From contig JACPRZ010000043.1 in assembly GCA_016193485.1 (NCBI GenBank), forward strand, positions 96,944-160,943: a stretch of DNA of 64,000 bases, given 5' to 3'. A program made the position numbers and the translations under genes. A model generated the notes under the pieces. The model was given only the letters and a program-made list of their open reading frames with translations. It searched no databases and was not told the DNA's origin. Positions 1 through 64,000 of the stretch are shown here, piece by piece (within the stretch, counting starts at the first letter, position 1; each line of letters starts with the position of its first letter). The DNA is from Bacteroidota bacterium (lineage in GTDB: Bacteria; Bacteroidota; Bacteroidia; JACPRZ01).

Positions 1-57
1 TTTAAAGATTCAAACTTCCAGATACGGGCAAAGCCGAATGAGTTTAGCAATATTTAT

Positions 58-498
58 GTGGACATTAAACTTAGTAAAAAGGTATTATCAGAAATTTACA
101 TCCCTCATACCGCAATAACAAGGCACGGAGTGTTTCCTGACTATGCAATAGATAATTTTAAAACTAAAAAAACACTTTACATTGAAGTCAAAAGGCAAGA
201 TGGCTGGATAGAAGGTGGAGTGCGTTCAGATGGCAGAGAAAATGCGCATGAAAAATCTTCTAAGTTTTTTACCCCTGGTTTATTAAAAATATTACGGGCA
301 AAAGGAAATCTTGGCGAAGATGTGTTACCATTTTGGACGGTCTTTCAAGGGAATATCACCAGAGACCCTTGCCGTGTAAGAGAGATTACTTGTTGGTATG
401 ATGAATACATTGCTCACTATTATTTTTGGAGAGATTCAAAAAATCCAATCCCGTTAATGAAACACTTCAACAAACATTTAAAGCGCCTCTTGCTCTAA
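58..498 (+). CDS. putative Type II restriction endonuclease (PD-(D/E)xK-like), convergent partner of the MT-A70 methyltransferase
   Basis: ORF begins with GTG at 58; frame is open to window position 1, so the 5' end may be clipped. Candidate PD...E-x-K segment FPDYAIDN...LYIEVKRQ. Overlaps the 3' end of the methyltransferase gene (478-498). Confidence 0.35.
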   Translation: MDIKLSKKVLSEIYIPHTAITRHGVFPDYAIDNFKTKKTLYIEVKRQDGWIEGGVRSDGRENAHEKSSKFFTPGLLKILRAKGNLGEDVLPFWTVFQGNITRDPCRVREITCWYDEYIAHYYFWRDSKNPIPLMKHFNKHLKRLLL

Positions 499-1131
499 AG
501 TTTGTTCTTCGTATTCTTCTCTGACATCTAATCCCCAGACAGACCAACCTTTAGGTTTTTTACGAGCAAATAATTCAATTCGGTTTTGCGTTGGAAACAT
601 TTTTTCAATTCCTGCAAGGACTTCTTTGGGTTTTTCGCTATGCCTTCCTCTTGGACTTTTTACAAGTTGTTGAATATTTCTTGCACCTCTGGGACTTGGG
701 ATTCGTCCGCGCTTAAAAACCAAACATAATTCGCAATTAGACAATGTGTATTGCCCTGGATTATGATTCATTTTATCCCATATAAATGCAACTGTTCTGT
801 ATTCAAAATCCCATGCCTTTCCCAACTCAATAGCCTGTTCCAGGTGCGGACTTGTTGCCCACATAAATAACAGACAATCATCCTTTGCGATTTCATGAAT
901 TGGTATCTTCATGATCTCCGGAGTTTTTAAAGTAGGATACTTGAAATTTGCAGAACTGATAAAAATTTTTTTGCTTACATCAAAATTTTCAGCCCTTCCG
1001 CTTTTATCAAACTGCATTTTTCCATTGTAATCCCATGGCGGGTCGGCATAAATAATATCAAATTTTTTATCGGGCAAGTCAGGAAAGACTCGGAAGATCA
1101 TTTCTTTTAGTTCTTCTTTGCTGTTCTGCAT
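478..1131 (-). CDS. MT-A70 family N6-adenine DNA methyltransferase
   Basis: Translation contains IIYADPPWDY (DPPW catalytic motif) and LLFMWAT, typical of MT-A70-type adenine methyltransferases. Confidence 0.8.
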   Translation of the reverse strand: MQNSKEELKEMIFRVFPDLPDKKFDIIYADPPWDYNGKMQFDKSGRAENFDVSKKIFISSANFKYPTLKTPEIMKIPIHEIAKDDCLLFMWATSPHLEQAIELGKAWDFEYRTVAFIWDKMNHNPGQYTLSNCELCLVFKRGRIPSPRGARNIQQLVKSPRGRHSEKPKEVLAGIEKMFPTQNRIELFARKKPKGWSVWGLDVREEYEEQTLEQEAL

Positions 1132-1250
1132 TATAAATCGTGTAGCCGGTTAACTTACGACCATTGCCATTGTGAATCTCCAATTCAGGCGACTTCAACT
1201 CTTTGGAGAATATGTCAATTTGTATTTGTTTCATTTGCCTTGTGCTAATT

Positions 1251-1342
1251 ATATACTGATGCTGAATGATTTTGTGCTGACGCTTGGATACGGCATTCTG
1301 ACATTTATCGTCAGAACAAATCATTCAGGTCAGTATAGTATG
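1251..1342. repeat. nested palindromic element: outer hairpin ctgaatgatt/aatcattcag with an inner insert carrying gacatttatcgtc
   Basis: Inverted repeat ctgaatgatt (1262-1271) and aatcattcag (1319-1328); inner palindrome ctgacatttatcgtcag (1298-1314). A simple version of the outer hairpin recurs at 9341-9389. Confidence 0.6.
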
Positions 1343-1382
1343 CAAATATAAAATCTTTATTTTAATTACTTCTGCAGCAAAC

Positions 1383-4300
1383 TTATTTCTTCATCAACTC
1401 CTTCGCTTCGTTTACCGGTATCCTCTTTCCTTTATGGAAAGCGATGACAAACGCTTCTTTGAATCCTTTGCTTTTCATCTGGTTCTGCAGGGCGATAACA
1501 GCATCGTAATTGGTTTCACTTCCTACCGTGTATTTGTAAATCCCGCCATCCTCGTAATAACCTACACCCGTAACACCGTTGAAGTTTTCCGGGGTAAGGG
1601 ATTTAAGTTTGGTTGAGGTGGATATTTGTACTTTTAAAATTACTCCTTCGGAATATGGTATTTTTCCAGTATCGCTTTCCTCGCCAACTAATTTCACATC
1701 GCCTGCCTGCACTATGAGCATTTCCACACGCCTGTTCTTCTGCCTGCCGGCAGGAGTAGTGTTATCGGCAACAGGATATTTCTCACCGAAATATTTGAGA
1801 ACAATGCGGTCACCTGAAATTCCTTTGCTTACCAGGTACCGCTTTATCGCTTCTACCCGTTTCATTGAAAGAATAAGGTTGTATCCGTCAGGGCCGATAT
1901 TATCGGTATGGCCGCCAAGTTTTAATTTCCAGGCGGGTTTTGCAGACAGCATGGTCGCAAGGTCATTCAGGGCGCTGTACGATTCAGGGCGTATTACATC
2001 AAGCGCAATATCAAACTCCAGGTTATTGAATGCAGTGTTGAGAATATTTTTTTCATCGCTTTTCAGCACCGCTTTCACATCAGTTGCTTCAAGTAAACTC
2101 AGGTTCACGAGGTCTTCGGAAGGCAGTTTTTCATAGTGGAAATAACCGTCTTCTCCTTTAATGATTTTCCGCATCGCCTCACCCTTTGCAATTATTTTCA
2201 GTTCCCTCAGTTTTGCCGTGTCACCACCGGCAAGAAGGAAGAGAACATTTTCTTCCGGGGGAAGTTTTTCAAAAACAAAAAATCCGTCTTCATTCCGGGT
2301 ACCTATCATCAGGGTATCGCCTTCAGGGCTGATTACATAAAGTTTGACTTCCGATTCCGGCAATTTTTCAAAACGGTAATAGTTATCCGGTCCTCTCTTC
2401 GCTTTCTGGATTGATCCACCGGCAACTATGGTGATATCAGGATCATCCATCCCGGAAAGGGCAAAAAAGTAATTCGGGTGGTCGGGTAAATGTTCAAATA
2501 CGAACATGCTGTCTTCTGTCATCTCGGCAACTTCAAGAGTATCGCCTTTGGCATCTATCATATAGAGTTTTACCTTGCTTTCGGGCAGTTGCCTGTAATG
2601 GTAAAATCCGTCATCTTTCAGCACGAGCGGCACTATATTTCCTTCGCTAAGTGCGTAGATTTCATCAACTAATTTTGTGTCATCATATTTTTGAAGGTCA
2701 AAGCGGTCTTTCGGGTCCATGGGTAGTTTTTCAAATACAAAATAACCGTCCTGGCTTTGCACTACGGTGCGTACGGTGTCGCCTTTGGCTCCGATGAAAT
2801 GCAGTTTCATCGGACAACCTTTGTTGTTACGCGGGCCTGGTTCATCGGGGCACCGGTCATCTTTATCCACAATTTTATCATTGTCACGGTCGGGACATCC
2901 TCTGAGGGCGATCATTCCGGGTACGGACGGGCAATCGTCAAACTTATCAATCACTTTATCGCCATCGCTGTCGGGGCAGCCGGCAAATTCTTTGGGACCT
3001 TTTGTACTGGGGCACTCATCATCTTTATCGCGTATGCCGTCTTTATCGCGGTCGCGGTCACCGCGGCCGAAAGTGAGATTCAAACCGAACCGTACATGGG
3101 CGTTTTTTGATTTTTCCGGGAAGAAAGCACCGTAAAAATTATCAGTTACAATGTAAAACTGGAAAAATGCCAGGTTTAATGAAAGTCCGGCACCGAGGTT
3201 AAAATAACTCCTGTTAAAAATTGAATAAGAGAGCGTGCCTCCAAACCACCGGCCGAACCGGGTAAATGAAGTAACACTGAAACCCGGATAAAAATGACGT
3301 TTGAATTTTTCACCATAGAGGGAAATGGCCACATTATTTTTTTCGTTGATTTTGTAAATGCCTGTGAGGTAAATCTGCGGTGAGAGCCAGTTGGTGTATG
3401 GCTTATATGTTTTCCTGATTTTAAAGGTTCCTTCAAGCGAATCGGCAATAGGTTGAAAAACGTCAATAGTATCCGACTGCAGAGACCGGATAAAAGCGGT
3501 AACATCAACTCCTTCATATTTGAATGTTGCGCTGTCGTTGGCAAAATTGCGCACATAGTCCTTCCACCGGATAAAACCAAGGTCAATGATGGAAGCCGAA
3601 AAATCCCATTTTTCATCGAGTGTATACGTACCTCCGAGGTCAAACCCGAACCCGCGGTTTTTCATACCAAGTAAATATTTTTTTGCATCAATGGTTTCAT
3701 CGGTATCATTCATGGGACCCGAAGTATTTATCAGCCAGTCGGCATTAAAGGTGATGTCGTAGGTTCCCGTATCGGTCTGAAGAGAAAGGTCGCTTTTGGC
3801 TGTCCAGATATTGGTCATACCGTAGAGATATTTGAAACGGCCTCCGATGTTGAATTTTTCCTGGAACCTGTGCACCCAACTGAGTCCATATTCCCGGTAA
3901 TGGATGGCATCAAAACCGATATCTTTGAAGGAAGCCAGCCCGCTGGCATCATCAATAAAAGCGCCATTACCTTTCCACAGGAGTTTTACAAAATCGCGGG
4001 GGTATGTCAACCGGAGAAACACTTTTTCAGTGACATTAAGAGCGAAATAATTATTTTCTTTTACCCTGAATCCAACGGAAAGTAAATCAACCTGTGTCCC
4101 GAATGAAAGATGGTTTCTTTTGGCAAGTTTTTTAACTACATTATCCATATCAATATAGAGCGAATCGTCTCCACGGATTTTTAAAGCATCTGCAATCCGG
4201 AATCCGCTGTGACTGAATGAACCGTAAACCGAAGAAATAACAGGCAGCCCAATGTTTACCTTTGCAAACGGAAAATATGCCGGGTTGGTGTACGTGTACT

Positions 4301-4409
4301 GGGGAACGGTGTACAGGTTATGCAGTGTAAGGTCCTGCTGGGCAGATGATATCAGCGGACTGAAAAACAGAAAAAAGAAATAAAATAAAAATAAAAGACG
4401 TTTTTTCAT
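1383..4409 (-). CDS. OmpA-family outer membrane protein with thrombospondin type 3 (Asp-rich Ca-binding) repeats, OmpA-like domain and C-terminal SPOR-like domain
   Basis: Signal peptide ([25 protein letters not shown]); [17 protein letters not shown] and [17 protein letters not shown] repeats; OmpA-C-like region [28 protein letters not shown]...RRVEMLIV; four YFVFEKLP-type repeats. Confidence 0.85.
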
Positions 4410-4490
4410 CGGATATCTGGAAAAGGGAATACAAAGATAGTAATATCAGGGAGAAAGGGAGCAAGAGAGCATGTCAGAAAATAATGAGTA

Positions 4491-4676
4491 TTTGTTACTA
4501 TTCACTCCAAATTACAAATTATTATTGGTCATTGCAATTTAACTCTGTGTAACTCAGTGTACTCTGTGCTCTCTGTGTTGAAGAATTTTTCCGCCTGAGG
4601 CGGATCTGTCCTTTGGCGGATAACACAGAGTTCACTGAGATAACAGAGTTTCACAGAGGGGATGAATAGTAACGAG
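4491..4676. repeat. CACAGAG-hairpin element copy 1 with terminal inverted repeat ttgttactattcac / gtgaatagtaac
   Basis: About 130 bp identical in reverse complement to 10221-10349; contains ctctgtg/cacagag inverted repeats and a ccgcctgaggcgg hairpin; embedded mini-ORF 4471-4545 ends in PNYKLLLVIAI. Confidence 0.7.
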
Positions 4677-4696
4677 TATTTTATTAATATCGGAAG

Positions 4697-5581
4697 ATGT
4701 ATTCAAACGGTAACCGGATATTTAAGAAAAAAGACCCAAGTAACAAGCCCCAAGTCCCAAGTTCCAAGGGGTTTGTCCACGGAATTTGGTTCTTCAATGT
4801 TTCACAAAGGGAGATTGTTTTATTATCCGTTTTATTTATTATTTCAGCGATGATTATTTCGATTGAGGGTGGTGATGCTCAGAACGCTGAAAATTTCAAA
4901 GAAAAACAGATGAAATATGAACGGGTGAAGAATGCTTTCCGGGAAAAAGAGAAAACGGTAAATGAGATGCTTGCGGCAAAAAATCTCTCTGCAGTCCGGC
5001 TGGAAATTTTTGTCCGGATTTTCAAGACGGAAAAAAAGGTTGAAGTATGGGGTAAGAACCGGGAGGACTCGGTTTTTATCCCGTTAACAGATTATGATAT
5101 TTGCACATCGTCAGGTAGTGTGGGTCCTAAGCGCAAGCAAGGTGACGGGCAGGTTCCTGAGGGTTTTTACCACATCGAACGTTTTAATCCAGTAAGCAAC
5201 TTTCATCTTTCTCTTGGTATTAATTATCCTGACAAATCGGACAGAATTTTGGGCGGGGGAGGAAATTTAGGCGGGGACATATTTATTCACGGCAATTGCG
5301 TAAGCATTGGTTGTATTCCGATAACCGATGATAAGATAAAAGAACTATACATCCTTGCTGTGGAATCGCGGAACAACGGGCAGGAAAAAATTCCGGTTCA
5401 TATTTTCCCATGCCGGATGGACGGCAGTGAATTTGAAGGATTGAAAAAAGAGTATGCCACGTATAATAAACTCCTGGAATTCTGGCAAAATGTAAAGGAG
5501 GGATGGGATTATTTTGAAAACGGGAAAAAAGTACCAATAGTGTCGGTTGACGGCAGCGGAAAATACAAGTTCAGGCCTTAA
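4697..5581 (+). CDS. L,D-transpeptidase (YkuD-like) family protein
   Basis: Catalytic-type motif IFIHGNCVSIGCIPITD (His...Cys L,D-transpeptidase signature); hydrophobic N-terminal anchor. Start codon uncertain. Confidence 0.65.
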   Translation: MYSNGNRIFKKKDPSNKPQVPSSKGFVHGIWFFNVSQREIVLLSVLFIISAMIISIEGGDAQNAENFKEKQMKYERVKNAFREKEKTVNEMLAAKNLSAVRLEIFVRIFKTEKKVEVWGKNREDSVFIPLTDYDICTSSGSVGPKRKQGDGQVPEGFYHIERFNPVSNFHLSLGINYPDKSDRILGGGGNLGGDIFIHGNCVSIGCIPITDDKIKELYILAVESRNNGQEKIPVHIFPCRMDGSEFEGLKKEYATYNKLLEFWQNVKEGWDYFENGKKVPIVSVDGSGKYKFRP

Positions 5582-6522
5582 TCCGAATCCTCGCTGGTCT
5601 CTTCCCTTTTGATTTCACCCGGAATAAATTTCCCTTCCCTCAATATGTAGCGGTCTCCTTTGGAAAGAACATGTACGGTAAGATTCTGAATAGAGAGGGG
5701 GGTGCCTTCTTCAATATCAGAAATATTGGTATATTTAATATTATGTCCGTCCACGAGTATGACAAGCCCGGTGCCGAGGGTTTCGAGGTTATCGCCATTG
5801 GTTACAAGCACAGCAGTATTTTCTCCGAGCCCGATCCCTATACAGGAAGGATTACCGACAACCGCCTGCGCCAACCGGCCAAACCGTCCCCGTTTTACAA
5901 AATGAGTATCTATGATTACATCCTGTATCAGTCCCAGACCGGTTGTAATTTTCACCGATCCTTTCAATAATGCCTCGCTGGGGCTTCCTGTATAAATCAT
6001 GGTATTGGACATCGCCATTGCTCCAGCGCTGGTGCCTGCAATTACGATATGGTCATTTTTGTAACGGTATTGGAGCAATTCATGAAGTTGTGTTCCCCCC
6101 AATGTGGAACTGAGCCGCATTTGATTTCCACCGGTGAACATGATGCCATCGGCAGTTTCCAGCCGCCTGATAATATCGGGATGGTTCGCTTCTTCGCGCG
6201 AGCGTATATGCATCAGTTCAATGCGGTCGACATCAAGCCGTTTGAATGATTCTTTGTAAAGATTTCCGATTTCTTCCGGTATTGAGGAAGCGGTAGTGAT
6301 CACTTCCACATGTTCGCGTACTTCCTGTATCTCATCAATGAAACGGCTAAGAATTTCGGGTTTGAAAAATTCAAGATTTCCGGCCGGCTTAAAATTTCCT
6401 TCATGTTCAGAGCCCTTATCTTCCCTCCCCCCGATGAGAATGAGTTTTCCTACCGGTGCATCGCCATTGCCATTCCGGCCGTTACCCCATTTTTTTGAAT
6501 TTCCCTCTGAATTTCCAAACAT
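5578..6522 (-). CDS. cphB: cyanophycinase (peptidase S51)
   Basis: IMFTGGNQMRL, nucleophile motif VIAGTSAGAMAM, and IIDTHFVKRGRFGRL match the S51 cyanophycinase pattern. Confidence 0.8.
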   Translation of the reverse strand: MFGNSEGNSKKWGNGRNGNGDAPVGKLILIGGREDKGSEHEGNFKPAGNLEFFKPEILSRFIDEIQEVREHVEVITTASSIPEEIGNLYKESFKRLDVDRIELMHIRSREEANHPDIIRRLETADGIMFTGGNQMRLSSTLGGTQLHELLQYRYKNDHIVIAGTSAGAMAMSNTMIYTGSPSEALLKGSVKITTGLGLIQDVIIDTHFVKRGRFGRLAQAVVGNPSCIGIGLGENTAVLVTNGDNLETLGTGLVILVDGHNIKYTNISDIEEGTPLSIQNLTVHVLSKGDRYILREGKFIPGEIKREETSEDSD

Positions 6523-6684
6523 AAATTAAAACTAAGGCAAACGTATCATTAGTTGCGGTACAAAAACCGGAAGAAGAAGAAATTTTTTAACCGGTGATTG
6601 TTAACAATGGTTCGGTAAAAATTTACCCGAATGAATGTACCGGTATATTATGAAAAGAAACGGGGGAGAAAAAAATATCTCTTT

Positions 6685-7782
6685 TCAAATCTGCGGTTTT
6701 GTCTGGTAAAGATACCGCACGGTATCTACAAATCGCAGAGAAATTTCATAACTGCCGCGCCCGGAGGAAGCGGAACGCAGATCGGAAATATTTATGTCAT
6801 AACTGACTCCGATGGAATAGTAAGCCAACTGAAGGTGAGTTGATAAAATAACCGCATCCTTATTTCGGTAATGACCTCCGAAAGCGATGGAAGCGCCTTT
6901 CAGCCGCCCTGTATATTTTGACTCTTCTTTAAGCCGGTACCGGATCAACCCCCCCGTAAGCATTTCTGTAGCCGGTCCCTGTTGAAACCAGGCAAGGGAA
7001 GGCAGGATGGAAAGCGGGGTATTTTTTATACCGATGTTGCCGGTGGCATGCGCTGTGAATTTTCTGAATAATTTTTCATCAGGATTATTATAGAAGGAAT
7101 AATTCGGCTGATTAACATGAAACATAGCCACTCCCGCGGATAACTGCAGGTGATCATTTGCATTGATTGATTTTTCGTCCTTATCGAGATACCAGTCAAG
7201 TCCGGCTCCCACATCCGGCTGGGTGAAACTTTCATTCTGGATGGGGCTTGCAGGGGTAATTGCCGGGTTCCATTGTTTTCCGTCATACTGACTTCCCCAC
7301 TGAAGTTTTGATGCATCAATACTCCGGTTGAGCACACCGCCAAGAAGGCCGGCAGCAAATATCATTTCCTTAGTGATCATAACGTGATAAGCGAGCGAAA
7401 GGTTTGCCTGCAGGGCATGCATTGAGGCATCACCGGCATTGTCATTATACAGGGTAACACCCCAGGCAAGTCCCTGTCCGGGCGCTTTTTTGAAGAAGAA
7501 TGGGGTGCGTTTTTTATCCACATCGTCCCATTTTTTCTTGTTCATACGCATGCAATAGGATACCGAAAATGTTTTATACGGAACCGCCACACTGCGCCAT
7601 TGTTCCTTATAATTTAATTGTGCTTCCATATACCCGTTGGCTCCGGTCATGGCAGGATTCAGCAGATGAGGGGTGAAGTAATATTGGGAAAAGTGGAGGT
7701 CCTGTGCGAAAGCAAAAAGACCTGCCGCCAGGAAGTTTACGGTAATACCGGCAGTAAGTAAATAGTTGTTGTATGTTTTCAT
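6685..7782 (-). CDS. PorP/SprF family type IX secretion system membrane protein
   Basis: N-terminus AQDLHFSQYYFTPHLLNPAMTG is the PorP/SprF hallmark; beta-barrel-like composition ending in F. Confidence 0.85.
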   Translation of the reverse strand: MKTYNNYLLTAGITVNFLAAGLFAFAQDLHFSQYYFTPHLLNPAMTGANGYMEAQLNYKEQWRSVAVPYKTFSVSYCMRMNKKKWDDVDKKRTPFFFKKAPGQGLAWGVTLYNDNAGDASMHALQANLSLAYHVMITKEMIFAAGLLGGVLNRSIDASKLQWGSQYDGKQWNPAITPASPIQNESFTQPDVGAGLDWYLDKDEKSINANDHLQLSAGVAMFHVNQPNYSFYNNPDEKLFRKFTAHATGNIGIKNTPLSILPSLAWFQQGPATEMLTGGLIRYRLKEESKYTGRLKGASIAFGGHYRNKDAVILSTHLQLAYYSIGVSYDINISDLRSASSGRGSYEISLRFVDTVRYLYQTKPQI

Positions 7783-7809
7783 AGGAAGGCGGTTGGTATT
7801 AAAATCGGA

Positions 7810-8154
7810 TTATGAAATCAGGTTATTGATTATTGATGACACTTGTTCCCGTACCGAAAGATTTTCGATATAACGGGAAGGATTACCCAGGTATGGACGG
7901 ATATTTATCATGGCTTCAAAATTGATCCACTCCTCTCCTGTTTTATCCGGGAATAAATTCACACCCCACAGGTCTTCATCGCGGGAACCATCATCCATCA
8001 ATGCTTTTTCACCATCCGGATGCGTTTCAGCCCCAGCGTAAATTACCTTTCGGACAATATCCACAACCGCTTTTACCGGTTCCGGATCACCATCCCTTTC
8101 CTTATTACAATCCTTCAATTCTTGTTTTGATACAGGCGCCTTAATGAGTTTCAT
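7810..8154 (-). CDS. hypothetical protein (small acidic protein)
   Basis: Intact 114-aa ORF in a co-directional string between porP and the isoaspartyl peptidase; no motif recognised. Confidence 0.45.
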   Translation of the reverse strand: MKLIKAPVSKQELKDCNKERDGDPEPVKAVVDIVRKVIYAGAETHPDGEKALMDDGSRDEDLWGVNLFPDKTGEEWINFEAMINIRPYLGNPSRYIENLSVREQVSSIINNLIS

Positions 8155-8232
8155 AATTCTTCCCCGAGACGAAAATAAGAAAAATTATGATTCGCTATAA
8201 GACGGATACCAGGGAGGGAATGCGGATATGAA

Positions 8233-9288
8233 TTATTCCCGGTAAATAAAAACCTTTGCCTGACCATCGGTATTGATATAACCACGGTACATTCCATCCG
8301 AATTAAAAGGCATTGCAATGTTTCCGTTTTTATCAACTGCAATGAGTCCGCCTTCACCGCCCATTTTTTTCAATTTAATGTTAATAATATCCCCTGATGC
8401 CGATCCGAGAGAGGCGCCTGAATATTCCATTCTTGCGGAGACATCATAAGCGGTCACCGTGCGGATGAAATATTCCCCATGGCCGGTGCATGATACAGCG
8501 CACGTTTTATTGTTGGCGTAAGTTCCTGCTCCGATAATCGGGGAGTCACCTACCCGGCCGAATTTTTTATTGGTCATGCCACCGGTTGAAGTTCCCGCTG
8601 CAAGGTTACCGTATTTATCGAGGGCGACAGCCCCGACAGTTCCGAATTTTTTCATTTTGAATTCCATGTCAAAATTTTCCTGTATTGAACCTGAAGTATC
8701 GTCAGCGTGGTCGAGAGCCGGCTTCTCATGTTTTTTTATTTCCTGCAGTTGCCGGTAGCGGATCTCATCGTAAAAATAAGAGGTATCGACAAGTTCAATT
8801 CCATGTTCACGCGCAAATGCCTCGGCACCGCGGCCGACCATCATCACATGAGGCGACTTTTCCATTACCGCCCTTGCAGCCGTGATCGGGTTTTTAATAA
8901 TCCTGACGCTAGCCACCGCTCCGGCATTCAGTGTTTTGCCGTCCATTATTGCGGCATCCATTTCGTTTTTTCCGTCAGCCGTGAAAACCGATCCTTTGCC
9001 TGCGTTGAAAAGCGGGGAGTCCTCCATCACCCGGATTGCCGCTTCAACAGCATCCATGCCTGTGCCGCCTTTTTTCAGAATGGAATACCCTGCCATCAGC
9101 GCCTCGGTCATTTTATCCTTGTACGCTTTTTCTTTTTCAGGGGTCATGTTTTTTTTCAGGATTGTACCTGCTCCGCCATGAATTACCAATACAATTGTGT
9201 CCATCTTACCTTGATTTGATGTTGGTTGTCCCGAAATTTGAGAAAAGAATACAAATGCGAGGGGGATTAAAAACACCAGAGATTTCAT
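8233..9288 (-). CDS. iaaA: isoaspartyl peptidase / L-asparaginase (Ntn-hydrolase, plant-type asparaginase family), secreted
   Basis: Signal peptide; VIHGGAG; autoprocessing-site motif GTVGAVALD; GHGEYFIR. Confidence 0.85.
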   Translation of the reverse strand: MKSLVFLIPLAFVFFSQISGQPTSNQGKMDTIVLVIHGGAGTILKKNMTPEKEKAYKDKMTEALMAGYSILKKGGTGMDAVEAAIRVMEDSPLFNAGKGSVFTADGKNEMDAAIMDGKTLNAGAVASVRIIKNPITAARAVMEKSPHVMMVGRGAEAFAREHGIELVDTSYFYDEIRYRQLQEIKKHEKPALDHADDTSGSIQENFDMEFKMKKFGTVGAVALDKYGNLAAGTSTGGMTNKKFGRVGDSPIIGAGTYANNKTCAVSCTGHGEYFIRTVTAYDVSARMEYSGASLGSASGDIINIKLKKMGGEGGLIAVDKNGNIAMPFNSDGMYRGYINTDGQAKVFIYRE

Positions 9289-9340
9289 CCATAGGGTTTG
9301 AAACGCAAACGTAAGTAAAATTCAATTATACAGGAATATT

Positions 9341-9389
9341 ATACTAACGCTGAATGATTATGCACAATCATTCAGGTCAGCATATAGTG
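9341..9389. repeat. palindromic hairpin ctgaatgatt-atgcac-aatcattcag (simple form of the 1251-1342 element)
   Basis: Shares the outer inverted repeat and the gtcag(c/t)atatagt tail with the element at 1251-1342; lies downstream of recO. Confidence 0.6.
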
Positions 9390-9417
9390 ATGAATTTGAT
9401 TTTGCATACTTGCAAAA

Positions 9418-10140
9418 TCAAATTCCGTCAGTATACATCAATTCCAGTGACCGGATGCGGTGCATCCCCGGAAGATGTATGCGATAGTAAAGAACCAGTT
9501 TGCCGAGAAGTTCTTTTGCCATATCCGGGAAGATCATTTCTTTTGTCGGAGAATCAGATGTTTTCCCGATAACAGAGGACAAAATGCGTGATAATGGAGG
9601 ATGAATGAAATCGGGATGGCCGGCAAATGGTGTAAATTTTCCGTTACGCAGATCAAAATATTCCGAATGGGTGGAAAAATTATTCTGAGGAAAAAATCCA
9701 AGGTAACGGGAGAGTTGAATCAGGAATAAAAGGCAGAAATCACACGTAATTATTGGCGCATCATCCAACTGGTGTGTTGTCTGAACAAGGAATCCGAACA
9801 AATCCGGATTGGCCTCTTCTTCCTTTACTGCCCGCAGTATTGTTTCGGCAATAAAAAATGCAGCGCTTCTCTTATCAGGATCAAATGGAATGGAATGGAA
9901 TGGCTTTTCCGCCTCCGCTTCTTTAATCCGTTGGACATCCCTTGTCGGGCGGTGATAAACTTCCATTTTCATCAGCGACAGAGGGCGGGTTAAATAATTT
10001 CTCAATGGCTTTTTGGTTCCCTTCAATCCCTGAGAAATATATGATACCAGTCCGAAATTTTCAGTATAAATTTTAACGATAATGGCTGAATCGGAGTAGG
10101 GAATATGATGAAGGACGATGCCGCGGGTTTTGGTTAACAT
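9418..10140 (-). CDS. recO: DNA repair protein RecO
   Basis: N-terminus MLTKTRGIVLHHIPYSDSAIIVKIYTE is the typical RecO OB-fold start; length 240 aa. Confidence 0.8.
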   Translation of the reverse strand: MLTKTRGIVLHHIPYSDSAIIVKIYTENFGLVSYISQGLKGTKKPLRNYLTRPLSLMKMEVYHRPTRDVQRIKEAEAEKPFHSIPFDPDKRSAAFFIAETILRAVKEEEANPDLFGFLVQTTHQLDDAPIITCDFCLLFLIQLSRYLGFFPQNNFSTHSEYFDLRNGKFTPFAGHPDFIHPPLSRILSSVIGKTSDSPTKEMIFPDMAKELLGKLVLYYRIHLPGMHRIRSLELMYTDGI

Positions 10141-10220
10141 GGAAAAAATAGGGCTTTAATTAGTTCCCGTGTAAAATTGATATTTCTGATTGATGGTAAA
10201 ATTTACGTAAATATAAATTT

Positions 10221-10349
10221 TTTGTTACTATTCACCCCCTCTGTGAAACTCTGTTATCTCAGTGAACTCTGTGTTAAAAATTCTTCAACACAGAGAGCAC
10301 AGAGTACACTGAGTTACACAGAGTTAAATTGCAATGACCAATAATAATT
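10221..10349. repeat. CACAGAG-hairpin element copy 2 (inverted relative to copy 1); supplies the last 11 codons and stop of the 10324-12684 gene
   Basis: Reverse complement of 10266-10349 is identical to 4507-4590; ends with gtgaatagtaacaa. Confidence 0.7.
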
Positions 10350-12684
10350 TGTAATTTGGGGTAATGGTTTCGCTGCCGTCAAGGTTGGAACAAAAGATGA
10401 GATATACACCTGTGCTTGCTTTGCGGCCGGTGAAATTTTTTCCATCCCATATCGCCTGGCCTCCATCGGCTATGGTTTCAAAGATCAACCCCCCGCTGAT
10501 GTCGGTGATTTTTACCCGGGCATTGGCAACGAGTCCGTTGATGGCGATGGGTCCTTCATAATCCTCACGGATGGGATTGGGATAGACAAAAACATCAGCG
10601 AAACCGGTACCGCCCATGGTGGCTGTAGAACGATAGGAAACAATTCCCTGTGTAGTGCCGAAAAAAATTTCTCCCTCGGCCTGGTTAATTGCAATTGAAG
10701 TGATCTCGTCTGAAGGCAGAGGGCTGTTTGAAGATGTAAAATGGTGAATTTCCTGCGTTCCGTCAGGCGATACGAGAAAAACGCCTGCGCTCCGGGTTCC
10801 GATCCATTTACGGTTTGCCCCGTCAACCGCCATAGCAGTCACTTCTTCAAATTCGAGCAGGTATTGCCAATAGCCATCCTTGAAAACAAGGATCTGCTGT
10901 GCGTCAAAGATATCGCTGTCAAATACCATCCACGGAGTATAAAATACGGCAATGCCTTTTGATGTTCCTATCCAGATGTCACCGGTCAGGTCGGCAACAA
11001 TGCAGTTCAGGTAATTTGTCGGCAGATCTCCGTAACCCACACCGGTTGTCAGGTAGCGTGATCGGTCATCGGTTTCATCAGTGACAGTACCATTTTCATC
11101 AAATGCAAAAATTCCGAATCCCCCTATGATAACCCATTTGATATTATTGGAATCAACTGTAATATCAAGAACGGTTTTACCGGGAGATCCTTTTAGCGGA
11201 AAGGATTTCCAATCCCCGGATGTATCCATTACGCAAAGCGGTCTGGTAACATTAAAATTCGTGACCCACAAACGGTGGTTTCGGTCAAATACCATTGACG
11301 GTATGCGCACATATCCCTTATAAGGTATTTCAAGTTGCAATACACCGCCTGTGGTTTCTTCATCCCATTTATTGGTCAGCACTTTATTACGGAATTCCAG
11401 TACTCCGGAACCCCATGCACCGGCAAAAACCCTTTCGGAGTTCTTCGGATCAATAAGAACGCGGACAATATCGAATGACGAATCCACACCGGTAAAATTT
11501 ATGCGGTCCCAGTCATTATTCAGATAATAAAAAACGCCATCTCCGTTCCATGTGTTGCTCAGCTGGGGTGTAAGAGTGCCAGGCGCCACCCACAGGTTAC
11601 TTCCCGAAGCGTAAATATTCCAGGTGTTTTTTGAAAACGGACCATCGGGTACAATAATTTCATAACCCCAGTCACCCCAGTGTTTTACAAGGCCTTTTTC
11701 AATATCGGCAACCCACATGATTCCATCCTCATCAAGCAGGGCATCATAGGGAATGGGATTTTTATAAGAAAAATCAAAGCCAAATCCTGATATTGAATTA
11801 CCGGATGAATCGAAAACGGTCACTCCCCACGGATGAGTAACGATCAACTTTCCCGGAGAGTTCTGTATATTATAAGGGGGCGGCAGGGACATTTGCTCGA
11901 AATCAATAAAAACCGACCATGAATTCCCATCAAAGCGATACAATAAGTCCCACCATGTGTCTTTGAAATTTACAACCGGATACCCGTTAACCAGATCGGC
12001 CTCTGTGAACAAATAAAAAGTGTCATCCGGTAACACGGCATCATGCGGCAACCCGTTTACATCTCTTGACCACGATGCGTAGTCGGCAAGATTGGAGCCG
12101 GTATAATCCGCCCTGTAAACACCCTTATCGGTTGCAGCAATAATTGAAGTGCCGTCAATAACAACTTCATTTACATTCAAGGCGCTGCCATCGGAACCGA
12201 TGTACCATGTCTCGCTTATTTCTTTTTTTACAATGTCAACCACCACAATTCCGAAACTGCAGGACAGATAGGCGAACCTGCCGTAAAAATAAATTGAATT
12301 GATTGCTTTTTTCCCGACCATATTTTTTCTTTTAATATCGCTCAGGTTGGTAAGGGAAGTGCCGCTTACCATGTCGATATTGGTGTTGGTATAGGCAATT
12401 ACCAGCACATCGTAGGTTTTATTATACAGGATGCACGAGATGCCGATATCGGAGAGGCCAGTGACTTTTGAAAGAGTGGTTATGGAATTATCGGATTTAT
12501 CAAAATAAAAGAGTGAAGAAGTTGTTGCACAATATACTACATCACCGGCATCGGTAACCGATATTGCGCGGGTGTACGGAAGCATATCGCGCCAATAACC
12601 GATGGGAATGTCTTGGGCAAAGCCGGAGAAGCAAAACAGGAAAGAAATGAGATGAATAAAGGTCCTGACGCACGAAGCACTCAT
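10324..12684 (-). CDS. beta-propeller repeat protein with T9SS C-terminal sorting domain
   Basis: Signal peptide; repeated propeller-like segments; C-terminus VYPNPIRE...VKITDISGGLI...GVYLIF...KLLLVIAI resembles a T9SS type A sorting domain. Confidence 0.7.
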   Translation of the reverse strand: MSASCVRTFIHLISFLFCFSGFAQDIPIGYWRDMLPYTRAISVTDAGDVVYCATTSSLFYFDKSDNSITTLSKVTGLSDIGISCILYNKTYDVLVIAYTNTNIDMVSGTSLTNLSDIKRKNMVGKKAINSIYFYGRFAYLSCSFGIVVVDIVKKEISETWYIGSDGSALNVNEVVIDGTSIIAATDKGVYRADYTGSNLADYASWSRDVNGLPHDAVLPDDTFYLFTEADLVNGYPVVNFKDTWWDLLYRFDGNSWSVFIDFEQMSLPPPYNIQNSPGKLIVTHPWGVTVFDSSGNSISGFGFDFSYKNPIPYDALLDEDGIMWVADIEKGLVKHWGDWGYEIIVPDGPFSKNTWNIYASGSNLWVAPGTLTPQLSNTWNGDGVFYYLNNDWDRINFTGVDSSFDIVRVLIDPKNSERVFAGAWGSGVLEFRNKVLTNKWDEETTGGVLQLEIPYKGYVRIPSMVFDRNHRLWVTNFNVTRPLCVMDTSGDWKSFPLKGSPGKTVLDITVDSNNIKWVIIGGFGIFAFDENGTVTDETDDRSRYLTTGVGYGDLPTNYLNCIVADLTGDIWIGTSKGIAVFYTPWMVFDSDIFDAQQILVFKDGYWQYLLEFEEVTAMAVDGANRKWIGTRSAGVFLVSPDGTQEIHHFTSSNSPLPSDEITSIAINQAEGEIFFGTTQGIVSYRSTATMGGTGFADVFVYPNPIREDYEGPIAINGLVANARVKITDISGGLIFETIADGGQAIWDGKNFTGRKASTGVYLIFCSNLDGSETITPNYKLLLVIAI

Positions 12685-12824
12685 GAGAAACGGGTTAGGG
12701 ATGCGAAGATAATGGGTTTAATCAAAGTGAAACGAAGCAATAACGTGAGGGCAGAGGGAATATTGCTTCCGGCTGGTACCAGATAACTATTATACCAAGA
12801 CCTAACAAACTAAAAAAACAAAAA

Positions 12825-14516
12825 CTATAGCGTAGTCCTCATCTTTATTCTCATCCCTAATTTTATCAGGAGGTAATAATCGGCATAAATTTTTACTAAC
12901 TTAGCCGGAGACGGACTATAACCCGGAGTAGATAAGATTGCTTTGATGATCATCTTGTTAGCCCCTGCAACTTTTTTCACCCGTTCATCCGTTACATAAA
13001 CTTCGCTTCGTGTATGAGTGGCTTCGGATACTTTCCCGTTTGCATCTAATTTCCCCGAAAGAAGAAAATCCTGCCCGGTGGTATTCAGCGAATCAATTAT
13101 TTTGAATTTGACAGGGCTTGACGAATCGGCAAAATATACCTGCAGGTCTGCATCCATCGGGAAAAAATTCCAGCAATTGATACGGAAGCGGATATATTCC
13201 ACATCAATGTTTTCACCGGTCTCATCCGGTTCCACGACATTATCTTCCACTTCATCCAGTGTAAAATCTACGGTATCCATCAGGGTAAAAATGCCGGCAT
13301 ATCCCCAGAGGGGCAATTCAATTTCAACACCAACACTCAGGTAACTGCTGCCGGTAATGAAATTCAATGCAGGAGGTCCGGATGGATTCAACTCCCCGTT
13401 AACCTCATATACAATATAAGTGGGATGCGCCTGGAGAACATCAGTCAGGTTGCTGTTGGTTTTGTCAAACTGCATGTCGGTTATTTTTACCTGGCCAACT
13501 TCAGTCATAGCGGGATAATTTATAGTTATTCCGGGACCCGGGAACACTCCATTAAGATTGATATTCTGGTTGCCCTGCTGGGAAGTTGTTTGAAGAGCGG
13601 TAAAAATGGCCTTGACGGGCATTCCGTAGGAGTTTTCAATGTGGATTGTGATACGAGGATCTTCAAAATAAGTAGTACCTCCTGAAGTGGTATTGAAAAT
13701 CTCAAGATTAAGGTCAACCGAGTCCTTTGGCAGGGTGAGCAGCCATTTGCCGAGATAACCGTCCATGTAGGAAAATTCCAAATTCTGAAAACTCATTGTT
13801 ACACGAACTGAGTCGGCAGAGGTTGCCGGATTTCCGCTGTCGTACAGTTTAACCGTTGCGCTGAAAGGAAGGGTATTTACTGTAGTCCCCCCCTTTGTAA
13901 GGTCCATTGTATATCCGGCAAGAGAAACCGATGCAGTTGAAACCGAAGAAGCGCTGATGCCGGAAGAAACGGTCAGGGTATTTGTTCCGGAAGTCACTGA
14001 TGGAAAAGTGATGACCACGGTACCGCTGTGCTGGAAGGAATTGTCAAAAGTGAAATTCACTGTACCCGATGAAAAAATTATGGTTTTGAGTTCAATATTT
14101 TTAGGCGGAGAATCCTGGTCGGGGGGGGTAACAAAGTTGTAATCGTCCGAGTAGAGAACCGTAATACTGTCAAGGTTAAGCAGGTTGAAGATTTCGGCAT
14201 TGGTCAGCCCATACGACTCATTTGCATTTTGAGAAGGAATGGTTATCAGGGACATTCCCCGCGTAGAGTAAATAGTGTCGTTGTAAATAATAGTAAGGAA
14301 CCCGGTTTCATCTTCCACGATTACTTCGCTGGTATCATAATCCTTTAACAGGTCGCGCAGGTCAAGTTTTGAATAAGCGATGGGAAAAGCGAGGTCGGGA
14401 TTCCATTCCGTTCCTGTAAGTTTGCTCAGGTCGTATTTATCCCGGTTGCAGGAGAAAATGCAGGTAAAAAGCAGGATTGATATAAGAGTGGAAAATATTG
14501 GGAAAAATCGTTTCAT
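12825..14516 (-). CDS. hypothetical lipoprotein
   Basis: Start chosen at internal Met (MKRFFPIFSTLISILLFTCIFSC, signal peptide with lipobox-like Cys) rather than the ORF-track start at 14582; Ser/Thr-rich beta-rich body. Confidence 0.55.
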   Translation of the reverse strand: MKRFFPIFSTLISILLFTCIFSCNRDKYDLSKLTGTEWNPDLAFPIAYSKLDLRDLLKDYDTSEVIVEDETGFLTIIYNDTIYSTRGMSLITIPSQNANESYGLTNAEIFNLLNLDSITVLYSDDYNFVTPPDQDSPPKNIELKTIIFSSGTVNFTFDNSFQHSGTVVITFPSVTSGTNTLTVSSGISASSVSTASVSLAGYTMDLTKGGTTVNTLPFSATVKLYDSGNPATSADSVRVTMSFQNLEFSYMDGYLGKWLLTLPKDSVDLNLEIFNTTSGGTTYFEDPRITIHIENSYGMPVKAIFTALQTTSQQGNQNINLNGVFPGPGITINYPAMTEVGQVKITDMQFDKTNSNLTDVLQAHPTYIVYEVNGELNPSGPPALNFITGSSYLSVGVEIELPLWGYAGIFTLMDTVDFTLDEVEDNVVEPDETGENIDVEYIRFRINCWNFFPMDADLQVYFADSSSPVKFKIIDSLNTTGQDFLLSGKLDANGKVSEATHTRSEVYVTDERVKKVAGANKMIIKAILSTPGYSPSPAKLVKIYADYYLLIKLGMRIKMRTTL

Positions 14517-14584
14517 AGGGTGTAATGTGGCAACAAACATACGAAATTTTTTAATACGGTTTATATCTATGGCAGGGTTCACGC

Positions 14585-14690
14585 ACCAGAACTCTGCGCA
14601 ACTCTTTGTTTCCTCTGTGAACTCTGTGTTTAAAAATTTCTAACACAGAGAACACAGAGTTTTTTTCACAGAGAACCACAGAGAAAAAAA
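14585..14690. repeat. CACAGAG-hairpin element copy 3 (short form)
   Basis: ctctgtgaactctgtgtt-loop-aacacagagaacacagag plus cacagagaaccacagag; lies between the thioesterase stop and the lipoprotein start. Confidence 0.6.
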
Positions 14691-14714
14691 TTTCTGATGC
14701 GCGAAACCTGATAT

Positions 14715-15131
14715 CTATGGATTCTCAAACTCTTCCATTTTCTTCTTCCATTCATCCGGTATGTGAATGGTTTTTTTTGATTTGTAGTTATATGCCACAA
14801 CAGCAGTCATCCCCGAAGCCGCTTCTTCGCCTGTTTGGACTTTTTCTATCCGGTAGGAGAGATCAAAACTTTTATTGCCGAAACGCGAGCAGCGGGTGTA
14901 AACGAACAATTCTTCATCGGTAAGGAAGACAGGACTTTTAAAATCCACTTCAGCGCGGGCTATGATAATGCCGGTTTCGGACCAATCAATTTCTTTTCCA
15001 ACAACGTCATTGAAATAGTGAATGCGGGCAAGTTCCATGTAGGTCAAAAAAACCGCATGGTTCACATGGCCGATTAGGTCAATATCACCGAACCTGATCT
15101 GGATTTTTATCTGATGGCGGAAATTATTCAT
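14715..15131 (-). CDS. acyl-CoA thioesterase (hotdog fold, YbgC/4HBT family)
   Basis: IRFGDIDLIGHVNHAVFLTYMELAR matches the 4HBT thioesterase core; 4-nt overlap with the upstream phosphatase gene. Confidence 0.8.
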   Translation of the reverse strand: MNNFRHQIKIQIRFGDIDLIGHVNHAVFLTYMELARIHYFNDVVGKEIDWSETGIIIARAEVDFKSPVFLTDEELFVYTRCSRFGNKSFDLSYRIEKVQTGEEAASGMTAVVAYNYKSKKTIHIPDEWKKKMEEFENP

Positions 15132-18100
15132 ATCTCGATGCCAATCACCAGGATGTCATCCATCTGGGCAGTATTGCCTGTGGTTTTCCAGTCCTCGATG
15201 GTTTTGTCAAGCACTTCTTTTTGCCGCTCCATCGGCTGGTCAGCTACGGAGATAATCAGTTCTTTAAACCGTTTCTTCATGAATTTTTTACCATCCGGCC
15301 CTCCGAATTGGTCACCGTACCCGTCCGATGACATGATGAGTTTGTCGCCCTTTTGCAGCGGGATAGTGTGGTTGGTAAAAATCTTATAAATGCCTCCATA
15401 AATACCTATTGGCATTTTATCGGCTTTTGTTTCGAGGACTTCTCCGCCCCTCACAATGTAAAGTGGATTATTTGCGCCTGCATATTCTACGGTCATATTC
15501 TGGTAGTCAAGAGCGAGGAGAGCCATATCCATGCCGTCCTTCTGTTCGCCCGTCTGGCCGGTTTGTCCCAGCGCCCTGATGATACCCTGCCGCAGGTTTT
15601 CAAGTATAAGGGCCGGAGTAACAATTGCTTTTTCACCGACAATTTCATTGAGCAACTGGTGCCCGATCATCGACATGAAAGCGCCCGGTACGCCATGCCC
15701 GGTACAATCGGCTGCGGTGATGAGCATTTTGCCATTCTTTTCAGCGCACCAGTAAAAATCACCGCTTACAATATCACGCGGTTTGTATAGGATGAAATAA
15801 TTCCTGAACATTTTACGTATTACCGGAGGATGGGGCAGCAGGGCATCCTGTATCCGTTTGGCATAGTTGATGCTGTCGAGGATATCCCGGTTTTTCGCTT
15901 CGATTACTTCCTTCTGCTTCACAACTTCTGCAGTGCGCTCCCGGATAATTTTCTGCAATCCGCGTGTTGATACAAGGATTGATCCATAGACAAAACCGAT
16001 AAAAAATAGAACATAACCGGTATATGCCCACCAGGTGCGGTGCCAGGGGGGGAGGATGGTGAATTCATATACTGCTTCGGTGCTTTCGTTGCCGTAAATA
16101 TTCTTTGCCTTAACCCTGAAATAATAAAGTCCTTCAGGAAAGTTTGTATAGACCGCCTTGGTTTCGTTGCTCCATTCGCTCCAGTTTTTGTCGAATCCTT
16201 CGAGGTAATAGGAATAAAGTGATTTTGCCTCATCGGAATAGGATGCCGAAGAAAATTCAAAATTGAGTGAGTTGAATAGATAAGGCAGGACCACTTTCAG
16301 TTCGTGCGGCTGGATGACAGATGAGATTTTATCCTTATCATAGTACGTCCCGTTAAAAATGACCGAGTCCTCATTGATCACTTTCCGTATGATGGAATTA
16401 AAGGGAATGTCATATTTTTTAAGTACACTGTAATCGAACCGCAGTATTCCGACAGTACTGCCGAGCCATACCGTGTTGGGCTCTGGATAGATGGCATAGG
16501 GTAATTCATCCGAAAATGCGGCAAAAGGTTTTGTGATAAACTCATATTTTCCATTGCTGTTTTTCGTGGCAAAGCCGAGTTCCAGAATGCCTTCCTGCAG
16601 TGTATAGTTGGGTAGCCAGATGTTGCCGTGATCATCTTCGATAATGCGGTGCACCCCACTGGAATTGTCGATAAACTGGGTACCGAAAGATGAATCGTGA
16701 ATGAAATTTTCCCCGTCAAAATGAAATAAGTAACCGGGAGCGGCAAATATGACCTTTTCCTGTACTCTTGAAACATAAACATAATCGGAAAGAATTCCGT
16801 TTTTGGTACCGAAAGTATCAATTACAACTTGCCCGGTCATGTCACCGTTATTCACCGGCCCACCGGAATACTTCAATGTTGCCCTGAAAACCCCCCTGGG
16901 CCCTCCGAGCCATAAATTCCCGTCCGGATCTTCCGCCAAACTTTGTATCTCTTCTTCAAATTCAGGAAACGCTCCTTCGTACACCCATTTATTCCGGCTC
17001 CAGTAAAAGGAGGCGAACCCATCCACATATCCGGCAAAAACGCGGTTGGAATCTTTCTCCGACCTGTGAAGCACCCAGGTATTGGGTTTCACCAGCAATC
17101 GCGCTTTATTGTTTTCAATCTGGTAGATTCCTGTGTTCGAAGCAACGAGCAGGTGAGGAGGGGAATAATGGCGAAAGGAGAGCAACGCCCAACATTCATC
17201 CGAAAAATCTTTTATCTGCACGAAGCGGGGATATTCGGGTTTCGGGTTTTTTTCATTTACCCTCAAACTTCGCGGCACAAGATAAAACACTCCGAGGTTT
17301 GTTGCGGTATATAAAGTATCCTTAAACCTGGCGATGGACTGAACCACACCGCTCAACCCGTTGTTATCGTTGAAAATGGTAATGGGAGAAGTGATATCTA
17401 CCCGTGTTATGCCGTTATTCAGTCCAAGCCAGAGGTTATGTTCCTTGTCGAGAAATTGTGAATAAATTGTTTCATCCTGCAACCCGATTTCTTTTGAGAG
17501 GAAATCGACAAGTTGGCCTTTGCGGTTAATTACGGCAATACCTTTATTAATGGTTCCGACAGACACGGCATCGTCCTGTACCAGGATTCCATTATATATT
17601 TTATACCTGAAGAAAAAAGGATCAATCTGCGTGGGGAATGACTTCAGTACAATCAGTTCACTGCCATATTCGGATGTTTGTGATTCACCGGGTGGAAGCG
17701 CCATCGTGAAAAGGCCGCGGATGCTGGTATTGAGGAGCACAACCCGTTCATCAACAGGTGAAAAAGGAACCATGAAGTAGATATTTTCCTCGGCAAAGAG
17801 CTCACCGCCCGGCAGCCTCAGCAGCCGTTCACCTGAAAGTTCAAGCAGGCCTACCGAACGCTGTCTTACTAAAAGACGGTTATGAACATAAAACATTTTG
17901 TGAAAGGTCTGGGTTTCTTCGGCAAGCCATACCTTTATGGTTTTATCCTTATACCGGAATATTTTCTGCGATGTCTGGAAAAAAATACCTTCCCTTGTTG
18001 CGTAACAGGTCCACACATCACCGAATTCTTTGTCTTTATTATCGCTGATCAATCCGGTAAGGGAATTATACCGCATATTCCCCGAAGAATCGGACTGCAG

Positions 18101-18505
18101 GAAACCGAATTCATCCTGCGCTCCCACATAAATAACACCTGTGCTGTCCATGCACAGGGAACGAATGTTTGATTCATTGGTTACGAGTATCTGCCGCCAG
18201 TTCACCCCGTCATATTCAAGAATGCACTGGTTGTTGCTGAAATATAAAACACCTCTTTTATCCTGAACGATTGCCCAGTTCTGAGGAAGCGCCAAGTAAT
18301 CTTTGGTCGTGTAATTACGGGTCGGATAAAACCCTTTTTCAGTGGATGGCTGGGCGAAGAGTAAGGTAGAAGACAGGTTGACAATCAGAAAAAAGAAACA
18401 ACAAGCGGTAAAAAAAAGAATCCTGAATATGTAAAGTGGATTTTTCAAGGATACCTGTTTGGACACTATAGCCATTATGGTGCGAAGATAAGAATTAACG
18501 GACAT
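15128..18505 (-). CDS. periplasmic-sensor (beta-propeller + Y_Y_Y) membrane protein fused to a PP2C/SpoIIE-type serine phosphatase
   Basis: N-terminal TM segment; propeller repeats; Y_Y_Y-like YSYYLEGFDKNWSEW...YYFRVKAKN followed by a TM helix; C-terminal GDFYW...DCTGHGVPGAFMSM...DGMDMAL...SDGYGDQFGG (PP2C SpoIIE-like). Confidence 0.85.
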   Translation of the reverse strand: MSVNSYLRTIMAIVSKQVSLKNPLYIFRILFFTACCFFFLIVNLSSTLLFAQPSTEKGFYPTRNYTTKDYLALPQNWAIVQDKRGVLYFSNNQCILEYDGVNWRQILVTNESNIRSLCMDSTGVIYVGAQDEFGFLQSDSSGNMRYNSLTGLISDNKDKEFGDVWTCYATREGIFFQTSQKIFRYKDKTIKVWLAEETQTFHKMFYVHNRLLVRQRSVGLLELSGERLLRLPGGELFAEENIYFMVPFSPVDERVVLLNTSIRGLFTMALPPGESQTSEYGSELIVLKSFPTQIDPFFFRYKIYNGILVQDDAVSVGTINKGIAVINRKGQLVDFLSKEIGLQDETIYSQFLDKEHNLWLGLNNGITRVDITSPITIFNDNNGLSGVVQSIARFKDTLYTATNLGVFYLVPRSLRVNEKNPKPEYPRFVQIKDFSDECWALLSFRHYSPPHLLVASNTGIYQIENNKARLLVKPNTWVLHRSEKDSNRVFAGYVDGFASFYWSRNKWVYEGAFPEFEEEIQSLAEDPDGNLWLGGPRGVFRATLKYSGGPVNNGDMTGQVVIDTFGTKNGILSDYVYVSRVQEKVIFAAPGYLFHFDGENFIHDSSFGTQFIDNSSGVHRIIEDDHGNIWLPNYTLQEGILELGFATKNSNGKYEFITKPFAAFSDELPYAIYPEPNTVWLGSTVGILRFDYSVLKKYDIPFNSIIRKVINEDSVIFNGTYYDKDKISSVIQPHELKVVLPYLFNSLNFEFSSASYSDEAKSLYSYYLEGFDKNWSEWSNETKAVYTNFPEGLYYFRVKAKNIYGNESTEAVYEFTILPPWHRTWWAYTGYVLFFIGFVYGSILVSTRGLQKIIRERTAEVVKQKEVIEAKNRDILDSINYAKRIQDALLPHPPVIRKMFRNYFILYKPRDIVSGDFYWCAEKNGKMLITAADCTGHGVPGAFMSMIGHQLLNEIVGEKAIVTPALILENLRQGIIRALGQTGQTGEQKDGMDMALLALDYQNMTVEYAGANNPLYIVRGGEVLETKADKMPIGIYGGIYKIFTNHTIPLQKGDKLIMSSDGYGDQFGGPDGKKFMKKRFKELIISVADQPMERQKEVLDKTIEDWKTTGNTAQMDDILVIGIEI

Positions 18506-18630
18506 TCATTTGTTGCATTATTCCCCTGTGGCGTCAGCATGCAAACATATTTTTATGTTACTTTTGAAGCGAATAATCAATCGTTGTCAGCGACAATAAT
18601 GCGACATCCGAATTCATTAAAACAATATTA

Positions 18631-19149
18631 ATGAAACTATATTCAGTTCTCTTTGCAATAACGATTTTAATCCTGACGGGTTGCGACATGCATACGGAAC
18701 ATAAGAGCGGTTTTAAAACAGCACCAGGTTCCAATATGATGAAAGAGATGGATTGGCTTCTTGGTTCGTGGATAAACCGGTCATCAAACGGTCACCTTTA
18801 TGAAATATGGCGGAAAAATAATGACACTCTATTTTCGGGGGAAAGTTTTTTGATTGAACAGAACGATACAACCTTCCATGAAAAAATTTCACTGGAGTGG
18901 AAAGACGGAAATTTGTATTATATCCCGACAGTCAGAGATCAGAACAACGGTCGCCCCGTTCTTTTTAAATTAATTTCCGGGGTAAACGGTGAATATGTCT
19001 TTGAAAATAAAGAACACGACTTTCCCCATCGCATTATTTATAAAAATCCGGCTCCCGATTCTTTACATGCAAGAATTGAAGGAATTGAGAATGGCATCCT
19101 GCACAAGGAAGAATTCCCCATGAACAGAACCTCCCGGCCAGGTTTATAG
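18631..19149 (+). CDS. hypothetical lipoprotein
   Basis: Signal peptide with LTGC lipobox; no catalytic motif recognised. Confidence 0.55.
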   Translation: MKLYSVLFAITILILTGCDMHTEHKSGFKTAPGSNMMKEMDWLLGSWINRSSNGHLYEIWRKNNDTLFSGESFLIEQNDTTFHEKISLEWKDGNLYYIPTVRDQNNGRPVLFKLISGVNGEYVFENKEHDFPHRIIYKNPAPDSLHARIEGIENGILHKEEFPMNRTSRPGL

Positions 19150-19182
19150 TACGGACGATACCGGGAATTTCAAAAATTGCTG

Positions 19183-22100
19183 TTAAATTCTCACGCCCAG
19201 GAGGAGAATATCATCTAATTGTTCGAATTTTCCCATCCATTCGGTAACGGTGTGGTTGATGATGCGGAGTTGATCCTGCATGGGTTTGTCTCCGCAGTTC
19301 ATCAGCAAACTGCGCAGCCGGGATGCCTTGAATTTTTTACCCTGGGCGCCTCCGAACTGGTCTTCAATGCCGTCCGAAAAAAGATATACGGTATCGCCAC
19401 CGCACAGTTCAAATTCATAATGAGAGAAGGGAGCGCTGTTCATACTTATGGCAACGGGCTGGCGGTCGGGCATGATTTCGTAGAGGCGGAATTTTTCGTT
19501 TTTATGTTTAACGATAAAAGGTGCATCGGGAATATCGTCATTGTTTGAAACCGGCCGTAATACCCAGATGCCGTTATTGGCGCATGCCCCGCTGAGGCGC
19601 AGCCGTCCGTTGCGGGCAGGGGATAGACAGCAGAGGGCTGCATCCATTCCGTCCTGTTGTTCTCCATATTCGCCTTTTTGCTTCAGGGTAGATATAACTC
19701 CTCTTCTGACTTCATCCAGTATGGAAGCGGGTTGTACTATTTTCTTTTCCGTAACTGCTTCATTGAGCAGTGAGGAGCAGAGCATCGACATGAAAGCCCC
19801 CGGTACTCCATGACCGGTGCAGTCGCAGGCGGCAAAGAGAATAGTATTGCCGTCAGGTGAAGAAGGCGGCAGGGCGAGCCAGTAGAAATCACCGCTGACG
19901 ATGGCTTTTGGACGGTGCAGAATAAATGACTCAGGCAGGAATTTCTTCCAGTAACTTTCGGTAGGAAGCATCGCTTCCTGAATCTTTTTTGCATAGGTAA
20001 TGGAATCGGTGATGTCCTTGTTTTTTTCGGCAAGTTCCCTGTTCTTATGGGCGAGTTCCTGGGTGCGTTCCTGCACCAGGTGCTCCAGCCGCCTTTTCTC
20101 GTGGATGAGATTTCTTTCGCGGACCCGGATGACAACATAGATGAGGGAAACGACAACGGTTACGAAAACCAGATAAAACCACCACGTAAGCCAGAAGGGG
20201 GGGGTAATGGAAAATGAGAAGGTGACCGGATTCTTATTCCAGACGCCTGCATCATTGGAAGCGATGAGTTCAAAATCATAATCTCCATGAGGGATATTTG
20301 AATAGGTTACATAACCCTCGCTCACTTCGGGAGACCATCCTTCTTCAAAACCCCTGAGGCGGTATTTATATCTGACCTTTGCCGGATTGGTAAGGGATAC
20401 ACCGATAAAATACAAACTCATCGTATTCTGGTAATATTTCAGTACCGGGTTGTCGGGTAAAAAGGTATCATTCTGATTGATCCTGATCCGGTATATGGAG
20501 GTTACTGGTTCCACCCCGTTGGGCTGTTCAAGCGAAGGGTTGAATTTAAGCGCTCCCATGATCGTACCAAACCAGATATTGCCCAGCCGGTCAATGGTAA
20601 CGGCATTGGCGTTGTTTTCAATACCCATAAACCCTTCGGTACGGCCGTAATGAGTGAAGGAATTATTTTTCCTGTCATACCGGTCAATCCCGTTGCTTGA
20701 GCCGATCCACAGGTTGTCCCGCTCATCGCAGATGATGGAATAGGGCGTACGTGTGCTCAATCCGGCTTCATGCGTATAATTGGTGAAACGGGCTTTATCT
20801 CCCGATTCCGGATTGTAACTGTAAATACCCCCCCCATAAGTGCCGAACCAGATATTACCCGATTTGTCTTCGGCAATACTCAGGATGAATTTATGCAGCA
20901 GACCGTGGTTTTCGTTGAAGGTGGTGAATTTCTGGTTAAAAAAGAGGGTGAGCGATCCTCCCAGCGAACCCATCCACAGGTCACCGCGGCTGTCGCGGAA
21001 AATCCGGAATATGCTGTTCCCGCCCAGGCCGCTTATGCTGCTGAAACTATTAAATGATTTTTCGGCAGGATTATACCTTGAAGCGCCCCTCGGAGTACCG
21101 AACCAGATATTGCCGGAGGGATCTTCGCAAATGGACAAGACAGTGTTGTCGGCAATACCGTCATCAGCGGACCAGGAATTGAATTTGTTATTCCCGGGGT
21201 CGAATGCACACACCCCCCCTCCTGCTGTGCCGATCCATATTGTTCCGTTGCCATCCTCGTACAGGGAGCGAACAGAATTTGCAGGCAACCCGTTTCTGAC
21301 GGAGTAATTGGTAACCTGGTAATTGCCTGCCACTGCCGAAGTTCCGCCATCATCACCGGAAAACGGATGCAGACATGATACTCCCTTATTGGTTCCCATC
21401 CAGACATTACCTTTGGTATCGGCAAGGATGGACCATACGATATTGTCGGTAATTCCGTAACTTTCATCAAACAGTTGGAATTGCTCGCCCCTGAAACGGT
21501 TCAGCCCCAGATCGGTGGCGATCCAGATATTTCCTTCCCTGTCTTCAAAGATGTCGTTTACCCTGTTGTAATTAAGACCATGTGCAGTGCTGTAATTAGA
21601 GTACCGGCCTGGCGTGGGAAAGGAATTTTCTTTACCCCTTGTCGGTGTGAAGCAAATTACACCGGTGTCTGCCGTGGCAAGCCAGATATTCCTGCGGGAA
21701 TCACGGTAAATTTTAGATACAAATTCCGGCATCAATCCTTTACCTGGACGAATGATCGTTTGCGGCAGGTTCCTGAAGTTTTCAGCGGTAATTTTATCCG
21801 TTACGTTGACGGCAAAAACCCCTGTGCCTTCAAGGGCAATCCATATTTGTGTGCCGAGGGCCTGTTTAATGTCGTTTACAAAATCGGAAGGCAGACCGTT
21901 TGATGTGTTAAGGTAAAAGAATGCGCCTGCCGAATTCATATCTACTGAAGGGGTATAGATGGTAATACCGGCATCTGTTCCGAACCAGATATTACCGTAA
22001 GAATCCTGCATGATGCAGGTAATATTGTTGCTGCTTAATCCGTTGATCCTGTTTATCAGAAGAATTTTGTTCGTTTTATGTTCATACTTCACTACTCCCG

Positions 22101-22539
22101 AACCGTATGTGCCGGTCCAGATATTTCCTTCCTTATCTTCAAGGATGGATGATACGCTCCGGAATTCAAGAAATTCCTCTAGCCCGATGGTTTCAAAGGT
22201 ATTGGTCAGGATATTATATTTTGAGATTCCGCCTGTCCAGTGCCCGAACCAGAGGTTTCCTTTGCGGTCGCGGTATGCTGTGGTGATCCAATCTTCCGAC
22301 AGGCCGTCAAGTTTGGTAAAGGTCACAAATTCCTTTCCGTTATAGCGGGTAAGGCCTGAGAGTGTCCCCAGCCAAAGGTTTCCGGCACTATCCTGGTTGA
22401 TGGTCTGAATCTGCGACTGCGGCAGACCGCTTTCGGTGCCGAAATGGACGAAATGCGTGATTTGTCCCATGCATACTTCTGATGCAATATGAAGGTATAT
22501 AGTTATTATCGGGACAATATGTATAAAATATTTTCTCAT
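19183..22539 (-). CDS. periplasmic-sensor (beta-propeller + Y_Y_Y) PP2C/SpoIIE-type phosphatase, paralog of 15128-18505
   Basis: Same architecture: propeller repeats (NLWLGT, NIWFGT and similar), Y_Y_Y (VRYKYRLRGFEEGWS), TM helix, coiled coil, C-terminal GDFYW...DCTGHGVPGAFMSM...SDGIEDQFGG. Confidence 0.85.
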   Translation of the reverse strand: MRKYFIHIVPIITIYLHIASEVCMGQITHFVHFGTESGLPQSQIQTINQDSAGNLWLGTLSGLTRYNGKEFVTFTKLDGLSEDWITTAYRDRKGNLWFGHWTGGISKYNILTNTFETIGLEEFLEFRSVSSILEDKEGNIWTGTYGSGVVKYEHKTNKILLINRINGLSSNNITCIMQDSYGNIWFGTDAGITIYTPSVDMNSAGAFFYLNTSNGLPSDFVNDIKQALGTQIWIALEGTGVFAVNVTDKITAENFRNLPQTIIRPGKGLMPEFVSKIYRDSRRNIWLATADTGVICFTPTRGKENSFPTPGRYSNYSTAHGLNYNRVNDIFEDREGNIWIATDLGLNRFRGEQFQLFDESYGITDNIVWSILADTKGNVWMGTNKGVSCLHPFSGDDGGTSAVAGNYQVTNYSVRNGLPANSVRSLYEDGNGTIWIGTAGGGVCAFDPGNNKFNSWSADDGIADNTVLSICEDPSGNIWFGTPRGASRYNPAEKSFNSFSSISGLGGNSIFRIFRDSRGDLWMGSLGGSLTLFFNQKFTTFNENHGLLHKFILSIAEDKSGNIWFGTYGGGIYSYNPESGDKARFTNYTHEAGLSTRTPYSIICDERDNLWIGSSNGIDRYDRKNNSFTHYGRTEGFMGIENNANAVTIDRLGNIWFGTIMGALKFNPSLEQPNGVEPVTSIYRIRINQNDTFLPDNPVLKYYQNTMSLYFIGVSLTNPAKVRYKYRLRGFEEGWSPEVSEGYVTYSNIPHGDYDFELIASNDAGVWNKNPVTFSFSITPPFWLTWWFYLVFVTVVVSLIYVVIRVRERNLIHEKRRLEHLVQERTQELAHKNRELAEKNKDITDSITYAKKIQEAMLPTESYWKKFLPESFILHRPKAIVSGDFYWLALPPSSPDGNTILFAACDCTGHGVPGAFMSMLCSSLLNEAVTEKKIVQPASILDEVRRGVISTLKQKGEYGEQQDGMDAALCCLSPARNGRLRLSGACANNGIWVLRPVSNNDDIPDAPFIVKHKNEKFRLYEIMPDRQPVAISMNSAPFSHYEFELCGGDTVYLFSDGIEDQFGGAQGKKFKASRLRSLLMNCGDKPMQDQLRIINHTVTEWMGKFEQLDDILLLGVRI

Positions 22540-23954
22540 TTTCCGAATGAAAAGCGGTTTAGCTCACGTAAATAATCATCTTTTGAAATTTCTTTTCGGT
22601 TTTTAAAATAATTTTCAGCGCCCCACAGGTACGATGCTTTTTGCAGGGTATCCCTGCGGGTCGGAAAATAGATCACGGTAGTATTAACGGTTACGAGTAT
22701 TTCTTTTTTTTCGGTCTGGACCATGCGTGGAATATATTCGTATTTCGGGAATTTTGTCGCTGCAGTGGGTTTGTATATTTTTTTTTCAGAAGGATTTTTT
22801 TGGGCGGATTCCGTTTTTGCGAGACGTTCATTTTCGGCAGCCATCACCATCAGCGATCTCATCTGTCCTGAATAAATCTGCCTCCGGGTATCAGAAACAA
22901 TTTCTGCATTGCGGGATTTCATGGCATTAGTGCCGGCAATATTTTTTGTTTCGGTATCTTTTTTCATCAAATCTTCAGCGCTCTTCGCTTCGGCCGCCTT
23001 GCGCATTTCGGCAAGCCGCGCCAGTTTTTCTTTATCCGCAAGTTCTGTAGTTCCGGGTGAGATGCCGGTCAGTTTTTTCTCATCTTCGGTCTTGATTTTT
23101 TTATTGGTTCCGGCTTCCAAAGTTCTGGCTTCTTCTTCCCTTGCCTGCCGTTCTAATTCCGATTTCATAGCTTCATCGCGTTTTTTCTGCTCTTCGGTAA
23201 TGCTGGCGGCAAGCAGCCGGTCTATTTCTCCTATTTTTTCAAGAGCGTAGGTTTCATCCGGTTTTACGGCATGCGCCTGCAGATAATATGCTTTTGCATT
23301 TGCATAGTCCTCCTGCTTAAAATGAGCATCGCCTTTCGCTATCGCTTCCTTATATTTGGCTTCTGTTTCGGCTTTCTTTTTTTCTTCTTCCATCTTTTTC
23401 TTCCGGTAATCGGCAATCAGTTTGTACCGTTCATCGGCTTCGGCCCTGAGTATGGCGAAGAGCGCTTCAACGCGCGCACGTATGGAATTAAAGTAGGCCT
23501 TATCATCATAAAAATCCCTGCGTTCGGGATTATAGGAGAAACGTGAGACCGGTTTCTCAAGAATTGAGGTGAGGTCTTTATCGAGACCGGGAACCATCTC
23601 AAAAAGTTCTATGGTTGGAATATAAGTGGGATAATGAACCCCATAGTCGGGCGGGACTCTTGCAGATACATAGTGCCTGAGCGTGACGTGCCCGTATTTG
23701 GAAAGTTCAATAATATATTCATCATCTTTGACGGTAAGCGGAAGTTCTTTGAATGTGAACTTGCCGTTGTTTTGGGTAATTTCTGTGGTAATTTTAGTTC
23801 CGTTTTTATAAAGAACGGCAGTCACCCCCGGGAGGGTTTTGCCATGAAGAACCACCGTTCCTTTGATGGTCATGTATCCGAGGTCCTGCGCGTAAGCCGT
23901 TTGGAAGAGAAAAATAAAGAAGGGAATGAATAATATGCGGCAGAAAAGTTTCAT
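22536..23954 (-). CDS. secreted protein with CarboxypepD_reg-like N-terminal domain and Lys/Glu-rich coiled-coil region
   Basis: Signal peptide; IKGTVVLHGKTLPGVTAVLYKNGTK (carboxypeptidase regulatory-like beta-sandwich); long EEKKKAE-rich helix; start overlaps the stop of the upstream phosphatase. Confidence 0.55.
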   Translation of the reverse strand: MKLFCRILFIPFFIFLFQTAYAQDLGYMTIKGTVVLHGKTLPGVTAVLYKNGTKITTEITQNNGKFTFKELPLTVKDDEYIIELSKYGHVTLRHYVSARVPPDYGVHYPTYIPTIELFEMVPGLDKDLTSILEKPVSRFSYNPERRDFYDDKAYFNSIRARVEALFAILRAEADERYKLIADYRKKKMEEEKKKAETEAKYKEAIAKGDAHFKQEDYANAKAYYLQAHAVKPDETYALEKIGEIDRLLAASITEEQKKRDEAMKSELERQAREEEARTLEAGTNKKIKTEDEKKLTGISPGTTELADKEKLARLAEMRKAAEAKSAEDLMKKDTETKNIAGTNAMKSRNAEIVSDTRRQIYSGQMRSLMVMAAENERLAKTESAQKNPSEKKIYKPTAATKFPKYEYIPRMVQTEKKEILVTVNTTVIYFPTRRDTLQKASYLWGAENYFKNRKEISKDDYLRELNRFSFGK

Positions 23955-24010
23955 TGAATAGCGAAATTACGAAAATATAGGGCAGTCGGGCACAGAAGAG
24001 GGCGGAATGG

Positions 24011-24166
24011 CCTGCCTGCCGGCAGGCAAGGGCTACATTCCCATTGATCAGGTGTGAATTTTTTTGTTTTCCTGATCTGATGAAGTCCGATACTAGTCCT
24101 GACGTTTACGATCAGGATGCAGACATTTATCGTCTGCATCAGATTCATCGGACCGGCAGGCAGGGA
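24011..24166. repeat. complex palindromic region (cctgcctgccggcaggcaagg; nested insert with gatgcagacatttatcgtctgcatc; tail tcatcggaccggcaggcaggga)
   Basis: Shares gtccgatact(a/c)gtc and tcatcggaccgg(c/t)aggcaggga with 37746-37806, and the gacatttatcgtc core with 1298-1314. Confidence 0.6.
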
Positions 24167-24224
24167 TAAATGATTGCCTATGCTGCTGGAAAAAATACAA
24201 ATGTGATTACAAATGTGTTGGGGT

Positions 24225-26465
24225 TTAACCGATAATTTTCTGCACCAGATTGTCTATGTTTTTCAATTCAGATGCAAGATTGTTTTTAATGGCAACCCGC
24301 AATAGACCTAAGTAAATTGCAGTTAGTTCTTTTTGCGGTGGGTTGTTCTTTAAATATTTTGCCGTTTTGTCGTGTGCCTCTTTGCTAAGTTTTGCCAAAC
24401 GCAAATGTGTTTCATTTTCTTTGTCAAACTTTGGGTAATACATGTCAAGAATTTTTTTATGAACATCTCTTGCACCGAATAAACCTTTTGTCTGGAAATC
24501 TTTCATTAAAAGGTTTGGGGAAGTTGCATTGAGAATAGCAGTCAGATAATATGCTTCGTTTGAACTGTTGGTAACAAATGAATATCCTTTGCTTTCAACA
24601 ATAAATTCCAAATCAAAGTCCTTTCTTTTTACTACAGTTGCGTTTGCATTTTTTGCAGAAGAATTGTAGATCACTAAATAAGGCGCGTTAATATGTTGTT
24701 CAGTTAATCCTCTTTGAAAATCAAGACGGTCATTGCTTGACATGTTTTTTGATTTTGCAGTTTTTTGCAAATCCCAAATTCTTTCAGCATTTTTAAACCA
24801 TTTTGAAGCATGTAAATATCCTTCGCTTCTTAATTCATCTGCCAAGTAGATTTTGATTTCCTTTTTATTTTCATTTTGATTATATTCAACGGTAATAGGA
24901 AGAACAACTAAATCGGGTTTGAATAACGCAAAAGGTAAAATACTTTTTGATAGTGCGGTGCGGAAAAGAAAACGGCTTTCAATTTGACCAGTGAAATCAA
25001 GTCCCTTCCAAGGTTTTTTTGCGACTGCCTGAATGGAATCAGAAGTTTTTATGTTAATAATTCTACCTTCCCAATCAGGCGGATATTCTTGTGTGAGTTG
25101 AATAAAATAAAATGTGCGCGGGACAATAGTAGCGCCTTGTTTGAATAATTTTTTATATGGATTTATGTTGGTTTGTTTCTTTGATTTACGCGGTGAAAAT
25201 GCTGATGACTTTCCCTGTTTTACATAAAACCAATTTTCACTTTTTTCAACAAGATTCGGCATTGCTGATTTAAGATTGCAATTGTGTGAAGGTACATTTC
25301 CACTGAAGCTTATTCCACCGATACCGGTAGCAGGCAATGATTTTTTCCCGTTTGTTTTTTCAGCAAATAAGACACCGCTCGGAATACGGAATAAAGGGGC
25401 GACTTTATTTAAATCCCAAATATTTGTAAGGCGAAATCCTTTTGCTTTTCCGCTTCTCGTATTATCGTGATGGTCTGCGCTGAAAAAACTACGCGGTAAA
25501 ACAAAAGCAATTTTCCCGCTATCATTTAAAAAATAATTGGCACAATGGGATAAAAATATTGCGGCAATTTCAAGGTGCGGGAAGTTTGCTTTTTTGTCGG
25601 GTTTTACAAGATAGATTTCAGCAAGTTTATTTAGTATGTTCTGATATTCTTCGTTCCTGATTGAACTGTATGTGAACCAGGGAGGATTGCCTATGATGTA
25701 ATCAAATTTTCCATGCAAAAAATAGGGTTTGTAAATATTTTGCAAAATGAATTTCCAAATGCTGTCTCTGCCTTTTTCTTTTACAGATTTCAAGCCAAGA
25801 TATATTTTGTAAAATCCATTTGTAATATTGCCATTAAATCCGTTCTTCGGGAATTTTTTACATAAAATATTTTCAAAAGTTTTTTCATCTTCGGCTTTGG
25901 TATGCAATGTTTGATCTGCCAATTCTTCGCACAATTCCAAACCCTCATCAAATAATTCAATTTCTTCCAACACTTGTGTATTGAGTAAAAATACTTCTTT
26001 GTCAATTTTTAATTTGAATTCGCTGCCGAATAAACTTCCAACTCCATCGGGGGCTAATAGCGTGTTTGCAAGGATAATATTTATGTGAATAGGTTTTTTA
26101 GATTTTACAATTTCTTTTCCCAATGAAAGAAGCATTGTTGTTTTTGCAATCTGTACGGAAAGGGGATGAATGTCTATTCCGAAAATATGTTCATTGAGTT
26201 GTTCGGCAGAAGTCCCCGGATGATTTTTTTTTATCCGGTGAATGGCAGCGCGGAGAAACGAACCGCTTCCGCAAGCAGGGTCAAGGATTTTGTCAGTGGG
26301 TTTAAAATTGAATTCTTTTACAATTCTTTCGCATAACCAGTCGGGCGTATAATACTCGCCTAATGCGTGGCGCGTGTCCAAATCAATTAATTCCTGGTAA
26401 CCAGAAGAAAAAATCGTTGTCAACAAAATTGCGGATGTTGTATTTATGAAAAACAGTGCCGTCAA
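24225..26465 (-). CDS. N6-adenine DNA methyltransferase domain plus putative target-recognition region of a Type IIG (MmeI-like) restriction-modification enzyme; C-terminal part of a split gene
   Basis: SAM-binding motif ILDPACGSGSFL and catalytic motif YIIGNPPWFTYS (gamma-class N6-adenine MTase); about 450 aa C-terminal extension; overlaps the upstream ORF by 83 bp in another frame. Confidence 0.75.
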   Translation of the reverse strand: MTALFFINTTSAILLTTIFSSGYQELIDLDTRHALGEYYTPDWLCERIVKEFNFKPTDKILDPACGSGSFLRAAIHRIKKNHPGTSAEQLNEHIFGIDIHPLSVQIAKTTMLLSLGKEIVKSKKPIHINIILANTLLAPDGVGSLFGSEFKLKIDKEVFLLNTQVLEEIELFDEGLELCEELADQTLHTKAEDEKTFENILCKKFPKNGFNGNITNGFYKIYLGLKSVKEKGRDSIWKFILQNIYKPYFLHGKFDYIIGNPPWFTYSSIRNEEYQNILNKLAEIYLVKPDKKANFPHLEIAAIFLSHCANYFLNDSGKIAFVLPRSFFSADHHDNTRSGKAKGFRLTNIWDLNKVAPLFRIPSGVLFAEKTNGKKSLPATGIGGISFSGNVPSHNCNLKSAMPNLVEKSENWFYVKQGKSSAFSPRKSKKQTNINPYKKLFKQGATIVPRTFYFIQLTQEYPPDWEGRIINIKTSDSIQAVAKKPWKGLDFTGQIESRFLFRTALSKSILPFALFKPDLVVLPITVEYNQNENKKEIKIYLADELRSEGYLHASKWFKNAERIWDLQKTAKSKNMSSNDRLDFQRGLTEQHINAPYLVIYNSSAKNANATVVKRKDFDLEFIVESKGYSFVTNSSNEAYYLTAILNATSPNLLMKDFQTKGLFGARDVHKKILDMYYPKFDKENETHLRLAKLSKEAHDKTAKYLKNNPPQKELTAIYLGLLRVAIKNNLASELKNIDNLVQKIIG

Positions 26466-27288
26466 TGATTCCTTTCATTTCGTCATCGCTAATATAATCA
26501 TCATTGCTGACCACCGTATATGCCAACATTTTTGAAAAGACAGAAAGATAGGTATGAATAAGAAAATTATTTTCGCTTGCGTCATAAGAACCGTAAGCAA
26601 TGCTCAAAAACTTTTCCCATTGCGCATAAGAAACCTGAATCTCACCGTATTTTTTTACATCCCGGAAATGGTTTGACATTTCACGATAACAATCAATGAA
26701 AATACCGCTTTGATAGCCGAATGATTCTTCAATTCTCTTGAGGGTCGCTTTTTGTTTTTCTTCTTTGAAAAGAAATCTGTCAATCCAGAAATAAAAATCG
26801 TCTGCGTTATTTTCTGACAGGGTGAAAGAAGCAGAGGCGATTTCGTTCAATTTTAATTTATCTTCCGTGAGTTCTTCCAGTATATCAATTTGTGAAATGT
26901 CGGGAGCAAAAACTTTCCAATTGATAAAGTCGGAAGCAATTAGGGTGTAGTTGTAACCTTCGCCTGAATTAACCTGGCCTAAAAGATAACCCGCCAGTTG
27001 TTCTTTGGCGTGTTTCAAAGTAAATTTCAGGTCGTTTTCAAATTCAATAATGATTTTATTATAAAGGGTGTCGGCACTACCCTTGTGCATTTTGTCCTTT
27101 CGGGGAATATTCAGGACCGTTTTTTCAGCACCGCTTGTAATTTTGTCAATTATTTTTTTTATCTCTTCTTCACCGGAATATAATCGGTTGAGCAGGTCTT
27201 TGAATAATTCTTTTTTGGCGAGTTCTTTATTGGCAGTTTTTATCTTTTGCCGGTATATTTCAATCAGTTCGTTTCTGTTTTGGTCCAT
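26383..27288 (-). CDS. N-terminal (nuclease-like) domain of the Type IIG-like enzyme, separated from the methyltransferase domain by a frameshift
   Basis: 301-aa ORF ending inside the start of 24225-26465; its tail ...NDFFFWLPGIN* joins the downstream frame ...SGYQELID by a 1-nt shift near a T6 run. Confidence 0.55.
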   Translation of the reverse strand: MDQNRNELIEIYRQKIKTANKELAKKELFKDLLNRLYSGEEEIKKIIDKITSGAEKTVLNIPRKDKMHKGSADTLYNKIIIEFENDLKFTLKHAKEQLAGYLLGQVNSGEGYNYTLIASDFINWKVFAPDISQIDILEELTEDKLKLNEIASASFTLSENNADDFYFWIDRFLFKEEKQKATLKRIEESFGYQSGIFIDCYREMSNHFRDVKKYGEIQVSYAQWEKFLSIAYGSYDASENNFLIHTYLSVFSKMLAYTVVSNDDYISDDEMKGIIDGTVFHKYNIRNFVDNDFFFWLPGIN

Positions 27289-27365
27289 TGTAAATTATCT
27301 CTTTAAAACATTGTAAAAATACCATTTATTCCTGTTTGGCGGTTGCGGGCGTAACTGCCGATGAT

Positions 27366-27446
27366 CTGGAGGGAGGTGACATTGAGGGATTTGATGTAGG
27401 GGATTGAGGGGATGAGGGAATGAGGAATTAATAACATGAGGGAATT
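27366..27446. promoter_or_regulatory. purine-rich tgaggga-type short repeats upstream of the Type IIG-like gene
   Basis: ggagggagg, ttgagggat, ttgagggga, atgagggaa, tgaggaatt, atgagggaat within 80 bp; a similar ttgagggagg and G-rich tract recurs at 29680-29840. Confidence 0.35.
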
Positions 27447-27565
27447 AAAGGATCAGAAGGGAACAAGAAAAGATATTTATTGGCATAGAGTTGGTAATTT
27501 TCGTTATGGAAAAAGAAAAGGGATAGTGGAGGATTACGATACAAAGAAAGATTAGGTAAATGGCT

Positions 27566-28282
27566 TTAGTTTGTTAACGTGTGAATCAACAATCTTGCTT
27601 CCGGAATTTCTTTATAGACATTATTAATATTATCTTCGGTTAAATATGTATTAATTGTTTTGAATAACTTACCACTTCTAAATGCTTCAGGAATGGATTC
27701 AGTATCATACACCTTTTTTTTTAATTGAGGGGTTGGGTGCAAATATCTAATATTCTCTTTTGAAATATCAAATATGCAGGATGCGACAAGTATTTCTGAA
27801 CTTGGGAATAATATTAGTGGAATGAAATATGGCAATATTTCGTAATTATAACCTTGTTTAACCATTTCTTCGTAGAATTTTTCAATTGAAAAATAAATTA
27901 ATCTATTAATACTATAAGCCCATTCAGTGAAGTAATTTGAGCGGTCTTTCAGAAGTTTTTCCGTATCAGAATTGATAATTATTATTTCTTTATTTGAAAT
28001 TGCAGAATTTACCCTTAAAGTTTTTTGGTAACAAGCATAATAAATAGCAATCAAATCTTTTAATAATTTATTGGAATCATCAGAAGTAAATGAGTAATTG
28101 GATGAATTTGAAGTGTTATGCAGATATCTTGATAAAGAATTAAAAATATTCAATTGATCCAGGTCAATAAAGCAATTATCGGGTAATTCCTCCTTCCGGT
28201 GTTTTTTAAAAATGGATTGTAAAAATTTTCGGATAACATAAAAGTCACTTAGCCCGTCACGAAGTATTGCAATATTTCGCAT
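27566..28282 (-). CDS. small partner protein of the upstream ATPase; possible RloB/TOPRIM-like effector (unassigned)
   Basis: Start 3 nt after the ATPase stop; N-terminus MRNIAILRDGLSDFYV (hydrophobic strand then D-G-x-S-D) resembles the start of RloB/DUF4276-type partners; later IIIINSDTEKLL acidic patch; AT-rich. Confidence 0.5.
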   Translation of the reverse strand: MRNIAILRDGLSDFYVIRKFLQSIFKKHRKEELPDNCFIDLDQLNIFNSLSRYLHNTSNSSNYSFTSDDSNKLLKDLIAIYYACYQKTLRVNSAISNKEIIIINSDTEKLLKDRSNYFTEWAYSINRLIYFSIEKFYEEMVKQGYNYEILPYFIPLILFPSSEILVASCIFDISKENIRYLHPTPQLKKKVYDTESIPEAFRSGKLFKTINTYLTEDNINNVYKEIPEARLLIHTLTN

Positions 28283-28285
28283 AAA

Positions 28286-29581
28286 TTAAATTTCACCTAA
28301 AACACCATTATAGAAAAGTTCAACTAAATCGAATGGTTTAATAGCAATTATTTTTTTATTATTCACTGTAATTTCCTCACCCTCAACAGTACCCATATTG
28401 ACAAGGGGTTTAATTGCGTCATTTAAGTTTGTAACAAGTGTAATAAAATCTTTTTCTTTCAAATGGAAATTATAAACGGAATCGGGCCGTTGTGAGAATT
28501 CCCGAATTACGGATGGGCTGTGGCTGGTAAAAATAAACTGTGTTTTTTTTGAATTATCAGATGTATCTCTTAACCAATTAAGAAATTCATGAAGATTTTT
28601 TTGATTTATACCATTTTCTATTTCTTCAATCATAATCAATGCGGGAGGTTTGCGAATAGAGCAAAGGAGGGCAATTGCTGCAGCTCTAACTAACCCATCA
28701 GATATTTTATCAGGGTCATAGTAAGGGAAGTTTGAACCACCCATATCAAATTGCCATTTTAAACCATTTTCCTTTAAAACGAAGTTATTGAAATTTTTAA
28801 CGAACCTTTTAAGGTAACCAATAAATCGACTAAAAGTTTCTTGATCCTGCTCTTTAATAAAACAGAGTAATTCCAGAAGGTTTCCCCCTTCCTTACCGAT
28901 TGCGCTTGGTGGATATGGAAAGACATTATTTGTTTTAAAATTACCTAAAAAATCTTTTTTATAACTCGGTACTAGTTTACCTCTAATATAGGAGCCGGAA
29001 AATGCATCTCCTTTTAAAAAGGACGGTTGAAAATTATAATAATAAAAAGTTGCAAGATCGTGGAAAAATAAATTAACTATTTCTTTTTCCCGGAAATGGT
29101 TATTAGATTCATATATTTTTTTTCTTAAAAGTAATTTGGAAGAATTTATATCAAAGCCATTTTCAAATGTTATGTTATTATCAGGAAATAAAAGGGTTAA
29201 TTTCTCGGTGCTTAAAATTAAGCGATCATCTTTTATATTAGGAAAAATTGAGAGGTTATATTCTATATTGTAATTATCTTTACTCCATATGCATCGAAAA
29301 CTAATTGGTTCACCAATTTTGCACATTGAATGTTTATTTGAATTGTATTCGTATGAACGAAGGTCAGAGAAATAATATTCATCTTGACTTTCATGATCAG
29401 TTTCATGAATTGGTTCTTTAACAGGATTATATCGACTTATCAATCTAGAAAAAAAATGCAGACCCCTAAGGAAATTACTTTTACCAGAGTTATTAGAGCC
29501 GATAATTAAAGACAAATCAATGGGTTCAATGGCAGTACATTTATGGGTTCTGTAATTTTTTAGTTCTAATAATTTAAACAT
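28286..29581 (-). CDS. ABC-type (AAA_15/AAA_21, OLD/SMC-like) ATPase, defence-associated family
   Basis: Walker A LIIGSNNSGKSN near N-terminus; D-loop/Walker B ALIMIEEIENGI; H-loop FIFTSHSP; 431 aa; AT-rich. Confidence 0.75.
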   Translation of the reverse strand: MFKLLELKNYRTHKCTAIEPIDLSLIIGSNNSGKSNFLRGLHFFSRLISRYNPVKEPIHETDHESQDEYYFSDLRSYEYNSNKHSMCKIGEPISFRCIWSKDNYNIEYNLSIFPNIKDDRLILSTEKLTLLFPDNNITFENGFDINSSKLLLRKKIYESNNHFREKEIVNLFFHDLATFYYYNFQPSFLKGDAFSGSYIRGKLVPSYKKDFLGNFKTNNVFPYPPSAIGKEGGNLLELLCFIKEQDQETFSRFIGYLKRFVKNFNNFVLKENGLKWQFDMGGSNFPYYDPDKISDGLVRAAAIALLCSIRKPPALIMIEEIENGINQKNLHEFLNWLRDTSDNSKKTQFIFTSHSPSVIREFSQRPDSVYNFHLKEKDFITLVTNLNDAIKPLVNMGTVEGEEITVNNKKIIAIKPFDLVELFYNGVLGEI

Positions 29582-29861
29582 AAGAATAATATTGAGCAGT
29601 TGTTAATTTGGCGGATTTGCAAGTTTTTTTTCGAACCATTAGCGAGCAACAAAGGTAGAAATTCTTCGGGAATGATAAGGTAGTCTTCGGGATTGGGAAT
29701 GTGAAATATTTTTGATGTTGATGTTTAGTCCTGGTCGGGACCGTTGAGGGAGGCAGCCCACCCTGCCCCTTCAAAGGGGGGGGAAGTCGCGAAGGGATGG
29801 AGATAGGCGGGTGAGGTTTGTCGGGTGGAAACACACGATTGCACAAGGGAAGCATTATTCT

Positions 29862-32800
29862 TCACTTCGCCATCTGTTCCCGTGCCGTGGCGGTCTGCAT
29901 GTAGCGTGCTTGCAGTTTTTTGAACCGTTCGTCCAAATCCTTATTGAGTTCTTCCTGCTTGTAGATTTTTGTTACGGTGGATAATCGTCCCATGATGGAC
30001 ATTGAGCGCTGCATATCTTCGGCAATATGCGCTTCATATTCCCCGCCTACCGTAAAATAATAATCAAGATCATCTTCGCATACTTCGGCAAGGCGTTTTA
30101 TGATCGGGTTTGCCTTATCGTGTTTTCCTGCGCGGTAATACGCTTCGGCAATGGGCAGAATAAGGAAGTTATAGGGGACGGTTTTTTCAGGCACCACTTC
30201 CATACATTTATCCAGCACGGCAACGGCAGAGTCCTTTTTTCCCTCCATGATCAGCGCATTGGCAAGGCGGGCGAAATTATTGCGGAAGTTCATGGTCATG
30301 CGCGAAATATTTTCATCAAGCGAAAAACCGGGATGCGTCAGGTTACCCCATTTGAATTTGTTCATCAGGTTATCGTACATGATATCGGTAGCAACCCTCC
30401 CGGTTTGTCCGTCAGGGCTTTCATTGCGGATCGGAACGAGGCGGTAGGCAAGCCCTTCCAACTGGAAATAGGGCTCTAACTGAAGATATGCTTCGGAGCC
30501 GACAGTGATGGCAAAATAAACAGGACGTTTCCATTCGTTATGCGCAATCAGGTCAAGCACCATCAGGTCATTTTTCATAAGGTAGTTCTGCCTGACGGTC
30601 CACTCTATTGAAGTAACTATTTTTCCTGTATCCTGCGGTTGCACATTTCCTCTTGTCAGCATTTTGTTCAGGGATTGTCCCGGCTTTTGCGGTTCTCCCA
30701 TCATTTGTGTTTGCACATTTTCAAGGACTTTCTTTTTATCAACAGGCAGGCGGAATGACTTGGACGGATAGTAGTTGATCAGTTTACCGCTGACGGTCTG
30801 CAGTTTCGCCTGCGGGTCATCTGATCCGATGAAACTCATCAGGTCTTTGAGGTCAACCGGACCTTTGAGTTTACGGTCATAAAAGGGTGCAAAATCACGG
30901 GTGCCCTGGCGGTATCGGTCAGGGGAAAGCGTAAACGGCACAGGGTCCGAATCATAAGCCTTCCGTCTCATCTGGTCGATGTACCAGTCAGTATTAAGCA
31001 AACTCAAATTGACCACGCGCACATCGGTTCGCACGCCCTCAACTTCCTGTACGTACCAGAGGGGGAAGGTATCGTTATCGCCATTGGTGAATAAAATCGC
31101 ATTCGGTGCGCATGATTCAAGGTAATTGGCGGCAAAGTCGCGTGCCGTGTAACGCATGGAACGGTCATGGTCATCCCAACCCTCTTTTGCCATTATAGCA
31201 GGAACCGGGCTGCAGATGATTGTTGCAATTACCGGAACCATTACCGGCACAATTTTTATTTTTGATGATATCCATTCGGCAATTGCCATCACACCGAGAC
31301 CAATCCATATTGCAAAAGCGTAAAATGATCCCACGTAAGCGTAATCACGTTCACGCGGCTGGTAGGGATACTGGTTCAGGTAAACTACAATGGCTAGCCC
31401 GGTCATAATAAAAAGAATAAGAACTACAAAGGCACCCTTGTTTTCGCTCCGGAAATGATATATGAGACCGATAAGGCCAAGTATGAGAGGAAGAAGGTAA
31501 AACCTGTTACGGGCTTTACTATTTGCTAAACTTTCAGGAAGGTTCTCCTGGGGACCTGCCTGCATTTTGTCAATAAAAGGGATACCGCATATCCAGTTGC
31601 CTTCGGTGGGTCCGCCATGGCCCTGTATGTCATTCTGCCGTCCGGCAAAATTCCACATAAAATAGCGGAAGTACATCCATCCTACCTGGTATTTGAAAAA
31701 GAATTTGAGGTTCTGGCCGGATGTGGGTTTTTTGTCTTTCGGCCCGCTTATTTCACCCCATGTTTTATATGCGCTTATATGGGAGCCCTGGTCGCTCCAC
31801 ATCCTTGGAAGGACAGTGCAATATTCAGGATCATAATTAGGGATTGAACCCTTGCGGTCGTCTGTTACAACGTATATTCCTTTTTCTTTATCGGGAGCAT
31901 AAACAGGTGAACCGTCCTTGTAGGGATCGGACGGGTCAAGCGGAGCATTAAAATGTTGCCCGTATAATAATGGACGGTCGCCATATTGTTCACGGCCGAG
32001 GTAGGCGAGCAAACTGAACATGTTCTCGGGATTATTTTCATCCATCGGGGGGTTTGAAAGGGATCGGATCACGGTCACGGCAAAGGTGGAGTACCCGATG
32101 ACAATCACTGTAAAACAAAGAATGGCTGTATTGACGACCGGGTGATTTTTTTTTCTTGACCAGTGAAGGCCCCAGATGACAAGCGCTATGAGGAGAAGGA
32201 TATAAAAAATTATTCCACTGTTAAACGGAAGCCCGAATGAATTTACGAAAAGCAATTCAAATTTGGAAGCAAGAATTATCACACCCTGGATAACACCAAC
32301 CTGGATAGTACCGAGAAGAATCATAGAGATAAGTCCCGTAATAATGATCCCGTTCCGTGTTACCGGAAATTTTTTGAAATAATAGACAAATGCAATAGCC
32401 GGGAGAGCGGTGAGGTTCAGCAGGTGCACACCCACGGAAAGTCCGCACAGGTAGGCGATGAGCACCAGCCAGCGGTCGGCATATTTTTCTTCGGCAACAT
32501 TTTCCCATTTGAGGATAGCCCAGAAGACAACTGCCGTAAAAAGCGAAGAAAGCGCATATACTTCTCCTTCCACTGCCGAGAACCAGAACGAATCGCTGAA
32601 GGTGTATGCCAGCGAACCGATAATACCGCTTCCGATGACGGAAGGAATTTTTTCGCCTGGGATCTCAGCGCCATTGCGGCTGATGATTTTTTTTGCCAGT
32701 GCGGTTATGGTCCAGAAAAGAAAGAGAATGGTAAAGGCGCTGGCAATTGCCGATAACGTATTTATGCACAGTGCAACAAGAGTTTTGTCGGCAGCAAAAA

Positions 32801-32996
32801 GAGAAACAATCCTGCCGAGGAGCATGAAAAAAGGAGCGCCCGGTGGATGCCCCACTTCAAGTTTATATGCGGTGGCGATAAATTCCCCGCAGTCCCAGAA
32901 ACTTGTGGTTGGTTCAGTAGTGGAAATGTAAACGAATGCGGCAATGAGAAAAATTATCCAGCCGGTAATAATATTGGTGCGTTGGTAGAGGTTCAT
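29862..32996 (-). CDS. DUF2723-type polytopic membrane protein (putative glycosyltransferase-like) with C-terminal TPR-like region
   Basis: N-terminus TSFWDCGEFIATAYKLEVGHPPGAPFFMLLGR is characteristic of DUF2723 membrane proteins; many TM helices; helical repeat C-terminus. Confidence 0.75.
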   Translation of the reverse strand: MNLYQRTNIITGWIIFLIAAFVYISTTEPTTSFWDCGEFIATAYKLEVGHPPGAPFFMLLGRIVSLFAADKTLVALCINTLSAIASAFTILFLFWTITALAKKIISRNGAEIPGEKIPSVIGSGIIGSLAYTFSDSFWFSAVEGEVYALSSLFTAVVFWAILKWENVAEEKYADRWLVLIAYLCGLSVGVHLLNLTALPAIAFVYYFKKFPVTRNGIIITGLISMILLGTIQVGVIQGVIILASKFELLFVNSFGLPFNSGIIFYILLLIALVIWGLHWSRKKNHPVVNTAILCFTVIVIGYSTFAVTVIRSLSNPPMDENNPENMFSLLAYLGREQYGDRPLLYGQHFNAPLDPSDPYKDGSPVYAPDKEKGIYVVTDDRKGSIPNYDPEYCTVLPRMWSDQGSHISAYKTWGEISGPKDKKPTSGQNLKFFFKYQVGWMYFRYFMWNFAGRQNDIQGHGGPTEGNWICGIPFIDKMQAGPQENLPESLANSKARNRFYLLPLILGLIGLIYHFRSENKGAFVVLILFIMTGLAIVVYLNQYPYQPRERDYAYVGSFYAFAIWIGLGVMAIAEWISSKIKIVPVMVPVIATIICSPVPAIMAKEGWDDHDRSMRYTARDFAANYLESCAPNAILFTNGDNDTFPLWYVQEVEGVRTDVRVVNLSLLNTDWYIDQMRRKAYDSDPVPFTLSPDRYRQGTRDFAPFYDRKLKGPVDLKDLMSFIGSDDPQAKLQTVSGKLINYYPSKSFRLPVDKKKVLENVQTQMMGEPQKPGQSLNKMLTRGNVQPQDTGKIVTSIEWTVRQNYLMKNDLMVLDLIAHNEWKRPVYFAITVGSEAYLQLEPYFQLEGLAYRLVPIRNESPDGQTGRVATDIMYDNLMNKFKWGNLTHPGFSLDENISRMTMNFRNNFARLANALIMEGKKDSAVAVLDKCMEVVPEKTVPYNFLILPIAEAYYRAGKHDKANPIIKRLAEVCEDDLDYYFTVGGEYEAHIAEDMQRSMSIMGRLSTVTKIYKQEELNKDLDERFKKLQARYMQTATAREQMAK

Positions 32997-33011
32997 CAGG
33001 AATAATGTTTA

Positions 33012-33111
33012 CCACGTTCAATGCAAAGCATATTTAACGTGGTGAACAGGAAAAAAAGAAGTGCAAAGCCCCGCACATAAATTTCAATCAGTTATATCTT
33101 ATGTGCGGGGC
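33012..33111 (-). promoter_or_regulatory. two stable hairpins in the divergent leader region between the DUF2723 gene and aroA
   Basis: Perfect 12-bp stem ccccgcacataa (33069-33080) / ttatgtgcgggg (33099-33110), followed on the minus strand by a T-run; second hairpin accacgtt...aacgtggt at 33012-33045. Confidence 0.3.
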
Positions 33112-33186
33112 AAAGGTAACAAAATAGGGTAACGGGTATTAACGGAAATTCCAAAACAGTCGTCCTTTGGCGGAGAGATTTGAGAT

Positions 33187-34497
33187 TTGATATTTTGTTT
33201 TGCCGATTCCTGTACCTTTGATGGAAATGTGAGAGAAGTAAAACATCGCTATGTTACTCCTCCGGCCGGTAAAGTGGCAGTATCCGTCCGGTTACCTGCC
33301 TCAAAGAGTATATCTGCAAGGGTTCTGCTCATCCGGGCGCTGTGTGAAAAAAAGTTCAGGATAAAAAATCTTTCTGCATCGGATGACACGCTCTATCTTA
33401 AAAATATTCTTGAGCGGTACGGCAGAGGAGATCTCCGAATTCACCGCATCCATAAAATAAACACAGGGGATGGAGGAACTACAATGCGGTTTCTCATTGC
33501 ATTTTTTGCTATTCAAAAAGGGACAACAGTCATTCTGAACGGTTCAAAACAGATGAACAAGCGTCCGGTGGGGATCCTTGTTAGCGCCCTGAAAAAACTC
33601 GGTGCTGAAATACGGTATGTTGGAAAGAAAGGGTATCCTCCTGTCAGAATCAATGGCAAAGAAATCGTTGGAGGTAAAATAAAAATGGACGGTTCGGTAA
33701 GCAGCCAGTTCGTTTCAGCGCTTATACTTGCAGCGCCCCTGTTCAAAAGCGGACTTAAAATTGCGATACCCGGCAACATAGTATCCCTGCCCTACATAAT
33801 CATGACGGCAAAACTGATGAAATACTTTGGCATACGGGTAACCTTGAAGAAAAACCGGTCGGGAATTATTATTCATATTCCTCCGTCAGAATATCAATCC
33901 CGGGAATTTTCCGTTGAACCGGACTGGAGCGCTGCATCCTTCTGGTATGAGGCGGCAGCGCTGGCCAAAAGCGCATCCGTATTCCTGAAGGGGCTGAGGA
34001 AAGAAAGTTTGCAGGGGGATGCCGCTGTGGTTTCATTATTTAAAAATTTTGGAGTTGAAACGAAATTTACGGAGGGGGGGTGTATGGTTATTAAAAAGAA
34101 AAGACCTGTCAGGTTTTCAAAACCTGACAGGTCTTTAAGAATTGATTTCACCAATCATCCGGACCTCGCCATTCCTTTTGCCTTCACCTGTGCCGGACTG
34201 GGCAGGCGCGCTTTTTTTACCGGGTTGAATAATCTATCCATAAAAGAGAGCGACCGGGTTAATTCACTGATAACGGAAATTAATAAAATCGGAATTTCTC
34301 TTTCCTTTCATTCCCACCACGATCACCGCATTGCCATGGGCGTGGCACCCCTGGCTCTGAAGTCAGGCACAATAAAGGTGAACCACTCTGATGTTGTGAA
34401 AAAATCCTACCCTGCTTACTGGTGCGACCTGGAAAAGGCGGGGTTCCGGGTTAAAAATATACTGGGACAAAGATCAAAGATAAAGGATACAGGATAA
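33187..34497 (+). CDS. aroA: 3-phosphoshikimate 1-carboxyvinyltransferase (EPSP synthase)
   Basis: LPASKSISARVLL, SSQFVSALILAAP, DWSAASFW, KESDRVNSL, HHDHRIAMG are EPSP synthase motifs. Start may be the in-frame GTG at 33226. Confidence 0.85.
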   Translation: MIFCFADSCTFDGNVREVKHRYVTPPAGKVAVSVRLPASKSISARVLLIRALCEKKFRIKNLSASDDTLYLKNILERYGRGDLRIHRIHKINTGDGGTTMRFLIAFFAIQKGTTVILNGSKQMNKRPVGILVSALKKLGAEIRYVGKKGYPPVRINGKEIVGGKIKMDGSVSSQFVSALILAAPLFKSGLKIAIPGNIVSLPYIIMTAKLMKYFGIRVTLKKNRSGIIIHIPPSEYQSREFSVEPDWSAASFWYEAAALAKSASVFLKGLRKESLQGDAAVVSLFKNFGVETKFTEGGCMVIKKKRPVRFSKPDRSLRIDFTNHPDLAIPFAFTCAGLGRRAFFTGLNNLSIKESDRVNSLITEINKIGISLSFHSHHDHRIAMGVAPLALKSGTIKVNHSDVVKKSYPAYWCDLEKAGFRVKNILGQRSKIKDTG

Positions 34498-34571
34498 AAA
34501 TCCAAAAATCGCTGTATCCCTCATGTAGTTAGTACTCAGCAGGGGGGATAAAAAAATGAAAATTCATGCCA

Positions 34572-34589
34572 CCCCGATAGCAATCGGGG
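34572..34589. repeat. palindrome ccccgatagcaatcgggg between convergent aroA and the ABC ATPase gene
   Basis: Member of the cccgat-N-atcggg hairpin family (also 46299-46314, 57961-57976). Confidence 0.5.
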
Positions 34590-34709
34590 TCACAAAAGCA
34601 CTGAAAAACACAAAAAATTTAGTGGAATTTTGTGTTTTCGTGTTTTTGTGGCAGGAAATTACGGGGGCCTTGAGTAGTAACCTCATGCATCTTTGTCCTC
34701 TTATTATCT

Positions 34710-35336
34710 TTACAAGTTCCGGTAATTCTCCATTTTAATTACTTCCCTGCAGAACGAATATTCTTCGCCTGCTTTATTGGAAGCCACAATTACGACTCGG
34801 TTTTTACTGTGGTTCATAACGAGATTAAGGTACCATTGAACCGAATGAGTATCAAGGTTTGTGAGCGGTTCATCAAGAAGCAGGAGTCGGGTGTCGCTGA
34901 GAATAGCAAGAGCCAGTTGAAGACGTTGTTTCATCCCGGAAGAAAAATTTTTTATCTGCTGACTTTTGCGCTCCTCCATACCGAGTGCATCAATTATTGT
35001 TGCTGGTGAATAATCGTTCCGGAAGGGCTTAAGCCGGTCGTGAAAAACAATCATTTCTTCAAGGGTCATCTCTCCGGGCAATTCCATGTGAGGCGAGGAA
35101 AGGGAAAGATACCGGTATAAAAAATCGGGTTGAATAATTTTTCCGTCTAGGTTGTGCGATATTTTTCCGAAACTGGGGGGGGTGTATCCGGAAATGATTT
35201 TCAGGAGGGTTGATTTGCCTGATCCGTTGGCTCCTGTTACCGCATAGGAGTTGCCGGGCTTAAATTCAAAAGAGAGTTTATTGAAAATCCACCGGCCGTC
35301 ATATTCTTTCCCGGTATTTTCAAGCAGAATATTCAT
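34710..35336 (-). CDS. ABC transporter ATP-binding protein
   Basis: Walker A GANGSGKST, ABC signature FSSGMKQRL, Walker B LLLLDEP. Confidence 0.85.
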   Translation of the reverse strand: MNILLENTGKEYDGRWIFNKLSFEFKPGNSYAVTGANGSGKSTLLKIISGYTPPSFGKISHNLDGKIIQPDFLYRYLSLSSPHMELPGEMTLEEMIVFHDRLKPFRNDYSPATIIDALGMEERKSQQIKNFSSGMKQRLQLALAILSDTRLLLLDEPLTNLDTHSVQWYLNLVMNHSKNRVVIVASNKAGEEYSFCREVIKMENYRNL

Positions 35337-36129
35337 TGCTGAGATATGGGCCGCGGATGATTCCTTTGGTGGATTCCCGGATGAATTTCGTGATGATCTG
35401 CTTTTCGGGAGTGGCTGGAAATTCCAGTTCTATGACGCTCAGCGCCTGGGTGATATTGTTGGTGCGAAGGTAAAGCATCCTGTAAATTTCTTCTATGTGA
35501 GAAATGGTCTCTTCTGAAAAACCCCTCCTGCGCAGGCCGATGGAATTAATTCCCATATAGCAGAGCGGGTCGCGGGCGGCTCTAACAAACGGAGGCACAT
35601 TCTTTCTTACCCCTGATCCACCGGAAATAAAAGCATGCGTACCTATGCGCACAAACTGTTGCACACCCACCCAGCCCTCAAGTATAGCGTAGTCATCGAT
35701 GGTTACATGACCGGCCAGACCGCTTCCACCTGCAATTACGCAATGGTTGCCGACCATACAGTCATGCGCGATATGAACATTAGCCATAATAAGACAATTG
35801 CTTCCGACCGTGGTCTTATGATTGGCTTCAGTACCACGGTGAAGTGTGACATATTCGCGAATGACCGTATTATCACTGATTTCTGCGGTTGTTTCTTCAC
35901 CTTTGAATTTAAGATCCTGCGGTATGGCTGAAATTATTGCACCCGGAAAAATTTTACAGTTTTTTCCGATCCGGGCGCCATCCATGATTACGGCATTGGG
36001 TCCTACCCATGAACCATCACCGATTATTACATCTTTGTAAACGGTAGAGAACGGTTCAATAATCACATTTTTGCCGATACGCGCTTCGGGGTGTATGTTG
36101 GCAGGCAGTTTTGATGCGGTATATTTCAT
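35320..36129 (-). CDS. lpxA: acyl-ACP--UDP-N-acetylglucosamine O-acyltransferase
   Basis: Hexapeptide-repeat left-handed beta-helix (IHPEARIGKNVII, IGDGSWVGPNAVI, ARIGKNCKIFPGAIIS) with LpxA-like C-terminal helical domain. Confidence 0.85.
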   Translation of the reverse strand: MKYTASKLPANIHPEARIGKNVIIEPFSTVYKDVIIGDGSWVGPNAVIMDGARIGKNCKIFPGAIISAIPQDLKFKGEETTAEISDNTVIREYVTLHRGTEANHKTTVGSNCLIMANVHIAHDCMVGNHCVIAGGSGLAGHVTIDDYAILEGWVGVQQFVRIGTHAFISGGSGVRKNVPPFVRAARDPLCYMGINSIGLRRRGFSEETISHIEEIYRMLYLRTNNITQALSVIELEFPATPEKQIITKFIRESTKGIIRGPYLSNEYSA

Positions 36130-36320
36130 TTTTACGAATTACGAATGTATGCGAATTTACGAATGGTACCTCTGAAAATTATCTTTGCCATTTAACTTTT
36201 TTACGCATTACCGGATGCATACGAATTTTATAGATGTAGAACGAAAATTTACCACATAAACGGCAATAAGGGATGACATTCGTAATTTCCTTAAAATTCG
36301 CAAATGGAATACGGTCATAT
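36130..36320 (-). promoter_or_regulatory. array of TACGAAT / ATTCGTA heptamer repeats immediately upstream of lpxA
   Basis: tttacgaattacgaatgtatgcgaatttacgaatgg directly 5' of the lpxA start, with further copies (gcatacgaat, cattcgtaat, attcgcaaat) up to the lpxC/fabZ stop. Confidence 0.35.
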
Positions 36321-37720
36321 TACTTTTGCGTTTTTACCCTTTGAATAATAGCCATCATGTCGGCCTCCGTAGTCAATTTATTACCGACATAGGCGGTTCC
36401 CTTCATGTGGACAATTCCCCTGCGTATGGGTTCAATCAGTTCTAATTTGAACACCAGGGTATCACCGGGAACCACCGCCTTTTTGAACCGCACGGAATCA
36501 ATTTTCAGAAAATAGGTCTCGTAATTTTCAGGATCGGGAACCGTTTTCAGTGCAAGGACGCCACCGGTTTGCGCCATGGCTTCAATGATCAGAACACCGG
36601 GCATTATGGGATTACCCGGAAAATGCCCTTTGAAAAAATCTTCATTCATCGTAACATTTTTTAAACCCACTATATAGGTATCTGTCATTTCAATGATCTT
36701 ATCAACCAGGAGAAATGGCGGGCGGTGGGGCAGGAGTTGCATTATACCCTTTACATCAACTACGGCTGGCGCATGGATGTTGTAATAGGGGATGCCGTTT
36801 TTCAGGTCGGTCTTAATCAGTTGCCTGATCTTTTTTGCGAATTCAACATTTAAAGTATGCCCCGGCTTTTTAGCGATTATGTGCCCTTTGATTGGCATAC
36901 CCACTAGAGCAAGATCACCGATAATATCAATTAACTTATGTCGGGCAGGTTCATTGTGGCATTTCAGTTTTTCATTGTTGATAATTCCCTGCCGGTTCAC
37001 ATCGGTTTTGGGCTTATTGAAGAGTTTGGCAAGATGATCCAGTTCTTCATCGGTAACCTGGCGGTCCGAAATCAGGATGGCATTGCTCAGGTCCCCTCCT
37101 TTGATCAATCCGCTTTGCAGTAATCCTTCAATTTCATCGATAAAAACGAATGTCCTGCAAACCGAAAAATGATCTTTGAAATCGGTGATATGCTCCAGAA
37201 CGGCATGCTGCGGTCCGAGCACCGATGAATTGTAATCAATCAGCACTGTAACCTTGAAATCGTCAGCCGGCATGGCGAGAATTTCATGTTCTCCGTTATT
37301 GCTTGAATATACCACATTCGATTTTATCTCATAATATTTTCTTTCCTGGTTTTGTTCTTTTATTCCGGCAGAGAGAATGGAATCCACGAAGGGCCGGGCG
37401 CTTCCATCCATGATTGGCACCTCCGGACCGTTCAGTTCAATAGTTATATTATCTATACCAAGGCCGCTGAGCGCTGCTAATACATGTTCAACCGTATTGA
37501 CGCAGACACCATTCTGCGAAAGGTTTGTTCCTCTGGCAGTACTATACACATTATCAATATCGGCCGGAACAGGAGGCATATTTTCAATGTCGGTACGGAC
37601 AAAGACAATGCCGCTGTTGACCGGTGCCGGTTTTAAAGTAAGATTTATTTGCTTGCCGGTATGGAGGCCGATACCGGACAATTTAACCGGTTTATCAATG
37701 GTTTTTTGTTTCTCTGTCAT
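36320..37720 (-). CDS. lpxC/fabZ: bifunctional UDP-3-O-acyl-N-acetylglucosamine deacetylase / 3-hydroxyacyl-ACP dehydratase
   Basis: LpxC N-terminal half (VKLSGIGLHTGKQINLTLKPA, HNEPARHKLIDIIGDLAL) fused to FabZ hotdog (FFKGHFPGNPIMPGVLIIEAMAQ). Start set at internal MTEKQ (37720) because the ORF-track extension to 37849 runs through a palindromic repeat. Confidence 0.85.
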   Translation of the reverse strand: MTEKQKTIDKPVKLSGIGLHTGKQINLTLKPAPVNSGIVFVRTDIENMPPVPADIDNVYSTARGTNLSQNGVCVNTVEHVLAALSGLGIDNITIELNGPEVPIMDGSARPFVDSILSAGIKEQNQERKYYEIKSNVVYSSNNGEHEILAMPADDFKVTVLIDYNSSVLGPQHAVLEHITDFKDHFSVCRTFVFIDEIEGLLQSGLIKGGDLSNAILISDRQVTDEELDHLAKLFNKPKTDVNRQGIINNEKLKCHNEPARHKLIDIIGDLALVGMPIKGHIIAKKPGHTLNVEFAKKIRQLIKTDLKNGIPYYNIHAPAVVDVKGIMQLLPHRPPFLLVDKIIEMTDTYIVGLKNVTMNEDFFKGHFPGNPIMPGVLIIEAMAQTGGVLALKTVPDPENYETYFLKIDSVRFKKAVVPGDTLVFKLELIEPIRRGIVHMKGTAYVGNKLTTEADMMAIIQRVKTQK

Positions 37721-37745
37721 AACAGGGGTGGTTTTCTGCCGAAGG

Positions 37746-37806
37746 GCACCTGCCTGCTCTGACGGAGTCCGATACTCGTCAGAGTCATCGGACCGGTAGG
37801 CAGGGA
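37746..37806. repeat. palindromic element (ctctgacg...cgtcagag; tcatcggaccggtaggcaggga), simple form of the 24071-24166 element
   Basis: Shares gtccgatact and tcatcggaccggNaggcaggga with 24080-24166 but lacks the inner gacatttatcgtc insert. Confidence 0.6.
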
Positions 37807-37880
37807 TTCGTCTTCTGGCGGATTGGGGGAGCAAAAATAGAAAATCCACGAAAATCAGGATATTTGCACGTTCTTACTAT

Positions 37881-38879
37881 ATGAACTTCGACCAGATCAT
37901 AAAAAACATTAAGAACAAGGTCTATCATCCCGTATACCTGCTTACGGGCGATGAGCCCTATTTTATTGACTTCATCAGCGGGACTATCGAAAAAAATATT
38001 CTGACGGAAGAAGAAAAAGAGTTTAACCTGAGCATCCTCTACGGGCTTGAGACAGACCCGGTCACAGTGATGAACTATGCTAAGAGATATCCTATGATGT
38101 CGAACTACCAGGTCATAATAGTAAGGGAAGCGCAGAACCTGGATGATATTGACCAGATGGTATCCTATGTTGAAAATCCGCTAAAATCAACTATCCTCGT
38201 AATCTGTTATAAATACAAGTCGGTTGACAAGCGGAAAAAATTTTACAAGGCAATTGACAGGCATGGTGTTGTTTTTGAATCAAAACCTGTATATGAATCG
38301 CAGATCCCCGCATGGATAACCGGTTATCTCAAAGAAAAAGGATACCCGATACAGCCCCAGGCATCGGCTTTGCTTGCTGATTATTTGGGGAATGACCTCT
38401 CACGAATTGTGAATGAATTTGAAAAGTTGACGCTGAATATTCCTGCCCGAACTGCAATAACACCTGCGCACATTGAAAAATTCATCGGAATCAGCAAGGA
38501 TTTTAACACCTTTGAACTCCAGAAGGCGCTTGCCCAGCGCGATATCAGGAAAGCAAACAGTATCATCAATTACCTCAATGCGAATCAAAAAAGCAACCCA
38601 TTGATACTGACCCTGGCCAACCTCTTCTCATTTTTCAGTAAGGTATTTACCTACCATTATCTTAAAGACAAATCAAAAAACAATGTTGCCGCAGCGCTTA
38701 AAATTAATCCCTGGTTTGTCCAGGAGTATGAAATGGCATCGCGCAAATACAATACGGAAAAACTTAAAACGGTAATTACGGATATAAGGGAATATGATGC
38801 CCGGCTAAAGGGAATTAACCGCGGTGCAATAACAGATGGTGAATTATTAAGGGAACTGGTATGGAAGATACTGCATTGA
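37881..38879 (+). CDS. holA: DNA polymerase III subunit delta
   Basis: N-terminus VYLLTGDEPYFID, QVIIVREAQNL, and size 332 aa match the HolA pattern. Confidence 0.8.
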   Translation: MNFDQIIKNIKNKVYHPVYLLTGDEPYFIDFISGTIEKNILTEEEKEFNLSILYGLETDPVTVMNYAKRYPMMSNYQVIIVREAQNLDDIDQMVSYVENPLKSTILVICYKYKSVDKRKKFYKAIDRHGVVFESKPVYESQIPAWITGYLKEKGYPIQPQASALLADYLGNDLSRIVNEFEKLTLNIPARTAITPAHIEKFIGISKDFNTFELQKALAQRDIRKANSIINYLNANQKSNPLILTLANLFSFFSKVFTYHYLKDKSKNNVAAALKINPWFVQEYEMASRKYNTEKLKTVITDIREYDARLKGINRGAITDGELLRELVWKILH

Positions 38880-38947
38880 GAGGGATAGAGGGATAGAAGG
38901 AAATTCCCTATACCTTAATACCTTATTTCTTATACCTTCATACTCCA

Positions 38948-39508
38948 TTACTTCAACCCCAACTCTTTGATAACATCTCTGTAAATATCAACTGCATCGC
39001 TGCTGTAGAGGACAATTCCCTGGCTGCGGTCCAGAACAACAGAATAACCCTTTGCCACCGCCACTTTTTTAATTGCCTTTTGTACCGTATCCATTACCGG
39101 CTTAAAAAGTTCGCTCTGCTTATTGCGGTAATCCTGCTGCGCCTTTACCTGGAAATCGGAAATCCGTTGCCGCAGGTCATTTAATTCTTTCAGTTTGGTG
39201 TCTTTTATTAAAGGAGAATAGGAGGCGCTGTCTTTAATAAATTCTTCCGCCTTACGGTTGTACTCCTCCTGCATTTTTCCGACTTCATTCTCAAGTTGGC
39301 TCAGGTAATCCTGTGCCGATTTCTGCGCTGCCTGAACCGAAGGCATCTGCAAAAGAATTGAGTCAACATGAACCACCGCCACCTTCTGGGCAAAAAGGAG
39401 GTTGGAAACCGGAAAAAGTGTAAAAATGAAACATTTAACTAAAAAAGCAGTATAACTACCCGTTGGTGTAATTAATACGTCATTAAAAAATTTCCTAATG
39501 GTTGTCAT
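38948..39508 (-). CDS. OmpH/Skp-family periplasmic chaperone
   Basis: Hydrophobic N-terminus, long coiled-coil (KELNDLRQRISDFQVKAQQDY), C-terminal AVAKGYSVVLD. Confidence 0.7.
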   Translation of the reverse strand: MTTIRKFFNDVLITPTGSYTAFLVKCFIFTLFPVSNLLFAQKVAVVHVDSILLQMPSVQAAQKSAQDYLSQLENEVGKMQEEYNRKAEEFIKDSASYSPLIKDTKLKELNDLRQRISDFQVKAQQDYRNKQSELFKPVMDTVQKAIKKVAVAKGYSVVLDRSQGIVLYSSDAVDIYRDVIKELGLK

Positions 39509-39695
39509 TTGAATTAAAATTAGTATATTTGGGGCGGTTAATAATTATATCCGGGTAAACCCGGAGTGTTGATTTTCGCAAAGGTACTGTTTTTCACCTT
39601 GTCATTTTTTTATGAATATTTCAGAAGCAAAAATAAAAATCACTTAAATCACCACTGTTGACAGGATTTTCTGTCTACTTAAATGAAATTTTTTT

Positions 39696-41339
39696 ATGAG
39701 AACATTTTTACTCCTGCAAAGGTATCGGGATATTCCTTATTCCCTGTACATTATTCCTTTTATTTTTTTCATCTTCTGTCCGTACCTTTTTTCGCAGGGT
39801 ATTTACAACAACGGTGCGTACATTGTGATCCAGACAGGCGCTTATGTTTATATTGACGGAGACGGCAGTGGCGACTACCGCAATGAAACAAGTACCTCAA
39901 ACGGCTCCATTGACCTTGACGGGGAACTCATTCTTGAGGGCGACTGGACCAATAATGCAACTGGCGGTAACGTCTTTATCAACATTGAAGGCGCTCCTGA
40001 CGGGTGGACAAGATTCAAAGGAACTACCAACCAGACCATAGGCGGGACAAGAGATACTTACTTTGAAAAATTTGAAGTTAATAATACGGCTGCGGGAACA
40101 TCGGTTACCCTGAACCGTGATGTCAATGTCTTTGGCTCCTGCGCCATGACAGACGGAGTGATATCCACAGGAGCAAATTATTTCATTCTGAGAAGTACAA
40201 CCGCAGCAGATCTCTCCGGTTTCAGCAGCGGCAGTTTTGTATATGGAAACCTGAGGCGCTATATTGCTTCCAACACCAGCACTTATGATTTTCCGGTGGG
40301 CAGCAATAATGCTTCAACAAATTATTACCGCAGTGATTTTATCAACGGTAACCTGACCGGTGTATCTTACCTTACCGCTTCGGTCGGCATCCTGGCGGAA
40401 GGAGGTAATAATGTGGATGCAAGAGTTATCAGCAATCCTAATGCTTTTGAGGGTGGGCAGCAATACCAGAATGTTGTAGGCCCGGCTGCCGGCCAGGCGA
40501 CAGAATGGACTTTTATTCCTGATGCCCCAGTCGGAACCGGCAACTATAACTTGAACCTTTATGTAGCCAATATTAGCGAACTATCGGCAGCAGATGATGA
40601 TAAATTCAATATTTTAAAACGACCTGACGGGTCATCGGATTATAACGACTGGGATGCCCTGGATGCAACCACATCCATACCGGCCAATGGCGGTGCCGGC
40701 AGAATATACAGCGCAGGTGCCGGTTATGCGCAGAAGAACGGCTTTACCTCATTCTCCAAATTCGTCATTGCCAAGGCGGACAATCCGCTTCCCGTTGAAT
40801 TACTCTATTTTTCCGGAGTATGCGAGGGGGGGGTGGTAAAATTATCATGGGCGACTGCATCCGAAACAAATTCGGATTATTTTACGGTTGAGAAAAGTGA
40901 AGACGGCATTACTTTCCGGCCCATTGGAGAAATTCCGGCACAGGGAAACAGCCATTCAGTGGTTTTATATAATTATTCAGATGCTGTATTGCCTGAAAAC
41001 GTATCGTATTACATCCTGAAACAAACCGACATTGACGGTAAAACCGAACAATTTGCAACCATAGCGGTTGATGCTTGCGCTGAAACAACCACTGGCGATG
41101 AAATCAATGCCTGGTCCGCTGGTGACGGATTTATCGTGATACGGATTATTAAAAATTCTGGCGGTGAAGAAAATTACCCTGTCACCCTTTTTGATATGGT
41201 TGCAAGGGAGGTCTTATCCGCTGCCATTCATGTTGATGAAGGCGCAAATCATGCGGTGCTTAACACCGGAAATCTTGCACCTGCCTTGTATATTCTCAAT
41301 GTCAATAATTCATATAAACGGAAGTTGGCGCTTTATTAA
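39696..41339 (+). CDS. secreted repeat protein sharing a beta-sandwich module with the 47324-51808 adhesin; divergent T9SS-like C-terminus
   Basis: Signal/anchor; segment PLPVELLYFSGVCEGGVVKLSWATASETNSDYFTVEKS...YYILKQTDIDGK is paralogous to 51210-51540 of the giant adhesin. Confidence 0.6.
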   Translation: MRTFLLLQRYRDIPYSLYIIPFIFFIFCPYLFSQGIYNNGAYIVIQTGAYVYIDGDGSGDYRNETSTSNGSIDLDGELILEGDWTNNATGGNVFINIEGAPDGWTRFKGTTNQTIGGTRDTYFEKFEVNNTAAGTSVTLNRDVNVFGSCAMTDGVISTGANYFILRSTTAADLSGFSSGSFVYGNLRRYIASNTSTYDFPVGSNNASTNYYRSDFINGNLTGVSYLTASVGILAEGGNNVDARVISNPNAFEGGQQYQNVVGPAAGQATEWTFIPDAPVGTGNYNLNLYVANISELSAADDDKFNILKRPDGSSDYNDWDALDATTSIPANGGAGRIYSAGAGYAQKNGFTSFSKFVIAKADNPLPVELLYFSGVCEGGVVKLSWATASETNSDYFTVEKSEDGITFRPIGEIPAQGNSHSVVLYNYSDAVLPENVSYYILKQTDIDGKTEQFATIAVDACAETTTGDEINAWSAGDGFIVIRIIKNSGGEENYPVTLFDMVAREVLSAAIHVDEGANHAVLNTGNLAPALYILNVNNSYKRKLALY

Positions 41340-41341
41340 AT

Positions 41342-42151
41342 ATGAGCAAACCGGTTTTTAATATCAAAATCACATCGCCTGATGCAATGACAGCGGAAGT
41401 GCCTGCGCTTTTTGACTCAGGCGCATATTATACATTAATAAGGGAAGATAAATTGCCTTCAAAAAATTTTTTAATTTACAAAGTGCCGGAAATATTGGAC
41501 ACCGCAACAAAAGGAGGCGCACTCAAAGTAATTGGTTCATTAGAAATAATTATTGAACACCTGGATAAAAAAATAAAGACGCTCGCATTAGTGTCGCCCG
41601 ATATGACAAGGGAAATGATAGTGGGTGCCATAACCATGCAGGAATGGGATATTGTAATAAAAAATAAAAACGGAAGCGCCAAAGTAAATATCGGCAGGGA
41701 TATGCGCGACCCGGAAATTACGGAAGTTTGTTATGTCAGGGAGATTATTACCCCTGAAAATCTGCTTCATGAAGCCGTTTCCCTGCAGTTATTCCTGACA
41801 TATTGTGCCGAATGCGAAGATGATATTGATTACAAGATAAAACTGATTTCATTTATTGAACGCGCCAAACAAATTCATGCACTGCTGAAAGAACAATACA
41901 AAATAAAAAAAGAAAAACAGCCGGCAATTGAAGAAATTCGCGCTTTTTATGATAAGAATTGGCCCGGCTATATGAGACGCGGCTATAATTCCCTTTCGCA
42001 TGCTTTCGGTATTTTCGGCTGGTTGGGCGGAGATATGGAAGGCGGACCTCCCGTTGAAAAATATACTTTATCAATAATGGAAATGCTCAGGCACGACATA
42101 TTATCTCTCTTGCATGAATGGCAAAATAAAAAACGTCATCTGAAAAAATAG
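41342..42151 (+). CDS. retropepsin-like (clan AA) aspartic protease domain protein with unknown C-terminal domain
   Basis: N-terminal VPALFDSGAYYTLI (hydrophobic-hydrophobic-D-S-G-A active-site loop) and IVGAITMQEWDIVI closing strand; about 150-aa extra C-terminal domain. Confidence 0.6.
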   Translation: MSKPVFNIKITSPDAMTAEVPALFDSGAYYTLIREDKLPSKNFLIYKVPEILDTATKGGALKVIGSLEIIIEHLDKKIKTLALVSPDMTREMIVGAITMQEWDIVIKNKNGSAKVNIGRDMRDPEITEVCYVREIITPENLLHEAVSLQLFLTYCAECEDDIDYKIKLISFIERAKQIHALLKEQYKIKKEKQPAIEEIRAFYDKNWPGYMRRGYNSLSHAFGIFGWLGGDMEGGPPVEKYTLSIMEMLRHDILSLLHEWQNKKRHLKK

Positions 42152-42185
42152 TTATTGTAGAATTTTAAACAACATCAGTTTAAAA

Positions 42186-42791
42186 ATGAGGACGCAAAAC
42201 ATAAGGATAGACCCGAACTGGGTAAATAAAAATAAAGACATAGTAGAGAAATATGCCGGCAAATGGATAGCCATTAACCCGGAAAAAGGAATTATCGGAT
42301 TTAGCGATTCCATAAAAAAATTATCAGAACAATGCGATGCATTAAACATTCCGTATATTTTTTATCATGTTCCTTTATATTCTGGTGTTTTAAGATTTAT
42401 CCCCATTTATTTTAAAAGTGCGGTTACCAATAACTGGCGCCCTGTTTATCCTGCTCAACTCCGCAATAATAAAAATATAATAAAAGGATTTTTCTTAATA
42501 GACAGTGGCGCTGATTCCTCATTGATCAGCAAAGAAGCCGGAAAGCAACTCGGTTTTATCAAACAAACAGACGATGCCGTTTTAACTGCCTTTGGAATTG
42601 GGGGAACAGTTGAATACATATTGAAAATGGTTGATTGCACCATTGACGGACATACGCTCAAAATACCGGTTGCATGGATACAAACCGATGATATAGATGA
42701 TATGATAATAGGCAGAGATGTTGTTTTTGATTATTTTGATATTGAATTTAAACAAAAGACAAAAAAAATAGTTTTTAAACCTGTAAAATAA
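42186..42791 (+). CDS. two-domain protein: small N-terminal domain plus C-terminal retropepsin-like aspartic protease
   Basis: C-terminal FFLIDSGADSSLIS (D-S-G-A) and IIGRDVVFDYFDIEF; N-terminal 90 aa (KYAGKWIAINPEKGIIGFSDSIKKL) resembles small antitoxin-like DUF5678-type domains (uncertain). Confidence 0.6.
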   Translation: MRTQNIRIDPNWVNKNKDIVEKYAGKWIAINPEKGIIGFSDSIKKLSEQCDALNIPYIFYHVPLYSGVLRFIPIYFKSAVTNNWRPVYPAQLRNNKNIIKGFFLIDSGADSSLISKEAGKQLGFIKQTDDAVLTAFGIGGTVEYILKMVDCTIDGHTLKIPVAWIQTDDIDDMIIGRDVVFDYFDIEFKQKTKKIVFKPVK

Positions 42792-42868
42792 ACCACAGAC
42801 AAGAGCAAACGAAAATCAGAAGCAACCAAAAAAGTTTTCATACAGATAAACAAAATATCCCCAAACCC

Positions 42869-45082
42869 ATGAAAAAAATATTATTTTCATGCGCAGTTGT
42901 TCTTTGCGCTCTCACCGCAAGGGCGCAGAATGTTGGAGTGAATACCGATGGCACCGCACCTACAGAACTCCTGCATGTTAAAAGCAACCAGGCAACTGAT
43001 AACACGTTGCTATTAGAGCACACCAATGGCGCGCAGGAATTAGCGCTTCGCTTCCTTACTCCGACTGCAAGCGCTGACTGGAAATTATATATTCCCGCAT
43101 CCTCTTCCAACCTGCGGCTGTACAATACTGCCGACAGGGTTACTTTTCTCTCTACCGGAACAGTGCAATTTAATGCATACACCACTAACGGCATTGTGCG
43201 CACTACTGGCGGAACAGGAACTCTATCAAGCACCGGGGGCGCAATAAGTTTAACAACAGAAGTTACAGGAACTTTGCCCGTTGGCAATGGTGGTACGGGC
43301 CTTACTGCAATTCCCCTAGGTATTCTCAGAGGCGATGGCGCTTCTGCAATTACTGGTACCACAGGTACGCAATATGGTGTTCCTTATTGGGCTACCACCA
43401 GCACACTCGGTTCTACTGCTGCCGGTACAACCACAACTCTATTGCACGGCAATGCAGCCGGAGCGCCAACTTTTGGCGCAGTAAGTTTAACAGCAGATGT
43501 TACAGGTGTTTTGCCCTTTGCCAATGGTGGAACGAATGCAAACTTAACTGCAGTAAACGGAGGTATGATTTGGAGCAATGCATCGCAAATGCAGATTACG
43601 CCTGTGGGTACTGCCGGACAATTTCTGCAGAGCAATGGAGCAGCCGCTCCTACATGGGCAACAGGAGGGCTGCTCAGCGGTGGAACGGCTAATTATAATA
43701 CTTATTGGACAGGAGCAACTACTGTCGGAGCGGAGCAATATGTTGCCATAAGCCGTGGAGGAACAAATATCGGAACCATCGGTGCAATTGGCTCTGTAAT
43801 ATATTCCAACGGAACACAGCATGCTTCAACTGCGGTAGGTACGGCAGGACAGGTATTAATATCAAACGGAGGCGCAGCGCCAACCTTTGGCGCTGTACCG
43901 GGTGGAGGGAATAACTGGGGAATATTAGGCAATGCAGGAACGGCTGTTGCCACAAACTTCGTTGGAACTACCGATGCTGTTGCACTTGCATTCAGAACTA
44001 ATAATACTGAAAAAATGAGAATACAATCTGCTGATGGAGAAGTAATTATTGGAGCTGTTGCTTCTCCATATGCGGGAGATTTGCTTTCTGGTAGAGGTAC
44101 TGCAGCACTTCCATTTGCCGTAAATGGATATACTGACCAAAATGGTTCTGGTACTTGGGGTGAAGTTCTCGGAGGGGCGACCAATTTTTCCGCTATTCAA
44201 GGTGTGTATAGTGGAACCGGAGTTGGAGCAGGAGCTTTAGGCAACTACAATGGAACCAATACGGCTAACACGCGTGCAGGAGTTGTTGGGGTAATGTCCA
44301 CACCTGCTGCTACTAACAATGGAACTGGGGTTTTGGGAAATCATACTACAGCATCAGGTAATGCCCATATGGGAGTTTTAGGAATTTATGCCGGCACCTC
44401 TTATGGTATAGGTGCTTATGGTATTGGATTTGGTGGGGGTATTGTTGCAGGAAATTTTGATTTTGGAGTAGTGGGATGGAGAGCAAATAATGCAAATTAT
44501 AGTGGATATTATAACGGGAACCATGTTATTGCTAATGGAACTAAAACTGCCAGCGTTGGTACAAGCAAAGGAAATCAGCTTCTTTATTGTATGGAGAGCA
44601 CTGAAATTTGGTTTGAAGATGTAGGAAGGGCTAAATTAACAAATGGTTATATTGAAGTTAAATTAGATGAATTATTTTTAGAAACTGTATTTATAGACGA
44701 TACACATCCTATGCATATATTTGTTCAGGAAGAAGGGGAGTCAAATGGCTTAATAGTGATTCCCGGCAAAGATGGTTTTATTGTGAGAGAAAAAAACAAC
44801 GGAACATCAAACATCAGTTTTTCATACAGAATAATGGCTAAACGGCTTAATTTTCAAGACCACCGATTTGGTAATGATCCGGTCTGGGGTTCCGGTGATA
44901 CTCGAAAGTATTCACAGTATGCGCCTCCTCCTCCAGTAGATTATTATGAAAATGTAAAATTTCAGGAAGACAAAAAGAAAAATTGGAAACCTACACCTAT
45001 GCCTGAAGGATTTGTAGATTATCTTACACTTATGCGTGAACTCGGAGAAAAAAAGGTTACAAAGGATAATCCAACAAAATAA
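42869..45082 (+). CDS. secreted Gly/Thr/Ala-rich repeat protein with phage tail-fibre-like repeats
   Basis: Signal peptide; recurring units ISLTTEVTGTLPVGNGGTGLTA / VSLTADVTGVLPFANGGTNANLTA and AAPTFGAV / AAPTWATG; no T9SS tail recognised. Confidence 0.55.
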   Translation: MKKILFSCAVVLCALTARAQNVGVNTDGTAPTELLHVKSNQATDNTLLLEHTNGAQELALRFLTPTASADWKLYIPASSSNLRLYNTADRVTFLSTGTVQFNAYTTNGIVRTTGGTGTLSSTGGAISLTTEVTGTLPVGNGGTGLTAIPLGILRGDGASAITGTTGTQYGVPYWATTSTLGSTAAGTTTTLLHGNAAGAPTFGAVSLTADVTGVLPFANGGTNANLTAVNGGMIWSNASQMQITPVGTAGQFLQSNGAAAPTWATGGLLSGGTANYNTYWTGATTVGAEQYVAISRGGTNIGTIGAIGSVIYSNGTQHASTAVGTAGQVLISNGGAAPTFGAVPGGGNNWGILGNAGTAVATNFVGTTDAVALAFRTNNTEKMRIQSADGEVIIGAVASPYAGDLLSGRGTAALPFAVNGYTDQNGSGTWGEVLGGATNFSAIQGVYSGTGVGAGALGNYNGTNTANTRAGVVGVMSTPAATNNGTGVLGNHTTASGNAHMGVLGIYAGTSYGIGAYGIGFGGGIVAGNFDFGVVGWRANNANYSGYYNGNHVIANGTKTASVGTSKGNQLLYCMESTEIWFEDVGRAKLTNGYIEVKLDELFLETVFIDDTHPMHIFVQEEGESNGLIVIPGKDGFIVREKNNGTSNISFSYRIMAKRLNFQDHRFGNDPVWGSGDTRKYSQYAPPPPVDYYENVKFQEDKKKNWKPTPMPEGFVDYLTLMRELGEKKVTKDNPTK

Positions 45083-45194
45083 AAAAAAAGAAAATAAATC
45101 GTTCCTCAACGAAAAGAAGAGTTTAATAATAAAAAACCGTACACAGGAGACAATAAAAAAATAAGCAGCAGCGGCAGAAAAAGAAGTAAACACA

Positions 45195-45446
45195 ATGAAA
45201 CTATCTGATCATGCAAAAAACAAACTTGAAATATACAATATAAATGAGGATGAAGTTATCAGCAAATGCAACAAGCAGATTTATGAATTTTACGATACAA
45301 AGGAGGAGTCGCACATAAAAATAATTGAACTGCAGGAAATACTTTTTGCAGTAGTTTATAACAATAAAGCGCAAATGATAGTAACGGTGTACAGAACAGA
45401 CCGAAGAACAATAAACAACAGGCAAAAAAATAAAAGATGGATTTAA
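45195..45446 (+). CDS. DUF4258-like small toxin-like protein
   Basis: 83 aa; LSDHAKNKLEIYNINEDEV...MIVTVYRTD pattern resembles DUF4258; overlaps the next ORF by 10 nt. Confidence 0.45.
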   Translation: MKLSDHAKNKLEIYNINEDEVISKCNKQIYEFYDTKEESHIKIIELQEILFAVVYNNKAQMIVTVYRTDRRTINNRQKNKRWI

Positions 45447-45661
45447 AACTTAAATACGGAACATTTAAAAAGCGTGTTGACAGCGAAACCGGCAGCATCC
45501 TTTTTTACAGAGATGATATTAAAGGGCTGCCTGATAAGGTTTATCAGGGGGATGGATTTACTGTTGAAGTAAAAAACAGCCAAATATATCTCATTGACAT
45601 TTTTAATGCCGAAAAAGTACTGAACAACTTGCTGAAAAGCGTAAAAAAAGAAGTTGCGTAA
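45437..45661 (+). CDS. DUF2283-like small antitoxin-like protein
   Basis: 74 aa; ...GDGFTVEVKNSQIYLIDIFNAEKVL resembles the DUF2283 C-terminal beta hairpin; translationally coupled to the preceding ORF. Confidence 0.45.
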   Translation: MDLKLKYGTFKKRVDSETGSILFYRDDIKGLPDKVYQGDGFTVEVKNSQIYLIDIFNAEKVLNNLLKSVKKEVA

Positions 45662-45719
45662 AAAAGAGAAAGTCCCGCTGTGCAGAATTTTGGTGCTCAC
45701 TATAATTTTCGTGATGTTG

Positions 45720-45744
45720 GGTGCCTGCCGGACAGGCAGGCACC
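45720..45744. repeat. perfect palindrome ggtgcctgccggacaggcaggcacc
   Basis: 10-bp stem; shares the caggcagg/cctgcctg core with 24011-24031 and 37746-37806. Confidence 0.55.
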
Positions 45745-46298
45745 TGACGCCACGTGAACACTCATAATCACTTACCTCGCATAACAGGAAAAGAAAAGGA
45801 AAAACAAACATCCCATGGGCAAAATAAAACAACATATAGAAATAGGCGAAAAAAAGTACCGGGCGCTATTTGACCCCGAATCCGCAAGTATACAATGAAG
45901 CACATCATTTATTTGAGTGAATCGTTTCAAAGTGAACATGCGGATACGGGGTTTGATACCGGTGCGCGCAATAATTAAGCACGCCAAACCAACTCCGGTT
46001 TCAGGAAATATCTGCTGAATTGAATAAGTTTATACCATTGCGTATAATACCAAATGGTATAAAACATGAAAGATTCCCCATTTATTTATGGTTCTACAGT
46101 AAGCGGACATTCATTTGCCTAAAGGCAAACTTGAAATGGACAAACTAAAAATTTGTAACTGCCTCCCGTGCAAAGTTTGCAGATTCCTCCAGGATGGTCT
46201 CCTCTTCATTTAATACGTAACGGACTTTGATTTGTCCACAGCGGCCATGCTGGCAAGTATACGGATCAGCCCATTATCCGGCAAATTGCTTTTGGCAT

Positions 46299-46314
46299 CC
46301 CGATATCTATCGGG
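46299..46314. repeat. palindrome cccgatatctatcggg
   Basis: Identical core to 57961-57976; related to 34572-34589; preceded by ggcat as in the element at 1291-1314. Confidence 0.55.
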
Positions 46315-46615
46315 GTCAAACACCATCAGTATTGAAAACATCACTGCCGGTATTATTCTGTCTTTTACCATGTAAAAAGTGTCCTGCAATCCGCAAAAAG
46401 CATATAAATGAAACATTTGGCAATAATAACCGTATAACCAGAGGTTGGTGCTTATTTCGTCAGCACTAAATTTAAAAGGGTTGTCATTTTAATAAATATT
46501 GTTATATTTGCCACGATGATAATTCTGGATTTTTTTAATAGCACACTGAAATAATCACGAACCTTGATTTTAAAGAAAAAGATTTTTATTCCGGTCGCAC
46601 ACAATTAAGATCTTT

Positions 46616-47314
46616 TTGTATCACAATCCTTCAACCCCGATATTTCCAATGAAAAATTCTGTTCGGATTTTTATGGTATTTGTTTTATTTTATACGGGTC
46701 AGATTATTTTTGCCCAGGAAAGAAGCGTTGAAAGTATTAATACCTCAACCACAAAAGATGTCATTAAACCTGAAAGCGTAAAATATCTTCAAATGGAAAA
46801 AAGAACAGCCGGTGATTATCCATTCCCTGAAAACAGTAAAAAATCCGGAGTTCAAAAAGAAGAAAAAACAGGTTCTGCCTCCCGCCAGGAAGTTTTTATT
46901 GACGTATCCGTAAGGGAATGTGATATTTTTAAAAGCCCGGTTGTTGCAAAATATGTTTCGCCCGAAAAACTTAATAATATCCGGTTAAAAAATCCCGGTA
47001 ACCTGAACCATATTGATTACTATTTTAATAAATCGTTCCTGTTTGAACTTATCCCCGGAACCGTGTGCGACCAGAAGATTATAAATGAGTTCATCGCAAA
47101 TTTCGACCCCTATAAATATGAACCGCAACGAAAAGAAACGGAAAAAGCCGTTATTGAATTTTCCGAATACGGAGTAAAAGTAATTCTGTTACCCAAAAGT
47201 GAAATGCCTGTTGAAGTTCAGAAGTACATTGCTAAACGGGAAAAGGGTGGCTGTATCGGTTGTATTAACGGCAGGCCAATGCCGCAAAAAGCCGGTAGCA
47301 TAAAAAATAAGTAA
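46616..47314 (+). CDS. hypothetical secreted protein
   Basis: Signal peptide (MKNSVRIFMVFVLFYTGQIIFAQ from the internal Met); ends 10 bp before the giant adhesin gene. Confidence 0.5.
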   Translation: MYHNPSTPIFPMKNSVRIFMVFVLFYTGQIIFAQERSVESINTSTTKDVIKPESVKYLQMEKRTAGDYPFPENSKKSGVQKEEKTGSASRQEVFIDVSVRECDIFKSPVVAKYVSPEKLNNIRLKNPGNLNHIDYYFNKSFLFELIPGTVCDQKIINEFIANFDPYKYEPQRKETEKAVIEFSEYGVKVILLPKSEMPVEVQKYIAKREKGGCIGCINGRPMPQKAGSIKNK

Positions 47315-47323
47315 CAAGGTATT

Positions 47324-50300
47324 ATGAGGCGATATTTACTTTTTTGTTTATCTGTTCTCAGCACATTTTTGCCCCGTTTTGTATTGGCGCAGGCGGATAA
47401 TTGCAATACCCCCGCCACTACATTAACAGTTTATCCTGCTGTTTGCACTCCTTATTCCGGTTCTACTACTGGCGCAACACCTTCTTCGGGCCCTGCCTCT
47501 ACTTGCGGAAGCACTGATGACGATGTTTGGTTCAGGTACACTACTGCAGCCGGAAGCAGTTACGCATTTTTATATGTTGATCCTGCAAGTTCCGGTTTTG
47601 ATCCTGCTTTCCAGGCATTATCAGGCGCTTGTGGCTCTCAGGCAGTTCAGGCATGTGTTGACGCCTATGCCGGAGGCCAGGGTGAATCAGTAACATTAAC
47701 CGGATTAAGCGGAAGCACTACTTATTATATCCGTGTTTTCAGTTATGGTTCCGGCAGCGGAACAGACGGCTCTTTTACCGCGTGTGTTTTCAATGGAGCG
47801 CCTCCTGCCAATGATGTTTGCGGAGTTGCTACATCAGTTACTCTTACACAAAACGCTACTTGCTCGCCTACAGCCGGAACAACTGCCTGGGCGACTACTT
47901 CTGCAGGCATTCCCGCATGTGTGGGTACTGCCGATGATGATGTTTGGTATAAATTTACCACAGGTGCAGGAGTTACTTATGAAAGAATTGTGGTAGACCC
48001 AACCGGAAGTGGCGGAGCCGATTTAGAGTTTGACCCTGTAGTTCAGGTATTTTCCGGAACATGTGGCGCCTTTGTCAGCATTGCCTGCCAGAATGCAGTT
48101 GGTGCCGGTGGGACTGAAGATTTTTTTGTTAGCGGATTAACAGGCAGTACCACTTATTATGTCAGAGTTTATCACTATGGCTCATGGTATGCGAATAGAA
48201 CCGATGGAGGAAGTTTTGATATTTGTGTGATGGGCGGTTCTCCTCCTGCCAATGATAATTGTGCAGGCGCTCTGGCTCTTCCAACTAATCCCGGTTGTGT
48301 TGTTTTTGGAGGTTCTTCTACCACAACTTTTGCAACACAATCCTCTACGGGTACTCCTTGTTCCGGCTATAGCATTGATGACGATGTATGGTACAGTTTT
48401 GTGGCTATTAATTATACCCATACTCTTACGGTTGACCCAAATTCTGCAATGAATGTGCAGATTCAGGTGTTATCTGGCGCCTGCGGTTCTATTCTCTCTG
48501 AACAATGCCAGGATAATGCAGGGATAGATGGTACCGAAACAATGGTAGTGACCGGATTGACCATCGGCAATACTTATTATGTGAGAATAAGCCATAATGG
48601 AACTTTTTATGGCAGCAATGGTTCTTTTACTATTTGCAATGTGGCGAGCGCTCCCGTTGGAGGTGACGACCTTTGCAATGCAGTTGCATTACCGGCAGTA
48701 ACCTCTGCCTGCACTTATGGAACTTATGATAATTCTTCTATGCCCACCGGCTCAGGCGCGCTACCTGCAGGATGCAGCGAAAGGGCTAATGGATTCAGGA
48801 GACACATGTGGTTTAAGTTTGTTGTTCCAACCGGTGGAAAAGTCAGCATAAATGTAAAAGGTCTTACCGGGAATATTACAAACCCCACTGTGGCCGCTTT
48901 CTCATGGAATGGAGGGGCCTGTGGCACCCTTACTAATTTTACATTACTTTCCTGCAATAATGATTTTTGCAATGTTAATGGGGATTGTAATTACCATTCC
49001 GTACTGAATTTATCCGGATTATCGGTAGGGGCGACCACCTATTTCAAAGTATCTTCCGCTTCAACAGATAATGGAGCCGGAACATTTAAAATATGTGTTT
49101 CAGCGCCACTCAATGACGGTTGTCCTGCACCTCTTTTTGTTTGTGATTTAAATGGTTTTGAAGGCACCACCAGCGCAGGTTATACAATTGATAATGGAGG
49201 TCTTGAAGGATGGAGCGGAGGACCCTATGGTACGGGAGGAACAACCATTGAAAATAATTCATGGCTGCAATTTGAGGCATCTGATGTGAATGCATCCATT
49301 ACAATTACGGTATCTGATTGTTATTTGGATGATGGTGGTGCCGGGGAATATCAATATAATTGTTGTGGCGGTCCAGCCGGTTTTAACGGTGGAGGGCTTC
49401 AGGCGCAAATACTTGCCATGAATGGCGGAAATTGTTCGGGTTCTGCGGGATGGACTGCTATGTCTGTATTTCTAAATGGCATCAATGGTCCTAATTTCGG
49501 ATTAAACGGAACTTATACTGTTACCAACACCTCTGCTCTGACTGTTGGTCAGATTTACTATATTATGTTTGACGGCTTTGCAGGCGATGTTTGTAATTAC
49601 AAAATCAATGCGGCTACAGGTGTCGGCACTACTGTTATTGTAACCCCCCCGAGCAGCACCACTAATATCTGCAGCGGCAGTACGGCTACATTGGCAATTA
49701 ATCCGGTTGGTTCGGGAGGTACGGTAAACTGGAGTTCCTCTCCTTCCGGGTATGTATGCAATAATTGCGGTTCATCAGTGGTTGTTGACCCTGCTGCTTC
49801 TCCTGGCGTTACGGATGGTACAGTAACTTATTATGCTACGGTATCCGGCAATTGCATCACACCGCAAACAGTATCGGCAACTGTGAATGTAGAGCCAACT
49901 CCACCCACTCCAACGGTTGTTGCCGATCCACCCGGTTTTTGCGGGGTTACCAGCGTTTCCATGACCGCCTCTGCTGCCAACGCTACCGATTACGAATGGT
50001 TTGATGCCCTTGTCGGAGGCAATTCATTAGATGTTGGTCCGGTCTTCACTCCGGCAATAACAGATAATCAAATCGGTTCCTATACCGTTTATGTTGCTGC
50101 ATATAACACATCAGGTTCTCCCACTTGTACCACAGTAACGCGAGCCACGAAAACAGTAACCATTAATGCCTGGGATGGAAAAATAAAGTGGACAGGAAAT
50201 GCCCCTGCTGCTACTCCCAACTGGACAAATACTCTTAATTGGGCAGGTTGCACTCCGGGTTGCGCTGATGCCGTTGGTGTAATTATTCCTGACCAAACCA

Positions 50301-51808
50301 CGGTTCCCGGTCCGAATGACTGGCCTGTTATCAGCAGCAGCGTGACCACCGACAGTTTAAAATTAGAACCAAACGGAAAACTGGAATTCATTGGAGGCGC
50401 ATTGAGCATCTGCGGTTCATTCGGACACTTTGGAATAATAACTATTTCAGGTGGTGTGCCGACAATCACTTTTAACGGTACGACAAAACAATTTTATATA
50501 AAAACATCTACCGGCACGGGTGATTTACCTAATGTTGTTATCAACAATGCAGCGGGAGTCAGAGTAGTGGATGGTGCAGGTAATAAGGATATGGATATTG
50601 GAACCGCATACATTTTAACTTTAACAAATGGGATTTTAACTTCCACAAACACCCGGACGGTAAATGTTAAAAACAGCGCTGTTGGCGCAGTTACCGGATT
50701 CGGAACATCTTCTTATGTTGCAGGTCGCCTACAAAGGGCTATTACGGGAGGATTTCCAAAATCTTATGATTTTCCTGTTGGGACTTCCAGCGGTTACGAG
50801 TTGATGAATATTAATTTTACGGCAGGCACCACCATTACAAGCGCAACCGTCTATTTTGAGAAACCATCAAACGCACTGGGCACGGGACTAAGTGCCCTAT
50901 CCGAAGGCGGTGCATCTTTTATTACTACCGTTCCCGGTATTGTCGATGCAGGGGGTGGCACAAACGGAGGATTATGGACGGTATTGGCAAGCGGAGGAGT
51001 TGCCAATTATGATATGACTTTGTATGGCAGAATATATTCTAATGCAGGCGGATTTACCCACACCATTGTAAAAAGGGACCCGTTTTGCCCAGGCAACTGG
51101 ACCCTGTCGGGAACTTATGGCGGCAGTTCGGTTGGCGGAGGAATCATTACCGTAACACGAACCGGAATGAACGGCTTTTCGCAGTTTGGCATTGGCAGGC
51201 ACGATGCGGTATTTCCTATATCCCTGTTATTCTTTAATGCCGTATGCACGAGCAGGGGAATTGAATTATCATGGATAACCGCCAGTGAAATCAATAACGA
51301 TTATTTTACAATTGAAAGAGCAGCCCCCTCCCAACTTCCCCCATCAGGGGAGGGGATGAATTGGACTGTTATCGGAACAGTTAAGGGAGCAGGCAATAGT
51401 TCTACGATTCGCAAATATGAATTTACCGATCCCCTCCCCGATAGGGAGGGTAATGGAGGGGCTTTCTATTATCGCCTTAAACAAACCGACTTTGACGGTA
51501 CCCATGAGTACTTTGATGCCGTACCTGCCGATTGCAATTCGGAAAATGAATTCAAGGTCATTAACATAATACCTAACCCGGCCAAAGACAATATTTACAT
51601 CCTCTTTAGTTCAGGGAAGAAACTCACCGATGTGACAATTGTATTATTTGACGTGCTGGGTAATTATGTGATTAAAGAAAAATTTTTACCTATTGAGGGC
51701 TTTAACAGCAGGGAGGTTGACTTAAGTTTCCTGAATAACGGGGTGTACGTAGTGAATGTAAATAACGGAACAACCAATTTTATTCAGAGAATAGTGAGAC
51801 AGGATTAA
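47324..51808 (+). CDS. giant secreted repeat protein (adhesin-like) with T9SS type A C-terminal sorting domain
   Basis: Signal peptide; about four N-terminal repeats with PPAND(N/V)C...DDDVW(Y/F)...TYY(I/V)RV; C-terminus KVINIIPNPAKDNIYILF...GVYVVNVNNGTTNFIQRIV is a T9SS tail. Confidence 0.8.
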   Translation: MRRYLLFCLSVLSTFLPRFVLAQADNCNTPATTLTVYPAVCTPYSGSTTGATPSSGPASTCGSTDDDVWFRYTTAAGSSYAFLYVDPASSGFDPAFQALSGACGSQAVQACVDAYAGGQGESVTLTGLSGSTTYYIRVFSYGSGSGTDGSFTACVFNGAPPANDVCGVATSVTLTQNATCSPTAGTTAWATTSAGIPACVGTADDDVWYKFTTGAGVTYERIVVDPTGSGGADLEFDPVVQVFSGTCGAFVSIACQNAVGAGGTEDFFVSGLTGSTTYYVRVYHYGSWYANRTDGGSFDICVMGGSPPANDNCAGALALPTNPGCVVFGGSSTTTFATQSSTGTPCSGYSIDDDVWYSFVAINYTHTLTVDPNSAMNVQIQVLSGACGSILSEQCQDNAGIDGTETMVVTGLTIGNTYYVRISHNGTFYGSNGSFTICNVASAPVGGDDLCNAVALPAVTSACTYGTYDNSSMPTGSGALPAGCSERANGFRRHMWFKFVVPTGGKVSINVKGLTGNITNPTVAAFSWNGGACGTLTNFTLLSCNNDFCNVNGDCNYHSVLNLSGLSVGATTYFKVSSASTDNGAGTFKICVSAPLNDGCPAPLFVCDLNGFEGTTSAGYTIDNGGLEGWSGGPYGTGGTTIENNSWLQFEASDVNASITITVSDCYLDDGGAGEYQYNCCGGPAGFNGGGLQAQILAMNGGNCSGSAGWTAMSVFLNGINGPNFGLNGTYTVTNTSALTVGQIYYIMFDGFAGDVCNYKINAATGVGTTVIVTPPSSTTNICSGSTATLAINPVGSGGTVNWSSSPSGYVCNNCGSSVVVDPAASPGVTDGTVTYYATVSGNCITPQTVSATVNVEPTPPTPTVVADPPGFCGVTSVSMTASAANATDYEWFDALVGGNSLDVGPVFTPAITDNQIGSYTVYVAAYNTSGSPTCTTVTRATKTVTINAWDGKIKWTGNAPAATPNWTNTLNWAGCTPGCADAVGVIIPDQTTVPGPNDWPVISSSVTTDSLKLEPNGKLEFIGGALSICGSFGHFGIITISGGVPTITFNGTTKQFYIKTSTGTGDLPNVVINNAAGVRVVDGAGNKDMDIGTAYILTLTNGILTSTNTRTVNVKNSAVGAVTGFGTSSYVAGRLQRAITGGFPKSYDFPVGTSSGYELMNINFTAGTTITSATVYFEKPSNALGTGLSALSEGGASFITTVPGIVDAGGGTNGGLWTVLASGGVANYDMTLYGRIYSNAGGFTHTIVKRDPFCPGNWTLSGTYGGSSVGGGIITVTRTGMNGFSQFGIGRHDAVFPISLLFFNAVCTSRGIELSWITASEINNDYFTIERAAPSQLPPSGEGMNWTVIGTVKGAGNSSTIRKYEFTDPLPDREGNGGAFYYRLKQTDFDGTHEYFDAVPADCNSENEFKVINIIPNPAKDNIYILFSSGKKLTDVTIVLFDVLGNYVIKEKFLPIEGFNSREVDLSFLNNGVYVVNVNNGTTNFIQRIVRQD
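51321..51465 (+). repeat. two GC-rich palindromic mini-insertions lying in-frame inside the adhesin gene
   Basis: ccccctcccaacttcccccatcaggggagggg (51321-51354) and cccctccccgatagggagggtaatggagggg (51429-51465) encode extra residues (APSQLPPSGEGM; PDREGNGGAF) absent from the paralogous module in 39696-41339. Confidence 0.5.
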
Positions 51809-52604
51809 ATGAAACGGATACCATACATAACTATCATTTTACTAACCGCAGCAGGGTTGTGCAGCAATTTCATCATGGCACAAACTTACCTAATTTCTCC
51901 GACTGGCGATGGGGGATTTGAAACCGGAACCACTTTTGCAGCCAACGGATGGACTGCTGTAAATGGTGGTTCAGATAATTGGCAGGTTGGTGGTGCGGCA
52001 GGCGTTCAGGGTGGGGCACGTGCATCTAAATTCCACAACATATACTGCTTCAGGTGCGGCTACTGTGGTGCATTATTACCGTGATATAGCCATTCCTGCA
52101 GGTGCAAATTATGTATATCTTAATTATTACCTGAAATATCCCACCATAGATAACACTTATGATTATTTCTATGTTTATAGAACTACTACAGGCAATACAC
52201 CTGTAGCCGGTACTGTCCCTGGAGCCGGATACACAAACTTGTTTACTAATACAGCCACAACCTATGCTGGTTATACAGCAATGCCACAAGTTGACCTCAC
52301 CGCACTGGCAGGCACAACAGTTCGTTTGGTTTTTACTTTTAAAAATGACGGAGCATCACCATATGCCGACCCTGCTGTTGATAATATCTCACTGACTTAT
52401 TGTAATCCTACTACTTCACTTTCCCCTACGGGTGATGGGGGATTTGAAACCGGAACCACTTTTGCAGCCAACGGATGGACTGCTGTAAATGGTGGTTCAG
52501 ATAATTGGCAGCGCTCCCACCGACCCTGCAAACGGAACTTCCTACACTGCCAATGCCGCTTATGGTTCAGGAACAGCCGTAGGAGGAGGATTTTGCGTGT
52601 ATAA
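51809..52604 (+). pseudogene. 5' part of a giant GEVED-domain adhesin gene disrupted by frameshifts (signal peptide plus MAM/choice-of-anchor-J-like domain)
   Basis: Three overlapping ORFs in different frames; peptide SPTGDGGFETGTTFAANGWTAVNGGSDNWQ encoded twice by a direct repeat (51908-51985 and 52434-52511). Confidence 0.5.
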
Positions 52605-55600
52605 TAGTACAGGCACTTCGGTTGCCATTACTGCATTAACTGCGGGTACTACCTATTATTACAATATCTACGAATATGCCACTGCCGGCACGTGTTATAA
52701 TCTTACCGAGTTAGCCGGCAATGCTGCCACATCAGCCCTTCCTTCAGCAGCAGGGGCAATTTCAGGAACTGCCACTGTTTGCCAGGGAGCAAGTGGTGTG
52801 GCTTATTCCGTAGGAGCAGTCGGGGGCGCCACAAGTTATGGATGGGCATACTCTGGCGCAGGGTACTCTTGTGCGTCTGGTTGTGCTACAAATTCCATCA
52901 CTGCTAATTTTTCCGGTGCTGCTACCTCCGGCAACCTCACCGTTTATGGAATCAATGCCTGCGGCAACGGAACAGCATCAGCCAATTATGCAATCACAGT
53001 AAATTCAATTCCCGGCACAGCCGGAATATCATCGCCTTCCAACGGAGCCACCAATCAATGCTCTGCAAACCCAATCACCTCTTTGAATTGGACTGCCGCA
53101 TCGGGTTCTCCAACGGGTTATAAACTTTATTTCGGAACAGATAATCCGCCAACAAATATTGTAAATGGCACAAATCTGGGAGCAGTATTAACCTATACGC
53201 CTGCCTCATTAAATTCCAACACACTTTATTATTGGAAAATTGTGCCTACCAATGCCTGCGGAGATGCCACAGGCGCTTCTGTTTGGAATTTCACTACCGG
53301 AACGCCATGTTATTGCGCTTCAAACGGTGGTACTTGGACCGATGAATGGCTTGCACGAGTACAAATGAATACAAGTCCGGCACTGGATAATAACAGCGGA
53401 GGACCTCCGGCATCCGGATACACTAATTTTACAGGACTGGGTCCGTACACAGTGAACCCCGGCAGCACTTATAATTTTACAGGAACTGTCGGGTCTTCAG
53501 GTTCATGGAGTGAATATATAAGGGTTTATATTGACTGGAACCAAGATGGCGACTTTATTGACGCGAATGAATCTTACGACATTGGCTCAAGAACAGGCGC
53601 AGGAACAATAGTCAATACAATACTGGTACCCGCAGGCGCAACAGTTGGCGCAACAAGAATGAGAGTTATAGAAAAATATAGCGGATATGCTACGTCATGC
53701 GAACTGTATAGCTATGGCGAAACCGAAGATTATACTATCACAGTTGCAACCGCCTGCACCCCCCCCACCACACAGGCATCCGCATACACTTCAAGTAACC
53801 TTGCCAACACCACTATGACTATTGGCTGGACAAGAGGCAATGGAAACAATATAATGGTAATAGCCCGTGCCGGCAGCGCACCCACCGACCCTACAAACGG
53901 AACATCCTATACTGCTAATGCCAATTATGGTTCCGGAACAGCCGTTGGAGGAGGGTTTTGTGTATATAATGGAACGGGAACTTCTGTAAACCTCACCGGA
54001 CTCACGGCAAATACAATGTACTATTTTGCCCTGTATGAATATAACACAGCAGGCACTTGTTATTATATGACTGAATTAACCGGCAGTACTCAAACAGCCA
54101 ATAACGGTAATGATGTAAATCATCCCGGAGATGGCGGTACTGCTACCTATTACCAATGCTCCGGTAATTATTACGACCCGGGAGGACCGGGGGCGGGAAA
54201 TTATGCCGATAATATTACTGTTTCAACAACTACTTTTTATCCCTCCACTTCCGGAAGCAAAGTATCGCTCTTCTTTACTGTTTTTGATACCGAAAATAAT
54301 TATGACGGACTGATGATATATGACGGACCAAATACCGGCTCACCCCTTATTTCATCAGGATTAGGTGTCGGAAGCAATGCCACCACTTGTCCTGCGGGCT
54401 CATGGCGCGGCACCGGGTCGCCAGGCACCGTAACTTCCACCCATGCCACAGGCGCTTTAACTCTTGTTTTTAGATCCGATGCTTCGGTTAATTCTACCGG
54501 ATGGGCGGCATCTATTTCCTGTATTTCCTCCTGCACCCCGCCCACCACCCAGGCAACCTCCTTTACCTCAAGTTCCATTGCTCAAACTACTATGACCGTT
54601 GGCTGGACAAGGGGCAATGGCAATAATGTAATGGTAATAGCCAAAGCAGGTAGCGCACCCACCGACCCTACAAGCGGTACTTCCTACGCAGCCAATGCCG
54701 CTTATGGTTCAGGAGCAGCAGTAGGCGGTGGATTTTGCGTGTATAACGGTACAGGCACTTCGGTAAATCTCACTGCGCTTAGTTGTCTCAATACCTATTA
54801 TTTTGCTATTTATGAATATGCCACGGCCGGTACTTGTTACAATTTAACAGAATTAACCGGTAGTGCAGCCACCGTTCCTCCCGGTAACCAAACTACTTAC
54901 GGAGCAGGTACATGGATAGGATATGTTTATACATGGTCCGGTTCTCCGGATTTTACACCTGGTAACTATAAGGGATATGTTACCCAGGCAACTACTTTTG
55001 ACAGGAACCCGGCAGATGTAGCGGCTGGAGGAAACATTTGTGGCGGTCCTTATACTGATAATTTCACGATTCGATTTAAAATGAATTATAATTTCCCTGC
55101 AAACAATTATGTTTTCACTATCGGTGGTGATGATGGAGTAAGGTTGAGCGTAGATGGAGGTAGCACATGGATTATTGATGGATGGTCAGACCATGGTTAT
55201 ACTACGTACTCAAATAATCCTTGTGTTATTTTGAATGGTTCTACCAATCTTGTTTTTGAATACTATGAAAATGGTGGAGGCGCCCGTGTTTCCTTTTCAT
55301 ACACAACTGTCGGGGGTAGTTGTTATTGCGCTGCTGATGGCGCTACCTGCGATGAATACATTGGTAATGTAACGGTTGGAAGCATCAATAACAGCACTGC
55401 CTGTACCACTACTCCACAGGGATATGGCGACTATACAGGACAATCTACCGCAATGAATATTGGAACAGGATATTCAATAACTGTTACAAATGGGAATGGT
55501 TATGCAGATGATCAATGCGGCATCTGGGTTGACTGGAACCAGGATGGTGATTTTGCAGATGCCGGTGAAACAATCAGTGTTACGGGTACTCCCGGCTATG

Positions 55601-56619
55601 GTCCCTATACCGCCACCATAACACCTCCCGGAACTGCAACAGCGGGTAATACAAGAATGAGGGTTAGAATCCACTATAATGATGAATCTTCTTCTTCCTG
55701 CGGTTCGGCTGTTTGGGGCGAAGTGGAGGATTATACCATTAATGTTCTTGGTTGCGTGGCTCCAACCACTTCTGCAACTTCCATTACTTTTCCAAGTGTA
55801 CAATGCACGCAAATGAATGTAAGTTGGACAAACGGAAACGGAGGCAGAAGAATAGTGGTTGCCAAAGCAGGAGCAGCGGTTGCCGGAAATCCGGTTGACG
55901 GTACTGATTATGCCGAAAATTCTTCCTTTGGCACGGGAGGTACAATTGCAGCAGGTGAATATGTTGTTTATGACGGCACCGGCTCAGGTTTTACGCTTAC
56001 CAATCTTGCAAGCGGTACAACTTATTATTTCAAAGTGTTTGAGTATAATTGCACAGGGGCAAATATAAAATACCGCACTACTTCTCCGCCCTCTGCCAGT
56101 CAGGCGACCAACTCCCTGCCTGGAACTCCAAGTGTAATTAGCGGTTTGCAAGGTGTTTGTATTTATCAAACCGGAGTTTCTTATTCGGTAACTATTGCCG
56201 GAGCAACGAGTTATACATGGTCGTATTCCGGAACCGGATTCACCAATACATCCGGCAATGTAAATCCTATTGCTGCCGATTTTTCCGCCACGGCCACTTC
56301 AGGCAATTTAACAGTATATGGTACCAGCGCTTGCGGCAACGGACCAACCTCCGCTGCATTGGCAATAACTGTAAATACCACCCCCCCCACCTCTGTTGAT
56401 GCAGGCGAAGACCAGTATATCTGTGCAAATCCCGTTACAATGGCTGCAACCGGCACAGGAACCTGGACTGTATTGAATGGAACCGGTACCATCACTACTC
56501 CGTCAAATCCGACAACTACGGTAACAGTTACCAATCCTTCTACCTCTGTTACTTTCCGGTGGGGAGCCACCAACGGCTGCGGCACATCCTACGATGAAGT
56601 GGTAATTAACAGGCAGTAA
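52489..56619 (+). CDS. giant secreted repeat protein with FN3-like repeats and GEVED domains (main body of the disrupted adhesin gene)
   Basis: Three repeats of GSAPTDP(T)NGTSYTANAxYGSGTAVGGGFCVYNGTGTSV; GEVED-type modules ending YGETEDYTITV and WGEVEDYTINV; ends abruptly (VVINRQ*) without a T9SS tail. Confidence 0.65.
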   Translation: MVVQIIGSAPTDPANGTSYTANAAYGSGTAVGGGFCVYNSTGTSVAITALTAGTTYYYNIYEYATAGTCYNLTELAGNAATSALPSAAGAISGTATVCQGASGVAYSVGAVGGATSYGWAYSGAGYSCASGCATNSITANFSGAATSGNLTVYGINACGNGTASANYAITVNSIPGTAGISSPSNGATNQCSANPITSLNWTAASGSPTGYKLYFGTDNPPTNIVNGTNLGAVLTYTPASLNSNTLYYWKIVPTNACGDATGASVWNFTTGTPCYCASNGGTWTDEWLARVQMNTSPALDNNSGGPPASGYTNFTGLGPYTVNPGSTYNFTGTVGSSGSWSEYIRVYIDWNQDGDFIDANESYDIGSRTGAGTIVNTILVPAGATVGATRMRVIEKYSGYATSCELYSYGETEDYTITVATACTPPTTQASAYTSSNLANTTMTIGWTRGNGNNIMVIARAGSAPTDPTNGTSYTANANYGSGTAVGGGFCVYNGTGTSVNLTGLTANTMYYFALYEYNTAGTCYYMTELTGSTQTANNGNDVNHPGDGGTATYYQCSGNYYDPGGPGAGNYADNITVSTTTFYPSTSGSKVSLFFTVFDTENNYDGLMIYDGPNTGSPLISSGLGVGSNATTCPAGSWRGTGSPGTVTSTHATGALTLVFRSDASVNSTGWAASISCISSCTPPTTQATSFTSSSIAQTTMTVGWTRGNGNNVMVIAKAGSAPTDPTSGTSYAANAAYGSGAAVGGGFCVYNGTGTSVNLTALSCLNTYYFAIYEYATAGTCYNLTELTGSAATVPPGNQTTYGAGTWIGYVYTWSGSPDFTPGNYKGYVTQATTFDRNPADVAAGGNICGGPYTDNFTIRFKMNYNFPANNYVFTIGGDDGVRLSVDGGSTWIIDGWSDHGYTTYSNNPCVILNGSTNLVFEYYENGGGARVSFSYTTVGGSCYCAADGATCDEYIGNVTVGSINNSTACTTTPQGYGDYTGQSTAMNIGTGYSITVTNGNGYADDQCGIWVDWNQDGDFADAGETISVTGTPGYGPYTATITPPGTATAGNTRMRVRIHYNDESSSSCGSAVWGEVEDYTINVLGCVAPTTSATSITFPSVQCTQMNVSWTNGNGGRRIVVAKAGAAVAGNPVDGTDYAENSSFGTGGTIAAGEYVVYDGTGSGFTLTNLASGTTYYFKVFEYNCTGANIKYRTTSPPSASQATNSLPGTPSVISGLQGVCIYQTGVSYSVTIAGATSYTWSYSGTGFTNTSGNVNPIAADFSATATSGNLTVYGTSACGNGPTSAALAITVNTTPPTSVDAGEDQYICANPVTMAATGTGTWTVLNGTGTITTPSNPTTTVTVTNPSTSVTFRWGATNGCGTSYDEVVINRQ

Positions 56620-56656
56620 TTTTGTTTTAAAAAAAGCGATTGATTTAAGTTTATTT

Positions 56657-57682
56657 TTGCAACCTTCCAATCCCAATATGGGCGCTTACATCAAAGCCAT
56701 AAGTTATTACCTGCCTGAAGAAGTTCTTACCAATGCTGATTTAGTGAGGATTTTTCCTCAATTAACTGAAGTTGAAATTTTCAGGGCGACAGGGATTAGG
56801 AAAAGGCATATCACTCCACACGGCATCATTGGTTCTGATCTGGCATATCTAAGCGCCATTAAATTTTTTGATGAACATCCAATAAAAAAAAAAGAGATTG
56901 ATTTTTTACTTTTTTGCACCCATGGATCAGATTATAATGGGCCCTCTTCCGCCTGCATTTTACAAGATAGAATCGGATTGCCGAACCATTGCGGTGCAAT
57001 GGACATTCCTTATGGTTGTACCGGCTTTGTTTATGGAACCGCCATAGCGAAATCATTAATAGAAAGTAACCTCGCAAAAAATGTTTTACTGCTTACCTCA
57101 GATATTCCCACAACGGTTATTCGTCCGGAAAATCATGAGTTAAGGGCAATTTTCGGTGATGGAGCTGCCTGTACCCTTTTTTCCATTTCAAAAAATAATT
57201 CCTCAATAGGTGATTTTGTTTTTGGAACAGATGGCAGGGGTGCGAAAAACCTCATAGTCAGAAATTCAGGAAGACGGGAACCGGTAACTATGGAATATCT
57301 TGAAAAAAATTCGGATGCCGGGGGAATGTTAAACGGAACAATGGAAATGAATGGTGCTGAAATATTTATCTTCGCGGTTAAAGTGGTTCCGACCATGGTA
57401 AAACAGGTGCTGGAAAAAAACAATCTGCAACAGGATGATATTGATTTATTCATATTTCACCAGGCAAGCGGATTTTTATTGGAAATCCTCAGGAAAAAAT
57501 TAAAAATTCCGAAAGAAAATTTTTTTGTTTATCTTGAAAATGTAGGGAATACCGTTTCGGCAACAATACCGATCGCCCTGAAGGAAGCGATTAAGGAAGG
57601 AAAAGCGAAAACGGGCGATAAAATCCTTCTTGCCGGTTTCGGAATCGGATATTCATGGGCAGGAACGGTAATACAATTGTAA
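56657..57682 (+). CDS. 3-oxoacyl-ACP synthase III (FabH-like, KAS III) family protein
   Basis: Active-site Cys context DIPYGCTGFVYG, His in LFIFHQASGF, Asn in LENVGNTVSATIP. Confidence 0.8.
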   Translation: MQPSNPNMGAYIKAISYYLPEEVLTNADLVRIFPQLTEVEIFRATGIRKRHITPHGIIGSDLAYLSAIKFFDEHPIKKKEIDFLLFCTHGSDYNGPSSACILQDRIGLPNHCGAMDIPYGCTGFVYGTAIAKSLIESNLAKNVLLLTSDIPTTVIRPENHELRAIFGDGAACTLFSISKNNSSIGDFVFGTDGRGAKNLIVRNSGRREPVTMEYLEKNSDAGGMLNGTMEMNGAEIFIFAVKVVPTMVKQVLEKNNLQQDDIDLFIFHQASGFLLEILRKKLKIPKENFFVYLENVGNTVSATIPIALKEAIKEGKAKTGDKILLAGFGIGYSWAGTVIQL

Positions 57683-57687
57683 TTCAG

Positions 57688-57945
57688 ATGTCGGACATCA
57701 ATGATTTTATTAAAAAAATTGAAGCGGAATTTGAAGAAATTTCCCCGGGTTCGCTTAACCCGGGAACTAATTTCCGTGAGATGAAGGATTGGAGTTCCAT
57801 GCACGCGCTTATCATCATCGCCCTCATTGATACTGAATATGGCATCTCGCTCAATGGTGAACATATGCGTTCTGTTTCCACCATAAAAGAATTATTTGAT
57901 TTAATCGGTAAAAAAAAAGTAACCCAGCAACATATTAATGACTGA
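57688..57945 (+). CDS. acyl carrier protein-like
   Basis: 85-aa acidic protein; helix II-like region MKDWSSMHALIIIALIDTEYGISL with candidate phosphopantetheine Ser; start taken at internal ATG 5 nt after the KAS III stop. Confidence 0.55.
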   Translation: MSDINDFIKKIEAEFEEISPGSLNPGTNFREMKDWSSMHALIIIALIDTEYGISLNGEHMRSVSTIKELFDLIGKKKVTQQHIND

Positions 57946-57960
57946 AAACTTGCCACTGAT

Positions 57961-57976
57961 CCCGATATCTATCGGG
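57961..57976. repeat. palindrome cccgatatctatcggg just after the ACP gene
   Basis: Identical to 46299-46314. Confidence 0.55.
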
Positions 57977-58203
57977 ACAGATTAAAAACAAAATAGATAT
58001 ATGTCTGAATTGTTATTCAAAGTGGAAACTCACAAAATAATGCGAACCCTAAATTATCTTGCTGCTTCCAAACTAAAAGTCGGATTAATCGTAAATTTCG
58101 GGAAAGATTTTTTAGAATGGAAAAGATTAGTATTATAAAAAATAATCCGTGCAATCAGTGGCTGCATTTTTTTTCTACTGAGTAGGCACAAAAAAAATCC
58201 TGA

Positions 58204-59265
58204 ATGGCGGTTTTTTCAATACCCGGTGCAAAAATTTCTGGAATATCCGCCTGTGTTCCTTCTGAAATCAGGTATACGAAAAATTACGACAGGATGAGCG
58301 AAAATGAAAAGAATCTCTTTATTAAAACGGTAGGAGTTGAAAGCCGAAGAGTAACCGGAAAGGGAATGACAACGCTTGATTTATGCGTAACAGCAGCCGA
58401 AAAACTTATTACTGAATTGGGATGGAACAGGAATGAAATTGAACTGTTGGTTTTTATCACTCAATCAAAAGATTATTACCTGCCCGGTAACGGCACCATT
58501 GCTCAGGATAAATTACGGCTAAGCAGGAATTGCATGGCATTTGATATTGGTCTTGGTTGTTCGGGATATATCTACGGGTTATCAGTGGCTGCAAGTATTT
58601 TGCGGGCTGCCGGAATTAAAAAAGCATTGCTGCTGGCAGGAGATATTTCCACCGTTAACACTTCGTACGAAGATAAAAGCGTATTTCCTTTATTTGGCGA
58701 TGCCGGCACTGCAACAGCCATTGAAAATAGTTCTGATTCCGGGAAATGGAGTTTTAATCTTTTCAGCGATGGTTCAGGGTTTGAATCCATCATGATCCCC
58801 GATGGCGGAATGAGAAACCGGATTTCGCAGGATTCATCGTTTGTTTACCGCACTTTTGAAAATGGAAATTCGCGGACTCCCTTGCATCTGGCGCTAAAAG
58901 GGATTGACATTTTTAATTTTTCCATCGGTGAAGTTCCCCGTTCTGTCAGAGAACTTTTGGCCTTTGAAAACAGAACTATCGGAGATTTTGATTATTTTAT
59001 CCTTCACCAGGCAAATAAACTGATGAATGAAACCATTCGTAAAAAACTCGGTATTGAAAAAAATAAAGTTCCGTATTCAATTCAAAAATTCGGAAATACA
59101 AGTTCTGCATCTATTCCTCTTACTGTAGTTACTGAACTGGGTCAGAAGGCAAGAGAAAATAATCTCTCGCTGTTTTTGAGCGGTTTTGGCGTTGGATTAT
59201 CATGGGGAAATGTATCGTTGAATACAAATCATATTGTTTGTCCTGAAATAATTAATGCCGGCTGA
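58204..59265 (+). CDS. 3-oxoacyl-ACP synthase III-like (KAS III family) protein, second copy
   Basis: Active-site Cys context FDIGLGCSGYIYG, His in FILHQANKL, Asn in QKFGNTSSASIP. Confidence 0.8.
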   Translation: MAVFSIPGAKISGISACVPSEIRYTKNYDRMSENEKNLFIKTVGVESRRVTGKGMTTLDLCVTAAEKLITELGWNRNEIELLVFITQSKDYYLPGNGTIAQDKLRLSRNCMAFDIGLGCSGYIYGLSVAASILRAAGIKKALLLAGDISTVNTSYEDKSVFPLFGDAGTATAIENSSDSGKWSFNLFSDGSGFESIMIPDGGMRNRISQDSSFVYRTFENGNSRTPLHLALKGIDIFNFSIGEVPRSVRELLAFENRTIGDFDYFILHQANKLMNETIRKKLGIEKNKVPYSIQKFGNTSSASIPLTVVTELGQKARENNLSLFLSGFGVGLSWGNVSLNTNHIVCPEIINAG

Positions 59266-60005
59266 TGATTGATTTAACCGGAAAAAATATTTTGATAACC
59301 GGTGCATCGTCCGGTATTGGAAGGGAAACGGCTATTCTGGCCGGTAACCTTGGTGCCGTGGTAACGGTGACGGGGAGAAATAAGAACCGCCTGGATGAGA
59401 CATTTCAGCGGCTTAAAGGGAAAAATAACCTGCAGTTTGTTGCCGATTTATCGGAAGAAAAAAATATCGTTGAACTTACCGGGCATCTTCCGGAATTTGA
59501 CGGGATTGTTCATTGTGCCGGAATAACCAGTCCGATGCCGGTAAAATTCATCAGGGAAAAGCATTTGCAGGAAGTTTTTAAAATAAATTATTTCGCGTCT
59601 GTTTTACTGACCGGATCTCTTTTGAGCAAAGGGAAAATCAAAAATGCTTCTTCCATTATCTTTGTATCATCCGTATCCACTCAACTGCCTTATTTCGGGG
59701 GAACAGCATACATTGCTTCAAAAGCGGCAACCGAATCCTATTGTAAGACATTGGCTTTTGAATTGGCCCCGCAAAAAATAAGGGTGAATTGCATTTCACC
59801 GGGATTGGTAAGGACCGCAGTATATGAAGAGATGAGAACCGGTTACGGAGACGAAAAAATGGAGGAATACGAAAAAAAATACCCGCTCGGGTTTGGCAAA
59901 CCGGCTGATGTTGCCAATGCCGTTGTTTTTTTACTTTCGGATGCTTCCGGTTGGATTACCGGCACCATAATCAATCTTGACGGAGGATTATTACTTGGCA
60001 GATGA
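59265..60005 (+). CDS. SDR-family oxidoreductase (ketoreductase-like)
   Basis: Rossmann motif ILITGASSGIGRE; catalytic YIASKAA (YxxxK); 1-nt overlap with the upstream gene. Confidence 0.85.
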   Translation: MIDLTGKNILITGASSGIGRETAILAGNLGAVVTVTGRNKNRLDETFQRLKGKNNLQFVADLSEEKNIVELTGHLPEFDGIVHCAGITSPMPVKFIREKHLQEVFKINYFASVLLTGSLLSKGKIKNASSIIFVSSVSTQLPYFGGTAYIASKAATESYCKTLAFELAPQKIRVNCISPGLVRTAVYEEMRTGYGDEKMEEYEKKYPLGFGKPADVANAVVFLLSDASGWITGTIINLDGGLLLGR

Positions 60006-60922
60006 AACCCGCAGCGTATTCCATTATCATTCCCGTTTATAATGGCGGAAAATTTTTGCCTGAACTTTTCCATCGGTTACTGACCATATGCAAAAATTAT
60101 GAAAAAACCGAAATAATTTTTGTGGATGACGGAAGTTATGATGACAGTTGGAAGGTAATTGAGAAAATCAAGGAAGAAAACAGCGATTTGGTTACCGGAA
60201 TAAAACTCTCCAGAAATTTCGGACAGCATAACGCCACTATGTGCGGGTTTTACCATTGCACCGGTGATTTTATTATTACCATTGATGATGACCTTGAGAT
60301 GCTGCCGGAAGATATTCCTCTTCTCATTGAAAAGCAAAAAGAGAATAATGCCGATCTGACTTATGGCATCAATGATAATTTTTCACACATTTCGCTTCGC
60401 GGGCTGCTTACCGCCACCTACAAACGTGCATCCTTACTGGAGGGGAGGTACAGGGGGAAAGGATCAGGTTTCCGGCTTTTAAAAAAATCTCTTGTTGAAA
60501 ACATTAAGAACAATACGGGGAATTTTGTTTTTATTGATGAATTTTGCATGTGGTACACTTCCAATATTGATTATGTAAATGTTCAATCTTCTTTTTCAGG
60601 AAAAAAGAAAAGTTCGGGTTACACCCTGGCTAAATTATCCGCGCTTACAAGAAAATTAATTGTCATATCCACTGTTATTCCCCTGAGAGTAATTACTAAT
60701 CTCGGCTTGATTGTGGCTGTAATAAATTTATTGCTGGGAATGAGAATTATCATTAAAAAACTCTTTTTCAACGTTCCCCTCGGGTACACTTCTATTATTG
60801 TGGGCATCTTATTTTCCACCGGGTTAATTATGTTCAGCATCGGTATTTTGGGAGAATACCTTGGCATTGTCGTTCGCTCCGTTACAAAAATGCCGCCATT
60901 CAATATTGATAAAAAAATATGA
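60002..60922 (+). CDS. GT2-family polyprenyl-phosphate glycosyltransferase (GtrB/ArnC/DPM1-like)
   Basis: YSIIIPVYNGG...IIFVDDGSYDDS...ITIDDDLE (GT-A DxD fold) with two C-terminal TM helices. Confidence 0.8.
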   Translation: MKPAAYSIIIPVYNGGKFLPELFHRLLTICKNYEKTEIIFVDDGSYDDSWKVIEKIKEENSDLVTGIKLSRNFGQHNATMCGFYHCTGDFIITIDDDLEMLPEDIPLLIEKQKENNADLTYGINDNFSHISLRGLLTATYKRASLLEGRYRGKGSGFRLLKKSLVENIKNNTGNFVFIDEFCMWYTSNIDYVNVQSSFSGKKKSSGYTLAKLSALTRKLIVISTVIPLRVITNLGLIVAVINLLLGMRIIIKKLFFNVPLGYTSIIVGILFSTGLIMFSIGILGEYLGIVVRSVTKMPPFNIDKKI

Positions 60923-61527
60923 AACTGGAACAGTACGGAATAACCCTTTCAAGAATTACATCCGATGATATTGAATTGGTGAGAAACATGAGAAATGCAC
61001 CGCACGTCAGAAGCACAATGGCTTACCGGAGGTATATTACGAAATCAATGCAAAAAAAGTGGTTTGAACGTGTAAATAATCCGCTGAATTATTATTTGCT
61101 CATCTCGTATCGGAATGAAAAAATCGGAGTTATCAACATTAAAAATATCCGCTTGGATGAAAAATGGGGCGAAGGAGGTATTTTTATTCATGAAAAAAAT
61201 TACTGGAACACTCCTGTTCCGGTGTTGGCTTCACTGTGCCTGCTGAATTTTATTTTTTTTCAGTTAAAAATAACCGATAAATCATTCATAAAAATTTTAA
61301 AAGATAATTTGCCTTCCATCCGTTACAATAAAATACTTGGCTATGTTTTGGTCCCTTATCAGGAAAAAAAGAAGAATCAGCTCTATGTGCTCACTAAAGA
61401 TGCGTACATTGAAAAAACCGAAAAACTCCGTAAAGCCGCAACCATCTTTTCTGGTGATACTGAATTACCGAGATTAACCGGGGTAAAAAGTCCGTTGAAT
61501 CTTGAACAAATGAACATCATGCTTTAA
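60919..61527 (+). CDS. GNAT-like N-acetyltransferase (PseH-like), tentative
   Basis: LSRITSDDIELVRNMRNAPHVRSTM...WFERVNNPLNYYLLISYRNEKIGVINIKNI resembles the PseH/sugar N-acetyltransferase pattern; 4-nt overlap with the GT2 gene. Confidence 0.45.
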   Translation: MKLEQYGITLSRITSDDIELVRNMRNAPHVRSTMAYRRYITKSMQKKWFERVNNPLNYYLLISYRNEKIGVINIKNIRLDEKWGEGGIFIHEKNYWNTPVPVLASLCLLNFIFFQLKITDKSFIKILKDNLPSIRYNKILGYVLVPYQEKKKNQLYVLTKDAYIEKTEKLRKAATIFSGDTELPRLTGVKSPLNLEQMNIML

Positions 61528-61576
61528 AAATATCCTGACGTTCTACCCCTGGGGTATTTATTCACAAGTATAAATA

Positions 61577-62809
61577 TTACTTAAGCACATCTGCCAAACA
61601 CACAGGAATAAGTTTATTATCTTTTATTGTTACGTCAGGACAATTTAAACAATATTCAATTTCGCCATCATAAGTAACATTTGGCCCTTGCTGAAAGATC
61701 ATCGTTTTAAAATTCAGTGTAGAACCTGGTTTTAACAAGTTGGACAGAAATAATATTGTCTTCATTATTGTTAAAGGATTTAAACTGAACAATGCATACA
61801 ACAAACACTTGTAAAATATTTTTTTCTTGTTCCAGATAATATCAAAAGGATACTTTCCCGTTTTTTTTATATGCAACTGATTTCCAACTTTTGCAATATG
61901 TTTAAAATCAATATTCGTATGCAATAGTTTTGTTTTGCAATTTTTTAATTGGATAACAAATGTTAAATAAAATATCCATCTTTTCTCGGATATATTTTTA
62001 GTTGATGGGATATAACCATATGGTAATAAATTAAACTGATGATTTAAATATGCAATAACTTCTTCATTCAAAACAACTTCATTGTCTAAAATTGTAGGTA
62101 CAAGCCGGTTAGGCAGGATTGAGGATTTCGGGATATTGTTTGCAATTAATTCAAAATCCGTACAGCAGGTAACCAATAATGATTGATGCATTTTATTGTT
62201 AAAGAAGCAAGAAATAAATTCGCTAAAATTCGCCAAATCGCTTTTATACAAAGTTATTTCAAGTGCACACCGTATTCCGTTTTTAATAATCTTGTTTGAT
62301 ATATTTGTGCGTAATTCTATCAGATCCTTTCTGTCGAAATTTTCTTTCAAATCCGGTCTTTTTTGGTGCTCATCAATATGAAGAAAAATCTTATTTATTT
62401 TTGATTTTTTATACTCGGCAAGCTTTTTATCAGTTAATGCAAAACCGTTACTTAATACATCAACCAAAATCCCTTTATTTGAAATATATTTAATGACTTC
62501 TGATAATTCCGGGTGTAAAGTGGGTTCTCCGCCAGCAAGTGTTATCAAATGTAAATTTCTCTTTGTTATAATAAAATCAATTTCATTTTTGATGATTTCC
62601 AGAGGTTTTGTATAGTCAGATTGGTCTTTGTAACATGCTTTACAGGAGATATTGCATTTTTGATTTACTTCAATTACGGCATGAGGAATATTTTTCCCGC
62701 TAAATGGCATTTTATAGAGTTTATTTACTGCCACTGTATTTTTAATCTTAGGATTCATAATTATACAATAATAAAACAAACTTATTAATAACTTTATGAC
62801 ATAGGTCAT
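61577..62809 (-). CDS. radical SAM protein with Cys-rich C-terminal (SPASM/twitch-like) region
   Basis: CNISCKACY (CxxxCxxC) followed by a GGEP-type motif (LAGGEPTLHP); C-terminal cysteines (VTCC, EYCLNCPD...PVC); AT-rich. Confidence 0.7.
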   Translation of the reverse strand: MTYVIKLLISLFYYCIIMNPKIKNTVAVNKLYKMPFSGKNIPHAVIEVNQKCNISCKACYKDQSDYTKPLEIIKNEIDFIITKRNLHLITLAGGEPTLHPELSEVIKYISNKGILVDVLSNGFALTDKKLAEYKKSKINKIFLHIDEHQKRPDLKENFDRKDLIELRTNISNKIIKNGIRCALEITLYKSDLANFSEFISCFFNNKMHQSLLVTCCTDFELIANNIPKSSILPNRLVPTILDNEVVLNEEVIAYLNHQFNLLPYGYIPSTKNISEKRWIFYLTFVIQLKNCKTKLLHTNIDFKHIAKVGNQLHIKKTGKYPFDIIWNKKKIFYKCLLYALFSLNPLTIMKTILFLSNLLKPGSTLNFKTMIFQQGPNVTYDGEIEYCLNCPDVTIKDNKLIPVCLADVLK

Positions 62810-62893
62810 GTATTTTGAGTGCCTTTTTATTGAATTTTGGTTTTAAGTAAAATTTGTAGTAAACATTCATATTTTTGGGGGTAACTATATACA

Positions 62894-63343
62894 ATGGACG
62901 ACAATACTTTTAATACTGGAATTTACTTAGCTGAGAAAAGCTTTCAGAATATTTATAAAAAGCATAATTATTTTATGGAAAAGTATTTTAACCATTCCAT
63001 ACCAAAAAAAGGATTATCCACAGGGTTCATTCCATATAATATTGATTTTTCTAAATTAGCGCAACGGAATATTATTTTGACCGGGGATGCCGCTGGCCTT
63101 TGCGATAAAATGTTTGGTCATGGAGTTGATAATGCCATAATATCCGGATATCTTGCCATTGAAAGTATTTGTAATGCTGAAAATACAAATAACACATACC
63201 CGCTTAATGAAATTTACCGTTATAAATTAGGAAAGTATCTTAATAAATCACTTTCTTACGCTATAAAAACCTACGAAACTTTAAAGGAAAATAAAGTAAA
63301 TTATTTGGATTCATTGGAAGCGCTTATAAAACCAGGTGTCTAA
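62894..63343 (+). CDS. truncated FAD-dependent oxidoreductase (geranylgeranyl reductase/halogenase-like C-terminal fragment)
   Basis: IILTGDAAGLCDKMFGHGVDNAIISGYLA is the second FAD-binding motif of this family, but the N-terminal Rossmann part is missing (only 149 aa). Confidence 0.4.
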   Translation: MDDNTFNTGIYLAEKSFQNIYKKHNYFMEKYFNHSIPKKGLSTGFIPYNIDFSKLAQRNIILTGDAAGLCDKMFGHGVDNAIISGYLAIESICNAENTNNTYPLNEIYRYKLGKYLNKSLSYAIKTYETLKENKVNYLDSLEALIKPGV

Positions 63344-63354
63344 TTTGTTCTACT

Positions 63355-64000
63355 ATGAAATTTGCAGATCAATTTGATACAATTTTTTATTCTTCAAAAG
63401 TTAATGAAAATGTCAGGTTGATATTAAACGAGGGTTCTGCCCATGACTTATTTATCAACTATTTTGGAGTTAATTATAATGAAACAGACATTGTTTCGGT
63501 TAAGTTATATTTTTCTTTTTTTGAAAGACCATCCGAAAATATTTTAAGTGAATTTGGCATAAATGAAAAGCACAGAGGGCTTATCTTTACTAACTGGATG
63601 CCTTCAAAAAGGTATGATTTTATCCACCAGGGATTAACCCTTGGGTTAAAATGTTACCTTAAAAATAATGAGATAATAATTAATAAATACATCCATTTTA
63701 GAACAACAGAATTTGCATTAGGGTTTCCGGATGAAATAAAATTACTAAAGGAAGATAGAAACTGCCCCGGCATTTGCCTTGAATTTCATGAGGAGGTAAC
63801 CGAAGTAAAAAAATACTATTATATTACCTCTGCTGAAAATAAATCAAAAATCATTAAAAATTTTGGAATAGAAGCAATTGTTAAACATAACGATATAAGC
63901 ATGATAGAATACACAGAAAGCGAATTAGGGAGAAAAATAAACCTGGCGGTTAACAGGGCGGATACTGTTAAAACTATTTTAATGAAAGAAAATAATAAAT
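63355..64000 (+). CDS. hypothetical protein, 3' end beyond window
   Basis: Open frame from ATG at 63355 to the window end (215 codons, no stop); AT-rich; no motif recognised. Confidence 0.4.
   Translation, partial: MKFADQFDTIFYSSKVNENVRLILNEGSAHDLFINYFGVNYNETDIVSVKLYFSFFERPSENILSEFGINEKHRGLIFTNWMPSKRYDFIHQGLTLGLKCYLKNNEIIINKYIHFRTTEFALGFPDEIKLLKEDRNCPGICLEFHEEVTEVKKYYYITSAENKSKIIKNFGIEAIVKHNDISMIEYTESELGRKINLAVNRADTVKTILMKENNK

Follow-up and report, generated by a model that had tools for sequence, protein, structure and literature searches.

A low-GC islet at the end of a Bacteroidota KAS III cluster carries a tetraether-synthase-like radical SAM gene, a reductase pseudogene and a gene for a predicted ABBA-fold barrel protein

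The stretch of Bacteroidota DNA analysed here (64,000 nucleotides, hereafter the window) ends in three AT-rich genes that directly follow a KAS III gene cluster, and the question is what these genes do there. The initial annotation suggested a remnant peptide- or lipid-modification cassette, made up of a SPASM-like radical SAM gene, decayed tailoring genes and an unassignable open reading frame running off the window edge. The reading reached below keeps the lipid half of this proposal and most of the gene inventory.

The sharp change in composition reported after the KAS cluster was recovered in the composition analysis. The mean GC of the whole 64-kb window is 0.42. The islet begins at about 61,600, where values of 0.36-0.43 give way to 0.27-0.31. 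The KAS-cluster genes have a GC of 0.36-0.43 and a GC3 of 0.35-0.42; the three islet genes (radical SAM, reductase remnant and barrel) have a GC of 0.29-0.31 and a GC3 of 0.27. The low GC of the islet is partly due to amino-acid composition, and the gap in GC3 (0.27 versus 0.35-0.42) is modest. The relatives carrying related clusters have a GC of about 0.30. The islet junction is not an assembly artefact: four contigs, each assembled independently from a different sequencing run, show no mismatch to the window. One of the four begins exactly at 61578 and three stop at one shared point 235 bp beyond the window end. Both islet edges coincide with contig breaks, which was counted in favour of a separate history of the islet. 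An origin from a mobile element or plasmid was rejected, as flanking repeats, tRNA genes and a blastn match in the plasmid collection were all lacking.

A short GC hairpin with a T-run, a possible terminator, is located on the forward strand where the GNAT and radical SAM genes converge (61544..61556), about 20 bp before the left edge. It is the sole terminator-like site in 61300-64000, a number no higher than in shuffled sequence. A sigma-70 promoter scan, which does not cover Bacteroidota promoters, likewise gave no more sites than shuffled sequence, and Rfam gave no match at E<=0.1 in 56000-64000. The ATG at 62894 is preceded, at a distance of about 20 bp, by a putative TAnnTTTG-like element (TATTTTTG) spotted by eye. 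The 292-kb GenBank contig of the source carries the locus tags HYY40_09660 and HYY40_09665.

The core cluster (56657..61527) is encoded on the forward strand and was assigned with Pfam and NCBIfam. It comprises a KAS III (56657-57682), an ACP (57655-57945), a second KAS III (58204-59265), an SDR (59265-60005), an ArnC-like GT2 (60002-60922) and a PseH-like GNAT (60919-61527), all in the same direction. Loci for comparison were obtained from a genome scan, which gave four, and a metagenome scan, which gave three. The order KAS III-ACP-KAS III-SDR-GT2-GNAT was found again in L008, L010, L012 and L021. In the window the ACP and the second KAS III are separated by a 258-bp gap occupied by a 45 aa fragment of a PDDEXK_3 (GxxExxY) gene (58001..58138, forward strand; PF13366 positions 83-116 of 117, E 1.1e-4), whereas these two genes abut or overlap in the relatives. 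The fragment is a second decay or insertion scar of the window cluster.

The divergent radical SAM gene was correctly recognised on the opposite strand from its CNISCKACY motif. The longest open reading frame is 61577-62809 (410 aa), and the ATG at 62758 was taken as the start on the strength of homologues and independent gene calls, giving a gene of 393 aa at 61577..62758 on the reverse strand (stop codon 61577-61579). The CNISCKACY motif forms a CX3CX2C at C35/C39/C42 that is invariant across the family, and the protein begins about 34 residues ahead of it with no N-terminal cysteines. A GGEP motif is present and the Pfam Radical_SAM match has an E-value of 1.4e-14. Towards the C-terminus there is a hydrophobic helix pair at about 311-342, followed by CLNCP...C, in which only C370, C373 and C387 are conserved family-wide. 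The gene is full length and every family-invariant residue is kept.

A SPASM domain has a seven-cysteine motif and two auxiliary clusters. No SPASM or twitch model matched at E<=1, and the matches to SPASM proteins span core residues only, roughly 40-200; the label SPASM-like is therefore dropped. The AlphaFold2 model (pLDDT 90.9) was built, like that of the barrel protein, from a shallow alignment (26 and 31 sequences, respectively). Sequence profile and fold both place GDGT-MAS, an archaeal tetraether lipid synthase, nearest among the solved relatives. In the profile search of solved structures it was found with an E-value of 1.7e-17, the runner-up having 7.5e-11. The protein matches only the core of the Tes model NF045702 (42.4 bits versus a cutoff of 450). 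From profile and modelled fold together, it appears to be a minimal relative of GDGT-MAS/Tes. Other lipid radical SAM enzymes do not fit. The homologues of Gms (GMGT synthase) are longer than 420 aa and grouped near AhbC/D, while Ted and the methylases are B12-dependent and B12-binding. The Thermotoga membrane-spanning lipid synthase Mss is of the AslB/ChuR type and would therefore differ from the window protein as well.

A viperin-like antiviral protein in a defence islet is extremely improbable. The viperin model gives partial core matches (52.9 bits versus a cutoff of 180, within residues 31-173 and covering about 100 core residues), but the 200-aa C-terminal half of the window protein is unrelated to viperin and there is no kinase or other defence partner. 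PADLOC gave nothing for the reductase remnant or the barrel protein.

A housekeeping enzyme with conserved synteny in related genomes, which the initial annotation had named as the finding that would speak against a cassette, is not what was recovered: among the best 25 of 52 NCBIfam matches no equivalog cutoff was reached (top match 59.9 bits versus a cutoff of 490). The genomic surroundings of the family nevertheless bear on the idea that the gene is an unrelated passenger, an anaerobic housekeeping enzyme. Most of the family loci examined adjoin 2-oxoacid:ferredoxin oxidoreductase and hemerythrin genes, not prenyl genes, and more distant members sit in a conserved operon of this kind in other, probably anaerobic, bacteria. 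The order Fer4-OFOR alpha/beta-hemerythrin-radical SAM is found in Bacteroidia (50% identity) and in a distant lineage (37% identity). Against a passenger, the pairing of a radical SAM gene divergent from reductase and barrel genes recurs in three organisms. The same trio, with an intact reductase, is present in the metagenomic loci L014 and L027, with radical SAM proteins that share 59% and 64% identity with that of the window. The Bacteroidia copies adjoin a TPR-PMT_2 protein that is 30-32% identical to its homologue in the KAS clusters, and the window gene has the composition of the islet. A passenger is thus quite improbable. A Riflebacteria homologue of the radical SAM protein is found amid a UbiA prenyltransferase, a cardiolipin-synthase-like protein and an OleC-like acyl ligase.

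The second islet gene is a true pseudogene of a geranylgeranyl-reductase-family flavoprotein (62840..63343, forward strand), in which homology begins only at residue 192 of a 361-aa orthologue. The 149-aa open reading frame (62894-63343, forward strand), described at first as a truncated FAD-oxidoreductase fragment with nothing but the GDAAG motif, is indeed the remainder of this gene. An in-frame TAA is located at 62882-62884, and the tblastn alignment to full-length cluster reductases (356-361 aa) runs across it. The frame matches TIGR02032 at positions 205-296 of 297 only (E 1.4e-9, 38 bits). The remnant shares 48% identity with residues 212-356 of the L012 protein. It has lost the N-terminal 190 residues and with them the GxGxxG FAD-binding motif, which is kept in the intact orthologues (IVGGGPSG in L014). 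A search with the 149-aa frame returned only itself, with no stand-alone homologue of such length. The full-length L012 orthologue matches TIGR02032 over the whole model length (E 1.9e-41) with 142.7 bits, just short of the cutoff of 158.8; the family can therefore be called GGR-like, and the next named matches of the L012 protein are MenJ and archaeal lipid reductases. The divergent intergenic region in front of the remnant (62759..62839) has been shortened to 81 bp, compared with 135 bp in L014, and is likely the left side of the deletion that took the 5' part of the reductase.

The third open reading frame was said to be unassignable; it does run off the window edge, but it can be assigned, to an ABBA-fold (PT-barrel) core gene of the KAS cluster. 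The window contains the first 215 of 269 codons (63355..64000, forward strand), and the gene ends 164 bp past the window, the full length of 269 aa being read from an identical metagenome contig. Pfam and NCBIfam gave no match for this protein at E<=10 and none for the stand-alone relatives tested, and a PDB sequence search recovered no ABBA protein. The AlphaFold2 model (pLDDT 95.4) has ten strands in alpha-beta-beta-alpha repeats forming an antiparallel barrel, and the 41 best Foldseek matches were all ABBA prenyltransferases. Nine residues (K50, Y52, K99, E143, K152, Y154, E185, K194 and Y247) are 87-100% conserved among 149 superfamily members; without E143 the range is 89-100%. They occupy alternating strand positions, a periodicity from which they are taken to face the lumen. 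The conserved Lys, Tyr and Glu would thus line the barrel interior as expected for prenyl diphosphate binding. The family is rare, with 176 representative clusters in a set of 1.84 billion proteins. Fusions to Asp/Arg-hydroxylase or FkbM/TylF methyltransferase domains occur in some distant members.

The barrel gene is the most constant gene after the GNAT in other Bacteroidota KAS clusters. In five distinct cluster types it comes after the GNAT, either immediately or with one or two tailoring genes in between, and it is a core gene in every relative with enough flanking sequence. The reductase gene adjoins it in four of six cluster types. In two of the six the barrel gene occurs without a reductase or radical SAM gene; these two genes are therefore dispensable. 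The barrel protein is 61% identical to that of the BRH_c54 lineage, to which the other cluster genes have only 33-57% identity.

These results bear directly on the claim of decayed tailoring genes, and on the wider possibility that the whole islet is a non-functional remnant, a dying insertion whose radical SAM and barrel genes are intact through recency of decay. The reductase is a pseudogene, its deletion also shortened the divergent promoter region, a second gene fragment (PDDEXK_3) lies within the cluster and the composition of the islet is foreign. Decay is however confined to the reductase among the islet genes. Neither the radical SAM nor the barrel gene is shortened, and both keep all residues that are invariant in their families; the barrel gene is part of the core in every relative, the sequence is identical across four samples, and two related clusters naturally lack a reductase. 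A wholly decayed islet is therefore unlikely.

The peptide half of the original proposal was weighed in the same way. The Foldseek matches closest to the barrel are the peptide prenyltransferases KgpF, PagF, DciF, PirF and LimF, of the same size class (280-297 aa), and a peptide or protein substrate of the barrel protein is for this reason possible. The barrel protein would then be a peptide prenyltransferase of the cyanobactin F-family and the radical SAM protein a peptide maturase, acting on a small precursor peptide or on a secreted protein such as the neighbouring giant PKD/GEVED surface protein. A giant PKD/Ig-type protein flanks the cluster in all long loci (with CHU_C in the relatives, and PKD_6 and GEVED in the window), and several companions found in related clusters, an Asp/Asn beta-hydroxylase, a TMTC-like TPR glycosyltransferase and a sulfotransferase, belong to families that modify proteins in eukaryotes. 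On the other side, the SPASM, twitch and RRE domains are absent, as are protease, cyclodehydratase and leader-recognition genes. The search for a precursor peptide near the radical SAM gene gave no conserved short open reading frame; the sole candidate, of 40-48 aa at 62748-62894, runs antisense to what is left of the reductase and is missing in L014. The radical SAM fold is nearest to a lipid synthase, and the barrel gene forms part of a KAS III/ACP cluster. A peptide or protein cassette is thus unlikely; the RiPP reading of the radical SAM gene, for which domain match, precursor peptide and partner genes are all wanting, was rejected, and of the two substrates first proposed lipid is the better guess.

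The reading preferred here, to which we give a probability of about one half, is that the islet is an accessory module for isoprenoid or lipid tails, derived from a low-GC relative, which has since lost its reductase. The islet would be the variable accessory end of a conserved Bacteroidota KAS III-ACP-KAS III-SDR-GT2-GNAT cluster whose product may be a lipid or glycolipid-type molecule, and the three genes would together handle an isoprenoid or other branched hydrocarbon tail. The 269-aa barrel protein would attach a prenyl chain to the scaffold made by the cluster, and the geranylgeranyl-reductase-family flavoprotein would saturate it. The radical SAM enzyme, apparently built like the catalytic core of GDGT-MAS with a C-terminal lipid or auxiliary-cluster domain, may abstract hydrogen from an unactivated tail carbon, leading to a cross-link or another modification. 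The module was probably gained or replaced through recombination with a low-GC relative, and the reductase would later have been destroyed by the 5' deletion and the stop codon. If the pathway is still active, it therefore runs without a dedicated reductase. A bolder version, in which some Bacteroidota have their own equivalent of the final stages of membrane-spanning lipid synthesis in archaea, with the soluble barrel protein prenylating a fatty-acyl or glycolipid scaffold, the GGR saturating the chains and the Tes-like enzyme joining or cyclising inert tail carbons, is a long shot.

Two unannotated protein families gain a structural assignment from this analysis, a rare PT-barrel family and a widespread radical SAM family (about 400 aa) for which the maker of archaeal tetraether lipids is the nearest solved relative. 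The association of a barrel protein, a radical SAM enzyme and a GGR-type enzyme in a KAS III/ACP/glycosyltransferase cluster suggests, as a hypothesis, that there are bacterial lipids, prenylated or tail-modified, of a new class. The association is also relevant to which bacterial enzymes alter inert lipid tails without oxygen and to the use of archaeal-type isoprenoid-handling enzymes in Bacteroidota. In the source genome the locus would represent ongoing cluster evolution, a module swap followed by the loss of one tailoring gene. Were the archaeal-counterpart version true, macrocyclic or tail-to-tail-linked lipids new to bacteria would be expected, the radical SAM family, found in many phyla and linked to ferredoxin oxidoreductase and hemerythrin, would be an unrecognised class of lipid-tail-modifying enzymes, and this class would have a bearing on which bacteria make membrane-spanning lipids.

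Each part of the locus can be set beside a known system. The reductase remnant shares the GDAAG motif with the geranylgeranyl reductase family (TIGR02032; archaeal DGGGPL reductase, ChlP/BchP and MenJ) and differs from it by the N-terminal loss and the in-frame stop. The cluster itself resembles the ArnC/ArnT-type polyprenyl-phosphate sugar pathway. The match of the GT2 to the ArnC model is full-length (E 3.6e-41), although at 141 bits it is far below the cutoff of 529, and related clusters close with a TPR-bearing PMT_2/TMTC-like GT-C protein, as in that pathway; no GT-C gene was seen within the 64-kb window. Beyond the ArnC/ArnT scheme, the cluster type adds two KAS III, an ACP, an SDR and a GNAT, together with variable hydroxylases, a sulfotransferase and a carbamoyltransferase.

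GDGT-MAS/Tes (MJ0619, PDB 7TOM/7TOL) is an enzyme of the C-C coupling of saturated isoprenoid tails. It and the radical SAM protein both have a radical SAM core and, C-terminal to it, a domain that combines hydrophobic helices with conserved cysteines. In GDGT-MAS this domain carries a site-differentiated cluster and amphipathic lipid-binding helices, and the N-terminus a rubredoxin domain and an auxiliary [4Fe-4S] cluster (PMC9433317). At its N-terminus the window protein is shorter by about 100 residues and has neither of the latter two, it has no evident equivalent of the labile Met439, and the identity is only 19%. It falls outside the set of bacterial 'Tes homologues' defined at E<1e-50 (PMC8941075). 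Its host is bacterial and its gene is part of a fatty-acid-type cluster, whereas GDGT-MAS is archaeal.

The barrel protein is predicted to have the same ten-stranded ABBA barrel as the cyanobactin F-family (KgpF, PagF, PirF, LimF, DciF and PatF), CymD, NphB and CloQ. Barrels of this fold need not be active enzymes: PatF, for one, has been solved and is said to lack catalytic activity. The barrel protein and the ABBA prenyltransferases are of similar size (269 versus 280-297 aa) and share conserved Lys, Tyr and Glu residues, but their identity is 5-12%, with no detectable sequence similarity. The barrel gene belongs to a KAS III/ACP/GT2/GNAT cluster, whereas the ABBA enzymes belong to RiPP, indole-alkaloid or meroterpenoid clusters.

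The AT-rich islet at the end of the window (61577-64000) contains three open reading frames, and ORF calls agree with the positions in the initial annotation. The first (61577-62809, minus strand) encodes a radical SAM protein with the motif CNISCKACY; homologues and independent gene calls place its true start at the ATG at 62758, giving 393 amino acids. The second (62894-63343) encodes 149 amino acids including GDAAG, and the third, the barrel-protein gene, starts at 63355 and encodes 269 amino acids according to an identical metagenome contig. The sharp drop in composition noted earlier is confirmed: the islet genes have a GC of 0.29-0.31 and a GC3 of 0.27, compared with 0.36-0.43 and 0.35-0.42 for the genes of the adjoining KAS cluster (56657-61527, plus strand) and a GC of 0.42 for the whole window. 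GC is also low at 24000-30000 (0.34-0.35, compared with about 0.44), a stretch with several minus-strand ORFs. The junction between islet and cluster is real, since four sequencing runs, assembled independently, yielded contigs that show no mismatch to the window. One matching metagenome contig starts precisely at 61578 and three stop at one identical base, 235 bp past the window end, so breaks in the assembly graph tend to fall at the two edges of the islet, a hint that strains differ there. The contig ends (L001-L003) suggest presence/absence variation between strains or alternative cassettes at the site.

From its sequence, the flavoprotein fragment is a pseudogene of a cluster gene. Its similarity to geranylgeranyl-reductase-type flavoproteins is confined to their last third, and it shares 48% identity with residues 212-356 of a 356-amino-acid protein whose gene comes after the barrel gene in the compared locus L012. 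That protein is full-length and aligns over the whole of the geranylgeranyl-reductase family model (E 1.9e-41; 142.7 bits, family cutoff 158.8), with MenJ and archaeal lipid reductases as the next named matches. In tblastn, homology in the window starts at 62840, corresponding to residue 192 of the L014 orthologue, and continues through an in-frame TAA (62882-62884) just within a YFW motif. The gene had been described as a truncated FAD-oxidoreductase with a C-terminal GDAAG, and this holds: about 190 N-terminal codons are lost, including the FAD-binding GxGxxG, and the divergent intergenic region has also been shortened (81 bp; L014 has 135 bp). The homology search found no stand-alone proteins of the fragment's length elsewhere. 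The sequence TATTTTTG at 62866-62873 fits TAnnTTTG, the Bacteroidota -7 promoter consensus; this putative element precedes the ATG at 62894 by about 20 bp, from where it could still direct transcription of the remnant ORF and the barrel gene.

A radical SAM gene divergent from the reductase and barrel genes is also found in L014 and L027; both have an intact reductase, and their radical SAM proteins share 59% and 64% identity with the one in the window. Of six cluster types, four have the reductase beside the barrel gene, and in two both the reductase and the radical SAM gene are absent. The carriers of related clusters have an overall GC of about 0.30. Between the window and the BRH_c54 lineage, the barrel proteins share 61% identity, against 33-57% for the other cluster genes; the two other lineages compared gave no such excess. 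Composition, contig breaks, the BRH_c54 excess and the low-GC carriers together point to a distal module replaced or acquired from a low-GC relative, with a later deletion in the reductase gene. In this genome the module may be crippled. The ACP and second KAS III genes, which abut in relatives, are separated by 258 bp in the window, and this gap holds a further scar: a 45-amino-acid remnant of the C-terminal part of a PDDEXK_3 (GxxExxY) gene, at 58001-58138. Searches for repeats, tRNA genes, plasmid matches and RNA families found none marking the islet edges.

The third ORF, considered unassignable in the initial annotation, is instead a core KAS-cluster gene with a prenyltransferase barrel, as judged from synteny in other Bacteroidota, AlphaFold2 and Foldseek. 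It has few homologues (26 clusters in 5.8 billion proteins, identity 29-61%), and those in other Bacteroidota sit, as in the window, in a KAS III-ACP-KAS III-SDR-GT2-GNAT cluster, in most loci immediately 3' of the GNAT gene. Downstream in relatives are variable tailoring genes, including LpxO/OlsC-like Asp/Arg hydroxylases, a sulfotransferase, a carbamoyltransferase and a large TPR-PMT_2 protein. Sequence searches of Pfam, NCBIfam and PDB did not recognize the protein. The AlphaFold2 model from the 26-sequence alignment (pLDDT 95.4) has ten strands in alpha-beta-beta-alpha repeats, and, independently, its first 41 Foldseek matches are ABBA enzymes only; the predicted fold is clearly an ABBA prenyltransferase barrel. 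An exhaustive profile search with the family gave 176 representative clusters. Across the 149 scored for conservation, N40, K50, Y52, K99, E143, K152, Y154, E185, K194 and Y247 are 87-100% conserved and fall at alternating positions of predicted strands, an arrangement that would fit a polar, diphosphate-binding barrel lumen. Among the distant members P0213, P0177, P0228 and P0274, some are fused to an Asp/Arg-hydroxylase domain and others to FkbM- or TylF-type O-methyltransferase domains, fusions that link the barrel with the tailoring of small molecules or glycans.

The top-ranked Foldseek matches are cyanobactin-type peptide prenyltransferases, and a peptide or protein is a possible substrate of the module. 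In all the long loci the KAS cluster has a giant repeat protein as its neighbour (window 47324-56619; L008 664-4032; L012 2016-5261; L010 15483-20810). Those of the relatives carry CHU_C, and the adjacent window protein at 47324-51808 has a T9SS sorting tail. Other products of the KAS clusters are a TMTC-like TPR glycosyltransferase and Asp/Asn-hydroxylase-like enzymes, from families that modify proteins in eukaryotes; with the giant protein adjoining, the surface protein could thus be the target of the cluster. The preferred reading, to which we give a probability of about one half, is that the module handles an isoprenoid or lipid tail, since three independent assignments converge on it: the PT-barrel, the geranylgeranyl-reductase-type reductase and the Tes-like radical SAM protein. 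We infer the substrate, the product and even the use of a prenyl diphosphate.

The radical SAM protein belongs to a family of proteins of about 400 amino acids from many phyla, with source names including Bacteroidia, Riflebacteria, Deltaproteobacteria, Planctomycetes, Hydrogenedentes, Kiritimatiellia, Omnitrophota and Desulforudis. Distant homologues lie in a conserved operon, ferredoxin (Fer4)-2-oxoacid:ferredoxin oxidoreductase alpha/beta-hemerythrin-(68-aa ORF)-radical SAM (L015 6006-11212; L017 5631-11239; L023 3455-8212, with an 11-bp overlap of the hemerythrin and radical SAM genes). This operon is present in Bacteroidia and a distant lineage, and the Bacteroidia copies adjoin a TPR-PMT_2 protein homologous to that of the KAS clusters. 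The Riflebacteria homologue (L025 4757-12174) neighbours a UbiA prenyltransferase, an OleC-like acyl ligase, a cardiolipin-synthase-like PLD and a GNAT-like 313-amino-acid protein.

Known models match only the radical SAM core (residues 47-189 of the 410-amino-acid ORF), and the protein is near no NCBIfam cutoff among the 25 best of 52 matches. A 31-sequence family sample shows no variation in CX3CX2C, GGEP, C373-P and C387, and at least 90% conservation of C370. These three C-terminal cysteines are not a SPASM domain, and the suggested SPASM-like assignment was not upheld. The AlphaFold2 model has a pLDDT of 90.9. The family profile ranks the archaeal tetraether lipid synthase GDGT-MAS (Tes) first among all solved structures (E 1.7e-17; next 7.5e-11). 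In GDGT-MAS the radical SAM core is preceded by a rubredoxin domain and an N-terminal auxiliary cluster and followed by a C-terminal auxiliary cluster that flanks a hydrophobic lipid tunnel (PMC9433317). The window protein lacks both N-terminal domains but keeps a C-terminal domain containing the three conserved cysteines and, at 311-342, a pair of hydrophobic helices, and is therefore a remote, minimal relative of GDGT-MAS rather than a Tes orthologue.
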